NCBI GenBank assembly: GCA_945877185.1
Contig: CAMCRD010000001.1
Location: 9,256-73,255, forward strand
Length of the DNA stretch: 64,000 nt
Direction of reading: 5' to 3'
DNA from: Candidatus Finniella inopinata
GTDB lineage: Bacteria; Pseudomonadota; Alphaproteobacteria; Paracaedibacterales; VGCI01
The translations under genes and the position numbers were made by a program. This document shows, piece by piece, positions 1 through 64,000 of this stretch. Within the stretch, counting starts at the first letter, position 1, and each line of letters starts with the position of its first letter. The notes beneath the pieces were generated by a model that worked only from the letters and a program-made list of their open reading frames with translations, did no database searches and was not told where the DNA came from.

Positions 1-16
1 CTTTGCGAACGCCTGC

Positions 17-1333
17 ATGGCCATTGGCCATGCGCCCAACGACGTAAGCGTTGCTCCAAAGGTAAAGAATTTAGAGAACACAGTTTACTATGAAATTTCT
101 AACTTAATAGAGGACCACCCAAACCGTGGAGAAATGAAAGCCGCTGTTTTCTTTTCCCAAAAACCAAATTTAGAAGAAAAAGAGCATATTAAGGATATAT
201 TTATTAAAAACTTTGCAAATAGTATAATTAAGAGAGCAATGCGTATAAATTCACAAATTAAACCTTCTGATAACGATAGATTTTATTCTTATATAGAAAT
301 GATAGTAAGTTATCTTGAAGACGATATCACGGACAATAAATTATATGATTTTTCTAAAAGTGACTTTAAAGCTATCATGTCAGAAACATATAAAATTTCT
401 GAAAGTGAAAAAGAACCAATAAAAAATTTACTGTTTACTGAGCTCAAAAAAATATTTTCCAAACACGATATATTTAGCCTAAAAGAAATAGGAAAAGAAT
501 ATTACTTCGAAGTGCCTATGTTTATGATAGATAAACGTGGCAGAACAAGCCAAGACCCAACCGTATTAGAAAATTTCAATGACCTATTAACGAATGTACC
601 TCTTGTTGAGAATAGCTTTATTATCGAGAACAAGCACCATTCCATAACCACAGGTATGACAACAGATACGGTTAATATCAGCCACGACTCAGCTTTTATG
701 GATAATTTGTATAAAAAAATCAACCAAATTAGAAACTTAAAACAAAATTGGAATCCGAGTGAAGAGCCCTTTATAATTCTATGGGATACAACCATGGAAA
801 TTGACAAAGGGCCCTGCTATTATTTAATGGATAAATTACGCGAGGAAATTGAATCTGGAAAAGTTATTTTTCTCTTATTCAAAAGCTTACAAAAATATGC
901 CAATTTAGGTATTGGAAAAACTAAAGCTGGTGTGGTGACATTAGTTGGGAAAAAGACACCCATAGTAGAAAATATAAACAATAAGCTAGCAGGTTATGGA
1001 AAGGATGTCTTTTCCCATAGCCACGAATATGCCCTAATGACTTTTTTTTATGACCCATTCAAGCAGCAAGATAATGAAGTGCTTTATTATCAAGCCACCC
1101 AAAAAAACGCCCAGAAGATATATAATTCAGATCCGACTAAGTACACAATATCAAGTGGTTGCTTATTTACCAGTGAAGATCCAACTAAGACGGGGATGCC
1201 TTACTCAGATACCTTTGGTTTTGCGATACCAACAGTAGCACCCCTTAGGGATCTTTCCCGCTACTCCGTAGGTCTAAACCCGAAGGGTCTTGAGCGAGGG
1301 ACGGAACAAATTGTCATGGATCGTGAGAATTAA
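17..1333 (+). CDS. hypothetical protein, AT-rich accessory gene (possibly 5'-truncated by the window edge)
   Basis: 438-aa ORF. The frame stays open upstream of the first ATG to position 2, so the true start may lie outside the window. No clear family. Only a weak pattern resemblance to fold-type-I PLP enzymes (VIFLLFKSLQKY..GKTKAGVV and C-terminal RYSVGLNPK). Confidence 0.5.
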   Translation: MAIGHAPNDVSVAPKVKNLENTVYYEISNLIEDHPNRGEMKAAVFFSQKPNLEEKEHIKDIFIKNFANSIIKRAMRINSQIKPSDNDRFYSYIEMIVSYLEDDITDNKLYDFSKSDFKAIMSETYKISESEKEPIKNLLFTELKKIFSKHDIFSLKEIGKEYYFEVPMFMIDKRGRTSQDPTVLENFNDLLTNVPLVENSFIIENKHHSITTGMTTDTVNISHDSAFMDNLYKKINQIRNLKQNWNPSEEPFIILWDTTMEIDKGPCYYLMDKLREEIESGKVIFLLFKSLQKYANLGIGKTKAGVVTLVGKKTPIVENINNKLAGYGKDVFSHSHEYALMTFFYDPFKQQDNEVLYYQATQKNAQKIYNSDPTKYTISSGCLFTSEDPTKTGMPYSDTFGFAIPTVAPLRDLSRYSVGLNPKGLERGTEQIVMDREN

Positions 1334-1394
1334 TTTCATCAAAGCGATTTATTTGTCCCTAACGGAGGCCAAGATAAAGCCTTTAGTTGTAATA

Positions 1395-2252
1395 TTAAAG
1401 TCCCAATTCTTCCAAAATCTTTTCTGCTTGAGCAGCCGTTACGCCCATATTGGCGTGAAGGTGGCTCGCCATTTCAGTATGGGTCGGGCTTATCCCTCCC
1501 TTACTCCGCTTTAACTCCATGACAAGCTCCCCTGCCCGAACGAGATGTCCTGAGTTTGGTTCCCATTCCGGTACTGGTACGACCGATGGCTGAATGACTG
1601 CTTGAGGAACTGCAGGCTGTGAAGCAGCAGCCGCTTGTTGTCGTCTCGCTGTTTCTTCTGCATGGGTGCGAAGAGACTCTTGAGTAGCTCGCTCAATTTG
1701 TCGCGCCTCTTCAGCGGCTCTTTCCTGGCGACGAGCTTCTTCACGCGCATGCGTCGCTAAAGAATTTTGTCTAGCCTGTTCAAGTTGACGCGCCTCTTCG
1801 GCGGCTCTTTCCTGACGACGCCTTTGTTCACTTGCTTGGGTGGCTAAAGAGTTTTGTCTCGCTTGTTCAAGTTGAGCGGCTTCCGTTGCCTGACGATTTA
1901 AGTCATCTTGACCACGATTATATCCTTTCTGCTGAACAGGCGGCAAAACATTCGCTTGTGCGCGATGAATATCCCTGCGTTGGGCTGGTGGATTTACCAG
2001 ATAGGGAGGGGAGGGTTGATTGGCAGAAGCCCTTTGAAAACGATTATTATTTTCAATAATTCTCTGCTGTTGCTCAGCCCTCTGTTGCTGTTCGATCTTG
2101 AGTTGTTCGATCTTGAGTTCTTCAATTTGAGCTTTCCTCACGGATTGTTCAAAGATTGACTCTTGCCTTTGATTCAGGGATGTGGGGCATCCCGTCACGA
2201 TGAGGGGCAATGGTAAAATCAACATGGCTTTCAAGATTTTTGAATACTGCAT
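1395..2252 (-). CDS. lipoprotein with charged 29-aa tandem repeats and a C-terminal domain shared with the neighbouring lipoprotein
   Basis: The N-terminus MQYSKILKAMLILPLPLIVTGC has a signal peptide plus lipobox (VTGC). It contains three EEARQLEQARQNSLAT..RRQERAA repeats. The C-terminal ~58 aa are paralogous to the C-terminus of ORF 2366..2824. Confidence 0.7.
   Translation of the reverse strand: MQYSKILKAMLILPLPLIVTGCPTSLNQRQESIFEQSVRKAQIEELKIEQLKIEQQQRAEQQQRIIENNNRFQRASANQPSPPYLVNPPAQRRDIHRAQANVLPPVQQKGYNRGQDDLNRQATEAAQLEQARQNSLATQASEQRRRQERAAEEARQLEQARQNSLATHAREEARRQERAAEEARQIERATQESLRTHAEETARRQQAAAASQPAVPQAVIQPSVVPVPEWEPNSGHLVRAGELVMELKRSKGGISPTHTEMASHLHANMGVTAAQAEKILEELGL
1626..1886. 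repeat. 3 x 87-bp in-frame tandem repeat inside the lipoprotein gene
   Basis: Residues 123-209 of the 285-aa product form three consecutive 29-aa units: TEAAQLEQARQNSLATQASEQRRRQERAA, EEARQLEQARQNSLATHAREEARRQERAA and EEARQIERATQESLRTHAEETARRQQAAA. The DNA similarity is visible directly. Confidence 0.8.
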
Positions 2253-2365
2253 GAGAATGTCCTCTTATGAAAAAATGTTTGTGCAATAAAGCCCCTCCTT
2301 GACTCTGTAATTTTATACCGAAGAAAAAGGGGGGGTTTTGGATATCTAACTCTTCTTAAAAGTCC

Positions 2366-2824
2366 TTAGAGTCCCAATTCTTCCAAGACCTTTTCTGCTT
2401 GAACAGCCGTTACGCCCATATTGGGAAAACGTTTCATGTTGGCTTGAAGGTATTGGGCCATTTCCTCATGGCTCGGGTTTATCCCATGCTTGCTCCTCTT
2501 CAATTCCATAACAAGGTCACCAGCGTAAACAAGGTGGCCTTCGGATGGAAACCAAGCAGGATCCATTTCCATCGGCGTACAATGGCCAGTGAACGACTGA
2601 GGCAATGCTGAAGAAGGAATAGCAGCAGGCTCTTGTGGGCACCCACAATCCTCAGAAGCTTTAGGTTTTGGTGCAACAGAGGGAGCACCCGTTGTCGCAG
2701 ATGGTGGAGCAACTACCGGAGGCGGAGGTGGTGCATAAAAATTATCCGAATCTTCACCAAAAAATCCATTACATCCTGCTAGAGTCAGAGGAAGAGCAAC
2801 GGCCAAAACTTTTGAAATACGCAT
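2366..2824 (-). CDS. small proline-rich lipoprotein sharing a C-terminal domain with ORF 1395..2252
   Basis: MRISKVLAVALPLTLAGC has a signal peptide plus lipobox (LAGC), followed by a PPPPPVVAPP linker. The C-terminus GHLVYAGDLVMELKRSKHGINPSHEEMAQYLQANM..GVTAVQAEKVLEELGL aligns with GHLVRAGELVMELKRSKGGISPTHTEMASHLHANMGVTAAQAEKILEELGL. Confidence 0.7.
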   Translation of the reverse strand: MRISKVLAVALPLTLAGCNGFFGEDSDNFYAPPPPPVVAPPSATTGAPSVAPKPKASEDCGCPQEPAAIPSSALPQSFTGHCTPMEMDPAWFPSEGHLVYAGDLVMELKRSKHGINPSHEEMAQYLQANMKRFPNMGVTAVQAEKVLEELGL

Positions 2825-2999
2825 AGAACCATCCTTATTTTAATATTATTTTTGTATAATTTTATATCCTTTCTTGCTTTACCTGTTTTAGAAAAAAATG
2901 ACAAGGGCTTATCTTTTTTTAGAGCTTATCTTCTTTTAATGAAAAAACACGTCAAAGGTCTTTCCCATCTTTAAACACGCAACATCTCCAGCTAAGCGT

Positions 3000-5249
3000 T
3001 TGCCTGTTGCGGTCTCCTTGGCAACCCTGCTATCAATGGGGAAGAAAATTGTGATTGGAAATGATAAACCTGTGTCTCACTCTGTTGCTGTACCTTATCC
3101 CATGACGCCATCTTATCTTGATGCTTTAAATGCAGAACAACGGGTTGCCGTTGAATCGATCAATGGTCCTGTCCTGATTTTGGCGGGTGCTGGCACGGGA
3201 AAAACACGTGTTTTAACCACCCGCATGGCGCACATATTATCTTGTGGCCTCGCTTATCCATCCCAAATCTTAGCGGTAACCTTTACAAACAAAGCGGCCG
3301 CAGAAATGCGTGAACGTGTGGGGGTTTTGCTCAATCAACCCACGGAAGGATTATGGCTGGGCACATTCCATGCCATCGCCGTTCGAATTTTGCGCCGCCA
3401 TGCCGAAGTGGTTGGCTTGAAGCCAAACTTCACAATTTTAGATATGGATGACCAACAACGGCTCATCAAACAAATTCTGAAAGCTGAAAATATTGATGAA
3501 GGGAAAAACCCACCCCGGATGGTTGCGTCGGTCATCAGCCAGAAGAAAGACCGCGTTGAATTTGCGCAAACCCTGGATCAAATTCCGGCACGTAATTGGC
3601 TTGATCGGATTTATAGCCTCTACCAAGATCGCCTCAAAACTCTGAATGCTGTGGATTTTGGGGATCTTCTTTTATATTGCATTCATCTTTTTCAAAATCA
3701 CCATGAGATTTTAAAAACCTATCAAGAACAATTTCATTACATCATGGTTGATGAGTACCAAGACACCAACGTCGCGCAATATTTATGGCTGCGCCTCCTC
3801 GCCCAAGGACACAATAACATCTGCTGTGTCGGGGATGATGACCAATCCATTTATGGATGGCGTGGAGCCGAAATCGGAAATATTTTGCGATTTGAAAAAG
3901 ACTTCCCTGGCGCCACGATCATTCGCCTGGAACAAAATTATCGCTCAACCACCCATATCCTTGGGGCGGCATCCGGTCTCATTGAGAAAAACAAGGGACG
4001 CTTAGGCAAAACCCTTTGGACGGAAACAGATGGCGGTGAGAGAGTCCTGATCCGGGGCACATGGGATTCAGAAGACGAAGCGCGTTTCATTGGCGATGAG
4101 GTGGAAGCTGCCCAACGTCAAGGCATTCTCCTGGCTAAAATGGCCGTATTGGTGCGCGCAGGGTATCAAACCCGCGAATTTGAAGATCGGTTTTTGACCT
4201 TGGGCATTCCTTATAGAGTTATTGGAGGCTTACGGTTTTATGAACGCCAGGAAATCCGGGATGCCATGGCCTATATGCGCCTTGTGAGCCAACCCGATGA
4301 CGGCCTGGCCTTTGAGCGCATCATCAATACCCCCCGGCGGGGCATTGGGGCAACCACGCTGCAATTGATCCACACCTATGCACGGGAGAACGGCGTTTCC
4401 TTGCCCCAGGCTGCGCGTCTGCTGTGTGAAACAGAATCCATTCGAGGAGCTGCCCGAACCGCCTTACGGACTTTTTTCCTTGATCTGGACCGCTGGCGGG
4501 ATTCTCTTCAAAACGAACACCATGTCACGGTCACAAAGATGGTTTTGGATGAATCTGGCTACACGGGCATGTGGCGGGCGGACAAATCCCCAGACGCCCC
4601 GGGACGCCTGGAAAACCTTAAAGAATTGATTCGCGCCCTTGAAGAATTTGATACCTTGGGAAGCTTTTTAGAACACGTCAGTCTGGTCATGGATACCACT
4701 AAGCAAGCGCAAGCGGATATGATCATGATTATGACCCTCCATGCCGCCAAGGGGCTTGAATTTGATACGGTCTTTCTCTCCGGCTGGGAAGAGGGCTTGT
4801 TTCCTCACCCCCGTGCGCTTGATGAAAAAGGGCAAGAGGGGCTGGAGGAAGAACGGCGCTTAGCCTATGTTGGCATCACCCGCGCCCAGCGCAAAGCCAT
4901 TATTACCTTTGCCCTCAATCGCCGGACATACCAGGGATGGCAGCATATGCTCCCTTCCCGGTTTATCAAAGAGTTGCCGACAGATCATACGATATTGATT
5001 CAGCCCAATGGCAATCAGCTCACAGCCCCCTCCTCGTTGCCTCGTCCTTCGGCGACTACGGCATTTACCGATGCAGAGTTTTCAGACGTTCCGTTGCGGC
5101 CTTACCATAGCCATCGTACCCAAGATCGCGTCTTTCACCAAAAATTTGGCTATGGCCGCATCATCGCTATCAATGGAGAACAGCTCGAAATTGACTTTGA
5201 AGCAGCAGGTGTTAAAAAAGTCATGGCTGACTTTGTTGAAAAGGAATAA
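3000..5249 (+). CDS. uvrD: UvrD/Rep/PcrA-family DNA helicase II
   Basis: Walker A LILAGAGTGKTRVLT, DEYQDTN (helicase motif II), QNYRST, and a full-length UvrD-like layout. The ORF-track start at 3000 is TTG, and an ATG at 3036 is an alternative start. Confidence 0.9.
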   Translation: MPVAVSLATLLSMGKKIVIGNDKPVSHSVAVPYPMTPSYLDALNAEQRVAVESINGPVLILAGAGTGKTRVLTTRMAHILSCGLAYPSQILAVTFTNKAAAEMRERVGVLLNQPTEGLWLGTFHAIAVRILRRHAEVVGLKPNFTILDMDDQQRLIKQILKAENIDEGKNPPRMVASVISQKKDRVEFAQTLDQIPARNWLDRIYSLYQDRLKTLNAVDFGDLLLYCIHLFQNHHEILKTYQEQFHYIMVDEYQDTNVAQYLWLRLLAQGHNNICCVGDDDQSIYGWRGAEIGNILRFEKDFPGATIIRLEQNYRSTTHILGAASGLIEKNKGRLGKTLWTETDGGERVLIRGTWDSEDEARFIGDEVEAAQRQGILLAKMAVLVRAGYQTREFEDRFLTLGIPYRVIGGLRFYERQEIRDAMAYMRLVSQPDDGLAFERIINTPRRGIGATTLQLIHTYARENGVSLPQAARLLCETESIRGAARTALRTFFLDLDRWRDSLQNEHHVTVTKMVLDESGYTGMWRADKSPDAPGRLENLKELIRALEEFDTLGSFLEHVSLVMDTTKQAQADMIMIMTLHAAKGLEFDTVFLSGWEEGLFPHPRALDEKGQEGLEEERRLAYVGITRAQRKAIITFALNRRTYQGWQHMLPSRFIKELPTDHTILIQPNGNQLTAPSSLPRPSATTAFTDAEFSDVPLRPYHSHRTQDRVFHQKFGYGRIIAINGEQLEIDFEAAGVKKVMADFVEKE

Positions 5250-5259
5250 GAATTCAAAA

Positions 5260-6132
5260 ATGTTTTGGAGAGTTTTTTTTCATTGTAATCCGACCCTTGC
5301 TTCTGACCTTGGAAGCGCTTTAGAAGATCACGTTTCTGCAGTCTCCTGGTTTGAAACCAAAGATTCAAATTTTTGGGTGGTCGAAGCGATCACAACAACA
5401 GAGCCGGATCGGGATGAATTCACCCATATCCTCGGCACGGCTTGCACGAAACTAAACATACCTGTCCCCTCCCTGATCATTGAAGAGCTGCCCGAAACAG
5501 ATTGGCTGGAAGCCACCTGGCGGAACTTCCCCCCCCGACAAATCGGGCGTTATTACGTCTATGGAAGCCATACAGATCCAAAACCACCGGAAGGGTCTGT
5601 AATCCTTGAAATTAATGCTGCAACAGCTTTTGGATCTGGTGAGCATGAGACGACGACAACCTGCCTTCTGACCCTGGATGATTTGGCAAGAGAAGGCCAC
5701 CTATTTCAAAAACCAATAGACATGGGGTGTGGCTCAGGCATTTTAGGTATTGCCATTGCAAAGACATGGAATATACCTGTTGTTGCCGCAGATAACGATC
5801 CAGAATCTGTACGCGTTGCCACAAATAATGCAGCCCTCAACCATTGTGACGCGGTCTTCAGCGCTTATTTAAGTGAGGGATTTGAGAATCCGGACCTTCA
5901 AGCCGAGGGATCTTATGACCTCATTGTTGCCAATATTTTAGCAACCCCTCTCATTGAAATGGCTCCTTCTCTATCGCGTGCCCTTACGCCAAAGGGCTTG
6001 GTGATTTTATCAGGATTGCTAAGCCGCCACCGAGACGACATTGTTAGAGCTTATCAGGCAGAAGGTGTGCGCCTCGTCAGTCACCGAACCTTGAATGACT
6101 GGGAAGCCTTGTTGTTGAAAAAGTCGAAATAG
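5260..6132 (+). CDS. prmA: ribosomal protein L11 methyltransferase
   Basis: SAM-binding motif DMGCGSGILGIA, FGSGEHETT, and PrmA-like length (291 aa from the ATG at 5260). The longer ORF from 5008 overlaps the uvrD 3' end and is rejected. Confidence 0.85.
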   Translation: MFWRVFFHCNPTLASDLGSALEDHVSAVSWFETKDSNFWVVEAITTTEPDRDEFTHILGTACTKLNIPVPSLIIEELPETDWLEATWRNFPPRQIGRYYVYGSHTDPKPPEGSVILEINAATAFGSGEHETTTTCLLTLDDLAREGHLFQKPIDMGCGSGILGIAIAKTWNIPVVAADNDPESVRVATNNAALNHCDAVFSAYLSEGFENPDLQAEGSYDLIVANILATPLIEMAPSLSRALTPKGLVILSGLLSRHRDDIVRAYQAEGVRLVSHRTLNDWEALLLKKSK

Positions 6133-6236
6133 CATATTATTCTTCTTTTAATAAGATCCCTTTCTTAATAATAAATTAAGCAATAAAATGCTACTTTTCA
6201 AAAGGGGCTTTCTTTGTCAATCAACAGGAGTAAAAC

Positions 6237-7883
6237 ATGGCACAACCCTCTTTTTTAAAATCATTATTGGTAATGGGTCTTGTAATAGGAAATGCAGCTT
6301 TCTCCTATGGCATGGACTCCCCTGGTACAAAGGAACTTCGTACGCGGTTTTATCAAAAAAATGGCTTTATTCTTTCTGAACCGACTCTATTTACTGACGA
6401 AAGAGATTTCCCAGGAAATGATCCAGATCTTAAAGAGCTAAGCCGCACAACAATTCGGGATGGGCTCATTTATGACAGCAAAAATAATTTATTAGATACA
6501 GAAGGGGCCCCCTATATTTATGCCCTCAATCATGACGGAACGCTATACACAAGCTCACAATCTGGAGGAAAACACCACTCTTATTTCCTCAAATCAAAAC
6601 CTGAAAAAATGGGATATGGTATTGGGAAAAATGTCGCTTGTGCTGGCCACATTATAGCAAAACAAGGAAAAATTATCTCTATAGATAACAGTAGTGGACA
6701 TTATCTGCCTATAGAAGACCAGTTTAAAATTACCGTACAATTTCTACACAATAAAGGGGTTTTGGATCCAAACATCAGCCTTACGCTACGAGAACCAGAT
6801 TATGAAGGGGGAGGAAGCAAAAAAACTTCCCTAGAATCAATGATGGGTGAAAACATAGAAGCAATCCTTGCGCCCTATCCCATTGCAACCAAACGTACCC
6901 ATGAATACATAGAAGCCCAAAGAGAGAAAGAAAAAGCATTCCAATTAATAGTCGAACAATTGCAGCCTCATTGCGCCCAAGCATTCTTAAAAAAGCCCCT
7001 CACTGATTTATTTGCCAACTTTCACAGCCCTTCCTCAAAAGGAAAAGTTGATCTGGGAGAGATAACGTTAGAAAACAGGCAATGGAAAGCATTGCTAATC
7101 AATTATCATGGCGATTTACCAGATTCCATCATACAAGCACCGCCGACCGCATTTAGCTGGACGAATAGGGTAACCTCCGAGCCTTTAGTAACAAATATTC
7201 AAGAAGGCGTTGTAACACGCCATGCGACGTGTTCTTATTCAATTTTGCACACGCCCGAACCCCAAAAAATATTCGGCTTTTATTTAATTCCTATAGACGC
7301 GAATAATTTCAAAGAAAAAGAAAAAGAAAATCAAGAGCATAAGCCATTTAAAGAGGGAAATATAAGCCATTCCGTAAGCATGGATTCCCCCCACATGGCA
7401 GAGAGCTTCAAGAGCGGAAACACGAACCAAGAACACAGGCAGGTTAAAGATATTCATATAAAAAGCCCAGCAACTTTAGCAAATTTGAACCACCGTATTC
7501 CAGAAGAGATAAGGAAAAAAGACCCCGTTAAATCGCTTCATGCTTTGTACGCAGAATTAAAATCCCTCAATCCAGATGAAGCAAAAAAATATGAGAGAGA
7601 TGTTCAAGGGAATGATGTAAGCAATATAGCAATCTTCGCAAACATGTCCCACGATCTCACACAAACCTATAGTATTAAAATGTGGGCTCAGATAGAAGAA
7701 AACCCTGTTAAAGCGCTCCATGCCTTGTATGCGGAATTAGAATCTCTCAATCCAGATGAAGCAGCAAAATATGAGAGAGAAGTTCAAGGGAATGATGTAA
7801 GCAATATAGCAATCTTCGCAAACATGTCTCACGACATTATGCAAGCTCGTACTCTCATCATTTCAAGCTACTTTCCCTATTAA
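6237..7883 (+). CDS. secreted hypothetical protein with a duplicated ~46-aa C-terminal module
   Basis: N-terminal signal-like MAQPSFLKSLLVMGLVIGNAAFSYG. A conserved-looking block GGKHHSYFL...VACAGHIIAKQGKIISIDNSSGHYLP. Two near-identical C-terminal modules PVK(S/A)LHALYAEL(K/E)SLNPDEA.KYER.VQGNDVSNIAIFANMSHD. Confidence 0.7.
   Translation: MAQPSFLKSLLVMGLVIGNAAFSYGMDSPGTKELRTRFYQKNGFILSEPTLFTDERDFPGNDPDLKELSRTTIRDGLIYDSKNNLLDTEGAPYIYALNHDGTLYTSSQSGGKHHSYFLKSKPEKMGYGIGKNVACAGHIIAKQGKIISIDNSSGHYLPIEDQFKITVQFLHNKGVLDPNISLTLREPDYEGGGSKKTSLESMMGENIEAILAPYPIATKRTHEYIEAQREKEKAFQLIVEQLQPHCAQAFLKKPLTDLFANFHSPSSKGKVDLGEITLENRQWKALLINYHGDLPDSIIQAPPTAFSWTNRVTSEPLVTNIQEGVVTRHATCSYSILHTPEPQKIFGFYLIPIDANNFKEKEKENQEHKPFKEGNISHSVSMDSPHMAESFKSGNTNQEHRQVKDIHIKSPATLANLNHRIPEEIRKKDPVKSLHALYAELKSLNPDEAKKYERDVQGNDVSNIAIFANMSHDLTQTYSIKMWAQIEENPVKALHALYAELESLNPDEAAKYEREVQGNDVSNIAIFANMSHDIMQARTLIISSYFPY
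7521..7838. repeat. two ~138-bp direct repeats at 180-bp period (coding, within ORF 6237..7883)
   Basis: 7521..7658 and 7701..7838 are near-identical at DNA level (…gttaaa.cgct.catgc.ttgta.gc.gaatta.aatc.ctcaatccagatgaagca…gcaatatagcaatcttcgcaaacatgtc.cacga). Confidence 0.85.
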
Positions 7884-7907
7884 TCCATTGACCAGGATAC
7901 AAGAAAT

Positions 7908-7938
7908 GCGATGAAAAGTGTCTTACACCTTTCATCGC
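7908..7938. terminator. hairpin between convergent genes (possible bidirectional terminator)
   Basis: gcgatgaaaagtg-tctta-cacctttcatcgc forms a 13-bp stem with one mismatch. It lies between the stop of ORF 6237..7883 (+) and the stop of the helicase gene (-). No strong T-run follows, so confidence is low. Confidence 0.35.
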
Positions 7939-8004
7939 GCATCCTTAATAATTTGGCGCATTAAATTATTTTCTAAAAAAGTGAGAAGTTTCTCCCCTCA
8001 ACTT

Positions 8005-9666
8005 TTATGCCCCGCGTGAAAATCTCTTGTTGGGGCCTCTTGTCGTCCCTGAAGGGTTAAAGCCGGAAGGCTTATTCTTAGGGCCGCTCCATGGTTTTCT
8101 TGGCGGTTGGCCACCGGGTTGAGCAGAAGATTCACCCCGCGGTTGCCACGTTTTGCCAGCAGGTTTGCGATCAGATGAACCCGAAGATTCGCCCCGTGGT
8201 TGCCATGTTTTGCCCGCAGGCTTGCGATCGGATGAACCAGAAGATTCTCCCCGTGATTGCCATGTTTTGCCAGCAGGTTTGCGATCGGATGAACCAGAGG
8301 ATTCCCCTCGCGGTTCCCATGTTCTACCAAAAGAGTTACCGGACGGTTGATCGGAACCTTCTCTGCGCGGTTGGCCCCATGATTTACCAGAAGACTCTTT
8401 TTTACGAGGAAAGTCTGGGCGCCCTTGATTGGCGCCACCATTGTTTGACCTTGCGCCATTCGAGCGTCCCTTATACGGTCTGCCCTGATTGGAACGACCG
8501 CCACCTTGATTGGCCGGTTCTTTGGGCGCGCCTGGATTCATCAACCGATTAATCGCATTCCATTTTGCATTATCATCCGGACAAATCAAACATAAGGCAT
8601 TCCCCTCAGTACCCGCTCGGGCTGTTCTGCCGATGCGGTGAATGTAATCTTCAGGACATTGTGGCAAATCATAGTTGATAACGTGCCGAATGTGAGGAAT
8701 ATCCAACCCACGCGCAGCAACATCTGTTGCGACCATAATTTTGGTTTTGCTATTGCGAAAGTGCAAGATCGCCCGATCCCGTTGCCGTTGCTTCAAATCA
8801 CCATGAATAGAATCGGCGCTTAAATCCTGACGGCGTAACTTCTCAGCAAGTTGATCAGCACCCCGTTTTGTCTTAACGAAGATAATGACCGACCCCTCCC
8901 GCTCATTCAGTTCCCTTAAGAGGTTTGGAAACTTTTCTCCAGCGGTGGTGCGGATAATTTCCTGCTTGATCTTTGGCGCAGCCTTTGTGGTTGAATCCAC
9001 GCTAACACGCTCCGGATCTTGTAAGTACTTTTGGGAAAGTTTAATAATGTTGGCCGGAAGTGTAGCAGAAAACATGAGTGTTTGACGCTCTTTTGACAAA
9101 TAGGGAGCAATTCTATCTAATTGAACGCTGAATCCCATATCCAGCATCCGGTCCGCTTCATCGACGACCAAAAAGCCTGTATGTTTTAAGCTCAGGCTGC
9201 CACGGGTCAAGTGATCACAAATACGTCCGGGTGTGCCCACGATAATACGCGGACGGCCTTTTAGTTGGGCGAATTGTTTTCCCATGGATTCACCGCCAAT
9301 AAGCAATGCCATATTGAATGCAGGACGCCTACCTAAAAGGAGGCGCAACGTATCCCGCACCTGCGCCGCAAGCTCTCGCGTGGGCGCTAAAACCAGCGCA
9401 TTACTGTTGGGGGATGCCAGCAAGCGTACCATCAAGGGCAGCGTGTAAGCCAGTGTCTTTCCTGTTCCGGTTTGAGCAGAAGCCATAACATCCTTGCCTT
9501 CAATGCAAAGGGCGATCGTGGCGGCCTGGATGGGGGTTGGGCAGCTAATGCCCATCTCTTTCAAGGCCAAGACAAGACTTTCCGGTAATGCGAACGAGTC
9601 AAAGGTTTCGATAGGTAATTTTGGAAGTGGTTGTTGGTCGGGTTGTTGATTGGGAACTGATGACAT
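8005..9666 (-). CDS. DEAD-box ATP-dependent RNA helicase (RhlE-like) with a repetitive basic C-terminal tail
   Basis: Q-motif region FDSFALPESL..PTPIQ, motif I AQTGTGKT, PTRELA, VVDEADRMLDMGF, SAT, and HRIGRTARAG. The tail contains repeated GESSGSSDRKPAGKTWQPR units. Confidence 0.9.
   Translation of the reverse strand: MSSVPNQQPDQQPLPKLPIETFDSFALPESLVLALKEMGISCPTPIQAATIALCIEGKDVMASAQTGTGKTLAYTLPLMVRLLASPNSNALVLAPTRELAAQVRDTLRLLLGRRPAFNMALLIGGESMGKQFAQLKGRPRIIVGTPGRICDHLTRGSLSLKHTGFLVVDEADRMLDMGFSVQLDRIAPYLSKERQTLMFSATLPANIIKLSQKYLQDPERVSVDSTTKAAPKIKQEIIRTTAGEKFPNLLRELNEREGSVIIFVKTKRGADQLAEKLRRQDLSADSIHGDLKQRQRDRAILHFRNSKTKIMVATDVAARGLDIPHIRHVINYDLPQCPEDYIHRIGRTARAGTEGNALCLICPDDNAKWNAINRLMNPGAPKEPANQGGGRSNQGRPYKGRSNGARSNNGGANQGRPDFPRKKESSGKSWGQPRREGSDQPSGNSFGRTWEPRGESSGSSDRKPAGKTWQSRGESSGSSDRKPAGKTWQPRGESSGSSDRKPAGKTWQPRGESSAQPGGQPPRKPWSGPKNKPSGFNPSGTTRGPNKRFSRGA
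8126..8296. repeat. 57-bp in-frame tandem repeat (3 clean copies, degenerate flanks to ~8353) in the helicase tail
   Basis: The unit start gaagattc recurs at 8126, 8183 and 8240, and as gaggattc at 8297, an exact 57-bp period. It encodes the 19-aa unit GESSGSSDRKPAGKTWQ(P/S)R on the minus strand. Confidence 0.9.
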
Positions 9667-10037
9667 AATATATTTATCCTTTTATGATTCATTGTTTTTT
9701 ATATTCCCAATTTATTCTGGAAATATCATAGTCGGCAGATGTTAGATCATCTTTTTGACGCAATGAAGATCAATAAAAGATAGTTAGATTATAAATCTTT
9801 TGTAAGTTGAAGACTTTTTTTGTAATCAAATATACTGTTGAGGATTTATGAGTCCTGCCATGTAAGGATACAATACAGTATATTTTCAAAATGTCAAGAA
9901 GATACTCATTGTGCATATACTTTTTTACTAGAATTTTTGAGAAATAAAAAACAAAGAAATAGAAAATCAAGGATGAATCCAAACAGCCTCTCGAAGCACC
10001 ATCAAGGATGCTTCAAGAAGCCGTTAGGTTAAAAATT

Positions 10038-10670
10038 TTACTTTTTCTCTTCTGGGAGTGTTGTTTCAGAAGCACTTTCAGGGGCTGCTTTATCAGCACC
10101 TTCTGATTTACCATGGTCTAAGTCCCCTTTATCATGAGCTGCTTTCTTGGCATGACGCTCTTCATCTCTCTTGGCTTTACGCTCCGCTGCTTTTGCCTTA
10201 CGCTCTTCGGCTCTTGCTTTGCGCTCTTCTGCTTTTGCTTTTTTCTCTTCCATTTGCTTTTCATGGGCAAGTTGGCGTTCATGTTTCTTAACGATCTGCT
10301 CAGCAGCCGCTAAGTCACGATGGCACATATCCCCATGCCTCTGGTGTTCATCCATATCTGGATTTTTCAAGGCTTCAATTTCAACGCCAGCTTTTTTGAG
10401 GTTATAGTCAAATTTAGCCTTCATTTTCGGGGACAAAGAAGCACCTGCATCCTTGATTTTTTCCATATGCTCTTCGCACTCTTTTACCATTTCATCAGCT
10501 GATTTAGCTGCATGTTTTTTTTCATGATGTCCATGATGCCCATGGTGTCCATGATGTTCGTGATGCTTTGAGCTATGGTCATCGTGATGAGCAACATTGG
10601 CAGAAACTTCAGAAGTTGCACCACAAGACAAAGCGACAGAAGCGAGCGCAGATAAAAGAATTCGTTTCAT
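10038..10670 (-). CDS. secreted histidine-rich protein with a lysine/glutamate-rich repeat tail
   Basis: The ATG at 10670 gives MKRILLSALASVALSCGATSEVSA (signal peptide), preceded by an AGAAAGG-like RBS. Next comes HHDDHSSKHHEHHGHHGHHGHHEKKH, and later KAKAEERKARAEERKAKAAERKAKRDEE. The 21-codon upstream extension in the ORF track is unlikely. Confidence 0.7.
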   Translation of the reverse strand: MKRILLSALASVALSCGATSEVSANVAHHDDHSSKHHEHHGHHGHHGHHEKKHAAKSADEMVKECEEHMEKIKDAGASLSPKMKAKFDYNLKKAGVEIEALKNPDMDEHQRHGDMCHRDLAAAEQIVKKHERQLAHEKQMEEKKAKAEERKARAEERKAKAAERKAKRDEERHAKKAAHDKGDLDHGKSEGADKAAPESASETTLPEEKK

Positions 10671-10915
10671 TTTTTGACCTTTCTTACAAATATACTTTTT
10701 ATTTATTAACTCTGCTTTTTCAAACAGATACATTCACCCAATCCGATAAGACACATTCTTAACACGCGGCAATAAACAAAAATCTTATGATAACTGGGCA
10801 GACCACGGCTCATTCTAGACAAAATTTTTAACAAATAGCAACAAAACTCCCACAAAGGTTTGCTGGATTTTTTGCCGCAAGATGCGCCATAAAGGAAGAT
10901 GAGATACGTGAACAA

Positions 10916-11896
10916 ATGGAACGAAGGAATATTTTTGTGGAAACCATCACCCTAACGGTTGAAAAAAGCGAAGGGAAACAACGTATAGATAAGTTTTTAG
11001 TTGCCCGTCTTTCCCCCCTCACCCGGACACGCATCCAAGCATTAATGGATGATCATCGGCTCACCTGTTGTAGCAAAATTATCACATCTCCGTCCCATAA
11101 AGTGAAGGAAGGCGAGGTGTACACCCTTCATATTCCTCAAATTCAAGAAGCCATTCCCCAAGCTGAAAACATTCCCCTTACTATTATTTATGAAGATAAA
11201 GATTTGTTGGTTCTTAACAAACCCGCAGGAATGGTCGTACATCCTGCACCAGGACATCGGGAATCCACCTTGGTTAACGCGCTCTTAGCCCATTGTGGGG
11301 AAAGCCTGTCCGGCATTGGGGGCATCCGACGACCTGGGATTGTTCATCGCCTCGACAAAGACACCAGCGGCTTGATGATTGTTGCCAAGAACGATATTGC
11401 TCACCAAGGTCTTTGCGCCCAATTTGCCAATCGCACCTTAAGCCGCTCTTATTGGGCTTTTGTCTGGGGAATCCCTCACCCCAAAGAAGGAACAATTGAA
11501 GGGGATATTGGAAGAAGCCCCCAGAACCGCCAAAAAATGGCCGTGGTTACCCGAGGGGGGAAAGCAGCCATTACCCATTATCGCGTCCTTAAATCTTACG
11601 TGGCAAAAGATGCCCCTTCACAAAGCATTTCTATGGTTTGTTGCGATTTAAAAACCGGCCTTACCCATCAAATTCGGGTGCATATGGCCCACATCGGCCA
11701 TCCTCTGGTGGGAGATCCTGTGTATGGTCGCACCCCCAAATGGGCAAAGAAGGCTTTTGATCCCGCCGTCGTTGGTTTCTCACGCCAAGCGTTACATGCT
11801 TTTGAATTAAGGTTCTTGCACCCCCGAACTGGGGAAAGCATGACCTTCGAAGCCCCCCTGTCCCCCGATTTAGAAATGTTGCTATCGTTTTTATAG
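10916..11896 (+). CDS. rluD: 23S rRNA pseudouridine synthase, RluA/RluD family
   Basis: N-terminal S4-like RIDKFLV, catalytic motif HRLDKDTSGLMIVAKN, and HQIRVHMAHIGHPLVGD. Confidence 0.85.
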   Translation: MERRNIFVETITLTVEKSEGKQRIDKFLVARLSPLTRTRIQALMDDHRLTCCSKIITSPSHKVKEGEVYTLHIPQIQEAIPQAENIPLTIIYEDKDLLVLNKPAGMVVHPAPGHRESTLVNALLAHCGESLSGIGGIRRPGIVHRLDKDTSGLMIVAKNDIAHQGLCAQFANRTLSRSYWAFVWGIPHPKEGTIEGDIGRSPQNRQKMAVVTRGGKAAITHYRVLKSYVAKDAPSQSISMVCCDLKTGLTHQIRVHMAHIGHPLVGDPVYGRTPKWAKKAFDPAVVGFSRQALHAFELRFLHPRTGESMTFEAPLSPDLEMLLSFL

Positions 11897-11961
11897 CGTT
11901 TGACCACAAAATCCGGTATTGATGGGTACATGATGACATTTCAAAAATATGAGACCTACCC

Positions 11962-14610
11962 ATGCTTGAAAAAACATTTGATCCCCAATCTTTAGAAGGT
12001 GAAATTTATAAGGCTTGGGAAGCGTCTGGCGCCTTTTCTTGTAATCCTTCCTCTGTGAAGAAACCTTACACCATCATGATGCCCCCCCCGAACGTGACGG
12101 GTAGCCTTCATGTTGGCCACGCTTTGACTTATACCATCCAAGATATTCTCATTCGCTTTAAGCGCATGCAAGGGTTTGACGTTTTGTGGCAACCAGGGAC
12201 AGATCATGCAGGGATCGCAACCCAATTTGTCGTAGAACGTCAATTGGCGGAAAAGGGCATCACACGCCAAGATTTAGGTCGAGATGCTTTTATTGAGAAA
12301 GTTTGGGAGTGGAAGAAAGAATCTGGGGACATGATCGTCCGGCAACAACGCCGCCTTGGCATTTCTCCCGATTGGACACGCCAGAAATTCACCCTCGATG
12401 AGGGCTTGAGCCAAGCGGTTATGAAGGTTTTCGTGGCTCTTTACAAAGAGGGATTGATTTACAAGGATAAGCGCTTGGTCAATTGGGACCCAAAGTTGCA
12501 AACGGCCGTATCTGATCTGGAGGTCGTCTCTGAAGAAGCAAAGGGGCACCTGTGGTATATTCAATACCCCCTTGTTGACCAACCAGGTCACTTCATCACG
12601 GTCGCCACAACACGGCCTGAGACCATGCTCGGCGATGTTGCCGTTGCGGTTCATCCAGAAGATAGCCGTTATCAGCATCTCATTGGGAAGCATGTCCAGT
12701 TGCCCCTAACCGACCGGACAATTCCTATTGTGGGTGATGACTATTGCGACCCCGAAAAAGGCAGTGGCGCGGTTAAGATTACCCCTGGCCATGATTTCAA
12801 TGACTTTGACGTTGGCCGTCGGCATGGCCTTCCCCTTCTGAATATTCTGGATAAAAGCGCCTGCATGAATGAAAATGTGCCCCTCGACTATCAAGGGCTA
12901 TCCATTGAAAAAGCCCGCGCCCAAGTTCTGGCTGATTTAGAAGAAGCGGGGCTTGTGGAGAAAATCGAGCCCATTGTAAACGCCGTTCCCTATGGGGAAA
13001 AGTCAGGTGTGCAAATTCAACCCTGGCTCACCGACCAGTGGTTTGTGGATGCAAAAACCTTGGCGATTCCCGCCATTAAAGCTGTAGAGGATGGGCGCAC
13101 ACGCTTTCTGCCCGAGCATTCCAATGCCACTTATTTCGAATGGCTGCGCAATATCCAACCGTGGTGTATCTCACGCCAAATCTGGTGGGGGCACCAGGTT
13201 CCTGTTTGGTATGGGTCGGATGGCCATGCGTTTGTTGAGGAAACCGAAGAGGCAGCCCAACTTGCAGCCGTCAGCTATTATGGAGAAGCCGCTGACCTCA
13301 TCCGTGATACAGACGTTCTGGACACCTGGTTTTCCTCGGCTCTTTGGCCCTTTTCAACCTTGGGATGGCCGCAAGAAACCGTTGAATTGAAGCGCTATTA
13401 TCCAACAGACGTTTTGGATACAGGCTTTGATATTATTTTCTTCTGGGTTGCCCGCATGATGATGATGGGCCTTCATTTTACAAAAGAAGTTCCCTTTAAA
13501 ACTGTCTATATCCACGGGATGGTGCGCGATGAAAAAGGCTCCAAAATGTCCAAAACAAAGGGAAATGTTATTGATCCTTTGATTTACATGGATAAGTTTG
13601 GCACCGATGCTTTACGCTTTACCCTGTCTTCCTTGGCTGTGCCGGGACGGGATCTGAAATTAGGCGAATCCCGCATTGAGAGCGGGCGCAACTTCATGAC
13701 GAAGATCTGGAATGCAGCCCGATTCTTGCAAATGAATGAATGTGCTTATAGCGAAGACTTTAATCCAAAAACTTGCCAACATACCGTCAATCAATGGATT
13801 GTAGGGCAAACGGCCCTCCTCACCGCTCAAGTTGTAGAAGCACTGGATTCCTACCGATTTGATGAAGCTGCCAGCCATATTTATCAATTCCTCTGGGGAA
13901 CCTACTGCGACTACTATCTGGAATTCCTGAAGCCCATTTTTAAGGATGAGGATTTAGCAACCGAAGCACGCCAAACAGCCGCGTGGGGATTTGTACAAGT
14001 CTTGAAAATTGCCCATCCCTTTATTCCCTTTATTACAGAAGTTCTTTGGAAAGAATTTACAGACAGTCAAAAGGGGTTACTCATAAGCCAACCTTGGCCT
14101 GAACCTCAGACAGAGGCTATCGATCCAACAGCGCGCCAAGAAATGGATTGGATTGTGCAAGTCATTGATGGTATTCGATCCCGTCGTGCAGAATTCAACG
14201 TTCCCCCCGGCTCTCTTTTGCCCATGCACGTTTATGAAGCAACGCCAGAGATTCAAGCCCGCCTCGCCCGTCATGAGGCCATTATCATCCGTCTGGGGCG
14301 CATTGAGGCGATTCACCCTTTTTCAGAAAAGCCACCCATGATGAAAGAGGCTGCTCTCTTTATTGTGGACCAAACACCGATCGCTTTGCCTTTGAGCGGC
14401 AGTATTGATATTCCAGCTGAAATCAAACGCCTTGACCAAGAGCTCGTGAAATTGACGCAAGAAATGGACAGCTGTAATGCTCGCCTCTCCAACGCTGATT
14501 TTATGGCAAGAGCCAAGAGCGAAATCATTGAGGAAATGCAAGAACGCCTCGAAGCCTTTGGCGCCCGAAAAGCGAAAATCGAAGAAGCGCTATCGCGCTT
14601 GCAGAGTTAA
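11962..14610 (+). CDS. valS: valine--tRNA ligase
   Basis: PPPNVTGSLHVGHAL (HIGH), KMSKTKGN (KMSKS), a C-terminal coiled coil, and 882 aa. Confidence 0.95.
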   Translation: MLEKTFDPQSLEGEIYKAWEASGAFSCNPSSVKKPYTIMMPPPNVTGSLHVGHALTYTIQDILIRFKRMQGFDVLWQPGTDHAGIATQFVVERQLAEKGITRQDLGRDAFIEKVWEWKKESGDMIVRQQRRLGISPDWTRQKFTLDEGLSQAVMKVFVALYKEGLIYKDKRLVNWDPKLQTAVSDLEVVSEEAKGHLWYIQYPLVDQPGHFITVATTRPETMLGDVAVAVHPEDSRYQHLIGKHVQLPLTDRTIPIVGDDYCDPEKGSGAVKITPGHDFNDFDVGRRHGLPLLNILDKSACMNENVPLDYQGLSIEKARAQVLADLEEAGLVEKIEPIVNAVPYGEKSGVQIQPWLTDQWFVDAKTLAIPAIKAVEDGRTRFLPEHSNATYFEWLRNIQPWCISRQIWWGHQVPVWYGSDGHAFVEETEEAAQLAAVSYYGEAADLIRDTDVLDTWFSSALWPFSTLGWPQETVELKRYYPTDVLDTGFDIIFFWVARMMMMGLHFTKEVPFKTVYIHGMVRDEKGSKMSKTKGNVIDPLIYMDKFGTDALRFTLSSLAVPGRDLKLGESRIESGRNFMTKIWNAARFLQMNECAYSEDFNPKTCQHTVNQWIVGQTALLTAQVVEALDSYRFDEAASHIYQFLWGTYCDYYLEFLKPIFKDEDLATEARQTAAWGFVQVLKIAHPFIPFITEVLWKEFTDSQKGLLISQPWPEPQTEAIDPTARQEMDWIVQVIDGIRSRRAEFNVPPGSLLPMHVYEATPEIQARLARHEAIIIRLGRIEAIHPFSEKPPMMKEAALFIVDQTPIALPLSGSIDIPAEIKRLDQELVKLTQEMDSCNARLSNADFMARAKSEIIEEMQERLEAFGARKAKIEEALSRLQS

Positions 14611-14663
14611 TGACTTTGGAAACCCAAGTTAAAACACAAGTATCACTAAATATCAATAGGTTA

Positions 14664-14812
14664 CGTCATTGCGAGGACTGCGAGCGAAGCGTGGCAGAAC
14701 GCGGCAATCTATGTATTTTTAAATATTTCAACGCAATATAATACTGGAAGAGGCTTTGAATACATGGATTGCCGCGTCCTGCCACGCTTCGCTCACAGTC
14801 CTCGCAATGACG
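14664..14812. repeat. MITE-like palindromic element, copy 1
   Basis: The left arm cgtcattgcgaggactgcgagcgaagcgtggcagaacgcggcaatc and the reverse complement of the right arm gattgccgcgtcctgccacgcttcgctcacagtcctcgcaatgacg differ at 2 of 46 positions. An AT-rich loop of ~57 bp separates them. The site is intergenic, after valS. A second copy lies at 41737..41874. Confidence 0.85.
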
Positions 14813-14903
14813 GAATAATTCGTTGATTTTAAAATATTATTTATTGGTGTTCAGTTAAAATCTAATCCATAACTTGGGTTGTTAATATATCTATGAGTAA
14901 CAA

Positions 14904-15959
14904 TTATACAAGTGGCTTAAAGTACCCTTCAATCATCTCTGGGGTCACATCGCTCAAGTTGGTGGAATTCCAGGAAGGGTTTTGATCTTTGTCAATCAAG
15001 ACCGCCCGAATTCCTTCAAAAAAATCAGGGGCCTCAACGCAATGTCGGCTGACCTGAAAATCAAGGGCCAAAATCTCTCTCAAGCCCATGCCTTTGGTTC
15101 GACGCAACAAAGCCAAGGCTAGTTTTAAGCTGGTGGGAGATTTCTTCAAACTCCCCTTTAACCACTCTCGAACGATGGGATTAGATTCTTGTTGAAGCGC
15201 TTCAAAAATCTCTTCAACTGTATTAAAGCCAAAACATCGGTCAATCAGATTCCGGTGTGTTTGAAGGAAGCAATCACTTTGTCCTCCTGCCGCATCTTGA
15301 AGGATATCATCCACTTCAGCTGATGATTGCGCTTCTGTTAAAGCCTGGTAAATTCCAGGAATCTCAAGAGATGCCAGGCGATGGGTTGCCAGCCCCGTAT
15401 AAAGCGCATCTTCTGCGGTGATGCTCTCCCCCAAGACCCCAAGAAACGTCCCAATTTCCCCGGGACAACGGTTAAGAAAATAACTCGCTCCAACATCTGG
15501 AAAGAACCCAATATTTACCTCCGGCATGGCCAGAACAGACCGCTCCGTGACAATGCGATGGCTGCCATGAATGGAAATCCCCATTCCGCCCCCCATGGCG
15601 ATGCCATCAATCAAAGCTATATAGGGCTTGGGATACATATGGATCATAAAATTCAAAAGATATTCTTCTTGAAAAATAGCGACCATATAATCTTCATCCC
15701 CCTTCAATCGGGCTTCATAGACAGACCGAACGTCCCCCCCCGCGCAGAAGGCTTTGCCAGAAGAGCTTTGGATGATGATGGTGCGAACGTCAGGATCGTC
15801 TTTCCACTCCATAAGCAACCGCGTTATCTCACGAATCATGGAAAGGGAAAGCGCATTCAGGGCTTTTGGGCGATTCAAGGTTATGACACCTGCATAACCG
15901 TCAACCTTAGAGAGAACATCTTGGCCATCGGCATTTTTTAAGGAGGGCATGATCGGCAT
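14904..15959 (-). CDS. enoyl-CoA hydratase/isomerase family protein, 3-hydroxyisobutyryl-CoA hydrolase-like
   Basis: GVITLNRPKALNALS, FCAGGDV, and GIAMGGGMGIS crotonase motifs. The ~350-aa length with a C-terminal extension is typical of HIBCH-type hydrolases. It sits 2 nt downstream of an acyl-CoA dehydrogenase gene. Confidence 0.75.
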   Translation of the reverse strand: MPIMPSLKNADGQDVLSKVDGYAGVITLNRPKALNALSLSMIREITRLLMEWKDDPDVRTIIIQSSSGKAFCAGGDVRSVYEARLKGDEDYMVAIFQEEYLLNFMIHMYPKPYIALIDGIAMGGGMGISIHGSHRIVTERSVLAMPEVNIGFFPDVGASYFLNRCPGEIGTFLGVLGESITAEDALYTGLATHRLASLEIPGIYQALTEAQSSAEVDDILQDAAGGQSDCFLQTHRNLIDRCFGFNTVEEIFEALQQESNPIVREWLKGSLKKSPTSLKLALALLRRTKGMGLREILALDFQVSRHCVEAPDFFEGIRAVLIDKDQNPSWNSTNLSDVTPEMIEGYFKPLV

Positions 15960-15961
15960 TT

Positions 15962-17104
15962 TTACACCTTCTCAAACAAATGGCGGACAATAATCACACG
16001 CATGATTTCATTGGTTCCTTCAAGGATTTGGTGAACCCGCAAATCCCTTAAATATCGTTCTACCTGATACTCTTTCATATAGCCATACCCTCCGTGAATT
16101 TGGAGGGCTTCATTCACGACAGAAAAACCGACATCAGTGGCAAACCGCTTGGCCATCGCACAGTGAAGCGGGGCATCCTTATGACCTTCTTCCAATAGGG
16201 TCGCGGCCTTATGAACCATCAAGCGTGCGGCTTCCAATTCCGTTGCCATATCGGCCAAGCGAAACTGAAGGGATTGAAATTCTTTCAATTTTTTGCCGAA
16301 TTGCTCCCGCTCCTCGACATACGCCAACGCCAGGTCCAAGCACGCTTGCGCTCCCCCTAAGGAACAGGCGGCGATGCTCAAACGCCCCCCATCCAGGCCC
16401 GTCATGGCAATTTTAAATCCCTCTCCTTCCACCCCTAATCGATTTGTCACAGGTACGCGTACCTGGTCAAATATTACAGATGTTGTGGGTTGGCTGCGCC
16501 ACCCCATCTTTTCTTCTTTTTTGCCAAAACTTAAGCCTGGTGTTCCTTTCTCCATAAGCAAGGCCGTAATGCCCTTTGGACCAGGCTCGCCTGTGCGGAC
16601 CATGCATAAATACAAATCACTCACACCACCGCCAGAGATAAAGGCTTTCGTGCCTGTAACGATATAATGGTCGCCGTCCAGGATAGCCTTTGTTTTGAGG
16701 GAAGCCGCATCACTGCCGGAGCTCGGTTCAGTCAAACAATAACTCGATAGCCATTCCATAGAAGTGAGCTTAGGTAACCATTTTTGATGTTGCTCGGCTG
16801 TTCCGAACCGATCAATCAGATAACTCACCATGTTGTGTATGGAAAGATAGGCAGACGTTGAAACGCAAGCCTTCGCCAACTCTTCAAATATGAGAACACT
16901 ATCGAGACGTTTAAGGCCCACACCACCTTGGTTTTCTTTGACCAATAGGCCCCCAAACCCTAATTCAGCAGCCTTTCGAAAGGTTGGTATGGGAAAAATC
17001 TCGTCTCGATCCCAGGTAGCTGCATAAGGGGCGAGCTGATCCCTGGCAAAATTCCTGGCTAACTCTTGGAAAGATAGTTGCTCAGGTGACAAAGAAAAAT
17101 CCAC
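15962..17104 (-). CDS. acyl-CoA dehydrogenase (short/branched-chain; isobutyryl-CoA dehydrogenase-like by context)
   Basis: CLTEPSSGSDA, the C-terminal QIHGGYGYMKEYQVERYLRD..ILEGTNEI signature, and 380 aa. Confidence 0.85.
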   Translation of the reverse strand: MDFSLSPEQLSFQELARNFARDQLAPYAATWDRDEIFPIPTFRKAAELGFGGLLVKENQGGVGLKRLDSVLIFEELAKACVSTSAYLSIHNMVSYLIDRFGTAEQHQKWLPKLTSMEWLSSYCLTEPSSGSDAASLKTKAILDGDHYIVTGTKAFISGGGVSDLYLCMVRTGEPGPKGITALLMEKGTPGLSFGKKEEKMGWRSQPTTSVIFDQVRVPVTNRLGVEGEGFKIAMTGLDGGRLSIAACSLGGAQACLDLALAYVEEREQFGKKLKEFQSLQFRLADMATELEAARLMVHKAATLLEEGHKDAPLHCAMAKRFATDVGFSVVNEALQIHGGYGYMKEYQVERYLRDLRVHQILEGTNEIMRVIIVRHLFEKV

Positions 17105-17245
17105 GACATCAACCTTTCAAAAATAAAGCTCTATGATCAAAAATAACGGAGAGTTGCTGAAATGTCCATAAAGGTGACGTCTTGCTAACAACCGAGGATT
17201 CTTCTATAAAACGGATAACACTGACGCGTCAAAAAGGAACAAGAC

Positions 17246-18262
17246 ATGAATTTTCACGGACACGGACAATTCCCAAACACCCGTCTGCGCCGCCTTCGCA
17301 CACATCCCTGGTTACGGGAGATGGTCCAAGAAACCCGTCTCCACCCGTCTGATCTTATATTACCCCTTTTTATTCGCACTCCTGAAGGACCTGCGGAAAT
17401 TCCCAGCATGCCCGGCGTGCGGCGTTGGACCATAGAGGAATTACCCCAAATCATTGAGCAGATACTTGCCGTTCATATTCCCGCTGTGGGTCTCTTTCCC
17501 CTGACACCACAAGCCCTTAAAACGCCGGATGGCAAAGAAGCTTTCAATCCTGAAAACCTTATTTGCCAAGCCATTCGAACCATTAAAGAAATGGCCCCAC
17601 AACTGGGTATTATTGCCGACGTTGCCTTAGATCCCTACACGACCCATGGACACGATGGCGTGTGGAATGGAACGTACGTTGATAATGACTTAAGCTTAGA
17701 CCTCTTAAGCAAACAAGCGGTCATACAAGCCGAGGCAGGCGCAGATATCCTCGCCCCTTCTGATATGATGGACGGTCGTATTGCTGCTATCCGTCAAGCC
17801 CTCGATGGGGCAAATTTTGAAGATAGGGCTATTATGAGTTATGCAGCCAAGTATGCCTCATTTTTTTATGGTCCCTGGAGAGAGGCCGTAGGCGTCGCAA
17901 AGCTTCCCGGACAAGATGGCCGCCCTGTTGGAGATAAAAAAACCTATCAAATGAACCCCGCCAACGCGGAAGAAGCATTAAGAGAAGTCGCGCTTGATTT
18001 ACAAGAAGGGGCAGATATGGTCATGATTAAGCCAGGCCTTCCCTATTTAGATATTATCTCTCGTGTACACCAAACATTCTTGGTTCCCACTTTTGCCTTC
18101 CAGGTCAGCGGCGAGTATAGCATGATTAAAGTAGCCGCCGCCCAAGGATGGATGAATGAACAAGCTGTGATGGAAGAAACCCTTATCAGCCTAAAACGGG
18201 CCGGGGCCACCGGGATTTTTACTTATGCAGCCTTAGAGGTTGCAAGGCAACTGAATAAGTAA
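17246..18262 (+). CDS. hemB: porphobilinogen synthase (delta-aminolevulinate dehydratase)
   Basis: N-terminal RLRRLRTHPWLREMVQET, PSDMMDGRI, MIKPGLPYLDI, and QVSGEYSMIK. Confidence 0.9.
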   Translation: MNFHGHGQFPNTRLRRLRTHPWLREMVQETRLHPSDLILPLFIRTPEGPAEIPSMPGVRRWTIEELPQIIEQILAVHIPAVGLFPLTPQALKTPDGKEAFNPENLICQAIRTIKEMAPQLGIIADVALDPYTTHGHDGVWNGTYVDNDLSLDLLSKQAVIQAEAGADILAPSDMMDGRIAAIRQALDGANFEDRAIMSYAAKYASFFYGPWREAVGVAKLPGQDGRPVGDKKTYQMNPANAEEALREVALDLQEGADMVMIKPGLPYLDIISRVHQTFLVPTFAFQVSGEYSMIKVAAAQGWMNEQAVMEETLISLKRAGATGIFTYAALEVARQLNK

Positions 18263-18270
18263 GGCAGAAC

Positions 18271-19401
18271 CTAATCCCCCAAAGAAATACCAAGACCCCT
18301 GGCGGTGCGAATCATCGTCCCTTTTGTATCCACTTCCTGGAACTGCTCAATGGCTTCCATAATCGGAACATCAACCACTTGACGGTTCTTCCAAGCCACC
18401 ATTCGATCAAACTTACCCTTCGCAATCAAATCCACCGCATGAACCCCAAAAGCAGACGCTAAAATACGATCTTGTGCGCACGGTTGCCCCCCGCGCTGAA
18501 CATGCCCCAAAACCATTGTGCGCATATCAGCACCTGTCACGGCAGAAATTTTATCCGCTAGATAATGACCAATACCCCCATATCGAACCCGGCTTCCTTC
18601 TTGTGAAAGCACAACCGGTTTTCCATTCTCCGTTTTAACGGCCTCTGCCACCACGATAAGGGCAAAGGTGCGCCCTAAATCCGCCAAAGAAGAAATCTTT
18701 TGGGTAATTTTGTCTAAAGAATACGGTATTTCGGGAATCAGGATAATATCTGCCCCACCTGCAATCCCTGCGCTCAAAGCAATATGACCGGCGTCGCGTC
18801 CCATGACCTCTAAAATCATCACACGCTGGTGGCTTGCAGCCGTCGGCTGAAGCCTGTCCAAAGCTTCGGTCGCTACTTCAACAGCTGTAGGATAGCCTAT
18901 GGCGCTTTCCGTATGGCCGAGGTCATTATCAATCGTCTTGGGAATGGTCACAAGATTCAAACCACCTTGTTGCGCCAGGTGCCGCAAAATGCGCATACTG
19001 CCATCTCCCCCAATGCCGATGAGAGCATCCAGGCCGAGTTCTCGATATCCCGCGATAAAATCCACAGAGCGATCTGTGCGTTCGCCTTGCGCATCGGGGA
19101 AATTAAATGGATCCGTTTTATTCGTACTGCCCAGCATGGTGCCACCGCTGCGCATCATCATGCTATTGCAAGACTCCAAAGTGAGCTCTTCATAATCAAG
19201 GGGCCGCACAATAAGCCCTGTCGTCCCGTTATGAATCCCCATGACATGCCAGCCATACGTTTGAATTGCCCGATAAGTAATGGCGCGAATCGCAGCATTC
19301 AAGCCTGCGCAATCCCCCCCACTTGTGAGAACACCAATTTTTTTAACCAAGGTCTTTTCTCCTGAATCGCTCATAACGCTGTAACTTACCACTCTTTTCA
19401 T
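18271..19401 (-). CDS. pfkA: 6-phosphofructokinase
   Basis: IGVLTSGGDCAGLNAAIR, GIGGDGS, PKTIDNDL, and MGRDAGHIAL. The start is uncertain. The GTG at 19452 would overlap anmK by 29 nt, so the ATGs at 19401 or 19374 are more plausible. Confidence 0.8.
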   Translation of the reverse strand: MKRVVSYSVMSDSGEKTLVKKIGVLTSGGDCAGLNAAIRAITYRAIQTYGWHVMGIHNGTTGLIVRPLDYEELTLESCNSMMMRSGGTMLGSTNKTDPFNFPDAQGERTDRSVDFIAGYRELGLDALIGIGGDGSMRILRHLAQQGGLNLVTIPKTIDNDLGHTESAIGYPTAVEVATEALDRLQPTAASHQRVMILEVMGRDAGHIALSAGIAGGADIILIPEIPYSLDKITQKISSLADLGRTFALIVVAEAVKTENGKPVVLSQEGSRVRYGGIGHYLADKISAVTGADMRTMVLGHVQRGGQPCAQDRILASAFGVHAVDLIAKGKFDRMVAWKNRQVVDVPIMEAIEQFQEVDTKGTMIRTARGLGISLGD

Positions 19402-19423
19402 AAGCGTGTTAAGCTTGAAATTT

Positions 19424-20485
19424 TCAAAAACTAGAGGCCCGTTTCCCCCCACTTACAGGGTGCGTAACCCCTGTTGTTGTTGGAAAGCTCGTCGGCAAAC
19501 CTGCCTTTACCCGCGCCGCCAAATAGGCAAACGCATACGCCTCCAATAAATCTCCATTCCAATTAAGAGCTTCAACAGGCTCAACAGGGCACGGAGCCAG
19601 TTGAACCAAACGGTGCATAAGATACTGATTTCGACGCCCGCCACCGGCTACATAAATTTTATGGGGTTTTGTCGGCATTTGACCCAAGGCGACCATCATG
19701 GCCCTTGGGGTTAATTCCACGAGTGTTGCCGCTCCATCACCGACCGATAATCCCTCTATATCCTTTAAGCAAGTTGCAAAGTCATTGCGATCCAGGGATT
19801 TAGGGGCAGACTTTGCAAAATAAGGATGGGTCAACCAACGCTTAACAATTCCCTCATCAACCTTCCCTTGCGCCGCTAATTGACCATCAGTGTCATAAAG
19901 CTGTCCTGTCTTTTTTAAAACCCAATCATCGAGCAAGGCGCCGCCCGGCCCTGTATCACAGGCTATAAGGGGTTGCCCTTTTTGAATCCAGGTGATATTG
20001 GCAACACCCCCAATATTGACAATTACAACGGGGTATTCTTCTTCTACCATCGCTTGATGGAAAATAGGCACCAGCGGGGCCCCTTGACCGCCATGGGCCA
20101 CATCTTCAGAACGAAAATCATAAATAACTTCCACGCCCACATCCCGTGCCAAAAGCTCCCCATTCCCAATCTGTCGAGTTTCGGGGGGCGCATGAAAGAT
20201 CGTGTGGCCATGAAATCCGATGAGCCCTACTGCCTGAAACCCTTGCGCTTGTTTGACCACTTCTCCATGAAAAAGGGTAAGCTCATGTTCAACGGCCTGA
20301 ACCTCTGAGGTCATATCTTTTTGCCCAAGGATGGTCCTCATCTTTTCTCGTAAAAGTTCTGGGTAGGGAACTGTAATCCCCCCCCCAACCTCCATAATTT
20401 TTTGGCCATCCGTGAGCAACCAAGCAGCATCGACACCATCAAGGGACGTGCCGCTCATTAATCCTAACGACCAAATCGGTTCCAT
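19424..20485 (-). CDS. anmK: anhydro-N-acetylmuramic acid kinase
   Basis: GLMSGTSLDGVDAA near the N-terminus, NIGGVANIT, and ~350 aa. Confidence 0.85.
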   Translation of the reverse strand: MEPIWSLGLMSGTSLDGVDAAWLLTDGQKIMEVGGGITVPYPELLREKMRTILGQKDMTSEVQAVEHELTLFHGEVVKQAQGFQAVGLIGFHGHTIFHAPPETRQIGNGELLARDVGVEVIYDFRSEDVAHGGQGAPLVPIFHQAMVEEEYPVVIVNIGGVANITWIQKGQPLIACDTGPGGALLDDWVLKKTGQLYDTDGQLAAQGKVDEGIVKRWLTHPYFAKSAPKSLDRNDFATCLKDIEGLSVGDGAATLVELTPRAMMVALGQMPTKPHKIYVAGGGRRNQYLMHRLVQLAPCPVEPVEALNWNGDLLEAYAFAYLAARVKAGLPTSFPTTTGVTHPVSGGKRASSF

Positions 20486-20541
20486 TTTGCCAATTACCCT
20501 TAAATGTGATACACCATTAATAACATACTGACGAAAGACCC

Positions 20542-21798
20542 ATGATGAAATCAGAATTTTTACACATTATACAATCCCGCGGTTTTTTTCATCAAGCGAC
20601 CGATGTGGAGGCCCTTGATGCCTTGATGGCTTCTCAAGCAACTACAGGGTACATCGGCTTTGATATGACAGCCGACAGCTTGCATGTGGGAAGTTTAGTC
20701 CAAATTATGATGTTACGCTGGCTACAGAAGACAGGCCATCACCCCATTATTTTGCTCGGTGGGGGGACGAGTAAGGTCGGAGACCCCTCTTTTAAGGATA
20801 CAGCACGACAGCTCTTGGACGATACGGCCATTCAGACAAATATGAGCGGTATCCGAAAATCCTTCGCCCCCTTTGTTGATATGGATCACGCGATCATGGT
20901 CAACAATGATGACTGGTTAAATGACATCAACTACCTCGATTTTCTTCGGGATTATGGCCGTCATTTCTCTGTTAATCGCATGCTGGCCTTTGACAGCGTT
21001 AAGTTGCGCCTGGATCGGGAACAAACTTTAAGCTTCCTCGAATTCAACTATATGATCTTGCAAGCCTATGATTTTCTTGAATTATACCGTCGCCATGGGT
21101 GCATCCTCCAGATGGGGGGCTCTGACCAATGGGGTAATATTGTGAATGGTGTGGAACTGACCCGCCGCGTCGTAGGAAAACCGGTATTTGGCTTGACTTC
21201 ACCCCTCATTACCACCTCAAGTGGGGTAAAGATGGGCAAAACGGCAAATGGCGCTGTTTGGCTCAATGGGGATCGCCTCCCCGCTTATGATTACTGGCAA
21301 TTCTGGCGTAACACCGAAGATGCGGATGTAGGGCGTTATTTACGCTTATTTACCGAAATGCCTTTAAGTGAGATTGCAAAACTTGAAGCCCTCCAAGGCG
21401 CGGAAATTAACGAAGCAAAGAAAATTTTGGCAGATCAGGCAACGGCCCTGGCCCATGGTCCTAATTGCCTGATCAATATCCATAACACCGTTGCCCAGCT
21501 CTTCGAACATCAAGTAGGCTCCCTGGATAGCCTTCTTTCCATCGATATATCCATGGCGGATATCGAAGCCGGGATTTTGCTGATTGACCTTCTTTGTCAA
21601 GCAGGATTAACGGCGAGCAAGGGAGAAGCGCGACGATTGATCCAAGGCCACGGAACCCGCGTGAATGATCACCCCGTTTTGGATGAATCCCAAAGAATTA
21701 CCCCAGACTTAATCCATGAGGGAACGTTAAAATTATCCGCCGGTAAAAAGCGCCATGTCTTGGTAAAAGTCATTGAAATTTATGAAATTAATAGTTGA
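20542..21798 (+). CDS. tyrS: tyrosine--tRNA ligase
   Basis: [14 protein letters not shown] (HIGH-type), KMGKT (KMSKS-type), and a C-terminal S4-like domain. Confidence 0.95.
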
Positions 21799-21813
21799 CC
21801 CAAGCATTTAAAA

Positions 21814-21842
21814 TAAAAAAACCCCTGAAAAGGGGTTTTTTA
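21814..21842. terminator. bidirectional rho-independent terminator between tyrS and ctrA
   Basis: aaaaaaa-acccct-gaaa-aggggt-tttttt is a perfect 6-bp GC-rich stem with a GAAA loop, an A-run upstream and a T-run downstream. It lies between convergent genes. Confidence 0.75.
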
Positions 21843-21860
21843 CAATTCATAAGTTAAAAC

Positions 21861-22637
21861 CTACCCAAAGCGTGGGGCTGGTTTTGCTATTTCTCTCTCC
21901 GGACCCTTTTTTGCCATAGAGCCCACAAGGGAGGCATGTTCAGTAGCGGCCTTTTCTTCTGGGGTCAACTCCCGCAAGACATACCCACGACCCCAAACTG
22001 TTTCAATGTAGTCTTCACCGGACAAGGCTTCTGCAAGTTTACGGCGCAATTTGCAAATAAACACATCAATAATCTTCAATTCAGGCTCGTCCATGCCACC
22101 ATAGAGGTGGTTTAAGAACATTTCTTTGGTAAGGGTTGTCCCTTTACGTAAAGAGAGAAGCTCAATAATAGCATATTCTTTACCTGTTAAATGAAGGGGC
22201 TTATTATCAACGCTCGCGGTGCGATGTTGCAAGTTCACGCTCAACCGGCCAGTGCGGATAATGGATTCAGAATGGCCGCGGGAGCGGCGGATAATGGCAT
22301 GAATGCGCGCCAACAATTCAGTCTTATTAAAAGGCTTCGTTAAATAATCGTCTGCCCCAAACCCAAGGCCACGGACCTTATCGTCAATTTCGGCTAACCC
22401 TGACAAAATCAGGATGGGAGTTTTGATGTGTGCGGCCCGCAAACGACGCAAGACTTCGTACCCATCCATATCCGGCAAGACAAGGTCAAGAACGATCAGA
22501 TCATATTCATAGAGCTTGCCAATTTCCAGGCCGTCTTCACCAAGGTCTGTTGTATCGCAAACGAAGCCTTCAGAACGAAGCATGCTTTGTAGTGTCTTTG
22601 CCGTTGCAGAATCATCTTCAATGAGTAGTACGCGCAT
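21861..22637 (-). CDS. ctrA: cell-cycle response regulator CtrA (OmpR family)
   Basis: [15 protein letters not shown].., [14 protein letters not shown], and the near-invariant CtrA block [64 protein letters not shown]. It carries a ~25-aa C-terminal extension. Confidence 0.9.
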
Positions 22638-22959
22638 TACAAAACCTCCAAATAGTTGATCTGTTAAGTTGATCGTAACAAATAATTTTTAAGATAACTA
22701 ACAGAATATTTTTATTTTTTTCTAGATATTTTAACGATTTGTTTACAAATGTTGTGAGTCGACTTCTGGCGTCTCTTAATGATCAGCAATTAAGGAAAAC
22801 TTTTGCGACCACCCCCCTCCCGAACAAAAACCCTGAATATAATGAATTAGCTATTCCTTAATGATTTTAGGGATAAGCTTATTTTTAGTTAGAGCCATGA
22901 TGATTTTCAATAGAACTGGGGCCTTTTATAAAAGGTCTAAAGTAATAGGAAACTTTATT

Positions 22960-24099
22960 ATGGGTAAATATCCTGCCATTTTGGCCTTATTATCACTCGT
23001 CCTTGCTCAACCATCCTTGAGCAGTTCGACATTAAGCACAACAGGAACTACTCCTTCCCATACCCAATCCGAGAAAGATCTTTGGAAATCCCACTCAGAT
23101 CAAAAGAGTGAATTAAATCGAGATATTGTGTTATTTATCAATACCTTATTTCCCGATGAATCTGAGGTAAAAAAGCTTAATTTAGATGATAATACCCAAA
23201 AATTAGAAAAAGAACGACGCGATTTCTTAAAGCGACTCTTTATCATATTGGCTGAAGGACCTTTAAAGATGTCTAAGGAAAAAGTTCAAACAAAACAAGT
23301 TATGGGGACATGGGGTTACCCATTAGCAACAGCCTTGGGCCATGGGCAACGGATCCTTATAGAAGCAGAAGGGATAAGTGGGAAATCTCTCCTCAATTTG
23401 GTATTGACGGGAATCATGAAAGTTGAACCACCAGCCACGAAGCCTTCAGAAGCTTTTGATTTTAAAGCTAAAGTCGGGGATTCAAACATTGCAACCTATC
23501 GCAGGTTTGCCTCCCATGGCTTGGTCTTTAAAAATAATATTGTGGAAGAAACAAAGCTTGATGGACTGACCGGTAAATTACAAAATGCAGCGATTGGCAA
23601 TGCAGGAAGGCACATTGGCGTGAATATCACGTTTGGGGGGCTTGGGCATGAAGATATCGATGGCAATATAATTGGGCCTGGCGGAACAACATGGGAGAAA
23701 TCAAAACCCCTCCCGAAAAGACAACATGGCCATGTCTATCTTCAATATTTAGATTATGGAAATAATCGGAGTACTCTTATGTTTGGATTAGAATCCAATG
23801 AACCGTTAACAGAAAATATGTTTGGTGTTAAGCATAACGCAAAAAGTGGAACTAAAGTCGCCTCAGAAGGCATATCCGTCACCGGTGGGCAGAAGATGCA
23901 AGTTTTCTTAGGCAAAGAAGCACCGGCTGAATATGGGGGCATGCGTGTTCATTTGGATTCTGGACAAGTGAAAGAACTCGAGTCCTTGTTTCAAAATATC
24001 CTAGCCATGGATGAGACAAAACAAAAGGAATTATTTGAAAAAATCTTAAAGGGAACAGGGCCAGAAGCTCATGCCACCCTTCCAAAATTAAATGGTTAG
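22960..24099 (+). CDS. secreted hypothetical protein (AT-rich accessory gene)
   Basis: The ATG at 22960 is preceded by aggaaac and gives MGKYPAILALLSLVLAQPSLSSS (signal peptide). No recognisable family. A Gly/His-rich central block (FGGLGHEDIDGNIIGPGG…QHGHVYLQYLDYGNN) is present. The upstream 33 codons in the ORF track are rejected. Confidence 0.65.
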   Translation: MGKYPAILALLSLVLAQPSLSSSTLSTTGTTPSHTQSEKDLWKSHSDQKSELNRDIVLFINTLFPDESEVKKLNLDDNTQKLEKERRDFLKRLFIILAEGPLKMSKEKVQTKQVMGTWGYPLATALGHGQRILIEAEGISGKSLLNLVLTGIMKVEPPATKPSEAFDFKAKVGDSNIATYRRFASHGLVFKNNIVEETKLDGLTGKLQNAAIGNAGRHIGVNITFGGLGHEDIDGNIIGPGGTTWEKSKPLPKRQHGHVYLQYLDYGNNRSTLMFGLESNEPLTENMFGVKHNAKSGTKVASEGISVTGGQKMQVFLGKEAPAEYGGMRVHLDSGQVKELESLFQNILAMDETKQKELFEKILKGTGPEAHATLPKLNG

Positions 24100-24145
24100 A
24101 GCTTGTCTGGTAAAACGGCCTCTTCTGTGACTTATTGAAAAAACA

Positions 24146-24267
24146 CCTCAATCCAAATCTGCCAAAAGGGTCGCATTACCTCCAGCGGCAGTTGTATCTT
24201 GGCTGAAGGTTCGCTCCACCATAAAACGGGCAAGATAGTTGGGGCCACCAGCTTTCGGGCCTGTTCC
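24146..24267. repeat. direct repeat, left copy (orphan duplicate of the putA 3' end)
   Basis: These 122 bp align without gaps to 27302..27423, with about six mismatches and the same orientation. Confidence 0.9.
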
Positions 24268-24306
24268 CCCTGGCTGAACCAACTCGGTTATATTACTCCT
24301 CTTCAT
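24148..24306 (-). pseudogene. orphan putA 3'-terminal fragment (52-codon ORF)
   Basis: The minus-strand translation is MKRSNITELVQPGGTGPKAGGPNYLARFMVERTFSQDTTAAGGNATLLADLD*. Its last ~40 residues match the PutA C-terminus ..GTGPKAGGPNYLVRFMVERTFSQDTTAAGGNATLLADLD*. Confidence 0.75.
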
Positions 24307-24377
24307 AGCGTATCATCCTTTCTTTATTGAGGGTTATGGCAGTTCGTCACTGCCACGATACGCTGCTTTATCTTCCA

Positions 24378-25721
24378 TCACCAAATATCTCCTGGGATGC
24401 AGGACATATCCACACTCAAATTTTCTTTTCTTGATTCAAAATAAGCAAGTGCCTCATCGAATTTATGACGTTTTTTCACAGGTAATTCAGTGTCATTAAA
24501 ATTATTAGAATTATTTATTCCAGTGTGATCTTTATAGTAAATACTTAATTTTTCAAGCGTAGTGTTGTTTTTTAGATGTTTGTGAAATGCTATCGCTGCA
24601 TCGATTACATTTAATCTATTGTGGCACTGTACACTAATAGAGCGGAGGGTTTTATTTTCTTTTAAGCATTTTGCTATATTTTTTGACGCTATTTTATGGC
24701 TACAAAGTGGATTTTCTAACGTTAAAGAAGTTATACAATTATTTTTCTCCAAACCTCTTCCTAATTCGCCGTAAACATGAACAACTCCAAGCTGATCATA
24801 CTCCGTATCCTCTCGCACCAGAACTGATTCAAATACATTGTTTATTTTAATCATCTTTCTTAAATAAGAAAATTTATTAGGATCATTCCCCATAGTTTGA
24901 AGCTCAAAAATTAATTTTATTTTTTTAGATTTTATTTCGTTTAATCTTTTATATTGTTTCAATTTATCATAACTATCCCAAATACCAATTGTTATACATT
25001 CAAGGTTTGGAAGTTTATTAATATAATATATTTCATCATTATTGATTTTTTGTAAAACAAAATTGGTGATTTTAGAATTTAATATATTGCTAAAATGTTG
25101 GCAAACGCTACCCCATTCTCTAAACTCCGACTCACCACGATAAACTTGATCAAATATTTTATTCATAACATCGTATGGAATCATTCTAATATTACAATGA
25201 TTAACAGTTTTAATCATTTCTTCTGCTTTAAGATGCCCCTCTTGAATTGCTTTTTGATAATATTCCATAGCAGTGGGTATCCAATCTCCCCCTTTTTTTT
25301 GGTAGATGGCGCCTAATTTAAAGTACGCCTCGGGCAATCCGATTGTACCAAAAACGACGTTAATATTGCTTATAGCTCCAGCATGTCCTTGGTTCGCAGC
25401 TAGATCATACCATTTGAGCGCTTTAGAGAAGTTCTGCTGGACTCCGTATCCATTTCCATACGCAGCACCAATAGTATTTTGTGCATCTGCATTTCCATCA
25501 TAAGCGCTGTCTTTGGTATCGTTAAACCATTTTTGAAACTCTACATTTTCTGCTGGTTCTGTTGTGTCAATTCTTTGGCGTTTCTCTAGCCTGTCATCTT
25601 GACTTGGGGACCCTGGGCGTTTCAGAGGGTTATGGTTGTTTGTTTCGTCTTCCGCCCCATGACAAGGGAGGAGTAAAATAGAACACAAAAGTGCCGTTAC
25701 TGTACTTCTTATCGTCATCAT
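24378..25721 (-). CDS. eukaryote-like repeat protein: signal peptide, Sel1 repeats, F-box-like motif, RNI-type leucine-rich repeats
   Basis: Signal-like MMTIRSTVTALLCSILLLPCHGA. Sel1 pattern DGNADAQNTIGAAYGNGYGVQQNFSKALKWYDLAANQGHAGA. F-box-like IPYDVMNKIFDQV….WGSVCQHFSNIL. LRR-like NNCITSLTLEN…LKENKTLRSISVQ…LKNNTTLEKLSIYY. Strongly AT-rich. The Sel1 call is firm, while the F-box and LRR calls are pattern-based. Confidence 0.7.
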   Translation of the reverse strand: MMTIRSTVTALLCSILLLPCHGAEDETNNHNPLKRPGSPSQDDRLEKRQRIDTTEPAENVEFQKWFNDTKDSAYDGNADAQNTIGAAYGNGYGVQQNFSKALKWYDLAANQGHAGAISNINVVFGTIGLPEAYFKLGAIYQKKGGDWIPTAMEYYQKAIQEGHLKAEEMIKTVNHCNIRMIPYDVMNKIFDQVYRGESEFREWGSVCQHFSNILNSKITNFVLQKINNDEIYYINKLPNLECITIGIWDSYDKLKQYKRLNEIKSKKIKLIFELQTMGNDPNKFSYLRKMIKINNVFESVLVREDTEYDQLGVVHVYGELGRGLEKNNCITSLTLENPLCSHKIASKNIAKCLKENKTLRSISVQCHNRLNVIDAAIAFHKHLKNNTTLEKLSIYYKDHTGINNSNNFNDTELPVKKRHKFDEALAYFESRKENLSVDMSCIPGDIW

Positions 25722-26152
25722 TAATCTCCAATTTTAAATTTATAGTGTTCTTTAATTTTAATTAGGTTTTTGCAACAGAGCCGTTGAAAAATCCAAATCT
25801 ATTTAGATGTGATTTGTGGTTTGTTTTTGCGTTTATTCCTGGGTTTTATTTCGAAATCTTTCAATGGCTACTTCATTGTTTGAAGCTGCAATACTTCACC
25901 TAAACTCTTTATTGATCAGGTAAATACTTCTATCAGTATTAAACTTAATTATTCAAACCACTAATTTGATATATAAAACCGCGGAACGCAATACGGTAAG
26001 AATACCCCATTGGCCCTGTTTTAGGATCGACATTCATTTTAAAGGAAGTACAAACTTTCGAATAATAAAAACAAAAAAACTTAATTTAAAGAACAGAAGA
26101 AAAATAGAGTAATAAATAAAGAAATTGGAGGCTAAGTAGAAAAAATGGTTGA

Positions 26153-26284
26153 TATTACACGGCGTCCTTATTTTTCCTATGGCCATGCCGTACTGTTGAG
26201 CGCTACCTCAACGACATAAAAGGAAAGTTTGACGCGAAAAACCGCGCTCATCTTATCTCGACGCTCCTAAAACACATTCAATAG
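26153..26284 (+). pseudogene. remnant of a LuxR/GerE-type HTH regulator (3' end only)
   Basis: A stop-to-stop frame reads YYTASLFFLWPCRTVERYLNDIKGKFDAKNRAHLISTLLKHIQ*. The RTVE.YL..I..K....NR..L pattern is the recognition helix and C-terminus of GerE-type HTH domains. It has no start codon and no N-terminal domain. Confidence 0.45.
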
Positions 26285-26377
26285 AGTATTTTTACCCCCC
26301 TATACAAAGCCATTAGGGAGAGCTATATAAAATGAGATCATTGAGTAAAATAACTTAACATAAAAGCGAGAGAAGTC

Positions 26378-27238
26378 ATGTTGAAAAAATATTTGTTCAT
26401 CCTATTATTTGCATTTTCCATTTTACCACCAACTCAAGCTATGCAAGAGCCAGAACGCCCCTGGCCAGAGATGACTTATAGCGATAAAACTGGCGCAAAA
26501 TGTCGCTTGGTTTCTTTAAGAGAGGTAACTGAAAAAACCTTCGTTCCGTTTGCCACCACACTTTTTTCAACACAAGGCGTGTATGAACTTTATGAAAATG
26601 GTATTGCCTGGGATGAAGCAAGAGCCCAACGTCTTTGGGGTCGTGTCTCACCAAGAACAGAAGAATGGTTCAAAGGTATCAACACATTCGTGCCTTGGAC
26701 GGTTATTCAAGTATGCGAAACGGAAACATTCATTGGTATTTTGGGGGCACATTTTCATACAAATGAAAAGATAAATGAATATAAAAGTGTTGAAATTTGT
26801 TATGCGCTTCACCCTGAGTACAGAGGAAAAGGAATTTTATCAACTGGATTTAGGACTTTTGCTCAAGCCTTTGCGCCTCAATTGCAAGGACTAGGAGATC
26901 AATTTGATCGCATTTTGGCCCCGATTTCTCCTATTAATTTTCCTTCTTTGAAATTTGTCTTTAGCCTAGGATTTAAAGTGGGTGAGGATTCACGAAACCA
27001 ACCCTATGTGTCTAGTTTTTTTCCAGAAAATTACATAAGTGAAGAGAATAAACCACGATTTTTAGGTTATGCTGTGGAGGTTGTCAAAAAACTTCAATCA
27101 ACTTCTGAAATGGTTGAACCAAATCCGAACAGCTTTGAAATGCCTATTGATGAACAAGATTGGGCGAAACTTCTTGCTCTTAGAATCGTTGCCATCATGC
27201 CAAAGGATGCTTTTTTCGAGAAATTCCTGGAAAAATAG
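26378..27238 (+). CDS. GNAT-family N-acetyltransferase with an N-terminal signal peptide
   Basis: MLKKYLFILLFAFSILPPTQA (signal peptide). GNAT motif-A-like VEICYALHPEYRGKGILSTGFRTFAQAF (RimJ/RimL-like pattern). Confidence 0.65.
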   Translation: MLKKYLFILLFAFSILPPTQAMQEPERPWPEMTYSDKTGAKCRLVSLREVTEKTFVPFATTLFSTQGVYELYENGIAWDEARAQRLWGRVSPRTEEWFKGINTFVPWTVIQVCETETFIGILGAHFHTNEKINEYKSVEICYALHPEYRGKGILSTGFRTFAQAFAPQLQGLGDQFDRILAPISPINFPSLKFVFSLGFKVGEDSRNQPYVSSFFPENYISEENKPRFLGYAVEVVKKLQSTSEMVEPNPNSFEMPIDEQDWAKLLALRIVAIMPKDAFFEKFLEK

Positions 27239-27301
27239 TATTGTCATACCTCTCCCTTTGACCACCTTTGTTGTGTGAAGAGGGAGGGGAACAAAAATAT
27301 T

Positions 27302-27423
27302 CCTCAATCCAAATCTGCCAAGAGGGTGGCATTGCCTCCAGCGGCGGTTGTATCTTGGCTGAAGGTTCGCTCCACCATAAAACGGACAAGATAGTTGGGT
27401 CCACCAGCTTTCGGGCCTGTTCC
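27302..27423. repeat. direct repeat, right copy (functional putA 3' end)
   Basis: Partner of 24146..24267. It comprises the stop codon and last ~40 codons of putA. Confidence 0.9.
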
Positions 27424-30400
27424 CGAAAGGCCTTCGCCCCCAAATGGTTGAACACCGACGACAGCGCCGATCATGCTTCGATTGATGTACAAATTTCCAA
27501 CGCGGGCCCTCTTTCGAACACGCTGTATAGTCCCGTCTATGCGGCTATGCACCCCAAGCGTAAGGCCATAGCCTGTGGCGTTAATCTCATCAATGACTTT
27601 ATCTAAATCTGATCCTTTAAAGCGAACGACATGCAGAATGGGCCCAAAAACTTCTTCCGTCATTTGCTGGGCAGATGATAGCTCCCAAGCTTGCGGCGGC
27701 ACAAAATTGCCTTGCTGATGGGTCTTATCTAATTCTGAACGATAAATCAATCGAGCGGTTTTCTCTAATGCCTTCCCATAGGCTTCCAGCTGTTTTTCTG
27801 CCTCATGATCAATAACGGGGCCAACGTCTGTCGATAGCAGGCTCGGGGCCCCAACAGATAATTCGGCCATCGCCCCTTCGAGCATTGCCAAGATGTTATC
27901 CGCAATTTCTTCTTGGATGAAAAGCAACCGTAAGGCCGAGCAACGCTGCCCTGCACTTTGAAAGGAAGAGACGATAATATCCTGGATCACTTGCTCCGGC
28001 AAAGCGGATGAGTCCACGATCATTGCATTCATTCCCCCTGTTTCCGCGATGATCGGAACAATCGGCGCTTTTTCTCGTGAAAGAAGGGTTTTGGCAATGC
28101 CTTGGGCCACGGATGTTGAGCCTGTGAAGGCAACACCTGCCGTCCGTGGATCACGCATCAGCTGTGACCCTAATACACTTCCCCTTCCCGGAAGATAATG
28201 GAGGACACTAACGGGGATTCCAGCTTGATGGGCCAATTGAACAGCTCGATAGGCAATCAACGGTGTCTGATGGGCGGGCTTTGCCATAACGCAATTCCCT
28301 GCAGCCAAGGCTGCCGCTACTTGACCTATAAAGATCGCTAAAGGGAAATTCCACGGGCTAATGCAAACAAACACGCCTCGCCCATGAAGGCTCAATTGGT
28401 TCTTCTCGCCGGTTGGCCCAGGTAAAGGTAACGGTGCACTCATGAGGCGACGCGCCTCAGAGGCATAATACCGACAAAAGTCAGCCGCTTCACGCACTTC
28501 TGAAATCGCATCCGGGAGCGTTTTCCCCCCCTCATAGACCAACAATGTCATTAACTCTTCACGATTCGTTTCTAATAATGCCGCCAATCGATCCAAAGCT
28601 TGAGCACGAACAGCCACCGGGGTGGCAGTCCACTCTTCAAAGGCTTCTCCTGCCAAGGTCATTGCCCGTTCTGCATCTTTTGCCGTTGCATTCCAAACTT
28701 GGCCAATGACTTGCTCATTATTCGACGGATTAACGGCCTGGGCGGAATTGCCTTGACGAATAGGGGTTCCGGAAATGAGGGGAGTAGAACACCACGGAGC
28801 CCCTGAGGGCATCGTTACCTTAGTGGCTTCCATTTTTTGCTTTAAACCATCGATCTCCTCTAAATTACTGAAATCGATTCCTTCAGAGTTTTGGCGTTGA
28901 GGACGTAATAAATTCCGAGGCAAAGGAATTTTTGGATGAGGAATGCTCTTAAAAGATCGTGCTTCCTCCACAGGATCCGCGATCAAAACATCAATGGGCA
29001 TAGAAGGATCATAAATTTTATGGACAAAAGACGTATTCGCCCCATTCTCGAGCAAACGGCGAACCAGATACGCCAACAAATCCCGATATTCTCCAACAGG
29101 CGCATAGACACGACAAGGAACTGGACGATCATTTCCCTTTACGAGCTGACCATAAAGCGCTTCCCCCATCCCATGCAACCGCTGAAATTCAAATTCTTTA
29201 CTCTCTCCCGCAAGGTCAAGTATGGTCGCCACCGTGCGGGCGTTATGAGTTGCAAATTGGGGGTATATGGCCTCAGGGACTGCAAACATCTTTTGCGCAC
29301 ACACTTGATAAGAAACATCCGTGAACACTTTGCGGGTAAAAACAGAATAGCCCTTCAGTCCCTTTTCTTGAGTGCGCTTGATCTCTGAATCCCAATACGC
29401 TCCTTTCACCAAGCGAATGCATAATCGACGCCCGTGACGCTTGGCCATGTCAATGAGATAATCCATGAACAAGGGGGCCCGTTTCTGATATGCTTGGACA
29501 GCCAGCCCAAAACCATTCCACCCTTTTAAATCTTCATGACCAGAAATAAATTCAATAATATCCAAAGAAAGATCGAGCCGCTCTGACTCTTCTGCATCAA
29601 TCGTAAGGCCAATGCCGTGCTCTTTGGCAAGCAAGGCCAAATTCAAAACCAAAGGCCTTAATTCTTCTTCAATCCGTTCTCGTTTTGCAAGCTCATAACG
29701 GGGATGAAGCGCGGACAGCTTAACGGAAATACTATTTTGGAAAAAGATATCACCTCCCCCTTTTGATTTCCCGATCGCTTCAATGGCTTGGGTATAGGCC
29801 TGATAATAACGATTGGCATCTTTTTTGGTACGGGCCTCTTCCCCCAACATATCGTAAGAATGTCGATATCCTTTTTCTTCATCCGTTTTCGCGCGCTTTA
29901 AAGCGGCCTTGATCGTCTCCCCCATCACGAATTGATTGCCCATAATTTCCATAGCCTTAGCAATACTCTGTCGAATAACGGGTTCGCTTACCCGGCGGGT
30001 TATCCCCTTCAACGTATCCAGAAAACCGTTTTTCTCTAATCCCCAATGCATCAAATGATCGGCCGTTGACAATCCAAAGCTGGTGAGTTTTGCAAAGAAA
30101 GTCGTATCCCCTTTCCCTTGATTTAAGGAGCTTCCCCATTCAACGGAACGAATCTTGTCCCGAATCAGCCTTGTTTTCGTTTCCGTATCCGGCACGCGCA
30201 ATAAGGCTTCGGCCAAGCACATCAAAGCAATGCCTTCTTGGCTATTCAAGTCATAGGTTTGAAGAAAGTTTTCAATGCTGAAACTATCCAGCTTCTGCGC
30301 CCTCACACCTTCAACAAGTCGGCGTGCCTGTTCAGCGATGCGTTTCAATTGTTCCGGTGTTTGGTGAATATGGTCCAGAAGATAAGCCACAACGTCCGCT

Positions 30401-30534
30401 TCATCTTTTCGGTAAAAGTCATTGAAAGAGGGGAGAACACAGGAGCTAAGGACAGGATTAAGAACAGAGTTAGAAGTCTCCTCACTTGTCAAAGCTTTAC
30501 GCTTCATCTTAAGTTTCATACCATTTCTCCGCAC
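27304..30534 (-). CDS. putA: bifunctional proline dehydrogenase / 1-pyrroline-5-carboxylate dehydrogenase
   Basis: The 1076-aa product has an N-terminal proline dehydrogenase half and a C-terminal aldehyde dehydrogenase half (FTGST, ETGGMNAMIVD, SAGQRCSALR with the catalytic Cys). The start may be one of several N-terminal Met codons. Confidence 0.95.
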   Translation of the reverse strand: MRRNGMKLKMKRKALTSEETSNSVLNPVLSSCVLPSFNDFYRKDEADVVAYLLDHIHQTPEQLKRIAEQARRLVEGVRAQKLDSFSIENFLQTYDLNSQEGIALMCLAEALLRVPDTETKTRLIRDKIRSVEWGSSLNQGKGDTTFFAKLTSFGLSTADHLMHWGLEKNGFLDTLKGITRRVSEPVIRQSIAKAMEIMGNQFVMGETIKAALKRAKTDEEKGYRHSYDMLGEEARTKKDANRYYQAYTQAIEAIGKSKGGGDIFFQNSISVKLSALHPRYELAKRERIEEELRPLVLNLALLAKEHGIGLTIDAEESERLDLSLDIIEFISGHEDLKGWNGFGLAVQAYQKRAPLFMDYLIDMAKRHGRRLCIRLVKGAYWDSEIKRTQEKGLKGYSVFTRKVFTDVSYQVCAQKMFAVPEAIYPQFATHNARTVATILDLAGESKEFEFQRLHGMGEALYGQLVKGNDRPVPCRVYAPVGEYRDLLAYLVRRLLENGANTSFVHKIYDPSMPIDVLIADPVEEARSFKSIPHPKIPLPRNLLRPQRQNSEGIDFSNLEEIDGLKQKMEATKVTMPSGAPWCSTPLISGTPIRQGNSAQAVNPSNNEQVIGQVWNATAKDAERAMTLAGEAFEEWTATPVAVRAQALDRLAALLETNREELMTLLVYEGGKTLPDAISEVREAADFCRYYASEARRLMSAPLPLPGPTGEKNQLSLHGRGVFVCISPWNFPLAIFIGQVAAALAAGNCVMAKPAHQTPLIAYRAVQLAHQAGIPVSVLHYLPGRGSVLGSQLMRDPRTAGVAFTGSTSVAQGIAKTLLSREKAPIVPIIAETGGMNAMIVDSSALPEQVIQDIIVSSFQSAGQRCSALRLLFIQEEIADNILAMLEGAMAELSVGAPSLLSTDVGPVIDHEAEKQLEAYGKALEKTARLIYRSELDKTHQQGNFVPPQAWELSSAQQMTEEVFGPILHVVRFKGSDLDKVIDEINATGYGLTLGVHSRIDGTIQRVRKRARVGNLYINRSMIGAVVGVQPFGGEGLSGTGPKAGGPNYLVRFMVERTFSQDTTAAGGNATLLADLD

Positions 30535-30611
30535 AAACCATATACAATAAAAAACTTTAGCAAGATTTAAGAGCTTTGCCCAAGTGGTTTTATCGTTTTC
30601 GGGTTTTTTTT

Positions 30612-31454
30612 CTACGGAGACACATTCTTCGCCAAGAGAACAAAGTCTGCAATAGACAATTCTTCAGCACGCGCGCAAGGATTCAAGCCTAATTCAGTGA
30701 GTTTGCTTTCAGAAAATAATGGCTTGAGGCTGGAGCGAATCATCTTTCTTCGTTGGCCAAAGGCATGCTGAGTGATCCGTTCCATCATAGGCAACAGGGC
30801 TTTTTCTGAAGGATCGATCAGTTTTGGAATCAGTTGGACAACGCTGGACGTTACTTTTGGAGCTGGCGTAAAAGCCTTAGGGGACAAATCAAACAGGCGC
30901 TTTCCCTCACAGAGCCACTGGGTCAAAATCGACAATCGTCCATAGGCTTTTGTGCGCGGCTTCGCAATGAGCCGCAAGGCGACTTCTTTTTGGAACATTA
31001 AGGTCAAAGAGGAAATACGATCCAGATTCGACAGCCACTGAATTAAAAGGGCCGTTCCAATATTGTAAGGCAAGTTCGCAATAATCTTAATATTGCCTTT
31101 TGGAATAGCCAATTGAGGAGAGAGTTTGAGCGCATCCCCTTCGATAACCTCAAAAAAGCCAGGAAAGGCAGCTTGGATATCCGCCAATATTTCAAGGCAT
31201 CGATGATCCCGCTCAACCGCAACAACACGGGCGCCAGCTTCCAATAAAGCACGAGTAAGGCCGCCCGGACCTGGCCCCACCTCAAACACCGTGACATCTG
31301 TAAAATTTCCGGCGACTTTGGCGATACGCCGGGTCACATCCATGTTGAGCAGAAAATTCTGCCCAAGACTCTTTTTTGCTAACAAGCCATAATGATCAAC
31401 AACTTCCCGTAAAGAAGGAAGAGAATAATCACTTCCACTCAATAAAGGCGACAC
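30612..31454 (-). CDS. rsmA: 16S rRNA (adenine1518/1519-N6)-dimethyltransferase
   Basis: KKSLGQNFL, VFEVGPGPGGLTRAL, and IIANLPYNI. The GTG start at 31454 overlaps the surA-like stop, and a TTG at 31442 is an alternative. Confidence 0.9.
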   Translation of the reverse strand: MSPLLSGSDYSLPSLREVVDHYGLLAKKSLGQNFLLNMDVTRRIAKVAGNFTDVTVFEVGPGPGGLTRALLEAGARVVAVERDHRCLEILADIQAAFPGFFEVIEGDALKLSPQLAIPKGNIKIIANLPYNIGTALLIQWLSNLDRISSLTLMFQKEVALRLIAKPRTKAYGRLSILTQWLCEGKRLFDLSPKAFTPAPKVTSSVVQLIPKLIDPSEKALLPMMERITQHAFGQRRKMIRSSLKPLFSESKLTELGLNPCARAEELSIADFVLLAKNVSP

Positions 31455-32502
31455 TCTTCAACTTAGCCATTTCTTGCGCTGCCCGTTTGCTCAATTTTTC
31501 TTGCTCAACGGCATTGGACGCCATGTCCCGCGTAGGTTCCGGCAGTGGCGCCAATTTTGGCATCTTCTTAGAACAAACCATCGTCAAAACAAGCCCATCC
31601 GGCGTCATTGTCGGCTGCATGCACGTTCCTACTTGCGCTTTTTGTACCAACGGCTTCAAGGGACCTGGCAATTGTCCCATCTTGACAACACGATTTGCAT
31701 CGACTTTTGCCCCAAAGCCATTAGCCGCTTTCAAGAAAGCTGGGCACCCTTTTGCTTGGTGCGTTTCTTCAATTTTTGGTCCCATGATCATCATAACTTC
31801 TTCAGGCGACTCAGGAGATACATTGAAGATTGCTTGGCACAACGTAATTTCCATCTCGTCTGGCGAGGGCGGTTCGAGTTTCATATCTTTGGCTTGAGAC
31901 AAAACTTTATCAACTTCTTGATCGCTAATATGAACCAATGGACCATACGCTTCACGGATGAAACGTCCCCAGGCCATTTGCGCTCTCAACCGTGTCAACA
32001 TCGTTTGCTTAGAAATACCATTGGTTTTAAGCATTTTAACCATAGCTTCCAACGACATATTATTGTCCTTGGCCAAGCCCTCAAGTGACTTCTCTACATC
32101 GGCATCCTCTACTTTAATCTTCTTTGCCTTTGCCGCCTGGAGTTGAAGGCATTCTTCTACCATTCCTTGAATTACTTGTTTACGGATATCGTCCGGAACC
32201 GGCGTGGTCACAGGTTTGCCAGTGCCGAGATTCATCAATCGAAGACGCTGATCCACATCAGCGGCCGTAATAGCATCCTTATTCACAACAACAAGAATGC
32301 GGGTTTTTGACCCTCCTGCTATTCTGGATAGAGCAACAGTCTTTTTCGACGCCGCCCCTATTCCTGTTTCTTCAAGCATTTGTGATCCTGGTAGATTGGC
32401 CTTTGGTAATGCAGCATCTATCTTTGATGATGCTACTTTCCCATCGCTACACGCTACGAGGCTAAGCCCCGTTAAAAATAAAAATACACGCAACAGTTTC
32501 AT
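31429..32502 (-). CDS. SurA-like periplasmic chaperone (lipoprotein-type signal)
   Basis: MKLLRVFLFLTGLSLVAC (lipobox LVAC). SurA N-terminal-like RILVVVNKDAITAADVDQRLRL, then a degenerate parvulin-like C-terminal half. It sits immediately upstream of rsmA, as in the classical surA-(pdxA)-rsmA context. Confidence 0.6.
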   Translation of the reverse strand: MKLLRVFLFLTGLSLVACSDGKVASSKIDAALPKANLPGSQMLEETGIGAASKKTVALSRIAGGSKTRILVVVNKDAITAADVDQRLRLMNLGTGKPVTTPVPDDIRKQVIQGMVEECLQLQAAKAKKIKVEDADVEKSLEGLAKDNNMSLEAMVKMLKTNGISKQTMLTRLRAQMAWGRFIREAYGPLVHISDQEVDKVLSQAKDMKLEPPSPDEMEITLCQAIFNVSPESPEEVMMIMGPKIEETHQAKGCPAFLKAANGFGAKVDANRVVKMGQLPGPLKPLVQKAQVGTCMQPTMTPDGLVLTMVCSKKMPKLAPLPEPTRDMASNAVEQEKLSKRAAQEMAKLKSVAFIEWK

Positions 32503-32679
32503 TTTTTCTCTTAACCCTTTTATATGCCTATAACTCTATAGGGCATTGCCTTTGATCCTTGTTTTATAGTAAACCTGATCAAAGGTCTATTATAGTTTTT
32601 TAGTCGCTTGAATAATATATAAGTTGTCCAATGTTCAGATGCTAGGAAATTGATGCATGAAAAGGAAACTTTTTTATAC

Positions 32680-33840
32680 ATGAGCCTCGTTACCCGCCAT
32701 ATCCTTAAGCATCTTTTTACGAGTTTAATATTCCTTGCGACGGTCTTAACTACAGGTGTATGGCTCACTCAGTCTTTACGATTTATAGAAATTATCGTCA
32801 ACCAAAATGTATCGATTGGCGGTTATTTTTCTCTTGTTGGTTTTCTAATTCCTGACTTAGTTGCCATCGTGTTGCCTGTTTGCATCCTCATCAGCGTTCT
32901 CTTTACCTATAACAAACTGATTGCAGATCATGAGTTAAGTATTTTTCGCGCCTGCGGATTGAGTAACTGGCGTCTTGCCCGTCCTGCTCTTATTCTTGCT
33001 CTCTTTATGGCTTGTTTGGTCGCTTTTATCAACATTTATCTTGTTCCTATATCTTTTCGCCACCTCCGCGATATGGAATATCAACTCCGGAATGAATTTT
33101 CTTCCAGCTTTGTTCAAGATGGTATGTTTAATACATTGCGGGGAATAACTGTCTATGCACGAACCCGGGCCGTTAATGGTGACTTAGACGGCGTCTTCAT
33201 CCATAGCATCGGACAAGGGCTTACCCCCTCTCAACCAAAGCGTAATCCCTTTACAATTGTGGCACAGCACGGAACCATTATCGAAAAAGAAGGTAAGAAA
33301 TCACTCCTCATGTTGCTGAATGGAACGCGCCAAGAAAAAGATGAGAAAACGGGAAAAGTGAGCTTCTTTCATTTTAAAACCCTCACTTACGATTTAGATC
33401 AACTCGCTGCCAATATCCAAGAACGAATCATCAAGCCTTATGAACGCTCTTTAACTGATCTTTTAAATCCCCCGGATGCAGATAGCCTCCCCTTAACAAC
33501 AAAAGCGCAGCTTAACTCGGAGGGACACCAACGGCTCTTACCTCCCTTTTTGGTCATGTTATTCACCCTGATTGGGCTAAGCGCTCTTCTCCCCCAAGAA
33601 CTAAATCGCCGTGGGCGTCAAAAACGTATTGCTCTTGCCATTGGTTTGGCAACAGGTATCCACATAGGATTGATATCCCTTATTAACCTCAACAGTCGTT
33701 GGAGTATAACTATTTCTTTAGCTTATGGGACAATTCTGCTGTTCAGCCTTATTTCGCTTATTATTCTAGAAAAACAAAGTCTCCGTACTTGGTGGCAACA
33801 GTATGGCCTTGGAAAAATTGGCAGGGATATTCACCCATGA
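32680..33840 (+). CDS. lptF: LPS export ABC transporter permease LptF
   Basis: Starting at the ATG at 32680 (RBS aaaggaaac) gives MSLVTRHILKHLFTSLIFL, the typical LptF/G N-terminus. It is a 6-TM YjgP/YjgQ-type protein. An ATGA overlap links it to the next permease gene. Confidence 0.8.
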   Translation: MSLVTRHILKHLFTSLIFLATVLTTGVWLTQSLRFIEIIVNQNVSIGGYFSLVGFLIPDLVAIVLPVCILISVLFTYNKLIADHELSIFRACGLSNWRLARPALILALFMACLVAFINIYLVPISFRHLRDMEYQLRNEFSSSFVQDGMFNTLRGITVYARTRAVNGDLDGVFIHSIGQGLTPSQPKRNPFTIVAQHGTIIEKEGKKSLLMLLNGTRQEKDEKTGKVSFFHFKTLTYDLDQLAANIQERIIKPYERSLTDLLNPPDADSLPLTTKAQLNSEGHQRLLPPFLVMLFTLIGLSALLPQELNRRGRQKRIALAIGLATGIHIGLISLINLNSRWSITISLAYGTILLFSLISLIILEKQSLRTWWQQYGLGKIGRDIHP

Positions 33841-34937
33841 CCTATATTTGCTCCACTCTCAACTTATATTTCTGTCGCATCTTTTTTGTTTGGCTTGGAG
33901 CATGCTCCCTTGTCATTACGGCTATCATTTCCTTGTTTGAAGGAACAGAGCTCATTCGGCGATCTATGGGAAAAGCGAATATTGACCTCTCCATTATTTT
34001 TGAAATGATCGTTTTAAAGCTTCCCAATCACCTCCAAATGCTCCTTCCCTTTATTGTTCTCTCCGCAACGATGGCGGCTTTCTATCGTTTAAACCATACA
34101 CAAGAGATTGTTGCAGCCCGCAGCTCCGGATTATCAATATGGCAGCTTCTTAAAGGACTTATGTTTTTTGTTTTGGTCTTAGGATTTGTGCAACTTATTA
34201 TTCTTAATCCTTTGAGTGCAGCCATGAGCAGCCGTTTTGGAAATCTTGAAGCTCTTTACTTTTCTGGCACCAGTAACCGTATTGCAATCTCTGAAACAGG
34301 ATTATGGTTCAGAGAAATCACACCTGGACGACAAAGCATCATTCATACATCTTACGTGCAACCTAATTCGAAAACATTTACCAATGTCACCTTTCATAAT
34401 TTCGACCCCTCAGGTAATTATGAAACACGCATTGACGCTGCATCTGCTATTTTACAAAAAGGGCGCTGGGAGTTAAGAAATGCCGTAATTTGGCAAGATA
34501 AGGAGGGAGCCTTCAAATCACACCCTGTTATGATGATTCCAACCCCTCTCACGATTGAAAAAATCCAGGACAGCAATACTGCCCCTGAAATGATCTCCTT
34601 TTGGTCTTTACCAAAATTTATTGATATCTTAGATAAGTCAGGCCTATCTAGCCTGAGCTATCGCCTTTATTGGCATGGCCAAATCGCAAAATTAGGAATG
34701 ATGATGGGAATGATATTGCTCGCTGCAGGTTTCGGTATACGACCTGTTCGTCAAGGAGGAACAGCTTTATATATATCTTTAGGAATTGGTAGCGGATTCG
34801 CTCTCTACTTTCTTAACGATGTTGTCTATGCCTTGGGGTTGGGAGGTCAAATTCCTATCCTACTCGCTGCATGGGCGCCAACGCTTATTATGGCTCTCTT
34901 GAGCCTTTCGCTCCTATTACACCTCGAAGATGGTTAA
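33837..34937 (+). CDS. lptG: LPS export ABC transporter permease LptG
   Basis: The ATG at 33837 overlaps the lptF stop (ATGA). It is a paralogous YjgP/YjgQ permease with a central periplasmic domain. The 46-codon upstream extension in the ORF track lies inside lptF. Confidence 0.8.
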   Translation: MTYICSTLNLYFCRIFFVWLGACSLVITAIISLFEGTELIRRSMGKANIDLSIIFEMIVLKLPNHLQMLLPFIVLSATMAAFYRLNHTQEIVAARSSGLSIWQLLKGLMFFVLVLGFVQLIILNPLSAAMSSRFGNLEALYFSGTSNRIAISETGLWFREITPGRQSIIHTSYVQPNSKTFTNVTFHNFDPSGNYETRIDAASAILQKGRWELRNAVIWQDKEGAFKSHPVMMIPTPLTIEKIQDSNTAPEMISFWSLPKFIDILDKSGLSSLSYRLYWHGQIAKLGMMMGMILLAAGFGIRPVRQGGTALYISLGIGSGFALYFLNDVVYALGLGGQIPILLAAWAPTLIMALLSLSLLLHLEDG

Positions 34938-34943
34938 ACTTAA

Positions 34944-37451
34944 ATGACGTTTCGTTCTTACCTTTTATCATTATTAATGATCTGCGCCGCTTTATTGCCG
35001 ACCCCCCATTCAACGATGGCTTCTATGACTATGGAAGAAAGCGAAGAGAATGATCATGAAGAAATTATTCAAAATAAAAATGATAGGATAAAACCTCAAT
35101 CAAAAGAGCCGTCCCCTATTCTCTTAAGCGCTGACAACATCGACTACAATCAAGAAACGGATATGATAGTTGCAACCGGAAATGTTCAAATTGTCCAAGG
35201 CGAGCGCCTTCTTCGTGCCCAAAAAATTACTTACAACAAAAAAACAGGCATGATGACAGCCGCGGGGAATGTATGCCTTAAAGAAAAAGAAAAAATAAGC
35301 ATTGCACCAAATCCAGAGGCCGCTAAATACAGGGAATTCTTGAATCACCAAGACCTTATCATTCATAGTTTGGGTGCAAGCAGCGCTTTAATGTCAAATC
35401 CTTTAAATTTGCCAGAACTTGGAAAACAACTTTCAACCATACAAATTGAAGAAGAAGAGGAAAAAGATCTTACCGACTATAACCTTTCCTTTTCTCCTTA
35501 CGCAGAATTTTCTAATAAATTTCAAGATGGATTTATTCAAGAAGCTAAAATGTTATTGGCAGACAACGCTCACCTAGCAGCCAATTCGGCTAAACGCGTT
35601 AACGGACAGAAAGTTATTTTTCGCCAAGCGGTCTATAGCCCTTGTAAGGTTTGCAAACTCGATCCAACAAAAAAACCTCTGTGGCAATTAAAAGCTGACA
35701 AAGTTATACACAGCAAAACAGATCAATTGATCATTTATCATCATGCCCGTTTAGAAATGGGCGGTATCCCTGTTTTTTATATGCCTTACTTTCGCCATCC
35801 AGATCCAACTGTAAAGCGCAAAACCGGATTTTTAATGCCAACGTATGGAAGCAGTTCAGACTTAGGACTGATTCTCAGCGCCCCTTTTTACTATGTCGTT
35901 GCACCCAATCGAGACCTAACACTCGTTCCTGTGATCACAACAAAGCAGGGACCTTTAGCAATTGCTGAGTATCGTCACCGTTTCCGGGATGGGTATATTA
36001 CAGGCAGCACGAGCTATACACAAACCCGCGATTTAAAACAAACGGGCAATTTAAAGAGCATTCCGAAGGGATCGAGGCTTCCTGGAAGGGATCGCTGGCA
36101 CGTCTTCACTCAAGGACGCTTTGATTTGAATGATGAACATGTCGCCACTTTTGAAATTAACAAAGCCAGCGATACGACATATCTGCGTCGTTATCCTATT
36201 TTGCCTCAAGGGTTCCGCTTGAAAGTTCCTGTAAAAAACATGATTAGTACGGGAGCTATCGAGCAATTTCGGGATCATAATTATGCAACGGTTCGCGCAA
36301 CAGCATATCAAACGGACAATCCTGCGACCACACCTTACATCTTTCCTCACGGTTGGTATAATTACCAAAGTGACCCTGACACCTTGAATGGTATCTGGAA
36401 CTTCGATGCTAATTTTTTATCTCTTGGACGGCGCCTTGATACGCCTGCACAAAATGCACGACACATGCAGCGCTTATCCTTGAATGGAGGGTGGCGCTTG
36501 CCTTATGTATCTCCCACCGGGCATGCTTGGACTTTACAAATGACCTTACGTGGGGATGCTTACGCTCTCGAACACTATCAATCCTCTCTGGCAAAGCCTA
36601 CCGCGCATTCTGCTTTTCGCGAGCGTTTGTTCCCAACAGCTTCTGCTCAATGGCGTTATCCTTTGATTAAGCGCCTTGACAAGGCTAATTGGGTTTTAGA
36701 ACCAACGGCAATGATTGTCGGAACACCGCGTGTTAATAATAGGTCCATTCCAAATGAAGATTCTTTGAACATCCAAGTAGAAGACACCTCTTTGTTCTTG
36801 CCACAACGCTTTTCCGGGCTTGATCGGGTTGATACAGGCGGAAGATTTATTTATGGGGCAAACTCCACTTGGTTTTTCCCACAGCAACGCCTGTTTCAGT
36901 TCTTCTTAGGCCACAGCCTTCGGCTGGATCGTCGCCAAGTATTACCATCGAACGCCGGCGAAGATAAACGTGCTTCAGATATCGTGAGCCGTTTTCGCCT
37001 TAACCCAATGGATGGTATCCAGTTCTTGAATCGGATGGCTTGGCATTACAAAAGGACACGACCCCGCATTTCTGACACGTCCGCAATTTTTGGAAAAAAA
37101 CTCATCATTTTTCAACTAAACCATACCTTTGTGAATAAATATTCAACCACCAACACGATTGGCATTTCTCAAGCTACCTGGGTTATTGGAACACAACCCT
37201 TTGATCACTGGAGCTTTTCTCTGGGAGAGACCCGAAACTTAAAACGTCATCAACGAGGTGCCCTTTCTCACACCTTATCCGCTCTTTATCATGATGAATG
37301 TTTCCGGATGACGTTAAGCGCTTTCAAAACCCGGTCCTTGGATCGAGATATCCGCCCGAACTCTGGCGTTATTCTTCAATTTGATTTCAAAAATCTGGGA
37401 TCCGTTAGCCCCCTAGACACAATTGGCGTGAACGCCAACAACGTTTTCTAA
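34944..37451 (+). CDS. lptD: LPS assembly outer-membrane protein LptD
   Basis: Signal peptide, OstA-like N-terminal block LSADNIDYNQETDMIVATGNVQIVQGERLLRAQKITYNKKTG, and a large C-terminal beta-barrel region. 835 aa, and it follows lptFG. Confidence 0.85.
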   Translation: MTFRSYLLSLLMICAALLPTPHSTMASMTMEESEENDHEEIIQNKNDRIKPQSKEPSPILLSADNIDYNQETDMIVATGNVQIVQGERLLRAQKITYNKKTGMMTAAGNVCLKEKEKISIAPNPEAAKYREFLNHQDLIIHSLGASSALMSNPLNLPELGKQLSTIQIEEEEEKDLTDYNLSFSPYAEFSNKFQDGFIQEAKMLLADNAHLAANSAKRVNGQKVIFRQAVYSPCKVCKLDPTKKPLWQLKADKVIHSKTDQLIIYHHARLEMGGIPVFYMPYFRHPDPTVKRKTGFLMPTYGSSSDLGLILSAPFYYVVAPNRDLTLVPVITTKQGPLAIAEYRHRFRDGYITGSTSYTQTRDLKQTGNLKSIPKGSRLPGRDRWHVFTQGRFDLNDEHVATFEINKASDTTYLRRYPILPQGFRLKVPVKNMISTGAIEQFRDHNYATVRATAYQTDNPATTPYIFPHGWYNYQSDPDTLNGIWNFDANFLSLGRRLDTPAQNARHMQRLSLNGGWRLPYVSPTGHAWTLQMTLRGDAYALEHYQSSLAKPTAHSAFRERLFPTASAQWRYPLIKRLDKANWVLEPTAMIVGTPRVNNRSIPNEDSLNIQVEDTSLFLPQRFSGLDRVDTGGRFIYGANSTWFFPQQRLFQFFLGHSLRLDRRQVLPSNAGEDKRASDIVSRFRLNPMDGIQFLNRMAWHYKRTRPRISDTSAIFGKKLIIFQLNHTFVNKYSTTNTIGISQATWVIGTQPFDHWSFSLGETRNLKRHQRGALSHTLSALYHDECFRMTLSAFKTRSLDRDIRPNSGVILQFDFKNLGSVSPLDTIGVNANNVF

Positions 37452-37466
37452 GGAATGAGGTAAGGA

Positions 37467-37928
37467 ATGCACCTCGCTCTCTATCAACCTGAGATTCCTC
37501 AAAATACGGGAACGCTCATGCGCTTATGCGCGTGCATGGGAATTAATTTAAATATCATTCATCCGTGTGGATTTGTTTGGGAGGATCGCCATTTGCGGCG
37601 GGCTGGTATGGACTATATGGATATTGCCACTGTTCATCACCATACTTCCTGGGAGACTTTCCAAGAGGAAGTTAGAAAAAAAAGCCAACGACTTATTCTC
37701 TTAGACGCAAAAGCAGAAACCCTTTACACTAATTTTTCTTTTCAAAGCGGGGACGTTTTACTATTAGGACAAGAAAGTGCTGGGGTTCCTGAAGATATTT
37801 TTCAAACCACCCCTCACCGCTTACGAATTCCCATGACGCCTGGCTGCCGCTCTCTCAACGTTTCTCTTGCCGCCGCCATGGTTGTTGGGGAGGCTTTACG
37901 GCAATTAAAAATAGCCCAAGGAGAATAA
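37467..37928 (+). CDS. trmL: tRNA (cytidine/uridine-2'-O)-methyltransferase TrmL (SpoU/TrmH family)
   Basis: 153 aa. [34 protein letters not shown], and [18 protein letters not shown]. Confidence 0.8.
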
Positions 37929-37932
37929 AACG

Positions 37933-38814
37933 ATGACGACATCCGACCAAAAAGTGCAATTGAGTGTTTGGTTTTCAAGTCTACAGAGCCGTATTTGTGA
38001 AGCCCTTGAGAATCTAGAAGATGAAGCTGAGCACCTTGCCCCAAGGCATGTTCCGCCAGGCCGCTTTGAGCGTAAAGAGTGGAAACGGCAAGACGCTTCT
38101 CACCCTGAGCAAGATGGCGGTGGGGGAACCATGACACTCCTAAAGGGACGGGTTTTTGAAAAAGCAGGCGTCAATGTATCCACCGTCTATGGGGAATTTC
38201 CTTCCCAATTTGCCAAAGAAATTCCTGGCGCTGATGCGGATCCACGGTTTTGGGCCATCGGCATTTCTCTCGTGATTCATCCGCTCAACCCCTTCGTACC
38301 CGCCGTGCATATGAACACGCGCCATATTGTAACCTCTAAAGCCTGGTTTGGAGGTGGCTCTGACCTCACCCCTACCTTTGAATTTGATGAAGATACAAAT
38401 GATTTTCATCAAGCGTTTCGGGTTGCTTGTGATACCCATAACCCGGATTATTATCCCCGCTTCAAGGCATTGTGTGATGACTATTTTTATCTCCCCCATC
38501 GTCAAGAACCCCGCGGTATTGGGGGCATTTTTTATGATAATTTAAGGAGCGGCGAAGCTCCCGAAGACTTTGAGAAAGACTTTGCTTTTACCCGTGACGT
38601 TGGGGAAGCATTCCTTGATATTTACCCCAAGCTGGTGCGCCGTCATATGGAGAAGCCGTGGACGGAAAGCGATAAGCAAAAACAAATGGTTAAACGCGGA
38701 CGTTATGTGGAGTTCAATCTCCTCTATGACCGGGGAACAAAATTTGGCCTCCAAACGGGGGGTAATGTAGAAGCCATCCTCATGTCCCTGCCTCCCATGG
38801 TCAGCTGGCCTTAA
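37933..38814 (+). CDS. hemF: oxygen-dependent coproporphyrinogen-III oxidase
   Basis: [60 protein letters not shown], and RGIGGIFYD. Confidence 0.9.
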
Positions 38815-40171
38815 GAAGCCTATTGATTTGACCTGCTAAGTAGAAGGGCAAAGACAATAAACGATATGGAAACTCTTCGTGATTAGGGAGTTTTCCTTTT
38901 TCATCCAGGATACTTGGCACATCTGCGTTAAAGCGCACGCCACAAGGCCAATGTTTTTCTTGTATAAAATAATGCAGCGATTTCAAGTGCCCTGTTTTTC
39001 CTGCTTTTACTTCTATCGGAATAATTTGGTTTTCATATTGCCAAACATAATCCAATTGAGCAGAAGACTGGGCTTTTTCTCTCACCCAATAATATAATTC
39101 TGGCTTTTGGTAGGGTGGATACAACTGAAGCAACGTTTGACCGATAAATTGCTCTGCAAGGGTTCCACGGTTTATCCATGCCCAATCTGGCGCTTGAATA
39201 ATAGACAAGTGGCCCAATCCTGATGCAGAGCACAGAAGCCCAATATCAAGAAAAATAGCCTTAAAAATTTTAGGATCAATTTGTGCACCCAAAGGCAAAC
39301 CGGATGCATGGCTGTGATAAATAAGATGGATCACCTTAGCCAAATTCAAACACTCTAATGATTCTTTAACTTGGGTTGATTTGCTTCCCGCGTCCAATTC
39401 GGCATATTTTATTTTTTGCCCTATTAAACCGGGAAGTGCTTTAAAAGAACGTCTTAGCAGGGGGATTTGTTTGATACGACCATATTTGTGAAAATCCTCT
39501 TGGTAACTTTGTAAAATACTTTGCTTGATGGCATCGATTTCTTGAAAATCACGTTGTTCAGCATAATGCGCAACCACTTCTGGCATTCCGCCTGTCAGCC
39601 AAAATTCTTTAACCCGTTCCAAGCAGCGTTGGTGAAGAGGAATAGGGATTGTGTCCGTTATCGTAACCGACCGAATCCATTCTAATAAAGCGGTTTCACC
39701 TAATGCCGTTAAAAAGTCTTCAAAGGAAATGGGGCCCAAGTGAAAATATTCAATTCGTCCCACCGGCATCGAAAACTCAGGCTCCACCAATGCAAAATCA
39801 AGCAATGATCCCGCAGCGATCACCGGCAGTTCGGGACATTCTTCATGAAAATATCTCAAAGTTTCAATAACTTTAGGAGTTGCCTGGATTTCGTCCAAAA
39901 ATAGGAGTGTAGTTTCAGGATTGATAGCTTGTTTAAAATAGATACTTAGATGGCTCAAAATAGTGGCCGGGTCTTTACTTTTGAAAAAATCTTCATGTTC
40001 CGGATACCGTTCAAAATTCAGCTCCAAGCAAGACCGCCCGCTTAATTTTGCCAAATGACGTACCAGATTGGACTTCCCTACTTGCCTTGCTCCCCTGACA
40101 ATGAGAGGCTTTCTGCCCTTTTTAGTCAACCAGCTTAAGAGTAAATCGACTTCAAAACGATGTATTTGCAT
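38801..40171 (-). CDS. AAA-family ATPase with DUF4143-like C-terminal region
   Basis: Walker [11 protein letters not shown] and Walker B-like LLFLDEIQ. The architecture is typical of the AAA_14/DUF4143 ATP-binding proteins. The ATG at 40171 is preferred over the TTG at 40183. The 3' end overlaps the hemF 3' end by 14 bp (convergent). Confidence 0.75.
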
Positions 40172-40447
40172 GGTTCTTCCCAAAAATACAGGTCATTTTA
40201 TCCTAATACATCCATTATAACCCCTTATTTTGGGAGATCAAGGATATTTTTAATGGTATATGGTGCCTAAAAACCACTTGTTAAATTGTGGGTACGGGTG
40301 GTATAAAATTTTTGAATGGATGAAAAATTACTATCGTCGGCCATTTCTTTAAAATCCCCCCTTGTTCCATAATTTTTTGTGCCTCAATTTTATGGTACAA
40401 ATTGCCATAACCAACTAACCTTAATTCTATAGCGAAAGAGATTTCTC

Positions 40448-41648
40448 ATGCCTCGTTATTTTTTACCCCTTTTAATTTTGTCCCTCATTGCTTGCTGCAT
40501 TGAGGTTGATATTTCTGTGCCCAGCTTTCCAGATATGGGGCGCTATTTTCATGTGGAAGATGGCATCATCCAAATGACCATTGCCTACAATTTTTTAGGG
40601 TTTTGCTTGGGTGCCGCTGTATATGGCCCCTTATCGGATGTCTATGGTCGTCGACCCATCATGGTTTGGGGAAATGCGATTTTGGCCATTGGGGCTGTGG
40701 GTTGTGTGATCGCCCCCTCCATATCCTTCCTGCTTGGAACGCGGCTCATTCAAGGCATTGGGGCATCTGCATCCGCCGTGGTGGTTTTTGCAATGATTGC
40801 AGATGCTTATCCCGAAAAAGATAAAGCAGCGAAATTAATTGGCGCCATGAATGGTGTTTTCACCACCATAATGGCAGCAGCCCCCATAGTGGGCGGTTTT
40901 ATCAATGAAGCGGTTGGGTGGCGGGGAAATTACGGGATCGTTGCCCTGATTTGTATCGTGTCTTGGGTTTTCTTGTCTTTCTTCCTGCCGGAAACAAAAA
41001 GAACTTTCGAGTCTTTTCACTTAAGCAAAATTAAGAAGGGCTACCAACAACTTCTCACCAGCATACCATTTATCAGCGCTTCCGTCGTTCCAAGCTTAAG
41101 TTATGCGTGTTATCTTTCTTATTACCCAAGCCCCTTTTCTTTACACGGAAACATATGAGTTAACCTTAATGGGCTATGTCCTCCATCAATGCGTCATTAT
41201 CTCTGTCTTTTCGATTATCAGCCTCTTCTCAGGCCCTATCATTCAAAAGCTGGGCGCCAGAGACTGCATTACAAAAGGAGTTTCTCTTTCAGGATTGAGC
41301 GCCTTGGGGATGGTTCTGGTTGGCCTCCTTGCACCAAAATCCCCTTACCTCATGACGTTCTTTATGAGCCTTGGGGGGTTAGGCGCGGCGGTTTCTTACC
41401 CTGTTATCTTTGCAGGATCCTTAGAAATTTTCCCCGATATCAAGGGCGCAGCATCCTCTGTGATTATGAGCATGCGATCTTTCTTGTGCTTTGCTTTTGT
41501 CGCTCTCACAAGTTATTTGTATAATGGCAACCCATTGCGAATAGCCCTCATTGTACTGGGAGGAAACATAATCTGCCTATTTCTTACACCTAACCTATTG
41601 CGGCATGAGCCATTTTCTGGGGTTACTTCTCCTCAAAACGCTTCTTAA
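40448..41648 (+). pseudogene. MFS transporter (Bcr/CflA-like) interrupted by a frameshift near 41100..41110
   Basis: ORF 40448..41158 carries TM1-6 (GPLSDVYGRRP, LIQGIGASA). ORF 41103..41648, in the next frame, carries the second six-helix half (..FLITQAPFLYTETYEL..). The junction reads SLSYA|(t)|VIFLITQAPFLY, consistent with a 1-nt indel. A sequencing error cannot be excluded. Confidence 0.6.
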
Positions 41649-41736
41649 ACGTCATTCACATTGAGTCTTTTGGGTGCTTTGTGCTAAAAACGAGGAGAGA
41701 GAGTAATTATACAGATTCGATATTGTAGATAATTTA

Positions 41737-41874
41737 CGTCATTGCGAGAAGTTACGGCGCAGCCTTTGGCGGGGGCGAACGATGTGGCAATCCACAAAAG
41801 CCAAAGACAAGGGCTTTCTTAAATATATGGATTGCCGCGTCCTACCACGCTCCGCTCGCACTCCTCGCAATGAC
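41737..41874. repeat. MITE-like palindromic element, copy 2 (left arm degenerate)
   Basis: It begins cgtcattgcgag and ends ggattgccgcgtcctaccacgctccgctcgcactcctcgcaatgac. The right arm is nearly identical to the right arm of copy 1 (14767..14812). The site is intergenic, between the MFS pseudogene and pheS. Confidence 0.75.
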
Positions 41875-41918
41875 TGAATTTTTCTAAATGAAGAATAGCA
41901 TTTTAAGGACATAATTTT

Positions 41919-42956
41919 ATGAGTCAGGCCTTGCAAAATTGGAAAGAAGAAATCAATCAGTGCGACTCTTTAAAAGCGTTGGAGGATGTGCGCGTTCGCC
42001 TCTTGGGAAAGTCCGGCGAGATTACGCAAATGCTCAAAACCTTAGGGGCATTGGATGCGGAACTTCGGCGGGAAAAGGGGCTTGAGATTAATCAACTGAA
42101 AGAAGCGGTTTATCTATCGTTAGAAGAGAAACGCGCGCATCTCACAACACACGCGCTTGAAGATAAACTCACAGCCGAAGCTGTTGACGTTACCCTGTCC
42201 ATCCGCCCTGAATCGATTGGCACCCTTCATCCCATTACCCGCACCATTGAGGAGATCACAAGCTATTTTGCCAAAGCTGGATTTTCTGTGGCGGAAGGCT
42301 CGGATATTGAGGATGAAGAACATAATTTCAATGCCTTGAACATCCCAGAGCATCACCCTGCCCGTCAATCTATTGATACGTTTTATTTGAATGCAGAGAA
42401 AATGTTGCTTCGCACACATACCTCTTCGGTTCAGATTCGCACCATGAAGACAACCCCTCCCCCTATTCGTATCTTGTCGCTGGGGCGCGTGTATCGGTCA
42501 GAATCTGATGCAACCCATACGCCCATGTTCCATCAAGTGGAAGGACTGGTCATCGATAAAGATATTCATATGGGACACTTGAAGAGCACGATTACCGATT
42601 TCTTGCGTCATTATTTTGGTATTGCGGACTTGCCTATGCGCTTTCGTCCCAGCTTTTTCCCCTTCACAGAACCTTCTGCGGAAGTCGATATCGGCTGCTC
42701 CCGTGAAGGAGGCGCCTTAAAAATAGGATCTGGTAAGGACTGGCTAGAGATTTTAGGGTGTGGCATGGTTCACCCCAAGGTTCTCACCAATTGCGGGATT
42801 AACCCTGATATATACCAAGGTTTTGCTTTTGGCATGGGCCTTGACCGCCTCAGCATGCTCAAATACGGTCTGCCAGATCTTCGACCCTTCTTCGAGAGTG
42901 ATGCCCGATGGCTAAAACACTACGGATTTTCTCCTTATCTATCAGCAGGACTATAA
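41919..42956 (+). CDS. pheS: phenylalanine--tRNA ligase alpha subunit
   Basis: HPARQSIDTFY, FRPSFFPFTEPSAEVD, and GFAFGMGLDRL. Confidence 0.95.
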   Translation: MSQALQNWKEEINQCDSLKALEDVRVRLLGKSGEITQMLKTLGALDAELRREKGLEINQLKEAVYLSLEEKRAHLTTHALEDKLTAEAVDVTLSIRPESIGTLHPITRTIEEITSYFAKAGFSVAEGSDIEDEEHNFNALNIPEHHPARQSIDTFYLNAEKMLLRTHTSSVQIRTMKTTPPPIRILSLGRVYRSESDATHTPMFHQVEGLVIDKDIHMGHLKSTITDFLRHYFGIADLPMRFRPSFFPFTEPSAEVDIGCSREGGALKIGSGKDWLEILGCGMVHPKVLTNCGINPDIYQGFAFGMGLDRLSMLKYGLPDLRPFFESDARWLKHYGFSPYLSAGL

Positions 42957-42959
42957 CCC

Positions 42960-45335
42960 ATGAAATTCACCTTATCCTGGTTAAAAGACCATCTGGAAAC
43001 AACGGCATCTTTATCCGAAATTGCAGAAAGACTCGTGACTTTAGGCTTGGAAGTCGAGAGTATTGAAGACCCTGCTGAAAAATTGAAAGGTTTTGTGGTA
43101 GCGGATGTTGTCGAAGCAGGTCGCCACCCCAATGCAGACCGCCTCAGCTTATGCTTTGCCGATGCTGGAACGGGAACACGCATCCAAGTGGTTTGTGGCG
43201 CCCCCAATGTCCGAACTGGCATGAAAGTGGCTTTTGCTCCTGAAGGAGTTACCATCCCCTCTACGGGAACAGTTTTGAAAAAAGGTAAAATTCGGGATGT
43301 GGAAAGTTTCGGGATGTTTTGTTCCGCAACAGAGCTGGGGACGGGGGAAGAGGGAGACGGAATCCTTGATCTCAATACTTCTTTACCTGCGGGAACGCCT
43401 TTAGCAGAAGCTTTGGGATTAGCAGACCCTATCATTGATATTGCCATCACCCCGAACCGGTCAGACTGTTTTGGCGTCCGGGGAATTGCACGGGATTTGG
43501 CCGCTAGTGGGATCGGAACCTTAAAACCCTTATCCTACAAAGAAGAACCGGGTGAATTCCCCTGCCCGATCACCGTTACCGTTGAAGACAGTCAAGCTTG
43601 TCCAGATTTTCAAGTCAGGGCGATTAAGGGATTACGCAATGGACCAAGCCCCGAGTGGGTCCAAAGGCGCTTGCGTGCCGTTGGCTTACGCCCTATTTCT
43701 GCCCTGGTTGACGTCACAAACTACCTGACCTTTGATCTCGGGCGGCCTTTACACGTCTTTGATCTTAATAAAATTAAGGGTAACTTGACTGTCCGCTTAG
43801 CAAAATCGAAAGAGACTCTCGCTGCCCTCAATGGCAAAGACTATACTTTAGACAGCGGGATGACCGTCATTGCCGATGATTCCGGCGTATTATCCCTTGG
43901 AGGCATTATTGGAGGCACTAGCACAGGCTGCTTAGAAGATACGGTTGACGTCCTGATTGAATGTGCAAATTTCGACCCCATCCGAACAGCTCAGACGGGA
44001 AGGACTTTATCAATTTTAAGCGATGCACGCACCCGCTTTGAGCGGGGCGTTGACCCTTTGAGTATCCCTTTCGGATTAGACGCGGCAGCAAGCCTCATTC
44101 TCGACTGGTGTGGCGGGACTCTCAGTGAGGGCGGTGTAACAACTCACAAAGACCCCCAACCAAAAGAGGAGCCACTTCCCATCACGTTGTCCCATGAGAA
44201 ACTCCTCCGCTTAAGCGGATGTGATACTCCCATGGCCGAAGCGAAAAATTTTCTCGAAGCCTTGGGTTTTACAACAATCTCTTCCAACGCAACAGAATTG
44301 ACGGTTATAGCGCCTTCTTACCGTCCAGATATTGAAGGACCAGCCGATTTGGTAGAGGAAATCTTACGCCTGAAAGGCTATGATCAGATTCCAGCAATTC
44401 CCCTTCCTTCACCACAAATGAAAACGGAGGAAATTTCCATACCCTCTATTGTTAAACGTGTGTTGGCCTCTCGAGGTTTGAATGAGGCCGTTACCTGGTC
44501 CTTTATGCAAGAGAATATCGCCCAAAAATTTGGTGGCAAAGACGCGTCTTTGCGATTGGTGAACCCCATCAGCATTGAAATGGACTTTATGCGCCCCTCC
44601 ATGATCCCCAATTTAATCCAGGCCGCCATTCGCAACCAAGACCGTGGCCAAGCGACAGTTGCCTTATTTGAAGTGGGCCCCCAGTTTAAGGAAGGATCGC
44701 AAGCATTGGCAGCCACAGGCCTACTGGCAGGGCAAACAGGCCCCCGGCATTGGGCACAAACACCCCGTCTTGTGGATGTGTTTGATGCCAAAGCCCATGC
44801 CCTGGCTGTTCTAAACACCTTGGGTGTAACGGAATCTTCTCTTCAAATTGACGCAACAGGACCGGACTATTACCATCCCGGGCGTAAAGGAAGCATCAAA
44901 CAAGGGAACCGCACCTTTGCCCTTTTTGGAGAAATTCACCCTGGAATCATCGCTGATATGTCAGGAGACGGTGCGTTCGTCGGTTTTGAGGTCTTTTTAG
45001 ATCAACTGCCCCCCTTGCGGCTCAAGAAATCGACTCTCCAGATCTCCCCCTATCAACCGGTGGTGCGTGACTTTGCTTTCGTTGTAGATGAGGCGATCCT
45101 TGCCGACCAAATCGTCAAAACTGTGGCAAAAGTAGATCGCTCTTTAATTACCGCCGTTCATATTTTTGACGCGTATACGGGAGATAAACTTGAAAAAGGT
45201 AAAAAATCCTTAGGGATCCAAGTCCGCCTTGAACCGCAAAGTGGCACCTTAACAGATGCGCAAATCATGGAAGTATGCGATAACATTGTTGCAAGCGTAT
45301 CGAAAGCAACCGGCGGAGTTTTAAGAAGCCTATGA
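42960..45335 (+). CDS. pheT: phenylalanine--tRNA ligase beta subunit
   Basis: [14 protein letters not shown], a tRNA-binding domain ([10 protein letters not shown]), B3/4 and B5 regions, and 791 aa. It directly follows pheS. Confidence 0.95.
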
Positions 45336-47134
45336 GCAACCTATCAACCATTCGAAATTTCTCGATTATTGCCCACATTGACCATGGAAAATCGACCCTC
45401 GCCGATCGTCTCATTGAATTTTGCGGTGCTCTTGAATCTCGCGAGATGAAGCAGCAAATCCTTGACTCCATGGATATTGAGCGGGAACGCGGCATTACCA
45501 TTAAAGCACAAACCGTACGCTTGACCTATAAAGCAAAAGACGGGCAAACTTACACTCTTAATCTGATGGATACGCCTGGACACGTGGACTTTGCCTACGA
45601 GGTGAGCCGATCATTGGCCGCTTGTGAGGGGTCGCTCTTGATCGTTGATGCCAGCCAAGGCGTCGAGGCACAAACTCTCGCAAACGTTTATCAAGCCATT
45701 GATAACAATCATGAGATAATCCCCATCCTTAATAAAATTGACTTACCCGCCGCCGAACCAGAGCGGGTGAAAGCTCAAATCGAGGATGTGATTGGATTAG
45801 ACGCCAGTGATGCCTTGCTAATTTCCGCCAAAACAGGAATTGGCATTGAAGATGTGCTTGAAGCCATCGTCGCGCGCTTACCTGCCCCAACAGGGGATCA
45901 GGCCGCCCCCTTAAAAGCAATGTTGGTCGATAGTTGGTACGATCCTTACCTCGGCGTGATGATTTTGGTGCGTATCAAAGAGGGTGTCCTCACCAAAGGC
46001 GCCAAGATTCGCATGATGGGGACAGGCGGAAGCTATGAGGTCGAGCGCGTTGGTTTTTTCACCCCCAAAAAGGTCATGGTGGATAAGCTCATGCCCGGCG
46101 AGGTTGGCTTTATCACCGCAAGCATCAAGCATGTGGCCGATTGTAAGGTTGGGGATACCATTACCGAAGAACGCCGTCCAACAGCGGAACCCTTGTCCGG
46201 ATTCAAACCATCCGTGCCTGTCGTCTTTTGCGGCTTGTTCCCTGTTGATGCCGCAGACTTTGACCATTTACGGGAAAGCCTCGGCCGATTACAACTCAAC
46301 GATGCCAGCTTCCAATTCGAAGCGGAAAGTTCAACAGCCCTTGGCTATGGATTTCGCTGCGGCTTCTTAGGCCTGCTCCATCTTGAAATCATTCAAGAAC
46401 GTCTCGAGCGGGAATTCGACCTGGACCTGATTACCACAGCTCCAAGCGTTGTTTATCGCTTGCATATGACCAATGGAACCATGATGGAACTCCATAATCC
46501 CTCGGACATGCCAGATGTCATGAAGATTGCCTCCATTGAAGAACCCTGGATTAAGGCCACAATCCTGGTGCCTGATACATATTTAGGATCTATCCTTACC
46601 TTATGTACAGAGCGCCGGGGTGAACAGATTGACCTCACTTATGCGGGTAACCGGGCCATGGTGGTGTATCGTCTGCCCTTAAACGAAGTTGTCTTTGACT
46701 TCTATGACCGGTTGAAATCTGTGAGCAAGGGCTACGCCTCTTTCGACTACCATCTGGATTGTTATAAAGAAAGTGATGTTGTCAAAGTCAATATTTTGGT
46801 GAATGCAGAACCTGTGGATGCATTATCTATGATCATCCACCGCGGACGTGCTGAAGCACGGGGACGCATTTTGTGTGAGCGTTTAAAAGATCTGATCCCA
46901 CGCCAATTGTTTAAGATCGCCATCCAAGCCGCCATTGGCGGAAAGGTTATTGCACGGGAAACCATTTCGGCCATGCGCAAAGACGTAACGGCCAAATGCT
47001 ACGGCGGTGATATCAGCCGGAAACGCAAGCTTTTGGATAAACAAAAAGCAGGTAAAAAGCGGATGCGCCAATTTGGGGAGGTCGAGATCCCTCAAAGCGC
47101 CTTTATTGCCGCGTTGAAGATGGGGGATGATTGA
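45332..47134 (+). CDS. lepA: translation elongation factor 4
   Basis: [33 protein letters not shown], and the LepA-specific C-terminal domain. ATGA overlap with the pheT stop. Confidence 0.95.
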
Positions 47135-47159
47135 TGGAGAAACGTTGCTTATGGGCTGC

Positions 47160-47334
47160 TTTACCTCTCCCCTTGTGGGAGAGGTCGGCACGCAGCAAAG
47201 CGGCGTGGCGGGTGAGGGGTACTTTTCCTCACGATCTGAATGCGAAGAGAAAATATTCCGTTTGTTGCACCACACCCCTCACCCGTCTCTTCGCCAAGCT
47301 CATCGACGACCTCTCCCACAAGGGGAGAGGTAAA
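47160..47334. repeat. 175-bp nested palindromic element with perfect 28-bp terminal inverted repeats
   Basis: 47160..47187 (tttacctctccccttgtgggagaggtcg) is the exact reverse complement of 47307..47334. Each arm contains its own hairpin (cctctccc/gggagagg). A further internal inverted pair is gggtgaggggt (47210..47220) / acccctcaccc (47274..47284). The site is intergenic, between lepA and lgt. Confidence 0.85.
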
Positions 47335-47402
47335 AATACAATCCCTTGCATCCCATGTGATTCCTTAAGTTTCATAATTAACCCAAACATGAGACTCCCC
47401 CC

Positions 47403-48206
47403 ATGCTAACTTTCCCTCAAATTGACCCCGTTATGATCCACCTTGGGCCTTTTGCCGTTCATTGGTATGGCGTCGCCTATGTGGTGGGACTGTTGGTGGG
47501 GTGGCAATATGCGATTTGGCTCGCGAAACGCTTCGTCCCAACCATTACCAAAGCTCAGATCGATGACTTCATGATGTGGGCGCTAGCAGGTATCATTGTT
47601 GGAGGACGCTTAGGCCACATCTTATTTTTTGAATTAGACCGATACCTGGCACACCCTTTAGAAATTTTTATGACCTGGAAGGGCGGCATGTCCTTTCACG
47701 GCGGAATGCTGGGCGTCACCATTGCCTTTATTCTCTACTGCCGAAAGAAAAACATATCCCTCTTACGCTTTGCAGATATCTTTTCGGCCATCACGCCCAT
47801 CGGATTATTTTTAGGACGATTGGCCAATTTTATTAATGGGGAACTTTATGGGCGCGTAACCGATGCGCCGTGGGGAATGATCTTTCCTTATGGAGGACCT
47901 ATCCCGCGCCATCCCAGTCAACTCTATGAAGCTTTCCTTGAGGGGCTTGTCTTGCTGGTCATCCTCCATATAGGTTGGCGAATTGCTGCTGTACGCGATG
48001 TCCCGGGACGCCTGACGGGTATCTTTTTATTAGGCTATGGTATCGCGCGAACCCTCGTTGAGTTTGTCCGAGAACCCGAAGTGATGCATGTGATTTTTGG
48101 GCTCGATTTCACCATGGGACAATTGTTGTCCTTGCCGATGATTCTTGCAGGGGTCTATTTTATATGGCAGCCAAAATGGTGTCTCGCAAAGGTTCAATGT
48201 CATTAG
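47403..48206 (+). CDS. lgt: prolipoprotein diacylglyceryl transferase
   Basis: GPFAVHWYGVAY, GGMSFHGGMLG, LGRLANFINGELYGR, and HPSQLYEA. Confidence 0.9.
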   Translation: MLTFPQIDPVMIHLGPFAVHWYGVAYVVGLLVGWQYAIWLAKRFVPTITKAQIDDFMMWALAGIIVGGRLGHILFFELDRYLAHPLEIFMTWKGGMSFHGGMLGVTIAFILYCRKKNISLLRFADIFSAITPIGLFLGRLANFINGELYGRVTDAPWGMIFPYGGPIPRHPSQLYEAFLEGLVLLVILHIGWRIAAVRDVPGRLTGIFLLGYGIARTLVEFVREPEVMHVIFGLDFTMGQLLSLPMILAGVYFIWQPKWCLAKVQCH

Positions 48207-49252
48207 ACCATCGCATTCAAACTCAAATTGAAGCAACAGGGTCTTTGACGGTCTCTGAATTTATGGCATTGGCATTGTATGACCCAACAGATGGGTATTA
48301 TGCCAAAAAAATCCCTATTGGCCGCAGTGGCGACTACATAACGGCTCCAGAGATGACCCAGGTGTTTGGAGAAATTATTGCCCTTTGGTTCGTAGATCTC
48401 TGGCACCAAGCGGGTCACTCCCCTCTCTTTCATCTCGTCGAGATGGGGCCAGGACGTGGCACCTTGATGACCGATATTTTAAGAACTTTCCTTTCTTTGA
48501 AAATCCCCCTACCACAAGTTCACCTGGTGGAAATCAGCCCCTTGTTAAAGGAACTTCAGAAAGCAGCACTAACCCCCTTCTCTACCTCTATCTTTTGGCA
48601 CAATGACCTCACAACACTTCCTCAAGATCAAGGTTTTTGCATGATGGTCGCCAATGAATTTTGGGATGCTCTGCCCATCCAACAGTTCACAAAGATGAAT
48701 GAAGAGTGGGTTGAGCGGCACGTTGGAAAGAATGACAACCAACTAATCTTTTTACCTGAAGAATCAACGCCAATTCACGAAGTTTGCCCCGATATGCCCC
48801 ATTTGGTCACGCAAATTTCTAATCATCTCAAAGCATCTCAGGGAGCTGCCCTTTTCCTCGATTATGGATATGATCAACCTGACGCGGCTGGTGATACCTT
48901 ACAGGCCCTCTCACATCACAAACCACAGTCATCTTTAGTCAATGTGGGGCAAGCAGACCTCACCCATCACGTTGATTTTTATAGGCTAAAAAAGTTATTT
49001 GAGGATGCTGACCTAAAGGTTCATGGGCCTATGCCCCAAGGAGAGTTTTTAAAAGAACTCGGGCTTGAAATACGTACCGAACAATTATGTGAGCGAGCCA
49101 ACCCTGATCAGCGCGGAACCTTAAGAACCGCTGCGGTACGCCTAGCTCATCCCTCTCATATGGGCACTCTGTTCAAAGCGATGTGTGTGGTAGATAATGC
49201 GTCTCTTCGACCGGCAGGGTTTAATAATAACCTTACCTTGCTCGTATCCTGA
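48197..49252 (+). CDS. class I SAM-dependent methyltransferase, MidA/NDUFAF7 (DUF185) family
   Basis: YDPTDGYYAKK..IGRSGDYITAPEMTQVFGE and VEMGPGRGTLM. The start is taken at the ATG at 48197 (10-nt overlap with lgt), and ATGs at 48164/48176 are alternatives. Confidence 0.7.
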   Translation: MSLDHRIQTQIEATGSLTVSEFMALALYDPTDGYYAKKIPIGRSGDYITAPEMTQVFGEIIALWFVDLWHQAGHSPLFHLVEMGPGRGTLMTDILRTFLSLKIPLPQVHLVEISPLLKELQKAALTPFSTSIFWHNDLTTLPQDQGFCMMVANEFWDALPIQQFTKMNEEWVERHVGKNDNQLIFLPEESTPIHEVCPDMPHLVTQISNHLKASQGAALFLDYGYDQPDAAGDTLQALSHHKPQSSLVNVGQADLTHHVDFYRLKKLFEDADLKVHGPMPQGEFLKELGLEIRTEQLCERANPDQRGTLRTAAVRLAHPSHMGTLFKAMCVVDNASLRPAGFNNNLTLLVS

Positions 49253-49395
49253 AGGATTTAATAGGTTTTTTCACATTTTTATCTTATTTGACATTTTTTG
49301 TCTCATTCCACATTTTTTGTGTTAAGTATATTGTCAGGTAGAATGAGCGTAAGATTTACACTCATTATAAATTTTGGCATGGAGACCTTTACAAA

Positions 49396-49668
49396 ATGAC
49401 TGCTCTGTTAATTATTCATATTTTTATCACACTTGCCATGATTGGCGTTATCTTAATGCAACGCAGCGAGGGCGGTGGCCTTGGCATGGGTGGCGGCGCC
49501 TCCAGCAGCATGTTCAGCGCCCGTGGTACCTCAAACCTCCTCACCCGTGTAACGGCTGTACTCGCTGCACTATTTATGGGCAATTGCTTGTTAATGGGGA
49601 TTATTTCCAAACACCATGTGAAGGAAACAACCTCCATCCTTGCACCCATACCGGACCAAAAAAAATAA
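49396..49668 (+). CDS. secG: preprotein translocase subunit SecG
   Basis: 90 aa with two TM segments and the Gly-rich loop LMQRSEGGGLGMGGGASSSMFSARG. It lies immediately upstream of pyrG, as in many proteobacteria. Confidence 0.85.
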   Translation: MTALLIIHIFITLAMIGVILMQRSEGGGLGMGGGASSSMFSARGTSNLLTRVTAVLAALFMGNCLLMGIISKHHVKETTSILAPIPDQKK

Positions 49669-49696
49669 ACCATCTTGGTAAACTCAGAGGTTCCTT

Positions 49697-51319
49697 TTGA
49701 CAAAATTTATTTTTGTAACTGGCGGTGTTGTTTCTTCTTTAGGAAAAGGCATCGCTGCTGCTTCTTTGGGGGCTTTACTCCAAGCCCGTGGGTACTCTGT
49801 ACGTTTACGCAAACTTGATCCTTACCTTAACGTTGACCCGGGCACCATGAGCCCCTTTCAACATGGGGAGGTGTATGTTACCGAAGATGGCACGGAAACA
49901 GATTTAGACCTCGGCCATTATGAGCGTTTCACAGGTGTCTCTGCCCGGGCAAGTGATAGCACGACCACCGGCAAAATTTACTCTGCCGTTCTTGCTAAAG
50001 AGCGCCGGGGAGATTATCTCGGAGCCACTGTTCAAGTGGTTCCTCACATTATCGATGAGATTAAAGCCTTCATTACGGCTGACTTAACCGACGAAGATTT
50101 TATCATTTGCGAAATTGGGGGGACCGTTGGCGACATTGAGGGACTGCCATTTTTAGAAGCCATCCGGCAACTGAGCAACGATTTGGGGCGCGAAAATACC
50201 TTATTCATTCACCTAACGCTTCTTCCTTATATCGCAACGGCCGGTGAGTTGAAGACAAAACCCACTCAACACTCTGTTAGGGATCTCTTGAGTTTTGGAA
50301 TTCAACCCGACATTCTCCTATGCCGCTCTGACCGCCCGATCCCCGAAGACGCCAAACATAAACTCGGATTGTTTTGTAACGTGCGTCCAGAGCGGGTGAT
50401 TGAAGCCAAAGACATTGACACCATTTATCAAGTGCCCATGAGTTATCATCAAGAAGGTCTGGATTGGCAAGTCTGCCGTTACTTTGGCTTAAAAGCGAAC
50501 AATGACCTTGATCTCTCAAAATGGCACACCATTGTGAACCGCATCCACCATCCCGACGGCCAAGTCAATATCGCTATCGTAGGGAAGTATATATCCCTTT
50601 TAGATGCTTACAAATCTCTATCTGAAGCACTCATCCATGGGGGTATTGCCAACAACATTCGCGTAAAGCTTCATTGGGTTGATTCAGATAATCCCCAAAA
50701 TTTGCAAGATGAGTTGATCGGAATGCAAGGAGTTCTTGTTCCAGGGGGATTTGGCGAACGGGGCATTGAGGGAAAATTAAAGGCTATTCAAATTGCCCGA
50801 GAGAAAAAAATCCCTTATCTGGGCATTTGCTTTGGCATGCAGCTCGCGGTCATTGAGACTGCCCGAAATTTACTCGGCTTAAAAGAAGCTTCTTCAACGG
50901 AATTTGGCCCAACACCAGATCCAGTCATTGGGTTAATGACCGAATGGATGGATGGGAAAAATCTACAACAACGTTCTCAAGAGGGCGATCTAGGGGGAAC
51001 CATGCGCCTTGGTTCCTACCGGTGCAAATTACAAGAAGGCTCCCTTGCCCATAAAATTTATGGAAGCTCCTCTATTTATGAACGACATCGCCATCGTTAC
51101 GAAGTCAACGCAACCTATCATGACCAATTGAAAAATGTGGGACTACACTTTACAGGGTTATCTCCAGATGGGCAATTGCCGGAAATTATAGAGCATCAAA
51201 ATCATCCTTGGTTTGTGGGTGTTCAGTTCCATCCTGAATTAAAGTCTCGCCCTTTTGACCCCCATCCTTTATTTGTATCCTTTATAGAAGCAGCTATTCA
51301 TCAAGAAAGGTTAGTTTAA
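49697..51319 (+). CDS. pyrG: CTP synthase
   Basis: TTG start with an agagg [29 protein letters not shown], glutamine amidotransferase LGICFGMQ, and HRHRYEVN. Confidence 0.95.
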
Positions 51320-51320
51320 T

Positions 51321-52157
51321 ATGAAAAAGCATGTCCAGGTCAGGAATATTACCATTGGCAACGATCTGCCCTTTGTTCTCATTGCAGGTCCGTGTGTTTT
51401 AGAAAGCCGTGAGCATGCGCTAGAGATGTCGGCCGCAATCAAAGAAATCACGGATCAGCTTGGTATTCCCTTTATTTACAAAACATCTTTTGATAAGGCA
51501 AACCGAACCAGTATTCAAGGACACCGTGGGATTGGAATGAAAGCCAGCCTACCCATTCTGGCTGAGGTTAAAGAGAAAATGGGTTGCCCGATTGTGACCG
51601 ATGTCCACTCAAGCGAACAATGTGCAATTGTTGCAGAAGTTGTTGATATTTTACAAATTCCTGCCTTTCTCTGCCGCCAGACAGATCTTTTGAAAGCTGC
51701 TGCTGAAACAGGAAAAGCCATTAACATCAAAAAAGGCCAGTTTTTGGCTCCCTGGGATATGGGTAATGTCGTTAAGAAGATGGAATCATTTGGAAGCTCA
51801 CAGCTTATGTTATGTGAACGGGGTGCTTCTTTTGGGTATAACACGCTGGTATCTGATATGCGCTCCCTCCCTATTATGGCCAAATTTGGCTATCCCATTG
51901 TTTTTGATGCAACCCACTCTGTACAGCAACCAGGCGGAGCTGGAGCCTCCACGGGCGGGGAACGCCAGTTTGTTCCTATATTAGCAAGAGCCGCCGTGTC
52001 CGTCGGTGTTGCCGCTGTCTTCATTGAAACGCATCAAGATCCCGACCATGCGCCCAGCGACGGCCCGAATATGGTTCGACTTCAAGATTTACCCCAGTTA
52101 TTATCAGAACTGAAGGAATTTGATCGACTCTCAAAAGCCTATCCGTGTGCCGCATAA
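51321..52157 (+). CDS. kdsA: 3-deoxy-8-phosphooctulonate synthase
   Basis: [45 protein letters not shown], and FDATHSVQ. Confidence 0.9.
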
Positions 52158-52172
52158 GTTTCAAAGGGGTAA

Positions 52173-53525
<1,353 letters not shown>

Positions 53526-53529
53526 GGGT

Positions 53530-53826
53530 ATGGATTTAACAGGTCGCCTCAACCACATTCTTGGCCCCCTCATCGCCCTTCTGGTGATGATTTACTTTGG
53601 CTATCATATTGTGCAAGGAGAGCGCGGTCTCTTTTCTTGGATGCGCTTGAGGCAAAAAATTGCCGAATCAGAACACCATCTGTCCGTGATTCAATCTGAA
53701 AAAGAAACCTTGGAACGCCAGGTTTATTTACTGCGTCCCGATAGTTTGGACCAAGACATGCTGGAAGAACGCGCCCGAAAGGTTCTCAATTGGGGCTATC
53801 CCGGAGAAGTTGTTATTTATGAGTGA
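53530..53826 (+). CDS. ftsB: septum formation initiator family protein (FtsB/DivIC-like)
   Basis: 98 aa from the ATG at 53530. It has one N-terminal TM (LGPLIALLVMIYFGYHIV) and then a coiled coil (..KIAESEHHLSVIQSEKETLERQVYLL). It follows eno, as is common. The ORF-track extension overlaps the eno 3' end. Confidence 0.7.
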   Translation: MDLTGRLNHILGPLIALLVMIYFGYHIVQGERGLFSWMRLRQKIAESEHHLSVIQSEKETLERQVYLLRPDSLDQDMLEERARKVLNWGYPGEVVIYE

Positions 53827-53876
53827 GGGTTCTTTGTCCGATCCCTCCCGAGCTATTCTGCAATAAGATCTATTCC

Positions 53877-55511
53877 TTAAGATGCAAGGCTCGGAAGTTG
53901 TATGCTTTCCATAGGTTCCTTCAAGCTCTCTTTGGGTGTATTCATTGGCGCCATCGCTTCCCCAAAAATAGCTAAGACTTGTACCAGGTCATAGCTTCCA
54001 ACCTTGATGCCTTCTTTGGTGAGTTGAATGTCAACAGATTGCTGGGACGCCCCAGATGGTTCCAAAATTTTACCCAGCACAGCGCGACTGCCTTTTATAT
54101 ATCCCATGATATTTTGAATTTCTTGGAAACCAATTTGAGAAAACGGTTGAGAAGCGCGCGTGGCATAGTTTTCTAGATCCGACATCAAAATCGTTGCATT
54201 TCGGGCGCTCAATTTGATAGACCCCCCATCGTTATTTAAAGCGCCTACAGCCTTAACATCATAAAGGTCGCTCGTAAATTCTAAAGATCCCTTCCCTTCT
54301 GTGAAGGACAATGTCACCGGAATATCAAGATCCATAGAAAATTGCATTTTCCCAAAGGATTGAAGTTGGGGCAGGGTATTTTTAGGAATGTCCTTATTCT
54401 TCAAGGAAGACATAAACTCTGGTGGCAGCTCTGCACCAGCCAAATTACCAACCATACTTTTAAAATAATCGTTCCAATAACTTGGCCATTGGTCAGTCGC
54501 CTTAAAGTCCCCTGATAGCTTTATAGGGAAAAAGTCTTTTGATCTTCCAATGCTTCCTTTCATTGAGCTTTGATATACTTTATTTTCCGTGGAATAATTT
54601 TTTATATCCAAGCGAATCCCCTCAGGAACTAATTTTTTTAAATCTGGAGAATCGACCTTGTTCACAGCATTTGCGTAAATAAGTTTAAGATCCTCAATAT
54701 AAGCCATGAAATCATTTACATGAAAAGAGGCACATATTTTTTGATCTTGTGGTCCAAGGACAGCTTGCATTTCTAGTTCATTAAGAATGCTCGTATTCAA
54801 AGCATCAAGCCCTTCCAATTTCCCTTTTAAACCCTTCTCAATTTTAAAAAACTGCATCTGAGAAATGTCAGAGGTAACAGAGATATCAGCAGCTTTCCCA
54901 TCCTGATCTAAAGAAAACTGTGACAGCGTATCTTTAATATCTAATAGTTTTTGATCGTTCAAAAGAAAAGAAAGCCCTTTTGAATTAGAAGAGACACCTT
55001 TAATATTATTAAAAGATAAAAATTGGTTTTTCCCAAAAAAATCATATTCTTTGCGCTGAATAACGAAGCTAGATTCTTTAGATTTTGGCATAACGATCAT
55101 CAGCTCAAGGGGACCTTCGACATTTAGTTGGGAGTCCCCATCTGTTTTGATGGTAACGGCATTGGCTATTGGAGAAAAACATGCCATGATTTCCCCTTTA
55201 ACTAAGATAGTCCCCTTCAACCCCTGCAAAGCCCCTAGGGTTTCTAACCCCTCTATGTCTTTTAAATGTTCCCTAAGATCCGGCATTGTCCCCGAAATCG
55301 TCGGATTAACCAGATGGGCCTTAAACAAATACTTTGATACACGAAGCGCATCATAAGCTAATGCAACATCATAAGTTTTGAGAGACTCTTGTATGTTGGT
55401 AAGCTGCTGCGTAATTGATTCCTCAAATAAGCTGGCTTGATAAATCCATGACCCACCAACGACCAAGGAAGGGACAATAATGGCTGTTGCCAAAAGTAAT
55501 TTCTTATTCAT
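53877..55511 (-). CDS. membrane-anchored hypothetical protein (AT-rich)
   Basis: 544 aa with a single N-terminal hydrophobic segment (MNKKLLLATAIIVPSLVVGGSWIY). No recognisable motif. It is divergent from the diguanylate cyclase gene. Confidence 0.6.
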   Translation of the reverse strand: MNKKLLLATAIIVPSLVVGGSWIYQASLFEESITQQLTNIQESLKTYDVALAYDALRVSKYLFKAHLVNPTISGTMPDLREHLKDIEGLETLGALQGLKGTILVKGEIMACFSPIANAVTIKTDGDSQLNVEGPLELMIVMPKSKESSFVIQRKEYDFFGKNQFLSFNNIKGVSSNSKGLSFLLNDQKLLDIKDTLSQFSLDQDGKAADISVTSDISQMQFFKIEKGLKGKLEGLDALNTSILNELEMQAVLGPQDQKICASFHVNDFMAYIEDLKLIYANAVNKVDSPDLKKLVPEGIRLDIKNYSTENKVYQSSMKGSIGRSKDFFPIKLSGDFKATDQWPSYWNDYFKSMVGNLAGAELPPEFMSSLKNKDIPKNTLPQLQSFGKMQFSMDLDIPVTLSFTEGKGSLEFTSDLYDVKAVGALNNDGGSIKLSARNATILMSDLENYATRASQPFSQIGFQEIQNIMGYIKGSRAVLGKILEPSGASQQSVDIQLTKEGIKVGSYDLVQVLAIFGEAMAPMNTPKESLKEPMESIQLPSLAS

Positions 55512-55752
55512 TATTTTCCAACACTATTTTAATGATATACCTTCTCGGGAATGACAAATACTATCCACCCCATCCATCCCTTGTCAAATTTAATTTTAGA
55601 GCTACCCCTCTTTATCAAAATTTAACCATTATAAGAGAAAATAAAAGTGCGGCTTACCATACAACCCTAAAGCTGCTTTGATAAATTATAGTGATTTAAT
55701 TGACAAAAATATCATTGATGATTTTTACAATGAGAAAGAATTTTGTGTGAAA

Positions 55753-58407
55753 ATGAGCTTGTTAATGAAGAATATCAACAAAAGATGGTCATTCATTGCC
55801 AATCGTATTACCGCACTCAACCCCATATCATTAAATATATTGACAACAATAGAGCTTATCCCCTTTATGACACGCCTTGCCGGGGGTCTATGCTTGGCTC
55901 TTGGATTGATCGCTATTTTGGGGTGGTGTACGGATAATTATGTCCTCTATCAAATACGCCCAAATTCAATACCGCTCTATTTCAATACAGCCCTTAACTT
56001 TGTGTTCCTGGGATTAGGGTTGATCATCCTTGTGACCAGATATAAAAAGTGGGCAGCCCTATTAGGAATAGCCTCAATCATATTGCCTAGCTTTGTCTTG
56101 CTTCAATATATTTTTAATATTGATTTCGATATTGATAATTTCTTTTTCAAAACAGGTTTGAGCGACAATATTTCAGCCCCAGGGCGCATGAGTCCTAACT
56201 CTTCTATTTCTTTTCTGACTTGTGGGCTAGGGCTCATACTTCTTTCTTTTAAAAGGTTACCCCAAATCATTTATTATCTTATATTAATACTGGCAATTGG
56301 TGTTTTTGTCCTTGCTACCACTTCGTTGCTTGGCTACGCAGCAGATCTTTCAGCAGCTTATCATTGGGCAAAGCTAACGCCCATGGCGCCACATACCGCT
56401 ATGGGTTTTATGATCGCCAGTAGCGGAATGATTGCTTTTGTGTATTCAAAAGATGCCTTAAAAGAAATTAACCTTTCTTCAAAATCACCGTACCTAGCCG
56501 CCGTATCCGTATGTTGTTTAACGTCGCTTTTATGGAGTTCCTCCCTACACCAAGGGATGGAACGTCTAAATGAACTCGTATCATTAGAAGCAGATAAAAT
56601 TAAAGATGTTGTCATGAAAGTTATTGAGGAACGAGCTTCTGATATGGAAGAGCTTAAACTTCATTTAGAAGAGTTTCCAGAAATATCTGAAAAGTTATGG
56701 AAAAGTTCTGTTGATTTCTATAGGTCTAAGAGCCCATTTTTTAAAACCATAGAATGGGTTGATCCTTATTACACTGTTCAAGGATTTTCTCCGCTTGAAG
56801 GCAACGAAGCGCTATTAAAACATGCCCTTCCCAATTATTCTTTTCTTCAAAAGGATTTAGAAATTGCCAAAAATGAAAAGAAAATTAGGATCAGCAACAT
56901 TACGGACTTAAATCCTGGGGAACAAGGATTATTCATGATTGTTCCCCTTTTGAAGGGTGATACGTTTAAAGGATTTATTATCTCTGCTACAAACATTGAT
57001 GTTATGCTTCAGGAAGTCCTTAAGGAAGTTCAAACATCAAAGTTTGAAGTCGCTTTTTTTGAAGGAAACAACCACAGAAAGAGCTTCTTCAAATCATCTG
57101 GTGAGGCCTATAAAAATGTAAATTCTAAAAAAGAAATATATTTTTACAACTCACATTGGGTTATCAACGTTTGGCCATCAGCGGAGTTGTTTAATAGATA
57201 TAAATATACCCTTCTTTCAAAGTTAATTGTCATAACAGGGATCCTTTTAGCGCTCTTTTTGTTTTCTGCCATTCGGGCGCGCCAAATTATCAACCAACAA
57301 GCTTTAATACTTCAAAAGACCAAAAAGAACCTTAAGGTGCAACTTTTAGAATCAAGCCGACATGCAAAAGAACTTAAGCTTTTGAAAGATATGACAGATG
57401 CCCTACAAGTTAGTTCTTCATTAGAAGATGCAAGCGCCCCCCTTACGACATTCTGTGAAATGCTGCTTCCTGGTACCTCTGGGATATTATATCTTTCCAA
57501 TGATTCAGAAAAAAAAATCACCCAGTTTTCCTCTTGGGGAATGCGTCCCCCCAAAATGCACACTATTCCCTTCAATAATTGTATAGCTCTTCAAAAAGGC
57601 CTTCCGAACTATTTAAGTGGTGGTGGGTATGGAGAGCCATGTAAGCATGTGAAGAAAATCGACACCAAGAGTTCACGATCTATTGATTTATGTCTGCCAA
57701 TCATTGATCAAGGCAATATATCGGGGCTGCTCTCTATCCATGATTATCATAAATTATCACCTTCTGAAGCGGATCATAAAAAAACCCTTTTATTTCTCGA
57801 AACACTGGCAAATCAGTTATCTCTTTCTATTTCAGGCATCAAAATGCGAGATCGCTTAAAGGATCAAGCAACGCGGGACCCTCTCACCAACCTGTTTAAT
57901 AGGCGCTATCTTGAAGAGACATTGCAACGTGAACTTCATCGGGCCCAACGTCATTCGACGCCTGTCTCAATTATCATGGTTGATATTGATCATTTTAAGA
58001 ATATTAATGACACTTATGGCCATGAGGGGGGCGATGAAGCTCTGACAAAAATTGCATTACTTCTTCAAAAATATTATCGTAAAAGTGATGCGGCTTGCCG
58101 TTTTGGGGGCGAGGAGTTTATCCTTGTTCTACCGGAAATGAGCTTGGGCATTGCCACCCAAAGAGCAGAACAAATACGAGCTGCTGCAGAATCTCTTCGC
58201 TTATCTTATCGCGGCAAAAATATGAATGGCTTGACTATTTCTTTGGGTGTAGCCACTTATCCGCAGCACGGGAACTCAATGCAAGCATTGATTTCAGCAG
58301 CAGACAAAGCGCTCTATCGAGCCAAAAATTTAGGGCGCAATCGGGTAGAGATCGCTAAAAGAGATCCTTCAAAGCCAAATGTCCCTTCGCTTGAGGTCGT
58401 CGTTTAG
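55753..58407 (+). CDS. multidomain membrane diguanylate cyclase (polytopic N-terminal sensor, extracytoplasmic region, GAF-like, GGDEF)
   Basis: The C-terminal GGDEF domain has RFGGEEF and an RKSD (RxxD I-site) five residues upstream. A GAF-like block lies upstream (…LCLPIIDQGNISGLLSIH…). There are about 8 predicted TM segments in the first 270 aa plus one at ~aa 510-530. The start is uncertain (TTG 55678, GTG 55747, ATG 55753). Confidence 0.85.
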   Translation: MSLLMKNINKRWSFIANRITALNPISLNILTTIELIPFMTRLAGGLCLALGLIAILGWCTDNYVLYQIRPNSIPLYFNTALNFVFLGLGLIILVTRYKKWAALLGIASIILPSFVLLQYIFNIDFDIDNFFFKTGLSDNISAPGRMSPNSSISFLTCGLGLILLSFKRLPQIIYYLILILAIGVFVLATTSLLGYAADLSAAYHWAKLTPMAPHTAMGFMIASSGMIAFVYSKDALKEINLSSKSPYLAAVSVCCLTSLLWSSSLHQGMERLNELVSLEADKIKDVVMKVIEERASDMEELKLHLEEFPEISEKLWKSSVDFYRSKSPFFKTIEWVDPYYTVQGFSPLEGNEALLKHALPNYSFLQKDLEIAKNEKKIRISNITDLNPGEQGLFMIVPLLKGDTFKGFIISATNIDVMLQEVLKEVQTSKFEVAFFEGNNHRKSFFKSSGEAYKNVNSKKEIYFYNSHWVINVWPSAELFNRYKYTLLSKLIVITGILLALFLFSAIRARQIINQQALILQKTKKNLKVQLLESSRHAKELKLLKDMTDALQVSSSLEDASAPLTTFCEMLLPGTSGILYLSNDSEKKITQFSSWGMRPPKMHTIPFNNCIALQKGLPNYLSGGGYGEPCKHVKKIDTKSSRSIDLCLPIIDQGNISGLLSIHDYHKLSPSEADHKKTLLFLETLANQLSLSISGIKMRDRLKDQATRDPLTNLFNRRYLEETLQRELHRAQRHSTPVSIIMVDIDHFKNINDTYGHEGGDEALTKIALLLQKYYRKSDAACRFGGEEFILVLPEMSLGIATQRAEQIRAAAESLRLSYRGKNMNGLTISLGVATYPQHGNSMQALISAADKALYRAKNLGRNRVEIAKRDPSKPNVPSLEVVV

Positions 58408-58573
58408 GGAGAGGTGGCTGCTTTCAAATAAGAACTTTTACTTTTCTTCATCCAGATTAAAATTTCTACTTCAGGGTTCATCTGGAATTGCACCCCTTTG
58501 CAATCCTTCTCTTCCCTTCTTATAGGGAATCCTGTACAATGCCCCAGTGTTTACCAATAGAATCGAGATTATT

Positions 58574-59431
58574 ATGTTTGGATCCAGAAATCACCAGCAT
58601 CACCACCACCCCCATGAGGGGCCTTGCAACCATGACCATGGTGATGAGGATGAGGGGGACGATATCATCATTCATGGGGCTGAGGGTTTCGAGGGAATGC
58701 GTAAAGCCGGTAAGCTTGCTGCACAAACTCTGGACTTTATTGCCCCTCATGTGAAGGTTGGGGTCACAACTGATGAGTTGAACCAACTGTGCCATCAATT
58801 TATTATTGACCATGGCGCGATTCCAGCACCCTTGGGCTATGTCGGTTCTCCCCGGGTTATGCCCTTCCCAAAGTCGATTTGTACATCCCTCAACCATGTC
58901 GTTTGCCATGGCATTCCTGGCGATAGAAAACTTTTGGATGGGGACATTATGAACATTGATGTCACCGTGATTTTGGATGGATGGCATGGGGATACCAGCC
59001 GCATGTTCTCCGTTGGAAAAGTTGGCGTGCGGGCTGCAAAGCTCATTGATACCACTTACGAAGCGATGATGCGGGGTATTGAGATTGTGCGTCCAGGGGC
59101 AACCTTGGGGGACATTGGCCATACGATTCAAACTTTCGTCGAAAAGCAGGGGTTCTCTGTTGTGCGGGATTTCTGCGGTCATGGCTTAGGCCAAACATTT
59201 CATACGGCGCCCAGCGTTGTTCACTATGGAAAACCAGGTCATGGATTGGTTCTGAAAGAGGGGATGTTCTTTACTATTGAGCCGATGGTCAATGCGGGTC
59301 GCTATGAGGTTAAAATCCTTCCCGATGGTTGGACGGCTGTAACACGAGATAAATCATTATCGGCACAATTTGAACATTCCATAGGGGTGACAACCAATGG
59401 TTATGAAATCTTCACGCTCTCAGGCGCATAA
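58574..59431 (+). CDS. map: type I methionine aminopeptidase with a His/Asp-rich N-terminal extension
   Basis: VVCHGIPGD, DIMNIDVTVILDGWHGDTSRMF, FCGHGLG, and FTIEPM..EHSIGVT metal ligand pattern. The N-terminal ~30 aa are MFGSRNHQHHHHPHEGPCNHDHGDEDEGDD. Confidence 0.9.
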   Translation: MFGSRNHQHHHHPHEGPCNHDHGDEDEGDDIIIHGAEGFEGMRKAGKLAAQTLDFIAPHVKVGVTTDELNQLCHQFIIDHGAIPAPLGYVGSPRVMPFPKSICTSLNHVVCHGIPGDRKLLDGDIMNIDVTVILDGWHGDTSRMFSVGKVGVRAAKLIDTTYEAMMRGIEIVRPGATLGDIGHTIQTFVEKQGFSVVRDFCGHGLGQTFHTAPSVVHYGKPGHGLVLKEGMFFTIEPMVNAGRYEVKILPDGWTAVTRDKSLSAQFEHSIGVTTNGYEIFTLSGA

Positions 59432-60101
59432 GCCGTCTCATCTTGGGCATCGGGCACGTTTGCGCGAAAGATTTTCCCAAGCACAAGGCATTGGACTTGC
59501 CGATTATGAATTGCTCGAGTTGCTCTTGTTTCTTGCCATCCCCCGGGGAGATACGAAACCTATCGCCAAATCCTTGCTTCAGAAATTTGGGTCCCTCGCA
59601 GCGCTTTTAAAAGCCGAACAAGGACTTATCTTAGAAACCCCCGGCGTTGGGCTGGGAGTGTTGCATGTTATTCAGCTCATGCAAGCCTTTATGGCTAAGG
59701 TTCTGCAACAAGAAATGATGAGCAAGCCAATCCTGGCCAGCTATCAAAGTGTACTTGATTATTGCCATGCCACCATGGCTTATGATCAGCGGGAAACTGT
59801 GCGCCTGTTGTTTTTGGATCGAAAAAATCAAGTCATTGCCGACGAAGTTCAGCAAACAGGGACTGTAGACCATACCCCGCTTTATCCGCGGGAAGTGGTA
59901 AAACGCGCGCTTGATCTGGGGGCTTCTGCGCTGATTATTATCCACAACCACCCTTCCGGTGATCCAACTCCCTCACGGGGCGATATTGAAACGACCTTAA
60001 AGGTTCAGCAAGCCGCAAGTTCCCTTGGTATTGAAATCCATGATCACCTGATCATCGGCAAAGGGCGGCATAGTTCCCTGAAGTCTATGGGATTGATGTG
60101 A
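59397..60101 (+). CDS. radC: RadC-family JAB/MPN domain protein
   Basis: GHRARLRERF, DYELLELLLF, and JAMM motif HNHPSGDPTPS. It overlaps the map 3' end by ~30 nt, and an ATG at 59403 is an alternative start. Confidence 0.8.
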   Translation: MVMKSSRSQAHKPSHLGHRARLRERFSQAQGIGLADYELLELLLFLAIPRGDTKPIAKSLLQKFGSLAALLKAEQGLILETPGVGLGVLHVIQLMQAFMAKVLQQEMMSKPILASYQSVLDYCHATMAYDQRETVRLLFLDRKNQVIADEVQQTGTVDHTPLYPREVVKRALDLGASALIIIHNHPSGDPTPSRGDIETTLKVQQAASSLGIEIHDHLIIGKGRHSSLKSMGLM

Positions 60102-60152
60102 GAGCTTTTTGATGATCCTTAGATTTTGATTTTACACCACGACGCATAAAAT

Positions 60153-60605
60153 CTACTTGCCAGGAATATCAATACACTTTTCAAGTTCATCTAGATTAAA
60201 ACTAACCACATCTTTCGTAAATTCTTTCGAAACTTTAGGCCCTATATGATGATTTGTATTGATAATATGGTGCCGAATAAGGCCGAGCATTTTTAAAGGA
60301 GCAAGCATATAGAGCTCATCAAATTTCTTATTTAGGTGAGCCTCGTTGAGAAGAGTAACAATTTCTTTAGCAAAATAATCCTTTTGCTGTTCATGTCCGT
60401 CCGTCTGAGGTCCAGAGGCATGACGGGTTGTCCTTGAGCTTTCCAACCCACGTCCGGGCTGGACGGATCCATGCTCGTGTGTTGCCCCGTGGGAATGGGT
60501 TAAATTATGGATTTCTAGCAACCCGCCCCGGGTGCCAATTTTTTCAACAATCCGTGCATTTTCCGTATCGGCAACGAGTATCCAAACGATCTTTTGCTGC
60601 ATCAC
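60153..60605 (-). CDS. host-attachment-protein-family-like protein
   Basis: 150 aa. The pattern W.LVAD...ARI…PGRG….H…….FAKEI..LL……FDELYMLAPLKMLGLIRHHI…KD matches my recollection of the alphaproteobacterial 'host attachment protein' family. Not verified by any search. Confidence 0.6.
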   Translation of the reverse strand: MMQQKIVWILVADTENARIVEKIGTRGGLLEIHNLTHSHGATHEHGSVQPGRGLESSRTTRHASGPQTDGHEQQKDYFAKEIVTLLNEAHLNKKFDELYMLAPLKMLGLIRHHIINTNHHIGPKVSKEFTKDVVSFNLDELEKCIDIPGK

Positions 60606-60777
60606 GCTCTCCTTTTCCTTTAATATGCAGGATAATGGTTAAATAATTATGAAATCTAAAAGATAAAAAATAAGATTTTTTCCATATCGAAAAAAAGTAT
60701 TATAATAGATTGAAATTTCTCAAATCATCCCCATATGAATTTAGTAATTAATTAGCGACTTTAAAAAGGCAATAAAA

Positions 60778-61776
60778 ATGAAATTTAAAATAACGACTGC
60801 TGTTTTGGCATTAACAATAACGCTTACAACGCAAAATGCGTTTACGGCGGAACAAGTGTATAGGGATACCACATGGCCAGCCCTGGGGCACTTTCAAGAG
60901 GACGCATCGCTTATTAACGAATGCCTGAATCACGTCTCTTCAGCCGAGCTTCACTTTTATTGGACAACAGGACGGGATATAAGCCTTCAAAACCCTGAAT
61001 ATGGGGAAAATCTGACTGTTGATGTCGGAGGCGCCGAGTATGGTCAAAAGTTTCCCTGTTATGTAGGAGAGCTGTTGAGATATTTGCCAGACAAGCTTAA
61101 AGTAAAATTCACTTGTGATACAATGACATATAATTCCAATGAAGTATGGATTTCTTCTCTTATACAGATGTACGGCGAACGATTTGAGTGTTTGGGTGTT
61201 GATAATGTTCATGCAACGCTCTCAAAAAAGCTTCCAGATCAACAACCCATCATTAACAGTATTTGTAAAAATGCAACTGGCGGGAACCCTGCTATTCCAA
61301 GTGACGGATACCGGGTATATGGCATGCCTCTGGGGCGTGACCTCCCGCTAGAACTAATCTTACAAACCCAGTATACGTATTGCGATATTGATGCTTTCTG
61401 CTTTGGAATGGAGTCCTCTGAGGGGCATACAGACCTTATCAAAGCCCTATTTTCTGAACCGATATTAAAGAAGCCTAAGCAATCAAGCCTAGGAGCGGCC
61501 TTTACCCAGTTTGATCCAACCACCACTTTTTACCTGGGCAGAAGAAAAGAATGGGAGGGAAAGGGTAACGATTTGATAAAATTAAGAATTATAAATCTGG
61601 AAGATTATACAAGATTTTGTGAGCGTGTTTTAATAAAAATGAGTGAGCTAAATTCTAAAAAGAAACTAGAATTACTAAGCGATCATGGTGTCTTGACTTA
61701 TTTCTCAGAACTTCATGCTTATATAAAAGGATGTGAAGAGGATCCAGAGGGGGCATTTGGAAAGTATCTTGCTTAA
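60778..61776 (+). CDS. secreted hypothetical protein (AT-rich), possibly the N-terminal part of a gene interrupted by a stop
   Basis: MKFKITTAVLALTITLTTQNAFTA (signal peptide). Cys-rich, with no recognisable family. It ends at TAA 61774..61776, and the same frame reopens immediately. Confidence 0.55.
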   Translation: MKFKITTAVLALTITLTTQNAFTAEQVYRDTTWPALGHFQEDASLINECLNHVSSAELHFYWTTGRDISLQNPEYGENLTVDVGGAEYGQKFPCYVGELLRYLPDKLKVKFTCDTMTYNSNEVWISSLIQMYGERFECLGVDNVHATLSKKLPDQQPIINSICKNATGGNPAIPSDGYRVYGMPLGRDLPLELILQTQYTYCDIDAFCFGMESSEGHTDLIKALFSEPILKKPKQSSLGAAFTQFDPTTTFYLGRRKEWEGKGNDLIKLRIINLEDYTRFCERVLIKMSELNSKKKLELLSDHGVLTYFSELHAYIKGCEEDPEGAFGKYLA

Positions 61777-61815
61777 TTCTCAAAAAACGCCTTTCGGGTA
61801 GACGATATTATCCAT

Positions 61816-62373
61816 GTGACAGGTCCTGGACTTCTTGATCAATTTGATGAGCAGTGTTTGCCCCTTGATCAAGGATATCCAAGGACAAGTGCATGGGAAT
61901 GGCATGGTACTCAACTGATAGGCCAAGGGGAAGGACCTTTAGAATTAATAGACTACGAAGATTCAGGGAGCTTTGACGCTATCTCTCCGGAATACATTGC
62001 TAATCGAGTTAAGAGAGAATTTGGGCAATATGCCTTGAGGGTATCAGATGCTTTTTTTGCCAAAAGGTTTGGTGAGAATCATCCTTTTAATGTGAAGATG
62101 GTTGATTATTTACGGACCCATTCCCCCTATGCCTCAGAGCTCTTCAAATCCCTTATGAAGAAGGCATACAGCTACCAAAAAGAAACAGTGCGTAATTTCT
62201 CAAGTTCTGAGGAAAATTGGTTGGATTCGCAGCTCACTCTCCTGACAAAACGTCCTCATATAGAAGTCGAGGTGAGTAAGGATGATCCCTATTATGTAAG
62301 GCTTAATTATATCCTAGAACAGCTTGGCATCGACATTCCCTTGACCCGCGAGACGATTGATTTTCGGGTTTAG
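61816..62373 (+). CDS. hypothetical protein (same frame as the preceding ORF; only a GTG start, no obvious RBS)
   Basis: 185-aa ORF. No ATG and no Shine-Dalgarno-like sequence upstream. The 13 codons between 61777 and 61815 are stop-free in the same frame. Confidence 0.4.
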   Translation: MTGPGLLDQFDEQCLPLDQGYPRTSAWEWHGTQLIGQGEGPLELIDYEDSGSFDAISPEYIANRVKREFGQYALRVSDAFFAKRFGENHPFNVKMVDYLRTHSPYASELFKSLMKKAYSYQKETVRNFSSSEENWLDSQLTLLTKRPHIEVEVSKDDPYYVRLNYILEQLGIDIPLTRETIDFRV

Positions 62374-62479
62374 GGCGATTATTGTATCACCTCTATTATT
62401 TATAGAATCTTTTTGCGATTAACGTTTATTTAAATATTAAAGATTTATAATAGATAGTTATCAAAAAAAGGAGAGTTAA

Positions 62480-62961
62480 ATGAACTTAAAACATCTATTG
62501 CCCCAATTAGGAATTGCAAAACGCCTATCTGGAAAGCGTGATCCATTCAATCAATTCAAGCGTGAGCTTAATGGCCTTATCGACCGCGCCCTGACAGGGT
62601 ATTCTATCCCTGAAATTGGCCATGGTGACTTAAACATTGATATTTATGACAAGGGAAAAGAGTTGGAAGTTAAAGTAGAGGTTCCTGGTGTTTCTGAACA
62701 GGACATTCATGTAACTGTTCAAGAAAACAACCTGATCATTACCGGGGAAAAAAAGGAAGAAAGCCTACAAGAGAAAAACAACTACTCTATATGTCAGAAA
62801 GAATCTATGGAAGCTTTATGCGCTCCATTCCCCTTCCTTTTAGAGTTAAAGGCGACAAAGTTGAAGCTGAGTTGGACCAGGGTGTATTAACCATTCGAGT
62901 TCCAAAGCCAAAAGAGGTTCAAAGCGCTTCCCAGGCAATCAAAATTAATAAAAAGAAGTAA
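62480..62961 (+). pseudogene. Hsp20/alpha-crystallin small heat-shock protein with a 1-nt frameshift
   Basis: Strong RBS (aaggagag). The first frame gives DLNIDIYDKGKELEVKVEVPGVSEQDIHVTVQENNLIITGEKKEE. The canonical continuation MSERIYGSFMRSIPLPFRVKGDKVEAELDQGVLTIRVPKPKEV…* lies in another frame that ends at 62961, and a good terminator follows. The shift lies between ~62748 and ~62797. A sequencing error is possible. Confidence 0.7.
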
Positions 62962-62979
62962 TATCAATAAATTAATTGA

Positions 62980-63016
62980 GTTCTGCCCCCTATTTCCGAA
63001 GGGGACAGAACTTTTT
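62980..63016 (+). terminator. rho-independent terminator downstream of hsp20
   Basis: The stem gttctgcccc…ggggacagaac (one bulged A) is followed by ttttt. Confidence 0.7.
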
Positions 63017-63134
63017 AAATCCCCCTTTGGGTTATGTAGGGCTAATAAATATCCTACAAAATTCAAATAGGCTAGCACTTATTAAAATTTTATCGTACAG
63101 TTTTTGTATAGACCATAAACTGTGGAGGATTACC

Positions 63135-63542
63135 TTGGATATTTCCCTTTTTCTATCAAAAGCTCTTGGCCTTTATCTTGTGATTGTTAGTGTTGGCATG
63201 CTTATTAATGCGTGTACCCTTAGACCTATCTTAGAGGAGGTTTTAAAAAGCTCAGGCCTTATGTTTATTATTGGTGTCATCGCCATGATTATAGGTGTTC
63301 TCATTGTCATCAGCCATAATGTTTGGACATTAGATTGGCGCGTTATCATCACGATCATGGGTTGGGCCAGCCTTATTAAGGGCACAATGCGCGTTGTTAT
63401 TCCGCAATACGTTGATGTTCTTGGTAATAAGTGGATGCTCAGCAGCGCGAGTTATTATACGACGTTTGTTTTATCGTTTTTGCTCGGTGTTCTCTTGTGT
63501 TATTTAGGGGCTGTACATAATACGGTTTTGGACCTTCCTTAA
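63135..63542 (+). CDS. small integral membrane protein (about four TM segments)
   Basis: The TTG at 63135 lies 7 nt after GGAGGA. The product LDISLFLSKALGLYLVIVSVGML… is hydrophobic throughout. The ORF-track start at 62976 would span the hsp20 terminator and is rejected. Confidence 0.55.
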   Translation: MDISLFLSKALGLYLVIVSVGMLINACTLRPILEEVLKSSGLMFIIGVIAMIIGVLIVISHNVWTLDWRVIITIMGWASLIKGTMRVVIPQYVDVLGNKWMLSSASYYTTFVLSFLLGVLLCYLGAVHNTVLDLP

Positions 63543-63635
63543 AAAAACAGACCTTTTAGCCTTTGTCCCCTTTGCTTGCAAATTTTGATTGTGAGCAAGG
63601 GGTATAACACTTAAGTTAAGGGTAAAGGAGATCCT

Positions 63636-64000
63636 ATGACGATTAAAGCGACCCCCCCTATGGTTACGACCCTACCTAATGGCTTGCGTGTTGTTACAGA
63701 TTCTATCCCCCATGTTGAAACAGTGACGTGTGGATTATGGGTTGATGTGGGCGCCCGCCACGAACCTGCCAACATCAATGGTATTTCCCATGTTCTTGAG
63801 CACATGGCCTTCAAGGGAACAACCCGGCGGTCAGCCCTTCAAATTGCAGAAGAGATTGAAGCCGTCGGGGGATACTTAAATGCCTATACGTCACGAGAAG
63901 CCACGGCCTATCATTCCCGCATTTTAAAAGATAATTTGCCTTTGGCCATTGATATTTTAGCTGATATTTTGCAGAACTCTACGTTTGATGCAACTGAATT
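63636..64000 (+). CDS. M16 (pitrilysin) family zinc peptidase, 5' part (runs off the window)
   Basis: The ATG at 63636 follows aaaggag. MTIKATPPMVTTLPNGLRVVTD…GISHVLEHMAFKGT (inverted zinc motif HxxEH). No stop before the window end. Confidence 0.85.
   Translation, partial: MTIKATPPMVTTLPNGLRVVTDSIPHVETVTCGLWVDVGARHEPANINGISHVLEHMAFKGTTRRSALQIAEEIEAVGGYLNAYTSREATAYHSRILKDNLPLAIDILADILQNSTFDATE

What the first reader, a model, noticed from the sequence alone, without database searches (positions are those of the whole stretch)
1395..2824. Tandem lipoproteins sharing an unassigned ~58-aa C-terminal domain
Two adjacent minus-strand genes both start with lipobox signal peptides (..LIVTGC, ..LTLAGC). 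Their middle sections are unrelated: charged helical repeats in one and a Pro-rich linker in the other. Both end in a near-identical module: W(E/F)P(N/S)(S/E)GHLV.AG.LVMELKRSK.GI.P.H.EMA..L.ANM…GVTA.QAEK.LEELGL*. DNA identity is highest over the last ~60 nt, including the stop.

The domain is preserved at the extreme C-terminus of otherwise divergent lipoproteins. This suggests a shared binding or anchoring function, such as a common partner or peptidoglycan, with variable spacer lengths. I cannot assign the module to a known family.
Basis: seen in the sequence. Interest (0 to 1): 0.55.

Follow-up and report, generated by a model that had tools for sequence, protein, structure and literature searches.

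The report
New end-domain on symbiont lipoproteins
Two neighbouring lipoprotein genes of a Paracaedibacter-like amoeba symbiont share a small, unnamed three-helix end domain that defines a rare family, and one gene carries it on a long stalk with motifs resembling ubiquitin-binding sites, which hints at a host-directed role that has not been shown.

Summary
Gene A (1395-2252, minus, 285 aa) and gene B (2366-2824, minus, 152 aa) both have lipoboxes. They share a 56-62 aa C-terminal module (BLASTP E 9e-28).

The module matches nothing in Pfam, NCBIfam, PDB sequences, or PDB and BFVD folds. AlphaFold2 gives a confident three-helix bundle after a W-x-P-N-E-G segment (pLDDT 89).

An exhaustive HMMER search of 1.84 billion representatives found 73 hits, of which about 69 look genuine. 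In 68 of those the module lies within 8 residues of the C-terminus. 50 of 60 full-length-looking members have a lipobox.

The window comes from a Candidatus Paracaedibacter relative (LepA 97% identical). One member belongs to the intranuclear amoeba symbiont Nucleicultrix. Others lie in a gammaproteobacterial lineage.

A and B are old paralogues, not a recent duplication. A short gene-conversion tract probably explains the near-identical last 57 nt.

New finding: gene A's charged repeats form a roughly 100-residue predicted single helix with three motifs resembling ubiquitin-interacting motifs (UIMs), 29 residues apart. The Nucleicultrix homologue passes Pfam's UIM threshold. Gene A's own repeats do not.

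Best reading (about 0.4): lipid-anchored stalk-and-head adaptors that face the host. The main rival is a periplasmic tether (about 0.33). Function is untested.

The parts
1395..2252 (-). Gene A: 285-aa lipoprotein (A-type: helical stalk plus head module)
   Evidence: ORF. The exact protein is also encoded in Logan ERR3719157 (L004). Orthologues are found in L001, L002 and L018.
2187..2252 (-). Gene A signal peptide and lipobox (aa 1-22, ...LIVTG-C22)
   Evidence: Read directly from the sequence. 50 of 60 full-length-looking family members have a lipobox.
1623..1919 (-). Gene A long predicted single alpha-helix (aa 112-210): 7% hydrophobic, 18 acidic and 18 basic residues
   Evidence: AlphaFold2 helix H112-210, with block-mean pLDDT 84-95 over the 10-residue blocks from aa 121 to 210. 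Composition.
1824..1889 (-). UIM-like repeat 1 (aa 122-143, ATEAAQLEQARQNSLATQASEQ)
1737..1802 (-). UIM-like repeat 2 (aa 151-172, AEEARQLEQARQNSLATHAREE)
   Evidence: Part of the 87-nt tandem repeat.
1650..1715 (-). UIM-like repeat 3 (aa 180-201, AEEARQIERATQESLRTHAEET). This is the repeat best conserved across the family.
1398..1565 (-). Gene A C-terminal head module (aa 230-285): W-E-P-N-S-G segment followed by three helices
   Evidence: AlphaFold2 pLDDT 89.4 on the module alone and 94-97 within the full-length model. Family profile.
2366..2824 (-). Gene B: 152-aa lipoprotein (B-type: Pro-rich linker plus head module)
   Evidence: ORF. Orthologues lie next to uvrD in L007, L010/L011 and L012. 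L008 and L009 also carry orthologues, but their neighbouring genes were not identified.
2771..2824 (-). Gene B signal peptide and lipobox (aa 1-18, ...LTLAG-C18)
   Evidence: A weak Pfam LPAM_MltD match, E 0.0043.
2555..2770 (-). Gene B linker (aa 19-90). It has an acidic FFGEDSDNFY motif after the lipidated Cys, a Pro/Ala-rich stretch, and a C60-G-C62 motif (nt 2639-2647).
   Evidence: The same motifs occur in B-type homologues.
2369..2554 (-). Gene B C-terminal head module (aa 91-152), with a 6-aa NMKRFP insertion (nt 2423-2440)
1398..1454 (-). Last 19 codons of gene A: probable gene-conversion tract shared with 2369-2425 of gene B
   Evidence: 15 of 16 same-amino-acid codons are identical between A and B in the window. 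Most other comparisons differ in about a third to a half of such codons (range 3/17 to 9/16).

Best explanation
Genes A and B are old paralogues in a rare, unannotated family of Sec-exported proteins, most of them lipoproteins. The family is defined by a C-terminal head domain of about 57 aa: an extended W-x-P-N-E-G segment packed onto a three-helix bundle.

Each protein has three parts: an N-terminal lipid anchor, a variable stalk, and the conserved head at the far end.
- In B the stalk is a disordered Pro-rich linker with a CxC motif.
- In A the stalk is a charged single alpha-helix of about 100 residues (roughly 150 Å). It carries three small hydrophobic patches (phi-x-x-A-x-x-x-S-L-x-T with acidic flanks) every 29 residues. 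That spacing puts them on nearly the same helical face. The pattern is the skeleton of the eukaryotic ubiquitin-interacting motif (UIM).

Inferred mechanism: the proteins are tethered in the outer membrane of an obligate intracellular amoeba symbiont and exposed or released towards the host. The head docks onto a conserved protein partner. In A-type members the stalk additionally engages ubiquitin or ubiquitylated host proteins. The stalk sets the reach.

Shown here: gene structure, family, domain position, predicted fold, taxonomic placement, age of the paralogues, and motif statistics.

Inferred only: outer-membrane localisation, surface exposure, the identity of any partner, and ubiquitin binding.
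For: Family and domain:
- A profile search of 1.84 billion representatives gave 73 hits, 31 of them below 1e-10. About 69 look genuine.
- The module lies 0-8 residues from the C-terminus in 68 of those 69.
- 50 of 60 full-length-looking members have a lipobox and 8 have another hydrophobic N-terminus.

Fold: AlphaFold2 pLDDT 89.4, with helices at residues 12-28, 36-47 and 51-61 of the 63-residue model.

No known family matches.

Host-associated lineages:
- The window's LepA is 97% identical to a Candidatus Paracaedibacter sp. MAG and 84-86% to the amoeba symbionts P. symbiosus and Odyssella.
- Holosporales are obligately associated with eukaryotic hosts, and Holospora periplasmic proteins are reported to reach the host (PMC11909080; PMC8163844).
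- A family member is WP_085783680.1 of the intranuclear symbiont Nucleicultrix amoebiphila (PMC4817620).

UIM-likeness:
- The phi-xx-A-xxx-S motif occurs 58 times in family linkers, against 9.1 ± 2.8 in shuffles.
- The Nucleicultrix-cluster protein P0060 passes the Pfam gathering scores for UIM_2 (26.4 vs 21) and UIM (21.6 vs 21).
- A profile of 47 repeats, searched against all PDB sequences, hits only the Vps27 UIM entries 1O06 (E 0.071) and 1Q0V (E 0.72).
- In a per-repeat Pfam scan, the only recurrent families are UIM (4 of 47) and UIM_2 (2 of 47).

Stalk: AlphaFold2 predicts one helix over aa 112-210. It is only 7% hydrophobic, so it looks like a single helix with isolated patches rather than a coiled coil.

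Age of the A/B split: over the first 38 module residues, A is 71-84% identical to its three closest A orthologues and B is 71-95% identical to its closest B orthologues, against 66% for A vs B. The A gene occupies the same locus in the more distant relative L018.
Against: - Proteobacterial lipoproteins face the periplasm by default. Nothing here shows surface exposure or release.
- Gene A's own repeats do not reach any UIM threshold. Pfam gives no hit even at E 10. A home-made UIM HMM gives 3.0 bits, a score reached by 2.9% of shuffles.
- In gene A the residue after the conserved Ala is R or T, not the usual I, L or M.
- The PDB hits to the Vps27 UIM are not significant on their own (E 0.07).
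- Gene B and the gamma-type members have no UIM-like motif.
- Some members sit at stable, housekeeping-like positions: next to uvrD, or immediately downstream of rsgA-psd. That fits a core envelope role as well.
- The taxonomy of most family members is unknown.
- The module MSA for AlphaFold2 was shallow (8 sequences).
Confidence: 0.4

Rival explanations
1. Periplasmic tether or reach-through adaptor. The lipoprotein is anchored in the inner leaflet of the outer membrane. The Pro-rich linker or rigid helix spans the periplasm. The head binds peptidoglycan or an inner-membrane or periplasmic protein. This would be analogous in architecture to LpoB or LpoA, or to a strut such as Lpp.
For: - A lipobox is present in 50 of 60 full-length-looking members.
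- The Pro/Ala-rich linkers resemble periplasm-spanning hinges (my own knowledge of OmpA and TonB hinges).
- Linker length is variable.
- Positions are stable and syntenic. Gene B sits next to uvrD across the Paracaedibacter clade. The gamma-type gene sits 2-23 nt downstream of psd in three contigs.
- Cys motifs in the linkers could form periplasmic disulfides.
- Periplasmic orientation is the default for proteobacterial lipoproteins.
Against: - No member matched any Pfam family above threshold, and Pfam includes the LysM, OmpA-like, PG_binding and SPOR models. Foldseek shows only generic helical matches.
- Module net charge averages -2.1.
- There is no C-terminal Lys.
- The gene A helix has too few hydrophobic residues (7%) for an Lpp-like coiled coil.
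- This reading does not explain the conserved UIM-like motif.
- The family is extremely rare and patchy for a core envelope function: 73 clusters in 1.84 billion. It spans alpha and gamma lineages.
- Some members have ordinary signal peptides instead of lipoboxes.
Confidence: 0.33
2. The C-terminal module is a folded export or sorting tag, comparable in role to other C-terminal sorting domains. A dedicated secretion or surface-display machinery would recognise it, and the variable upstream part would be the cargo.
For: - The module is at the extreme C-terminus in 68 of the 69 genuine hits.
- Helix 3 and the terminal ELG[LIV] are very strongly conserved.
- The upstream regions are diverse, including Sel1 repeats in P0044.
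Against: - No conserved neighbouring machinery gene was seen in any locus.
- The 'cargo' is mostly a low-complexity linker rather than an enzyme or effector domain.
- In P0090 the module is internal.
- No known sorting domain was matched.
Confidence: 0.12
3. The shared end is only the trace of a very recent local duplication or gene conversion and has no particular function.
For: Within the window, the last 19 codons of A and B share synonymous codons in 15 of 16 cases. This points to a recent conversion tract.
Against: - The tract covers only about 57 nt.
- Over the first 38 module residues, A and B each group with their own orthologues from other genomes.
- The module is conserved in 73 clusters across at least two proteobacterial classes.
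- The A-vs-B pairs in L001 and L002 show no such codon sharing.
Confidence: 0.02

Closest known systems
Eukaryotic ubiquitin-interacting motif (UIM; Pfam PF02809/PF23625), e.g. Vps27, Hrs, S5a/Rpn10, RAP80
   Same: - It is a short single-helix motif with acidic flanks and the phi-x-x-A-x-x-x-S core.
- It is arranged in tandem on a continuous helix.
- The repeat profile's only PDB hits are the Vps27 UIM entries.
- A family member passes the Pfam UIM thresholds.
   Different: - These are bacterial proteins with lipoprotein signal peptides.
- Gene A's repeats fail the UIM models.
- The residue after Ala is R, T or K in the Paracaedibacter group.
- The motif extends as S-L-x-T-[YH].
- Spacing is a regular 29 residues.
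- Ubiquitin binding is untested.
LpoB / LpoA (outer-membrane lipoprotein activators of PBPs) and similar reach-through lipoproteins
   Same: The architecture is alike: a lipid anchor, a long flexible or extended linker, and a small C-terminal globular domain that contacts a partner (my own knowledge of LpoB).
   Different: There is no sequence or fold relation. The head here is a 57-aa three-helix bundle. No link to PBPs or peptidoglycan was found.
Braun lipoprotein Lpp
   Same: Both are small helical outer-membrane lipoproteins whose length could set a distance.
   Different: The gene A helix has 7% hydrophobic residues and no heptad core. The protein ends in Leu, not the Lys that is cross-linked to peptidoglycan. 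It also has a globular head.
ER/K-type single alpha-helix (SAH) spacers
   Same: The composition fits: 18 acidic, 18 basic, 16 Gln and 23 Ala in 99 residues, with 0.29 opposite-charge pairs at i/i+3 or i/i+4 per residue. AlphaFold2 predicts a single continuous helix.
   Different: SAHs are known mainly from eukaryotic cytosolic proteins. This one carries periodic conserved hydrophobic patches.
Generic three-helix, HTH-like or winged-helix bundles (best Foldseek hit: MCM C-terminal domain 2MA3)
   Same: Three short helices, with TM-scores of 0.5-0.6.
   Different: E-values are 0.29 or worse and there is no sequence relation. Most modules are acidic, so DNA binding is unlikely. The N-terminal W-x-P-N-E-G segment is particular to this family.

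Membership tests
Bacterial lipoprotein (Lgt/LspA substrates) | N-terminal signal peptide ending in a lipobox [LVI][ASTVI][GAS]C | tested here: met
   A has ...LIVTG-C22 and B has ...LTLAG-C18. There is a weak LPAM_MltD hit for B. 50 of 60 full-length-looking homologues have a lipobox. No dedicated predictor (SignalP or LipoP) was available.
Bacterial lipoprotein (Lgt/LspA substrates) | Actual lipidation and membrane localisation | not testable with these tools
   Needs globomycin sensitivity, palmitate labelling or fractionation.
UIM (Pfam PF02809 / PF23625) | Consensus: acidic run, then phi-x-x-A-x-x-x-S-x-x-acidic, on a single helix | tested here: met
   Gene A has three copies of [LI]-E-[QR]-A-[RT]-Q-[NE]-S-L with EE upstream and E-rich sequence downstream. 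They lie on a predicted single helix. The acidic run is offset by three residues, and position A+1 is not hydrophobic.
UIM (Pfam PF02809 / PF23625) | Score at or above the Pfam gathering threshold | tested here: not met
   Gene A gives no UIM hit even at E <= 10 and 3.0 bits with a home-made UIM HMM. Homologue P0060 (Nucleicultrix cluster) does pass: UIM_2 26.4 and UIM 21.6, both against a threshold of 21. Of 47 repeats scanned singly, 4 match UIM, best E 0.0013.
UIM (Pfam PF02809 / PF23625) | Binds the Ile44 patch of ubiquitin | not testable with these tools
   Needs ITC, NMR or pull-down with ubiquitin.
UBA / UBA-like three-helix ubiquitin-binding domains | Sequence or fold match to UBA | tested here: not met
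   Only 4 of 71 modules give weak UBA_HYPK hits (best E 0.0012, below threshold). No UBA structure appears among the 50 listed Foldseek PDB matches.
Peptidoglycan-binding domains (PG_binding_1, LysM, OmpA-like, SPOR) | Profile match to the family | tested here: not met
   No such Pfam or NCBIfam hit for A, B or 71 modules, even at E 10. No such fold appears among the listed Foldseek hits.
Braun lipoprotein (Lpp)-like strut | Heptad hydrophobic core (trimeric coiled coil) and a C-terminal Lys for cross-linking to peptidoglycan | tested here: not met
   Helix 112-210 has 7 hydrophobic residues out of 99. Both proteins end in ...EELGL.
The new family itself (W-x-P-N-E-G three-helix C-terminal module) | Match to the module profile at the C-terminus of a signal-peptide-bearing protein | tested here: met
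   Module HMM scores are 107.2 bits for A and 92.4 bits for B. The near-invariant positions W5, P7, L22, P31, M36 and M44 are present in both.

The most novel reading that the evidence does not exclude
Protist-associated intracellular bacteria (Holosporales such as Paracaedibacter and Nucleicultrix, plus a gammaproteobacterial lineage) share, probably by horizontal transfer, a family of envelope-tethered or released host-binding proteins. A rigid single-helix stalk would display tandem UIM-like motifs in register to capture ubiquitin or polyubiquitin at the bacterial surface. A previously unknown three-helix head would bind a second conserved host factor. This would be a bacterial, lipid-anchored ubiquitin receptor used to evade or exploit host ubiquitin and autophagy surveillance.
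Probability: 0.27. Interest if true: 0.75.

Novelty: new variant of a known kind. Interest (0 to 1): 0.5.

Why it matters
Very little is known about how Holosporales symbionts interact with their hosts at the molecular level. A 2025 review of the order contains no occurrence of the words 'ubiquitin' or 'lipoprotein'.

This finding yields three usable things:
- A compact, confidently modelled new domain that could be registered as a family.
- A testable candidate for host interaction: UIM-like motifs on a rigid stalk, in bacteria that live in amoeba cytoplasm or nucleus.
- An example of a niche-restricted gene family spanning alpha and gamma lineages.

If instead the head binds an envelope partner, it would identify a lineage-specific outer-membrane tether in bacteria that lack Lpp. 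Either answer is obtainable with simple binding and localisation experiments.

Tried and rejected
1. Word-index homology searches found only 2 and 6 relatives. The exhaustive HMMER search was needed to see the family.

2. The genome-contig scan used patterns that were too narrow. It returned only a chance match, CANMGVTAAQYGRILE in a TonB-dependent receptor of a Niveispirillum MAG. This was rejected as non-homologous.

3. The PDB profile hits for the module were de novo designed helical repeat proteins that share an idealised helix-GxS-helix segment. These were rejected as chance.

4. Foldseek against PDB and BFVD found nothing with E < 0.29.

5. I first took the gene downstream of the B orthologue in L007 and L008 to be A-like. 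Its C-terminus shows it is unrelated, and I corrected this.

6. I looked for a conserved neighbour between the L007 and Nucleicultrix loci and found none.

7. NCBIfam scans of neighbouring ORFans in the gamma-type loci gave no lineage marker. The gammaproteobacterial assignment therefore rests on orn | rsgA-psd synteny with E. coli and 41% RsgA identity.

8. Literature searches for the accessions, and for Holosporales or Nucleicultrix with ubiquitin or lipoprotein, found no description of this family.

9. The coiled-coil (Ala-zipper) reading of the A...S...T pattern was rejected because the helix is only 7% hydrophobic.

Full report
**Observation**

- Gene A runs 1395-2252 and encodes 285 aa, starting MQYSKILKAMLILPLPLIVTG-C22.
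- Gene B runs 2366-2824 and encodes 152 aa, starting MRISKVLAVALPLTLAG-C18.
- Both have ribosome-binding-site-like sequences upstream. They are separated by a 113-nt spacer.

The shared C-terminal similarity is well beyond chance.
- BLASTP aligns the C-terminal parts with 51/97 identities and E 9e-28.
- The modules alone are 72% identical.
- A tblastn of either module against the whole 64-kb window finds only these two copies. A later HMM scan of all six frames agrees.

The module is aa 230-285 in A and aa 91-152 in B. B has a 6-aa insertion, NMKRFP. The middles are unrelated. A contains an 87-nt tandem repeat. B has a Pro/Ala-rich linker.

**No known family matches**

- Pfam and NCBIfam scans of both proteins give nothing relevant.
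- Profile searches of the module against all PDB sequences give only insignificant or spurious hits, namely idealised de novo helical repeats.
- Scanning 71 family modules one by one against Pfam at E <= 10 finds no family above threshold. The commonest weak matches are HNH_repeat (11 of 71, best E 0.011) and UBA_HYPK (4 of 71, best E 0.0012).
- AlphaFold2 with an 8-sequence alignment gives a confident model: pLDDT 89.4, pTM 0.71. It shows an extended N-terminal segment carrying W-x-P-N-E-G, then helices at residues 12-28, 36-47 and 51-61 of the model.
- Foldseek finds no match better than E 0.29 in PDB or BFVD. The hits are only generic three-helix or HTH-like bundles.

**It is a real family**

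The fast word-index searches found almost nothing. An exhaustive HMMER search of 1.84 billion cluster representatives with the module profile returned 73 proteins with E <= 1e-3, including 31 with E <= 1e-10. Three of these are repeat artefacts and one is a short fragment I left out of the analysis. That leaves 69.
- In 68 of the 69, the module ends 0-8 residues from the C-terminus.
- Of 60 members that look full-length, 50 have a lipobox and 8 have another hydrophobic N-terminus.
- The near-invariant positions are W5, P7, L22, P31, M36 and M44. Q50, A51 and the terminal ELG[LIV] are also strongly conserved.
- Module net charge averages -2.1, with a range of -9 to +4.

**Source organism and distribution**

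The window's LepA is 97% identical to a 'Candidatus Paracaedibacter sp.' MAG. It is 86% identical to Ca. P. symbiosus and 84% to Ca. Odyssella thessalonicensis and acanthamoebae. The window therefore comes from the Paracaedibacteraceae (Holosporales). Described members are Acanthamoeba endosymbionts, and the order is obligately associated with eukaryotic hosts (PMC8163844; PMC11909080).

One family cluster contains WP_085783680.1 of Ca. Nucleicultrix amoebiphila FS5. That gene is located on CP008743.1. Nucleicultrix is an intranuclear amoeba symbiont (PMC4817620).

A further subgroup lies in low-GC contigs (36-39%).
- These contigs have the orn | rsgA-psd arrangement seen in E. coli, and RsgA is 41% identical to the E. 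coli protein. I take them to be gammaproteobacterial.
- One such locus (L013) also holds a Sel1-repeat protein, a giant DnaJ-domain protein and many ORFans.
- Another low-GC locus (L015, P0045), whose class I did not test, holds an ankyrin-repeat protein and many ORFans.

I could not confirm the taxonomy of these or of most other members.

**History of the pair**

The B orthologue sits divergently next to uvrD in several relatives (L007, L010/L011, L012). It is also present in L008 and L009.

Gene A follows B in the window, L004, L001 and L002. An A-type gene lies just upstream of rpmE-mlaE in the more distant L018. Gene A is absent from L007, L009, L010 and L012.

Over the first 38 residues of the module:
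- window A is 71-84% identical to its three closest A orthologues;
- window B is 71-95% identical to its closest B orthologues;
- A vs B is 66% identical.

The duplication is therefore old, and A has been lost in some lineages.

The last 19 codons behave differently. In the window, A and B use the same codon at 15 of 16 positions that encode the same amino acid. Most other comparisons, including the A-vs-B pairs of L001 and L002, differ at about a third to a half of such codons (range 3/17 to 9/16).

**The stalk of gene A**

The repeats read E-E-A-R-Q-[LI]-E-[QR]-A-[RT]-Q-[NE]-S-L-x-T-[HQ]-A-x-E-E. This has the skeleton of the eukaryotic ubiquitin-interacting motif (UIM). The evidence for that resemblance at family level is:
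- In family linkers, phi-xx-A-xxx-S occurs 58 times, against 9.1 ± 2.8 in shuffles. It is often spaced exactly 29 residues apart.
- The repeat nearest the head is the best conserved across A-type members, from Paracaedibacter relatives to the low-GC P0045 group.
- P0060 (the Nucleicultrix cluster) passes the Pfam gathering scores for UIM_2 and UIM.
- A profile of 47 repeats, searched against all 177,635 distinct PDB sequences, returns only two hits. Both are yeast Vps27 UIM entries: 1O06 at E 0.071 and 1Q0V at E 0.72.
- Scanning the 47 repeats singly against Pfam, the only recurrent families are UIM and UIM_2.

Gene A's own repeats, however, reach no UIM threshold.

AlphaFold2 (13-sequence alignment) models aa 112-210 as one continuous helix. 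Block-mean pLDDT is 84-95 over the 10-residue blocks from aa 121 to 210. The helix is followed by a disordered linker and then the head, with pLDDT 94-97.

The helix is 7% hydrophobic, with 18 acidic and 18 basic residues. It therefore looks like an ER/K-type single helix rather than a coiled coil. With a 29-residue period, successive motifs rotate by only about 20 degrees. They would lie on one face, about 43 Å apart (my inference).

**Interpretation**

I consider these points well supported: the gene models, the new domain family, its three-helix fold, its terminal position, the anchor-stalk-head architecture, the symbiont origin, the ancient paralogy and the UIM-like motif.

Which side of the outer membrane the proteins face is not shown. 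I favour a host-facing or released adaptor (about 0.4) for four reasons:
- The named members come from obligate intracellular symbionts.
- The UIM-like motif has no obvious periplasmic ligand.
- The family is patchy and spans two classes.
- Sec-exported periplasmic proteins reaching the host have precedent in Holospora (references cited in PMC11909080).

The periplasmic tether reading (about 0.33) is kept alive by three points:
- Periplasmic orientation is the default for lipoproteins.
- The Pro-rich hinges resemble periplasm-spanning linkers.
- The syntenic positions next to uvrD and psd look housekeeping-like.

A role as a C-terminal sorting tag (about 0.12) lacks any associated machinery. 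A purely recent duplication is excluded.

**Novelty and score**

The head is a new, unannotated domain family. I found no literature describing it. The overall design, a modular lipoprotein with a terminal binding domain, is familiar, so I class it as a new variant of a known kind. Interest is about 0.5. It is a solid and specific lead for symbiont-host biology, but the mechanism is unproven.

Noticed in passing
window 17-1333 (+); full gene in L004 3920-6427: This is the C-terminal 438 aa of an 835-aa ORFan with no Pfam or NCBIfam match. It is convergent with gene A and lies between A and rpmE. It is absent in relative L018, where A is followed directly by rpmE-mlaE, so it looks like a lineage-specific insertion.
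   Followed up: partly
window 2639-2647 (gene B C60-G-C62) and 2732-2761 (aa 22-31, FGEDSDNFYA); B-type homologues P0020, P0028, P0029, P0030, P0035, P0038, P0042, P0093: B-type linkers conserve a CxC or CC(H)P cysteine motif. They also conserve an acidic F-F-G-E-D-S-D-x-F-Y motif right after the lipidated Cys. Possible roles are metal or disulfide chemistry, or a lipoprotein sorting or export signal.
   Followed up: no
L013 10001-10612; L019 6799-7332; L020 5103-5636: Gamma-type family members always sit 2-23 nt downstream of rsgA-psd. This is the position occupied by mscM in E. coli. They carry a basic K/R patch in the Pro/Thr-rich linker (e.g. KKKPRVKK, KPKKIRRSK) that looks like a nuclear localisation signal (NLS).
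   Followed up: partly
window 1693-1875: The 87-nt tandem repeat encodes the 29-aa UIM-like unit, and its copy number varies between orthologues. The window has 3 motifs, P0021 has 2 and P0025 has 3 plus a degenerate unit. The stalk length therefore evolves by repeat gain and loss.
   Followed up: partly
window 1398-1454 vs 2369-2425: Codon-level identity of the last 19 codons of A and B (15 of 16 same-amino-acid codons) is not seen in the A/B pairs of L001 and L002. This points to a short gene-conversion tract specific to the window lineage.
   Followed up: yes
window 6237-7883 (+), 53877-55511 (-), 24378-25721 (-): Two further large ORFs (548 and 544 aa) have no Pfam match at E <= 1e-5, and there is a 447-aa Sel1-repeat protein. 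These could be lineage-specific or host-interaction genes of the symbiont.
   Followed up: no
window 3000-5249 and 5008-6132 (+): The uvrD ORF and the longest prmA ORF overlap by about 240 nt. The orthologous PrmA proteins in L007 and L012 are 290-291 aa, and the L012 protein begins MLWKVYFHCDP. The real prmA start is therefore probably the internal Met at MFWRVFFHCNP, downstream of uvrD.
   Followed up: partly
P0090 (508 aa, Logan) and P0044 (162 aa, JGI): These are atypical architectures. P0090 has the module in mid-protein, followed by a near-canonical UIM (DDDPEIIQAIAISLITNKQEE) and more helical sequence. P0044 fuses Sel1 repeats to the module.
   Followed up: no

Follow-up and report, generated by a model that had tools for sequence, protein, structure and literature searches.

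The putA locus and its two 3′ ends

The window, a 64-kb stretch of DNA from an alphaproteobacterial MAG contig, contains an intact putA gene (27304..30534, minus strand) that encodes a bifunctional proline dehydrogenase/P5C dehydrogenase. Pfam identifies PRODH, Pro_dh and Aldedh domains in it, and PutA homologues range from 100% to 55% identity. The functional 3′ end of the gene, consisting of the last 41 codons, the stop codon and GG (R2, 27302..27424, minus strand), recurs as an orphan copy (R1, 24146..24268, minus strand). The direct repeat described in the original prediction is real: it is gap-free, spans 123 nt in the same orientation and is identical at 117/123 positions, with differences at 24166, 24172, 24178, 24190, 24230 and 24244 (with looser repeat-finder extension it reaches 131 nt at 93%). 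The copies match without interruption over at most 39 nt (24191-24229), and the first 24 nt of the repeat are the same in both copies. Both boundaries are sharp, as no homology between the copies was detected beyond the inner boundary (shuffle p = 0.84 and 0.36) or beyond stop+2. A dispersed repeat, raised as an alternative, was not borne out, since R1 and R2 are the only two copies in the 64-kb window; shuffled versions of the window gave zero matches.

R1 supplies the tail of a fortuitous 52-aa ORF (24148..24306, minus strand). The reading frame of this ORF, noted earlier, was confirmed, and 39 of its last 40 residues match PutA, the exception being one V to A change. Short ORFs ending like PutA should be annotated as pseudogene fragments. 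Five of the six differences between R1 and R2 fall at third codon positions and the orphan has one change at positions 1-2, a bias with a probability of 0.018 (at least 5/6 at third positions) if changes were even over codon positions. The two copies are each other's closest relatives, having eight derived states in common relative to the sister locus L097 and differing from each other at six sites.

Accessory genes between the repeats

The inserted cargo (24269..27301, 3033 nt) is absent from the relatives L084, L086 and L097. It is AT-rich, as first noted, with a GC content of 0.356 and GC3 of 0.27-0.30, compared with 0.47-0.50 and 0.45-0.50 in the flanking core genes. The gene nearest the orphan (24378..25721, minus strand) encodes a secreted Sel1-repeat protein; of its earlier description as a Sel1/F-box-like/LRR protein only the Sel1 repeat stood, as Pfam finds neither F-box nor LRR. 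Homologues were found for its N-terminal repeats and none for the C-terminal two thirds, and the AlphaFold model is poor (pLDDT 44), with only C-terminal beta-alpha repeats visible. Directly downstream of this gene lies a hairpin nested in an 8-bp inverted repeat (24307..24364, minus strand), also pointed out previously, which appears when 24269-24380 is folded to minimum energy (-27.1 kcal/mol for the entire segment, z = -2.6) and probably represents a terminator-like structure of the Sel1 gene.

Two further genes had been proposed, and both were recovered. What is left of a LuxR/GerE-type regulator, part of its C-terminal helix-turn-helix (approximately 26189-26284, plus strand), gives a weak GerE match (E = 0.02) spanning profile positions 32-55 of 57. 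A GNAT acetyltransferase gene (26378..27238, plus strand; Acetyltransf_3, E = 1e-9 in Pfam) is convergent with putA and encodes an N-terminus that by inspection is signal-peptide-like. GNAT homologues in relatives, at 46-64% identity, lie at unrelated, ordinary positions on the chromosome where no integrase occurs. The cargo genes are accessory genes typical of the lineage.

Native flank, empty site and the putA-ctrA hotspot

The native downstream flank of putA (GGTGTTTTTTCAATAAGTCACAGAAGAG..., 24116..24145, minus strand) has been kept beside the orphan. The orphan's flank (TGAGGTGTTTTTTCAATAAG...) resembles the sequence downstream of putA in four relatives (L083, L084, L086 and the sister L097), with 20-23 identical positions (gapped alignments, 32 nt vs 34 nt) as against 10-19 for the flank of the functional end, and the sequence downstream of R2 (27256-27301) is unlike the relatives' post-putA flank. 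Because the native flank adjoins R1 and not R2, R1 is the original putA end and R2 the imported one, in agreement with the earlier reading of the geometry as an insertion that restored its target gene. The derived states common to R1 and R2, together with the third-position bias of their differences, indicate that the imported end came from a closely related strain.

An empty site, which the original prediction had called for, exists in L086, a genus-level relative with an 82% identical PutA, where putA directly adjoins ctrA across a 290-nt spacer. In the window, the ctrA-type response regulator (21861..22637, minus strand), which in the closest relatives is conserved as the right-hand neighbor of putA, delimits this region on its other side. 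The order in L084 is putA, a 336-aa protein, Rrf2, AOX and ctrA, and L097 carries another convergent gene in the same spacer. As the cargo differs from relative to relative, this comparison identifies the putA-ctrA spacer as a recurrent insertion hotspot.

The nature of the gene left of the orphan had been overlooked. It encodes an Ntox11-domain protein (22861..24099; Pfam Ntox11, E = 1e-14), is likewise low in GC (0.40) and belongs to a separate insertion in the spacer (22758..24131, plus strand), as alignment to L086 and L084 ends at 22757 and restarts at approximately 24132. The extent of the variable region was thus understated, since the whole putA-ctrA spacer (22758-27301) is inserted DNA, acquired in at least two events.

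Divergence also changes within putA itself. Third-position differences between the window and L097 amount to approximately 4/40 per 120 nt and then rise over the final 240 nt of putA to 18/40 and 11/40 (Fisher p = 1e-8), a jump not seen in control pairs. Synonymous divergence is 4-fold higher from about -240, a change that is not assignable to either the window's lineage or that of L097. The pattern suggests that homologous exchange at the hotspot ends inside putA, with a high-divergence tract that would fit either lineage.

Inverted repeat at the cargo junction

Within the window, the first 19-28 nt of the repeat have a single other match, C′ (24051..24078, plus strand), which is inverted and falls within the native 3′ end of the Ntox11 gene, at a distance of 68 nt from the orphan; it begins at the very base that forms the repeat boundary and is identical at 21/28 positions (16/19 over the first 19). 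When 24051-24078 pairs with 24241-24268, the base of the resulting stem coincides exactly with the inner boundary of the repeat, the cargo junction 24268/24269. Matches of this type are expected by chance at 0.005-0.01 per window, a figure to be read in the light of the coincidence having been spotted post hoc. No non-homologous match to the first 19-28 nt of the repeat was found in 1.66 Mb of fetched loci, and the inverted match is not present in relatives. C′ is native coding sequence, because this tail is conserved across the Ntox11 family, and the inverted repeat that it forms with putA is a product of chance. The minimum-energy DNA fold contains the stem; for the 241-nt region as a whole, the fold shows no unusual stability (z = -1.3). 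Judged by the position of this stem, the cargo junction may be structure-guided.

Origin of the duplicated putA end

The arrangement shows a 3′-end displacement in which DNA from a closely related strain entered the putA-ctrA hotspot. This incoming DNA comprised a donor putA end (at least the last 41 codons and the stop codon), with approximately 3.0 kb of accessory genes directly after it. The working putA now ends in the imported R2, and the resident R1 became a non-functional orphan, shifted 3.16 kb downstream together with its native flank. The signature expected of such displacement, an intact gene with a like-oriented orphan of its 3′ end downstream and no accompanying recombinase, is present at putA.

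As to the mechanism, we tentatively favor, at somewhat less than an even chance, a combination of homologous recombination inside putA at one end with illegitimate joining at the opposite end. Toward the gene body, the incoming DNA would have been attached by ordinary homologous recombination within putA. At its far, non-homologous end, an illegitimate join to the recipient may have been made 121 nt ahead of the putA stop codon, at the base of the recipient stem formed by GGGAACAGGCCCGAAAGCT in putA and its near-complement in the convergent Ntox11 gene. A site-specific recombinase would be unnecessary, and the event could have been retained by selection because putA stayed intact. Homology-facilitated illegitimate recombination was put forward to explain orphaned 3′ regions at T6SS and rhs loci and is seldom observed experimentally (PMC5361080). 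The donor arrangement, putA with the GNAT gene after it at stop+2, was not found in any genome.

The main rival is the one put forward in the original prediction, a decayed site-specific element, which we regard as possible though doubtful. A tyrosine or serine integrase would have inserted an island or satellite, with an attP including the last 41 putA codons, at the putA 3′ end; the integrase gene would later have been deleted or would always have been supplied in trans, so that a cis-mobilizable element (CIME) would remain, with R2 as its attL and R1 as its attR. The sequence on which a genome-encoded recombinase would act is then GGGAACAGGCCCGAAAGC. The sharp boundaries of R1 and R2 suit this reading, their identical first 24 nt could hold the crossover core, the LuxR remnant shows that deletions have happened in the cargo, and CIMEs without integration genes but with attL and attR are documented (PMC5704250). 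Geometry and substitution pattern also agree with the measured e14 case described below; because that integrase-made pair shows a stop-end boundary and synonymous bias too, the sequence pattern does not separate site-specific integration from the illegitimate join.

Against a decayed site-specific element stands first the lack of any machinery. As already observed from the sequence, no integrase or excisionase is present, and Pfam searches of the three large islet ORFs, the six frames of a 656-nt spacer and 30 window ORFs in total found no integrase, excisionase, transposase or remnant of one. No tRNA gene was present. No second putA 3′ copy or orphan occurs among about 90 putA loci, no putA 3′ fragment was found on a phage or element in IMG/VR, plasmids or phages, and a metagenome pattern scan for a second instance was empty. 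The cargo consists of lineage-typical accessory genes whose GNAT homologues reside at chromosomal sites that are not att sites. An att boundary defined by the element would not be expected exactly at the base of a stem with host Ntox11 sequence, where the inner boundary in fact lies, and the tract that is replaced or divergent in the sister L097 begins at about -240, away from the R1/R2 site. None of the findings specifically demonstrates a site-specific element at the locus, and the original prediction is supported in part.

A RecA-mediated Campbell insertion, which we consider improbable, would likewise give direct repeats around the cargo without an integrase. Here, a related-strain fragment carrying the 123-nt putA end and the cargo would have been circularized by end-joining, and one homologous crossover in the shared 123 nt would have integrated it. 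By minimal homology lengths, what the repeat offers, 123 nt that are 95% identical and include 39 exactly matching nt, suffices for RecA, and a 3156-nt circle is compatible with the Logan graph. This scheme requires an ad hoc circular intermediate, and its inner boundary would be a circularization joint made in the donor, which leaves the match to a recipient-specific inverted repeat unexplained.

An origin in situ, by local duplication or by a very long staggered-cut target-site duplication with the orphan then decaying neutrally, is highly improbable. R1 and R2 are indeed closest to each other, and staggered cuts would also place the native flank after the distal copy. Under this model, however, at least 5/6 differences at third positions has p = 0.08, and the orphan has changed only once at codon positions 1-2. 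There is neither a transposase nor a terminal inverted repeat, and a target duplication of 123 nt greatly exceeds the known ranges. Had the duplication been a plain tandem one, both copies would be followed by the native flank, contrary to what is observed. Transposon insertion with target-site duplication was rejected on the lack of a transposase and of terminal inverted repeats at the cargo ends, the length of the 123-nt repeat and its mainly synonymous differences.

The possibility of a chimeric assembly had been flagged, and both junctions, as well as the SNPs specific to each copy, recur in independent Logan contigs of run ERR3719157. The contigs L081 and L082 end within the shared core 24191-24229, and because contigs break in these 39 nt, the k=31 graph is by itself consistent both with the integrated form and with an empty site accompanied by a 3156-nt circle. 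The junction from orphan to cargo (24268/24269) is spanned by an independent contig with orphan-type SNPs; therefore, a partial putA end beside cargo exists in the reads under either pairing. That the MAG contig wrongly links, through the exact core, two forms that exist side by side, with an uninterrupted putA plus a separate molecule or strain with the cargo in reality, is scarcely credible: the graph permits either pairing, since L081 and L082 stop inside the core, but the orphan-type contig crosses the junction, any read or k-mer above 41 nt resolves a 39-nt core and the 75-kb MAG contig passes through it.

Significance of the locus

The putA locus is small and well resolved, in a lineage known from metagenomes only. 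It records how accessory genes for secreted, eukaryote-like proteins entered a core-gene neighborhood while the adjacent enzyme gene was spared, and the orphan putA end both dates and orients the insertion event. Duplication of a target gene's 3′ end alone is no proof of integrase-mediated integration.

It is unlikely that either the putA 3′ end is a genuine and previously unrecorded attachment site or chance inverted repeats direct the joining of foreign DNA. If the former were true, the 3.0-kb block would be an integrase-less micro-island that is mobilized in trans and through which an uncultured, symbiont-like alphaproteobacterium is supplied with eukaryote-like effector genes. If the latter were true, convergent gene ends would offer a general recombinase-free route for effector gain beside core genes.

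Comparison with known systems

Targeting of an enzyme gene had been called unusual, which is overstated, as protein-coding 3′ ends are well-known targets, including icd (e14) and trmE (SGI1; PMC8409611). At icd, into which phage 21 integrates as well as e14, the insert brings a substitute 3′ end, the enzyme gene remains intact and the original end is orphaned at the far side, as at putA. In E. coli K-12, we measured an icd/icdC repeat of 165 nt that is 92.7% identical, with homology ending at stop+1; 11 of its 12 differing sites are at third codon positions, and the orphan icdC lies after prophage e14. The putA repeat (123 nt, 95.1% identical, 5/6 at third positions) ends at stop+2. In contrast to e14, a 15-kb prophage with intE and xisE, the putA insert is 3.0 kb and has no recombination or phage genes, and its inner boundary coincides with a host-specific inverted repeat.

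CIMEs are decayed remnants of ICEs or IMEs in which attL and attR persist at the target gene's 3′ end. They are recognized through att sites that cognate ICEs or IMEs of related strains also have, whereas for putA no such element, integrase or second instance was found. Islands at the dusA 5′ end (PMC4482086) and SGI1 at the trmE 3′ end (PMC8409611) replace the end of a housekeeping gene on integration; like the insert at putA, they provide a new gene end, and semi-conserved direct repeats are left behind. Unlike putA, the dusA and SGI1 islands have short att repeats (about 21 bp), always a dedicated integrase and the same site in hundreds of genomes.

Displacement at rhs, CDI and T6SS loci likewise combines a homology anchor in a conserved gene body with a resident 3′ end orphaned downstream, and involves no integrase (PMC5361080). 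There, the old and new 3′ ends encode different toxins and serve diversification, whereas at putA the tail is the same (39/40 residues) and the payload is the downstream cargo. The putA locus thereby illustrates cleanly an event of a known type.

Direct repeat of the putA end

The 3' end of putA occurs twice in direct orientation, as the original prediction had it: 24146-24268 (R1, the orphan) and 27302-27424 (R2, the functional end) align over 123 nt without gaps, with 117/123 positions identical. R2 consists of the last 41 codons and the stop codon of an intact putA (27304..30534, minus strand; PRODH, Pro_dh, and Aldedh domains in Pfam) plus 2 further nt, and R1 closes a 52-codon ORF, also described in the original prediction, that is fortuitous. 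Of the six differing sites, five fall at third codon positions and the sixth is a V->A change in the orphan. The repeat ends abruptly on both sides. Its outer boundary lies at stop+2, and past the inner one the alignment is no better than that of shuffled sequence (p = 0.84 and 0.36); a candidate stretch of further similarity (RS.I...VQP.GG) upstream of the orphan was rejected because shuffles score as well. Checked as a possible dispersed repeat, the segment was found at its two sites only in the 64-kb window, and shuffled windows held no match to the 123-nt query.

The sequence downstream of the orphan in putA orientation, TGAGGTGTTTTTTCAATAAGTCACAGAAGAG, resembles the sequence immediately past the putA stop in the closest relatives, namely GGTGTTTTTTCA in the sister contig L097 (ERR14064715; PutA identity 96%), GGTGTCCTTTTCAATAAAATAGCGCAGAG in L083 (84%), GGTGTTTTTTCCAAGGAAATAG in L084 (82%), and GATGTCCTTTTCAAGAAAATAGCGCAGAG in L086 (82%). 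The sequence downstream of R2, GGAATATTTTTGTTCCCCTCCC, matches none of these four flanks. R1 is thus the resident end and R2 arrived with the cargo: the insertion delivered a substitute putA end along with a 3.0-kb cargo and pushed the original end aside. Close relatives were obtained by protein search and exact look-ups; among the matches listed in a genome-collection scan with the C-terminal 399 aa of PutA, relatives appeared at 61-66% identity only.

A recombination tract is visible inside putA. Over 2160 nt of the gene body, the window and L097 differ at 2-10 third positions per 40 sites, and the final 240 nt (27304-27543 vs. L097 3063-3302), where the proteins are identical, show 18/40 and 11/40. 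Taken together, 29/80 third positions differ in the last 240 nt vs. 75/720 elsewhere in putA (~4-fold; Fisher p = 1.3e-8), and no control pair showed a comparable rise toward the putA end. The jump implies that in at least one of the two lineages, that of the window or that of L097, the replaced part of putA exceeded the 123-nt repeat in length. Exchange at the hotspot is accompanied by homologous tracts ending inside putA. Like the inverted repeat described below, this observation speaks for exchange that needs no dedicated recombinase.

Insertions between putA and ctrA

The spacer between putA and ctrA is an insertion hotspot. An empty site, as sought among relatives, is seen in L086, where a 290-nt spacer leads from putA to ctrA, tyrS, and anmK; the same right-hand genes lie at 19424-22637 in the window. 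Three unrelated genes separate putA from ctrA in L084, and a different convergent gene starts 9 nt past the putA stop in L097. Aligned with L086 and L084, the window loses similarity at 22757 and regains it at about 24132, which identifies a second, separate insertion (22758-24131) carrying a secreted Ntox11-domain ("novel toxin 11", Pfam) gene (22861..24099, plus strand, GC 0.40). This insertion is not present in L086, no immunity-like gene was recognized adjoining the Ntox11 gene, and a 336-aa hotspot gene of L084 considered as an Ntox11 relative proved unrelated. The AT-rich variable region thereby spans 22758-27301, with the orphan mid-region. In three independent assemblies of relatives (L083, L094, and L096), the contig ends 112-342 nt past the putA stop, a possible sign that the hotspot of other lineages, too, varies among strains or contains repeats.

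The islet itself (24269-27301) is AT-rich as claimed, with a GC content of 0.356 and GC3 of 0.27-0.30, compared with ~0.48 and ~0.46 in the flanking core genes. Of the cargo annotated originally, the GNAT domain was confirmed and the LuxR-HTH remnant retained a LuxR/GerE match, albeit a weak one (E = 0.02). For the "Sel1/F-box-like/LRR" protein, the Sel1 repeat was recovered in Pfam, whereas F-box and LRR were undetected by profile search; a structure prediction was too poor for use in this question, and no full-length homologue of the protein was found. The Sel1 gene (24378-25721, minus strand) is convergent with the Ntox11-domain gene, and residues ~350-400 of its product match Imm47 (immunity protein 47) below the Pfam cutoff (E = 0.0035-0.008); this match in the C-terminal part may be due to chance.

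Low-GC ORFs elsewhere in the window contain internal tandem or dispersed repeats (7507-7834 and 1395-2540, 79-89% identity). The repeat-bearing ORFs 6237..7883, 1395..2252, and 2366..2824 have no Pfam match and look like secreted or lipoprotein-like accessory genes.

Search for an integrative element

In keeping with the original claim, the three large islet ORFs gave no Pfam match to integrases, excisionases, or transposases, and neither did any of the 30 window ORFs scanned in total; a six-frame Pfam scan of the 656-nt spacer for an integrase remnant was empty. Neither tRNA nor other RNA genes were found, the cargo ends carry no terminal inverted repeats, and among about 90 putA loci examined, no other one has a second 3' copy. 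Against plasmids and phages, the only match of the islet DNA was putA itself. No detached putA end occurs in phage or plasmid records or on IMG/VR contigs, where matches to the putA end are putA genes, either full-length or cut by the contig end; L106, an IMG/VR contig that starts in a putA end, has no integrase. A metagenome DNA pattern scan for the putA end of this lineage gave 0 matches. In relatives, homologues of the GNAT gene, at 46-64% identity, are located close to radA or else between def and coaE, with no integrases or orphan gene ends around them, and the cargo ends show no similarity to the hotspot spacers of relatives. The negative searches and the sites of the GNAT homologues count against a self-contained integrative element.

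Two further loci were noted. An intergenic palindromic element of ~155 nt (14661-14815, 80% self-complementary), downstream of ORF 11962..14610, has a partial copy of 54-61 nt (41819-41879, 88% identity, both orientations) upstream of ORF 41919..42956, and looks MITE-like. The MFS transporter gene at 40448-41648 (plus strand) appears to be broken into two ORFs that overlap (40448..41158 and 41103..41648), and may be a frameshifted pseudogene or reflect a sequencing error.

Inverted repeat at the cargo junction

Only one further match to the initial 19-28 nt of the repeat, GGGAACAGGCCCGAAAGCTGGTGGCCCC, exists in the window. It is an inverted one at 24051-24078 (C', plus strand), the counterpart of 24241-24268, and lies 68 nt from the outer end of the orphan. 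Identity is 21/28 overall and 16/19 at the beginning, a match for which the expectation per window is about 0.005-0.01; 1.66 Mb of other loci held none outside homologous positions, and relatives had none either. C' lies within the Ntox11 C-terminal tail, and because this tail is kept across the Ntox11 family (x-x-G-P-x-A...), C' is native sequence whose likeness to the putA segment arose by coding chance. It was accordingly rejected as a third, older putA orphan, and its extension into a longer inverted putA fragment was not significant.

The similarity begins at the repeat's own first base, which places the base of the C'-orphan stem at 24051:24268, with the cargo starting at 24269. By inspection, the stem has 9 perfect pairs, its first 19 positions forming 16 Watson-Crick pairs and one G-T wobble, and it is part of the minimum-energy DNA fold. 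There is no reason why an att boundary set by a mobile element should match a recipient-specific structure, but an illegitimate join or break at a hairpin base would do so. The coincidence was recognized post hoc and is given no more than suggestive weight.

Origin of the insertion

A resident R1 and an imported R2 are predicted alike by site-specific integration and by recombinational displacement of the 3' end. The reading we tentatively put first, at close to an even chance, combines homologous recombination in putA with an illegitimate join at the stem base. On the gene-body side, the exchange would be resolved by homologous recombination in putA, and the far, non-homologous end would be closed by illegitimate joining at the stem base. 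The combined process would be homology-facilitated illegitimate recombination, which has been proposed for orphaned T6SS and rhs 3' regions (PMC5361080).

Possible, if doubtful, is a decayed site-specific islet or a cis-mobilizable element (CIME, as defined in PMC5704250). In its sequence pattern the pair accords fully with integrase-mediated integration and is like e14 at icd/icdC, yet such a pattern is no proof. Import of a functional gene-end allele by any process gives the same result. Unlikely is a genuine micro-island specific to putA that is mobilized in trans, or a capture of foreign DNA directed by a hairpin. RecA-mediated Campbell insertion of a circularized fragment, which would also fit an imported R2, is still less probable.

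R1 and R2 have 8 derived states in common relative to L097 and differ at 6 sites, which makes them sister sequences. At third positions they diverge by 5/40, close to the value of about 4/40 per 120 nt by which the putA gene body of the window differs from that of L097. The third-position excess has a probability of 0.018 if changes fall evenly over codon positions and of 0.08 if the duplication arose in situ and the orphan decayed neutrally; it is suggestive, not conclusive, and in-situ duplication or a very long target-site duplication appears very improbable. In the best reading, R2 came from a closely related strain, having belonged to a functional putA there, and the orphan is young. Polarizing the six differences and the 240-nt tract by outgroups was abandoned, the sites being too few or too saturated for assignment.

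The orphan-to-cargo junction and the copy-specific SNPs were recovered in independent Logan contigs (run ERR3719157). These contigs break in the 39-nt exact core of the repeat (24191-24229, or 27347-27385 in R2), so the integrated topology depends on the longer k-mers or reads of the original assembler. Two of them, L081 and L082, end 30 nt inside the core, and L081, at 3177 nt, is 21 nt longer than one repeat period (3156). An integrated insert fits the k=31 graph just as well as an empty site plus a 3156-nt circle does; a mis-join of the assembly across the core is nevertheless regarded as highly unlikely.

Comparison with known systems

Insertions that restore a gene end and orphaned gene ends are already well known. 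Among them are icd/e14, the dusA islands (PMC4482086), trmE/SGI1, and the rhs and T6SS arrays. In E. coli K-12, the e14 prophage supplies the last 165 nt of icd, and the original end persists as icdC. We measured 12 differing sites in the icd/icdC pair, 11 of them third positions, with homology ending at stop+1. The putA pair resembles it in the displaced original end and in the third-position bias of the differences. The use of putA as the target gene and the occurrence in this uncultured lineage, alphaproteobacterial as judged from the ctrA-type neighbor gene alone, appear to be new instances.
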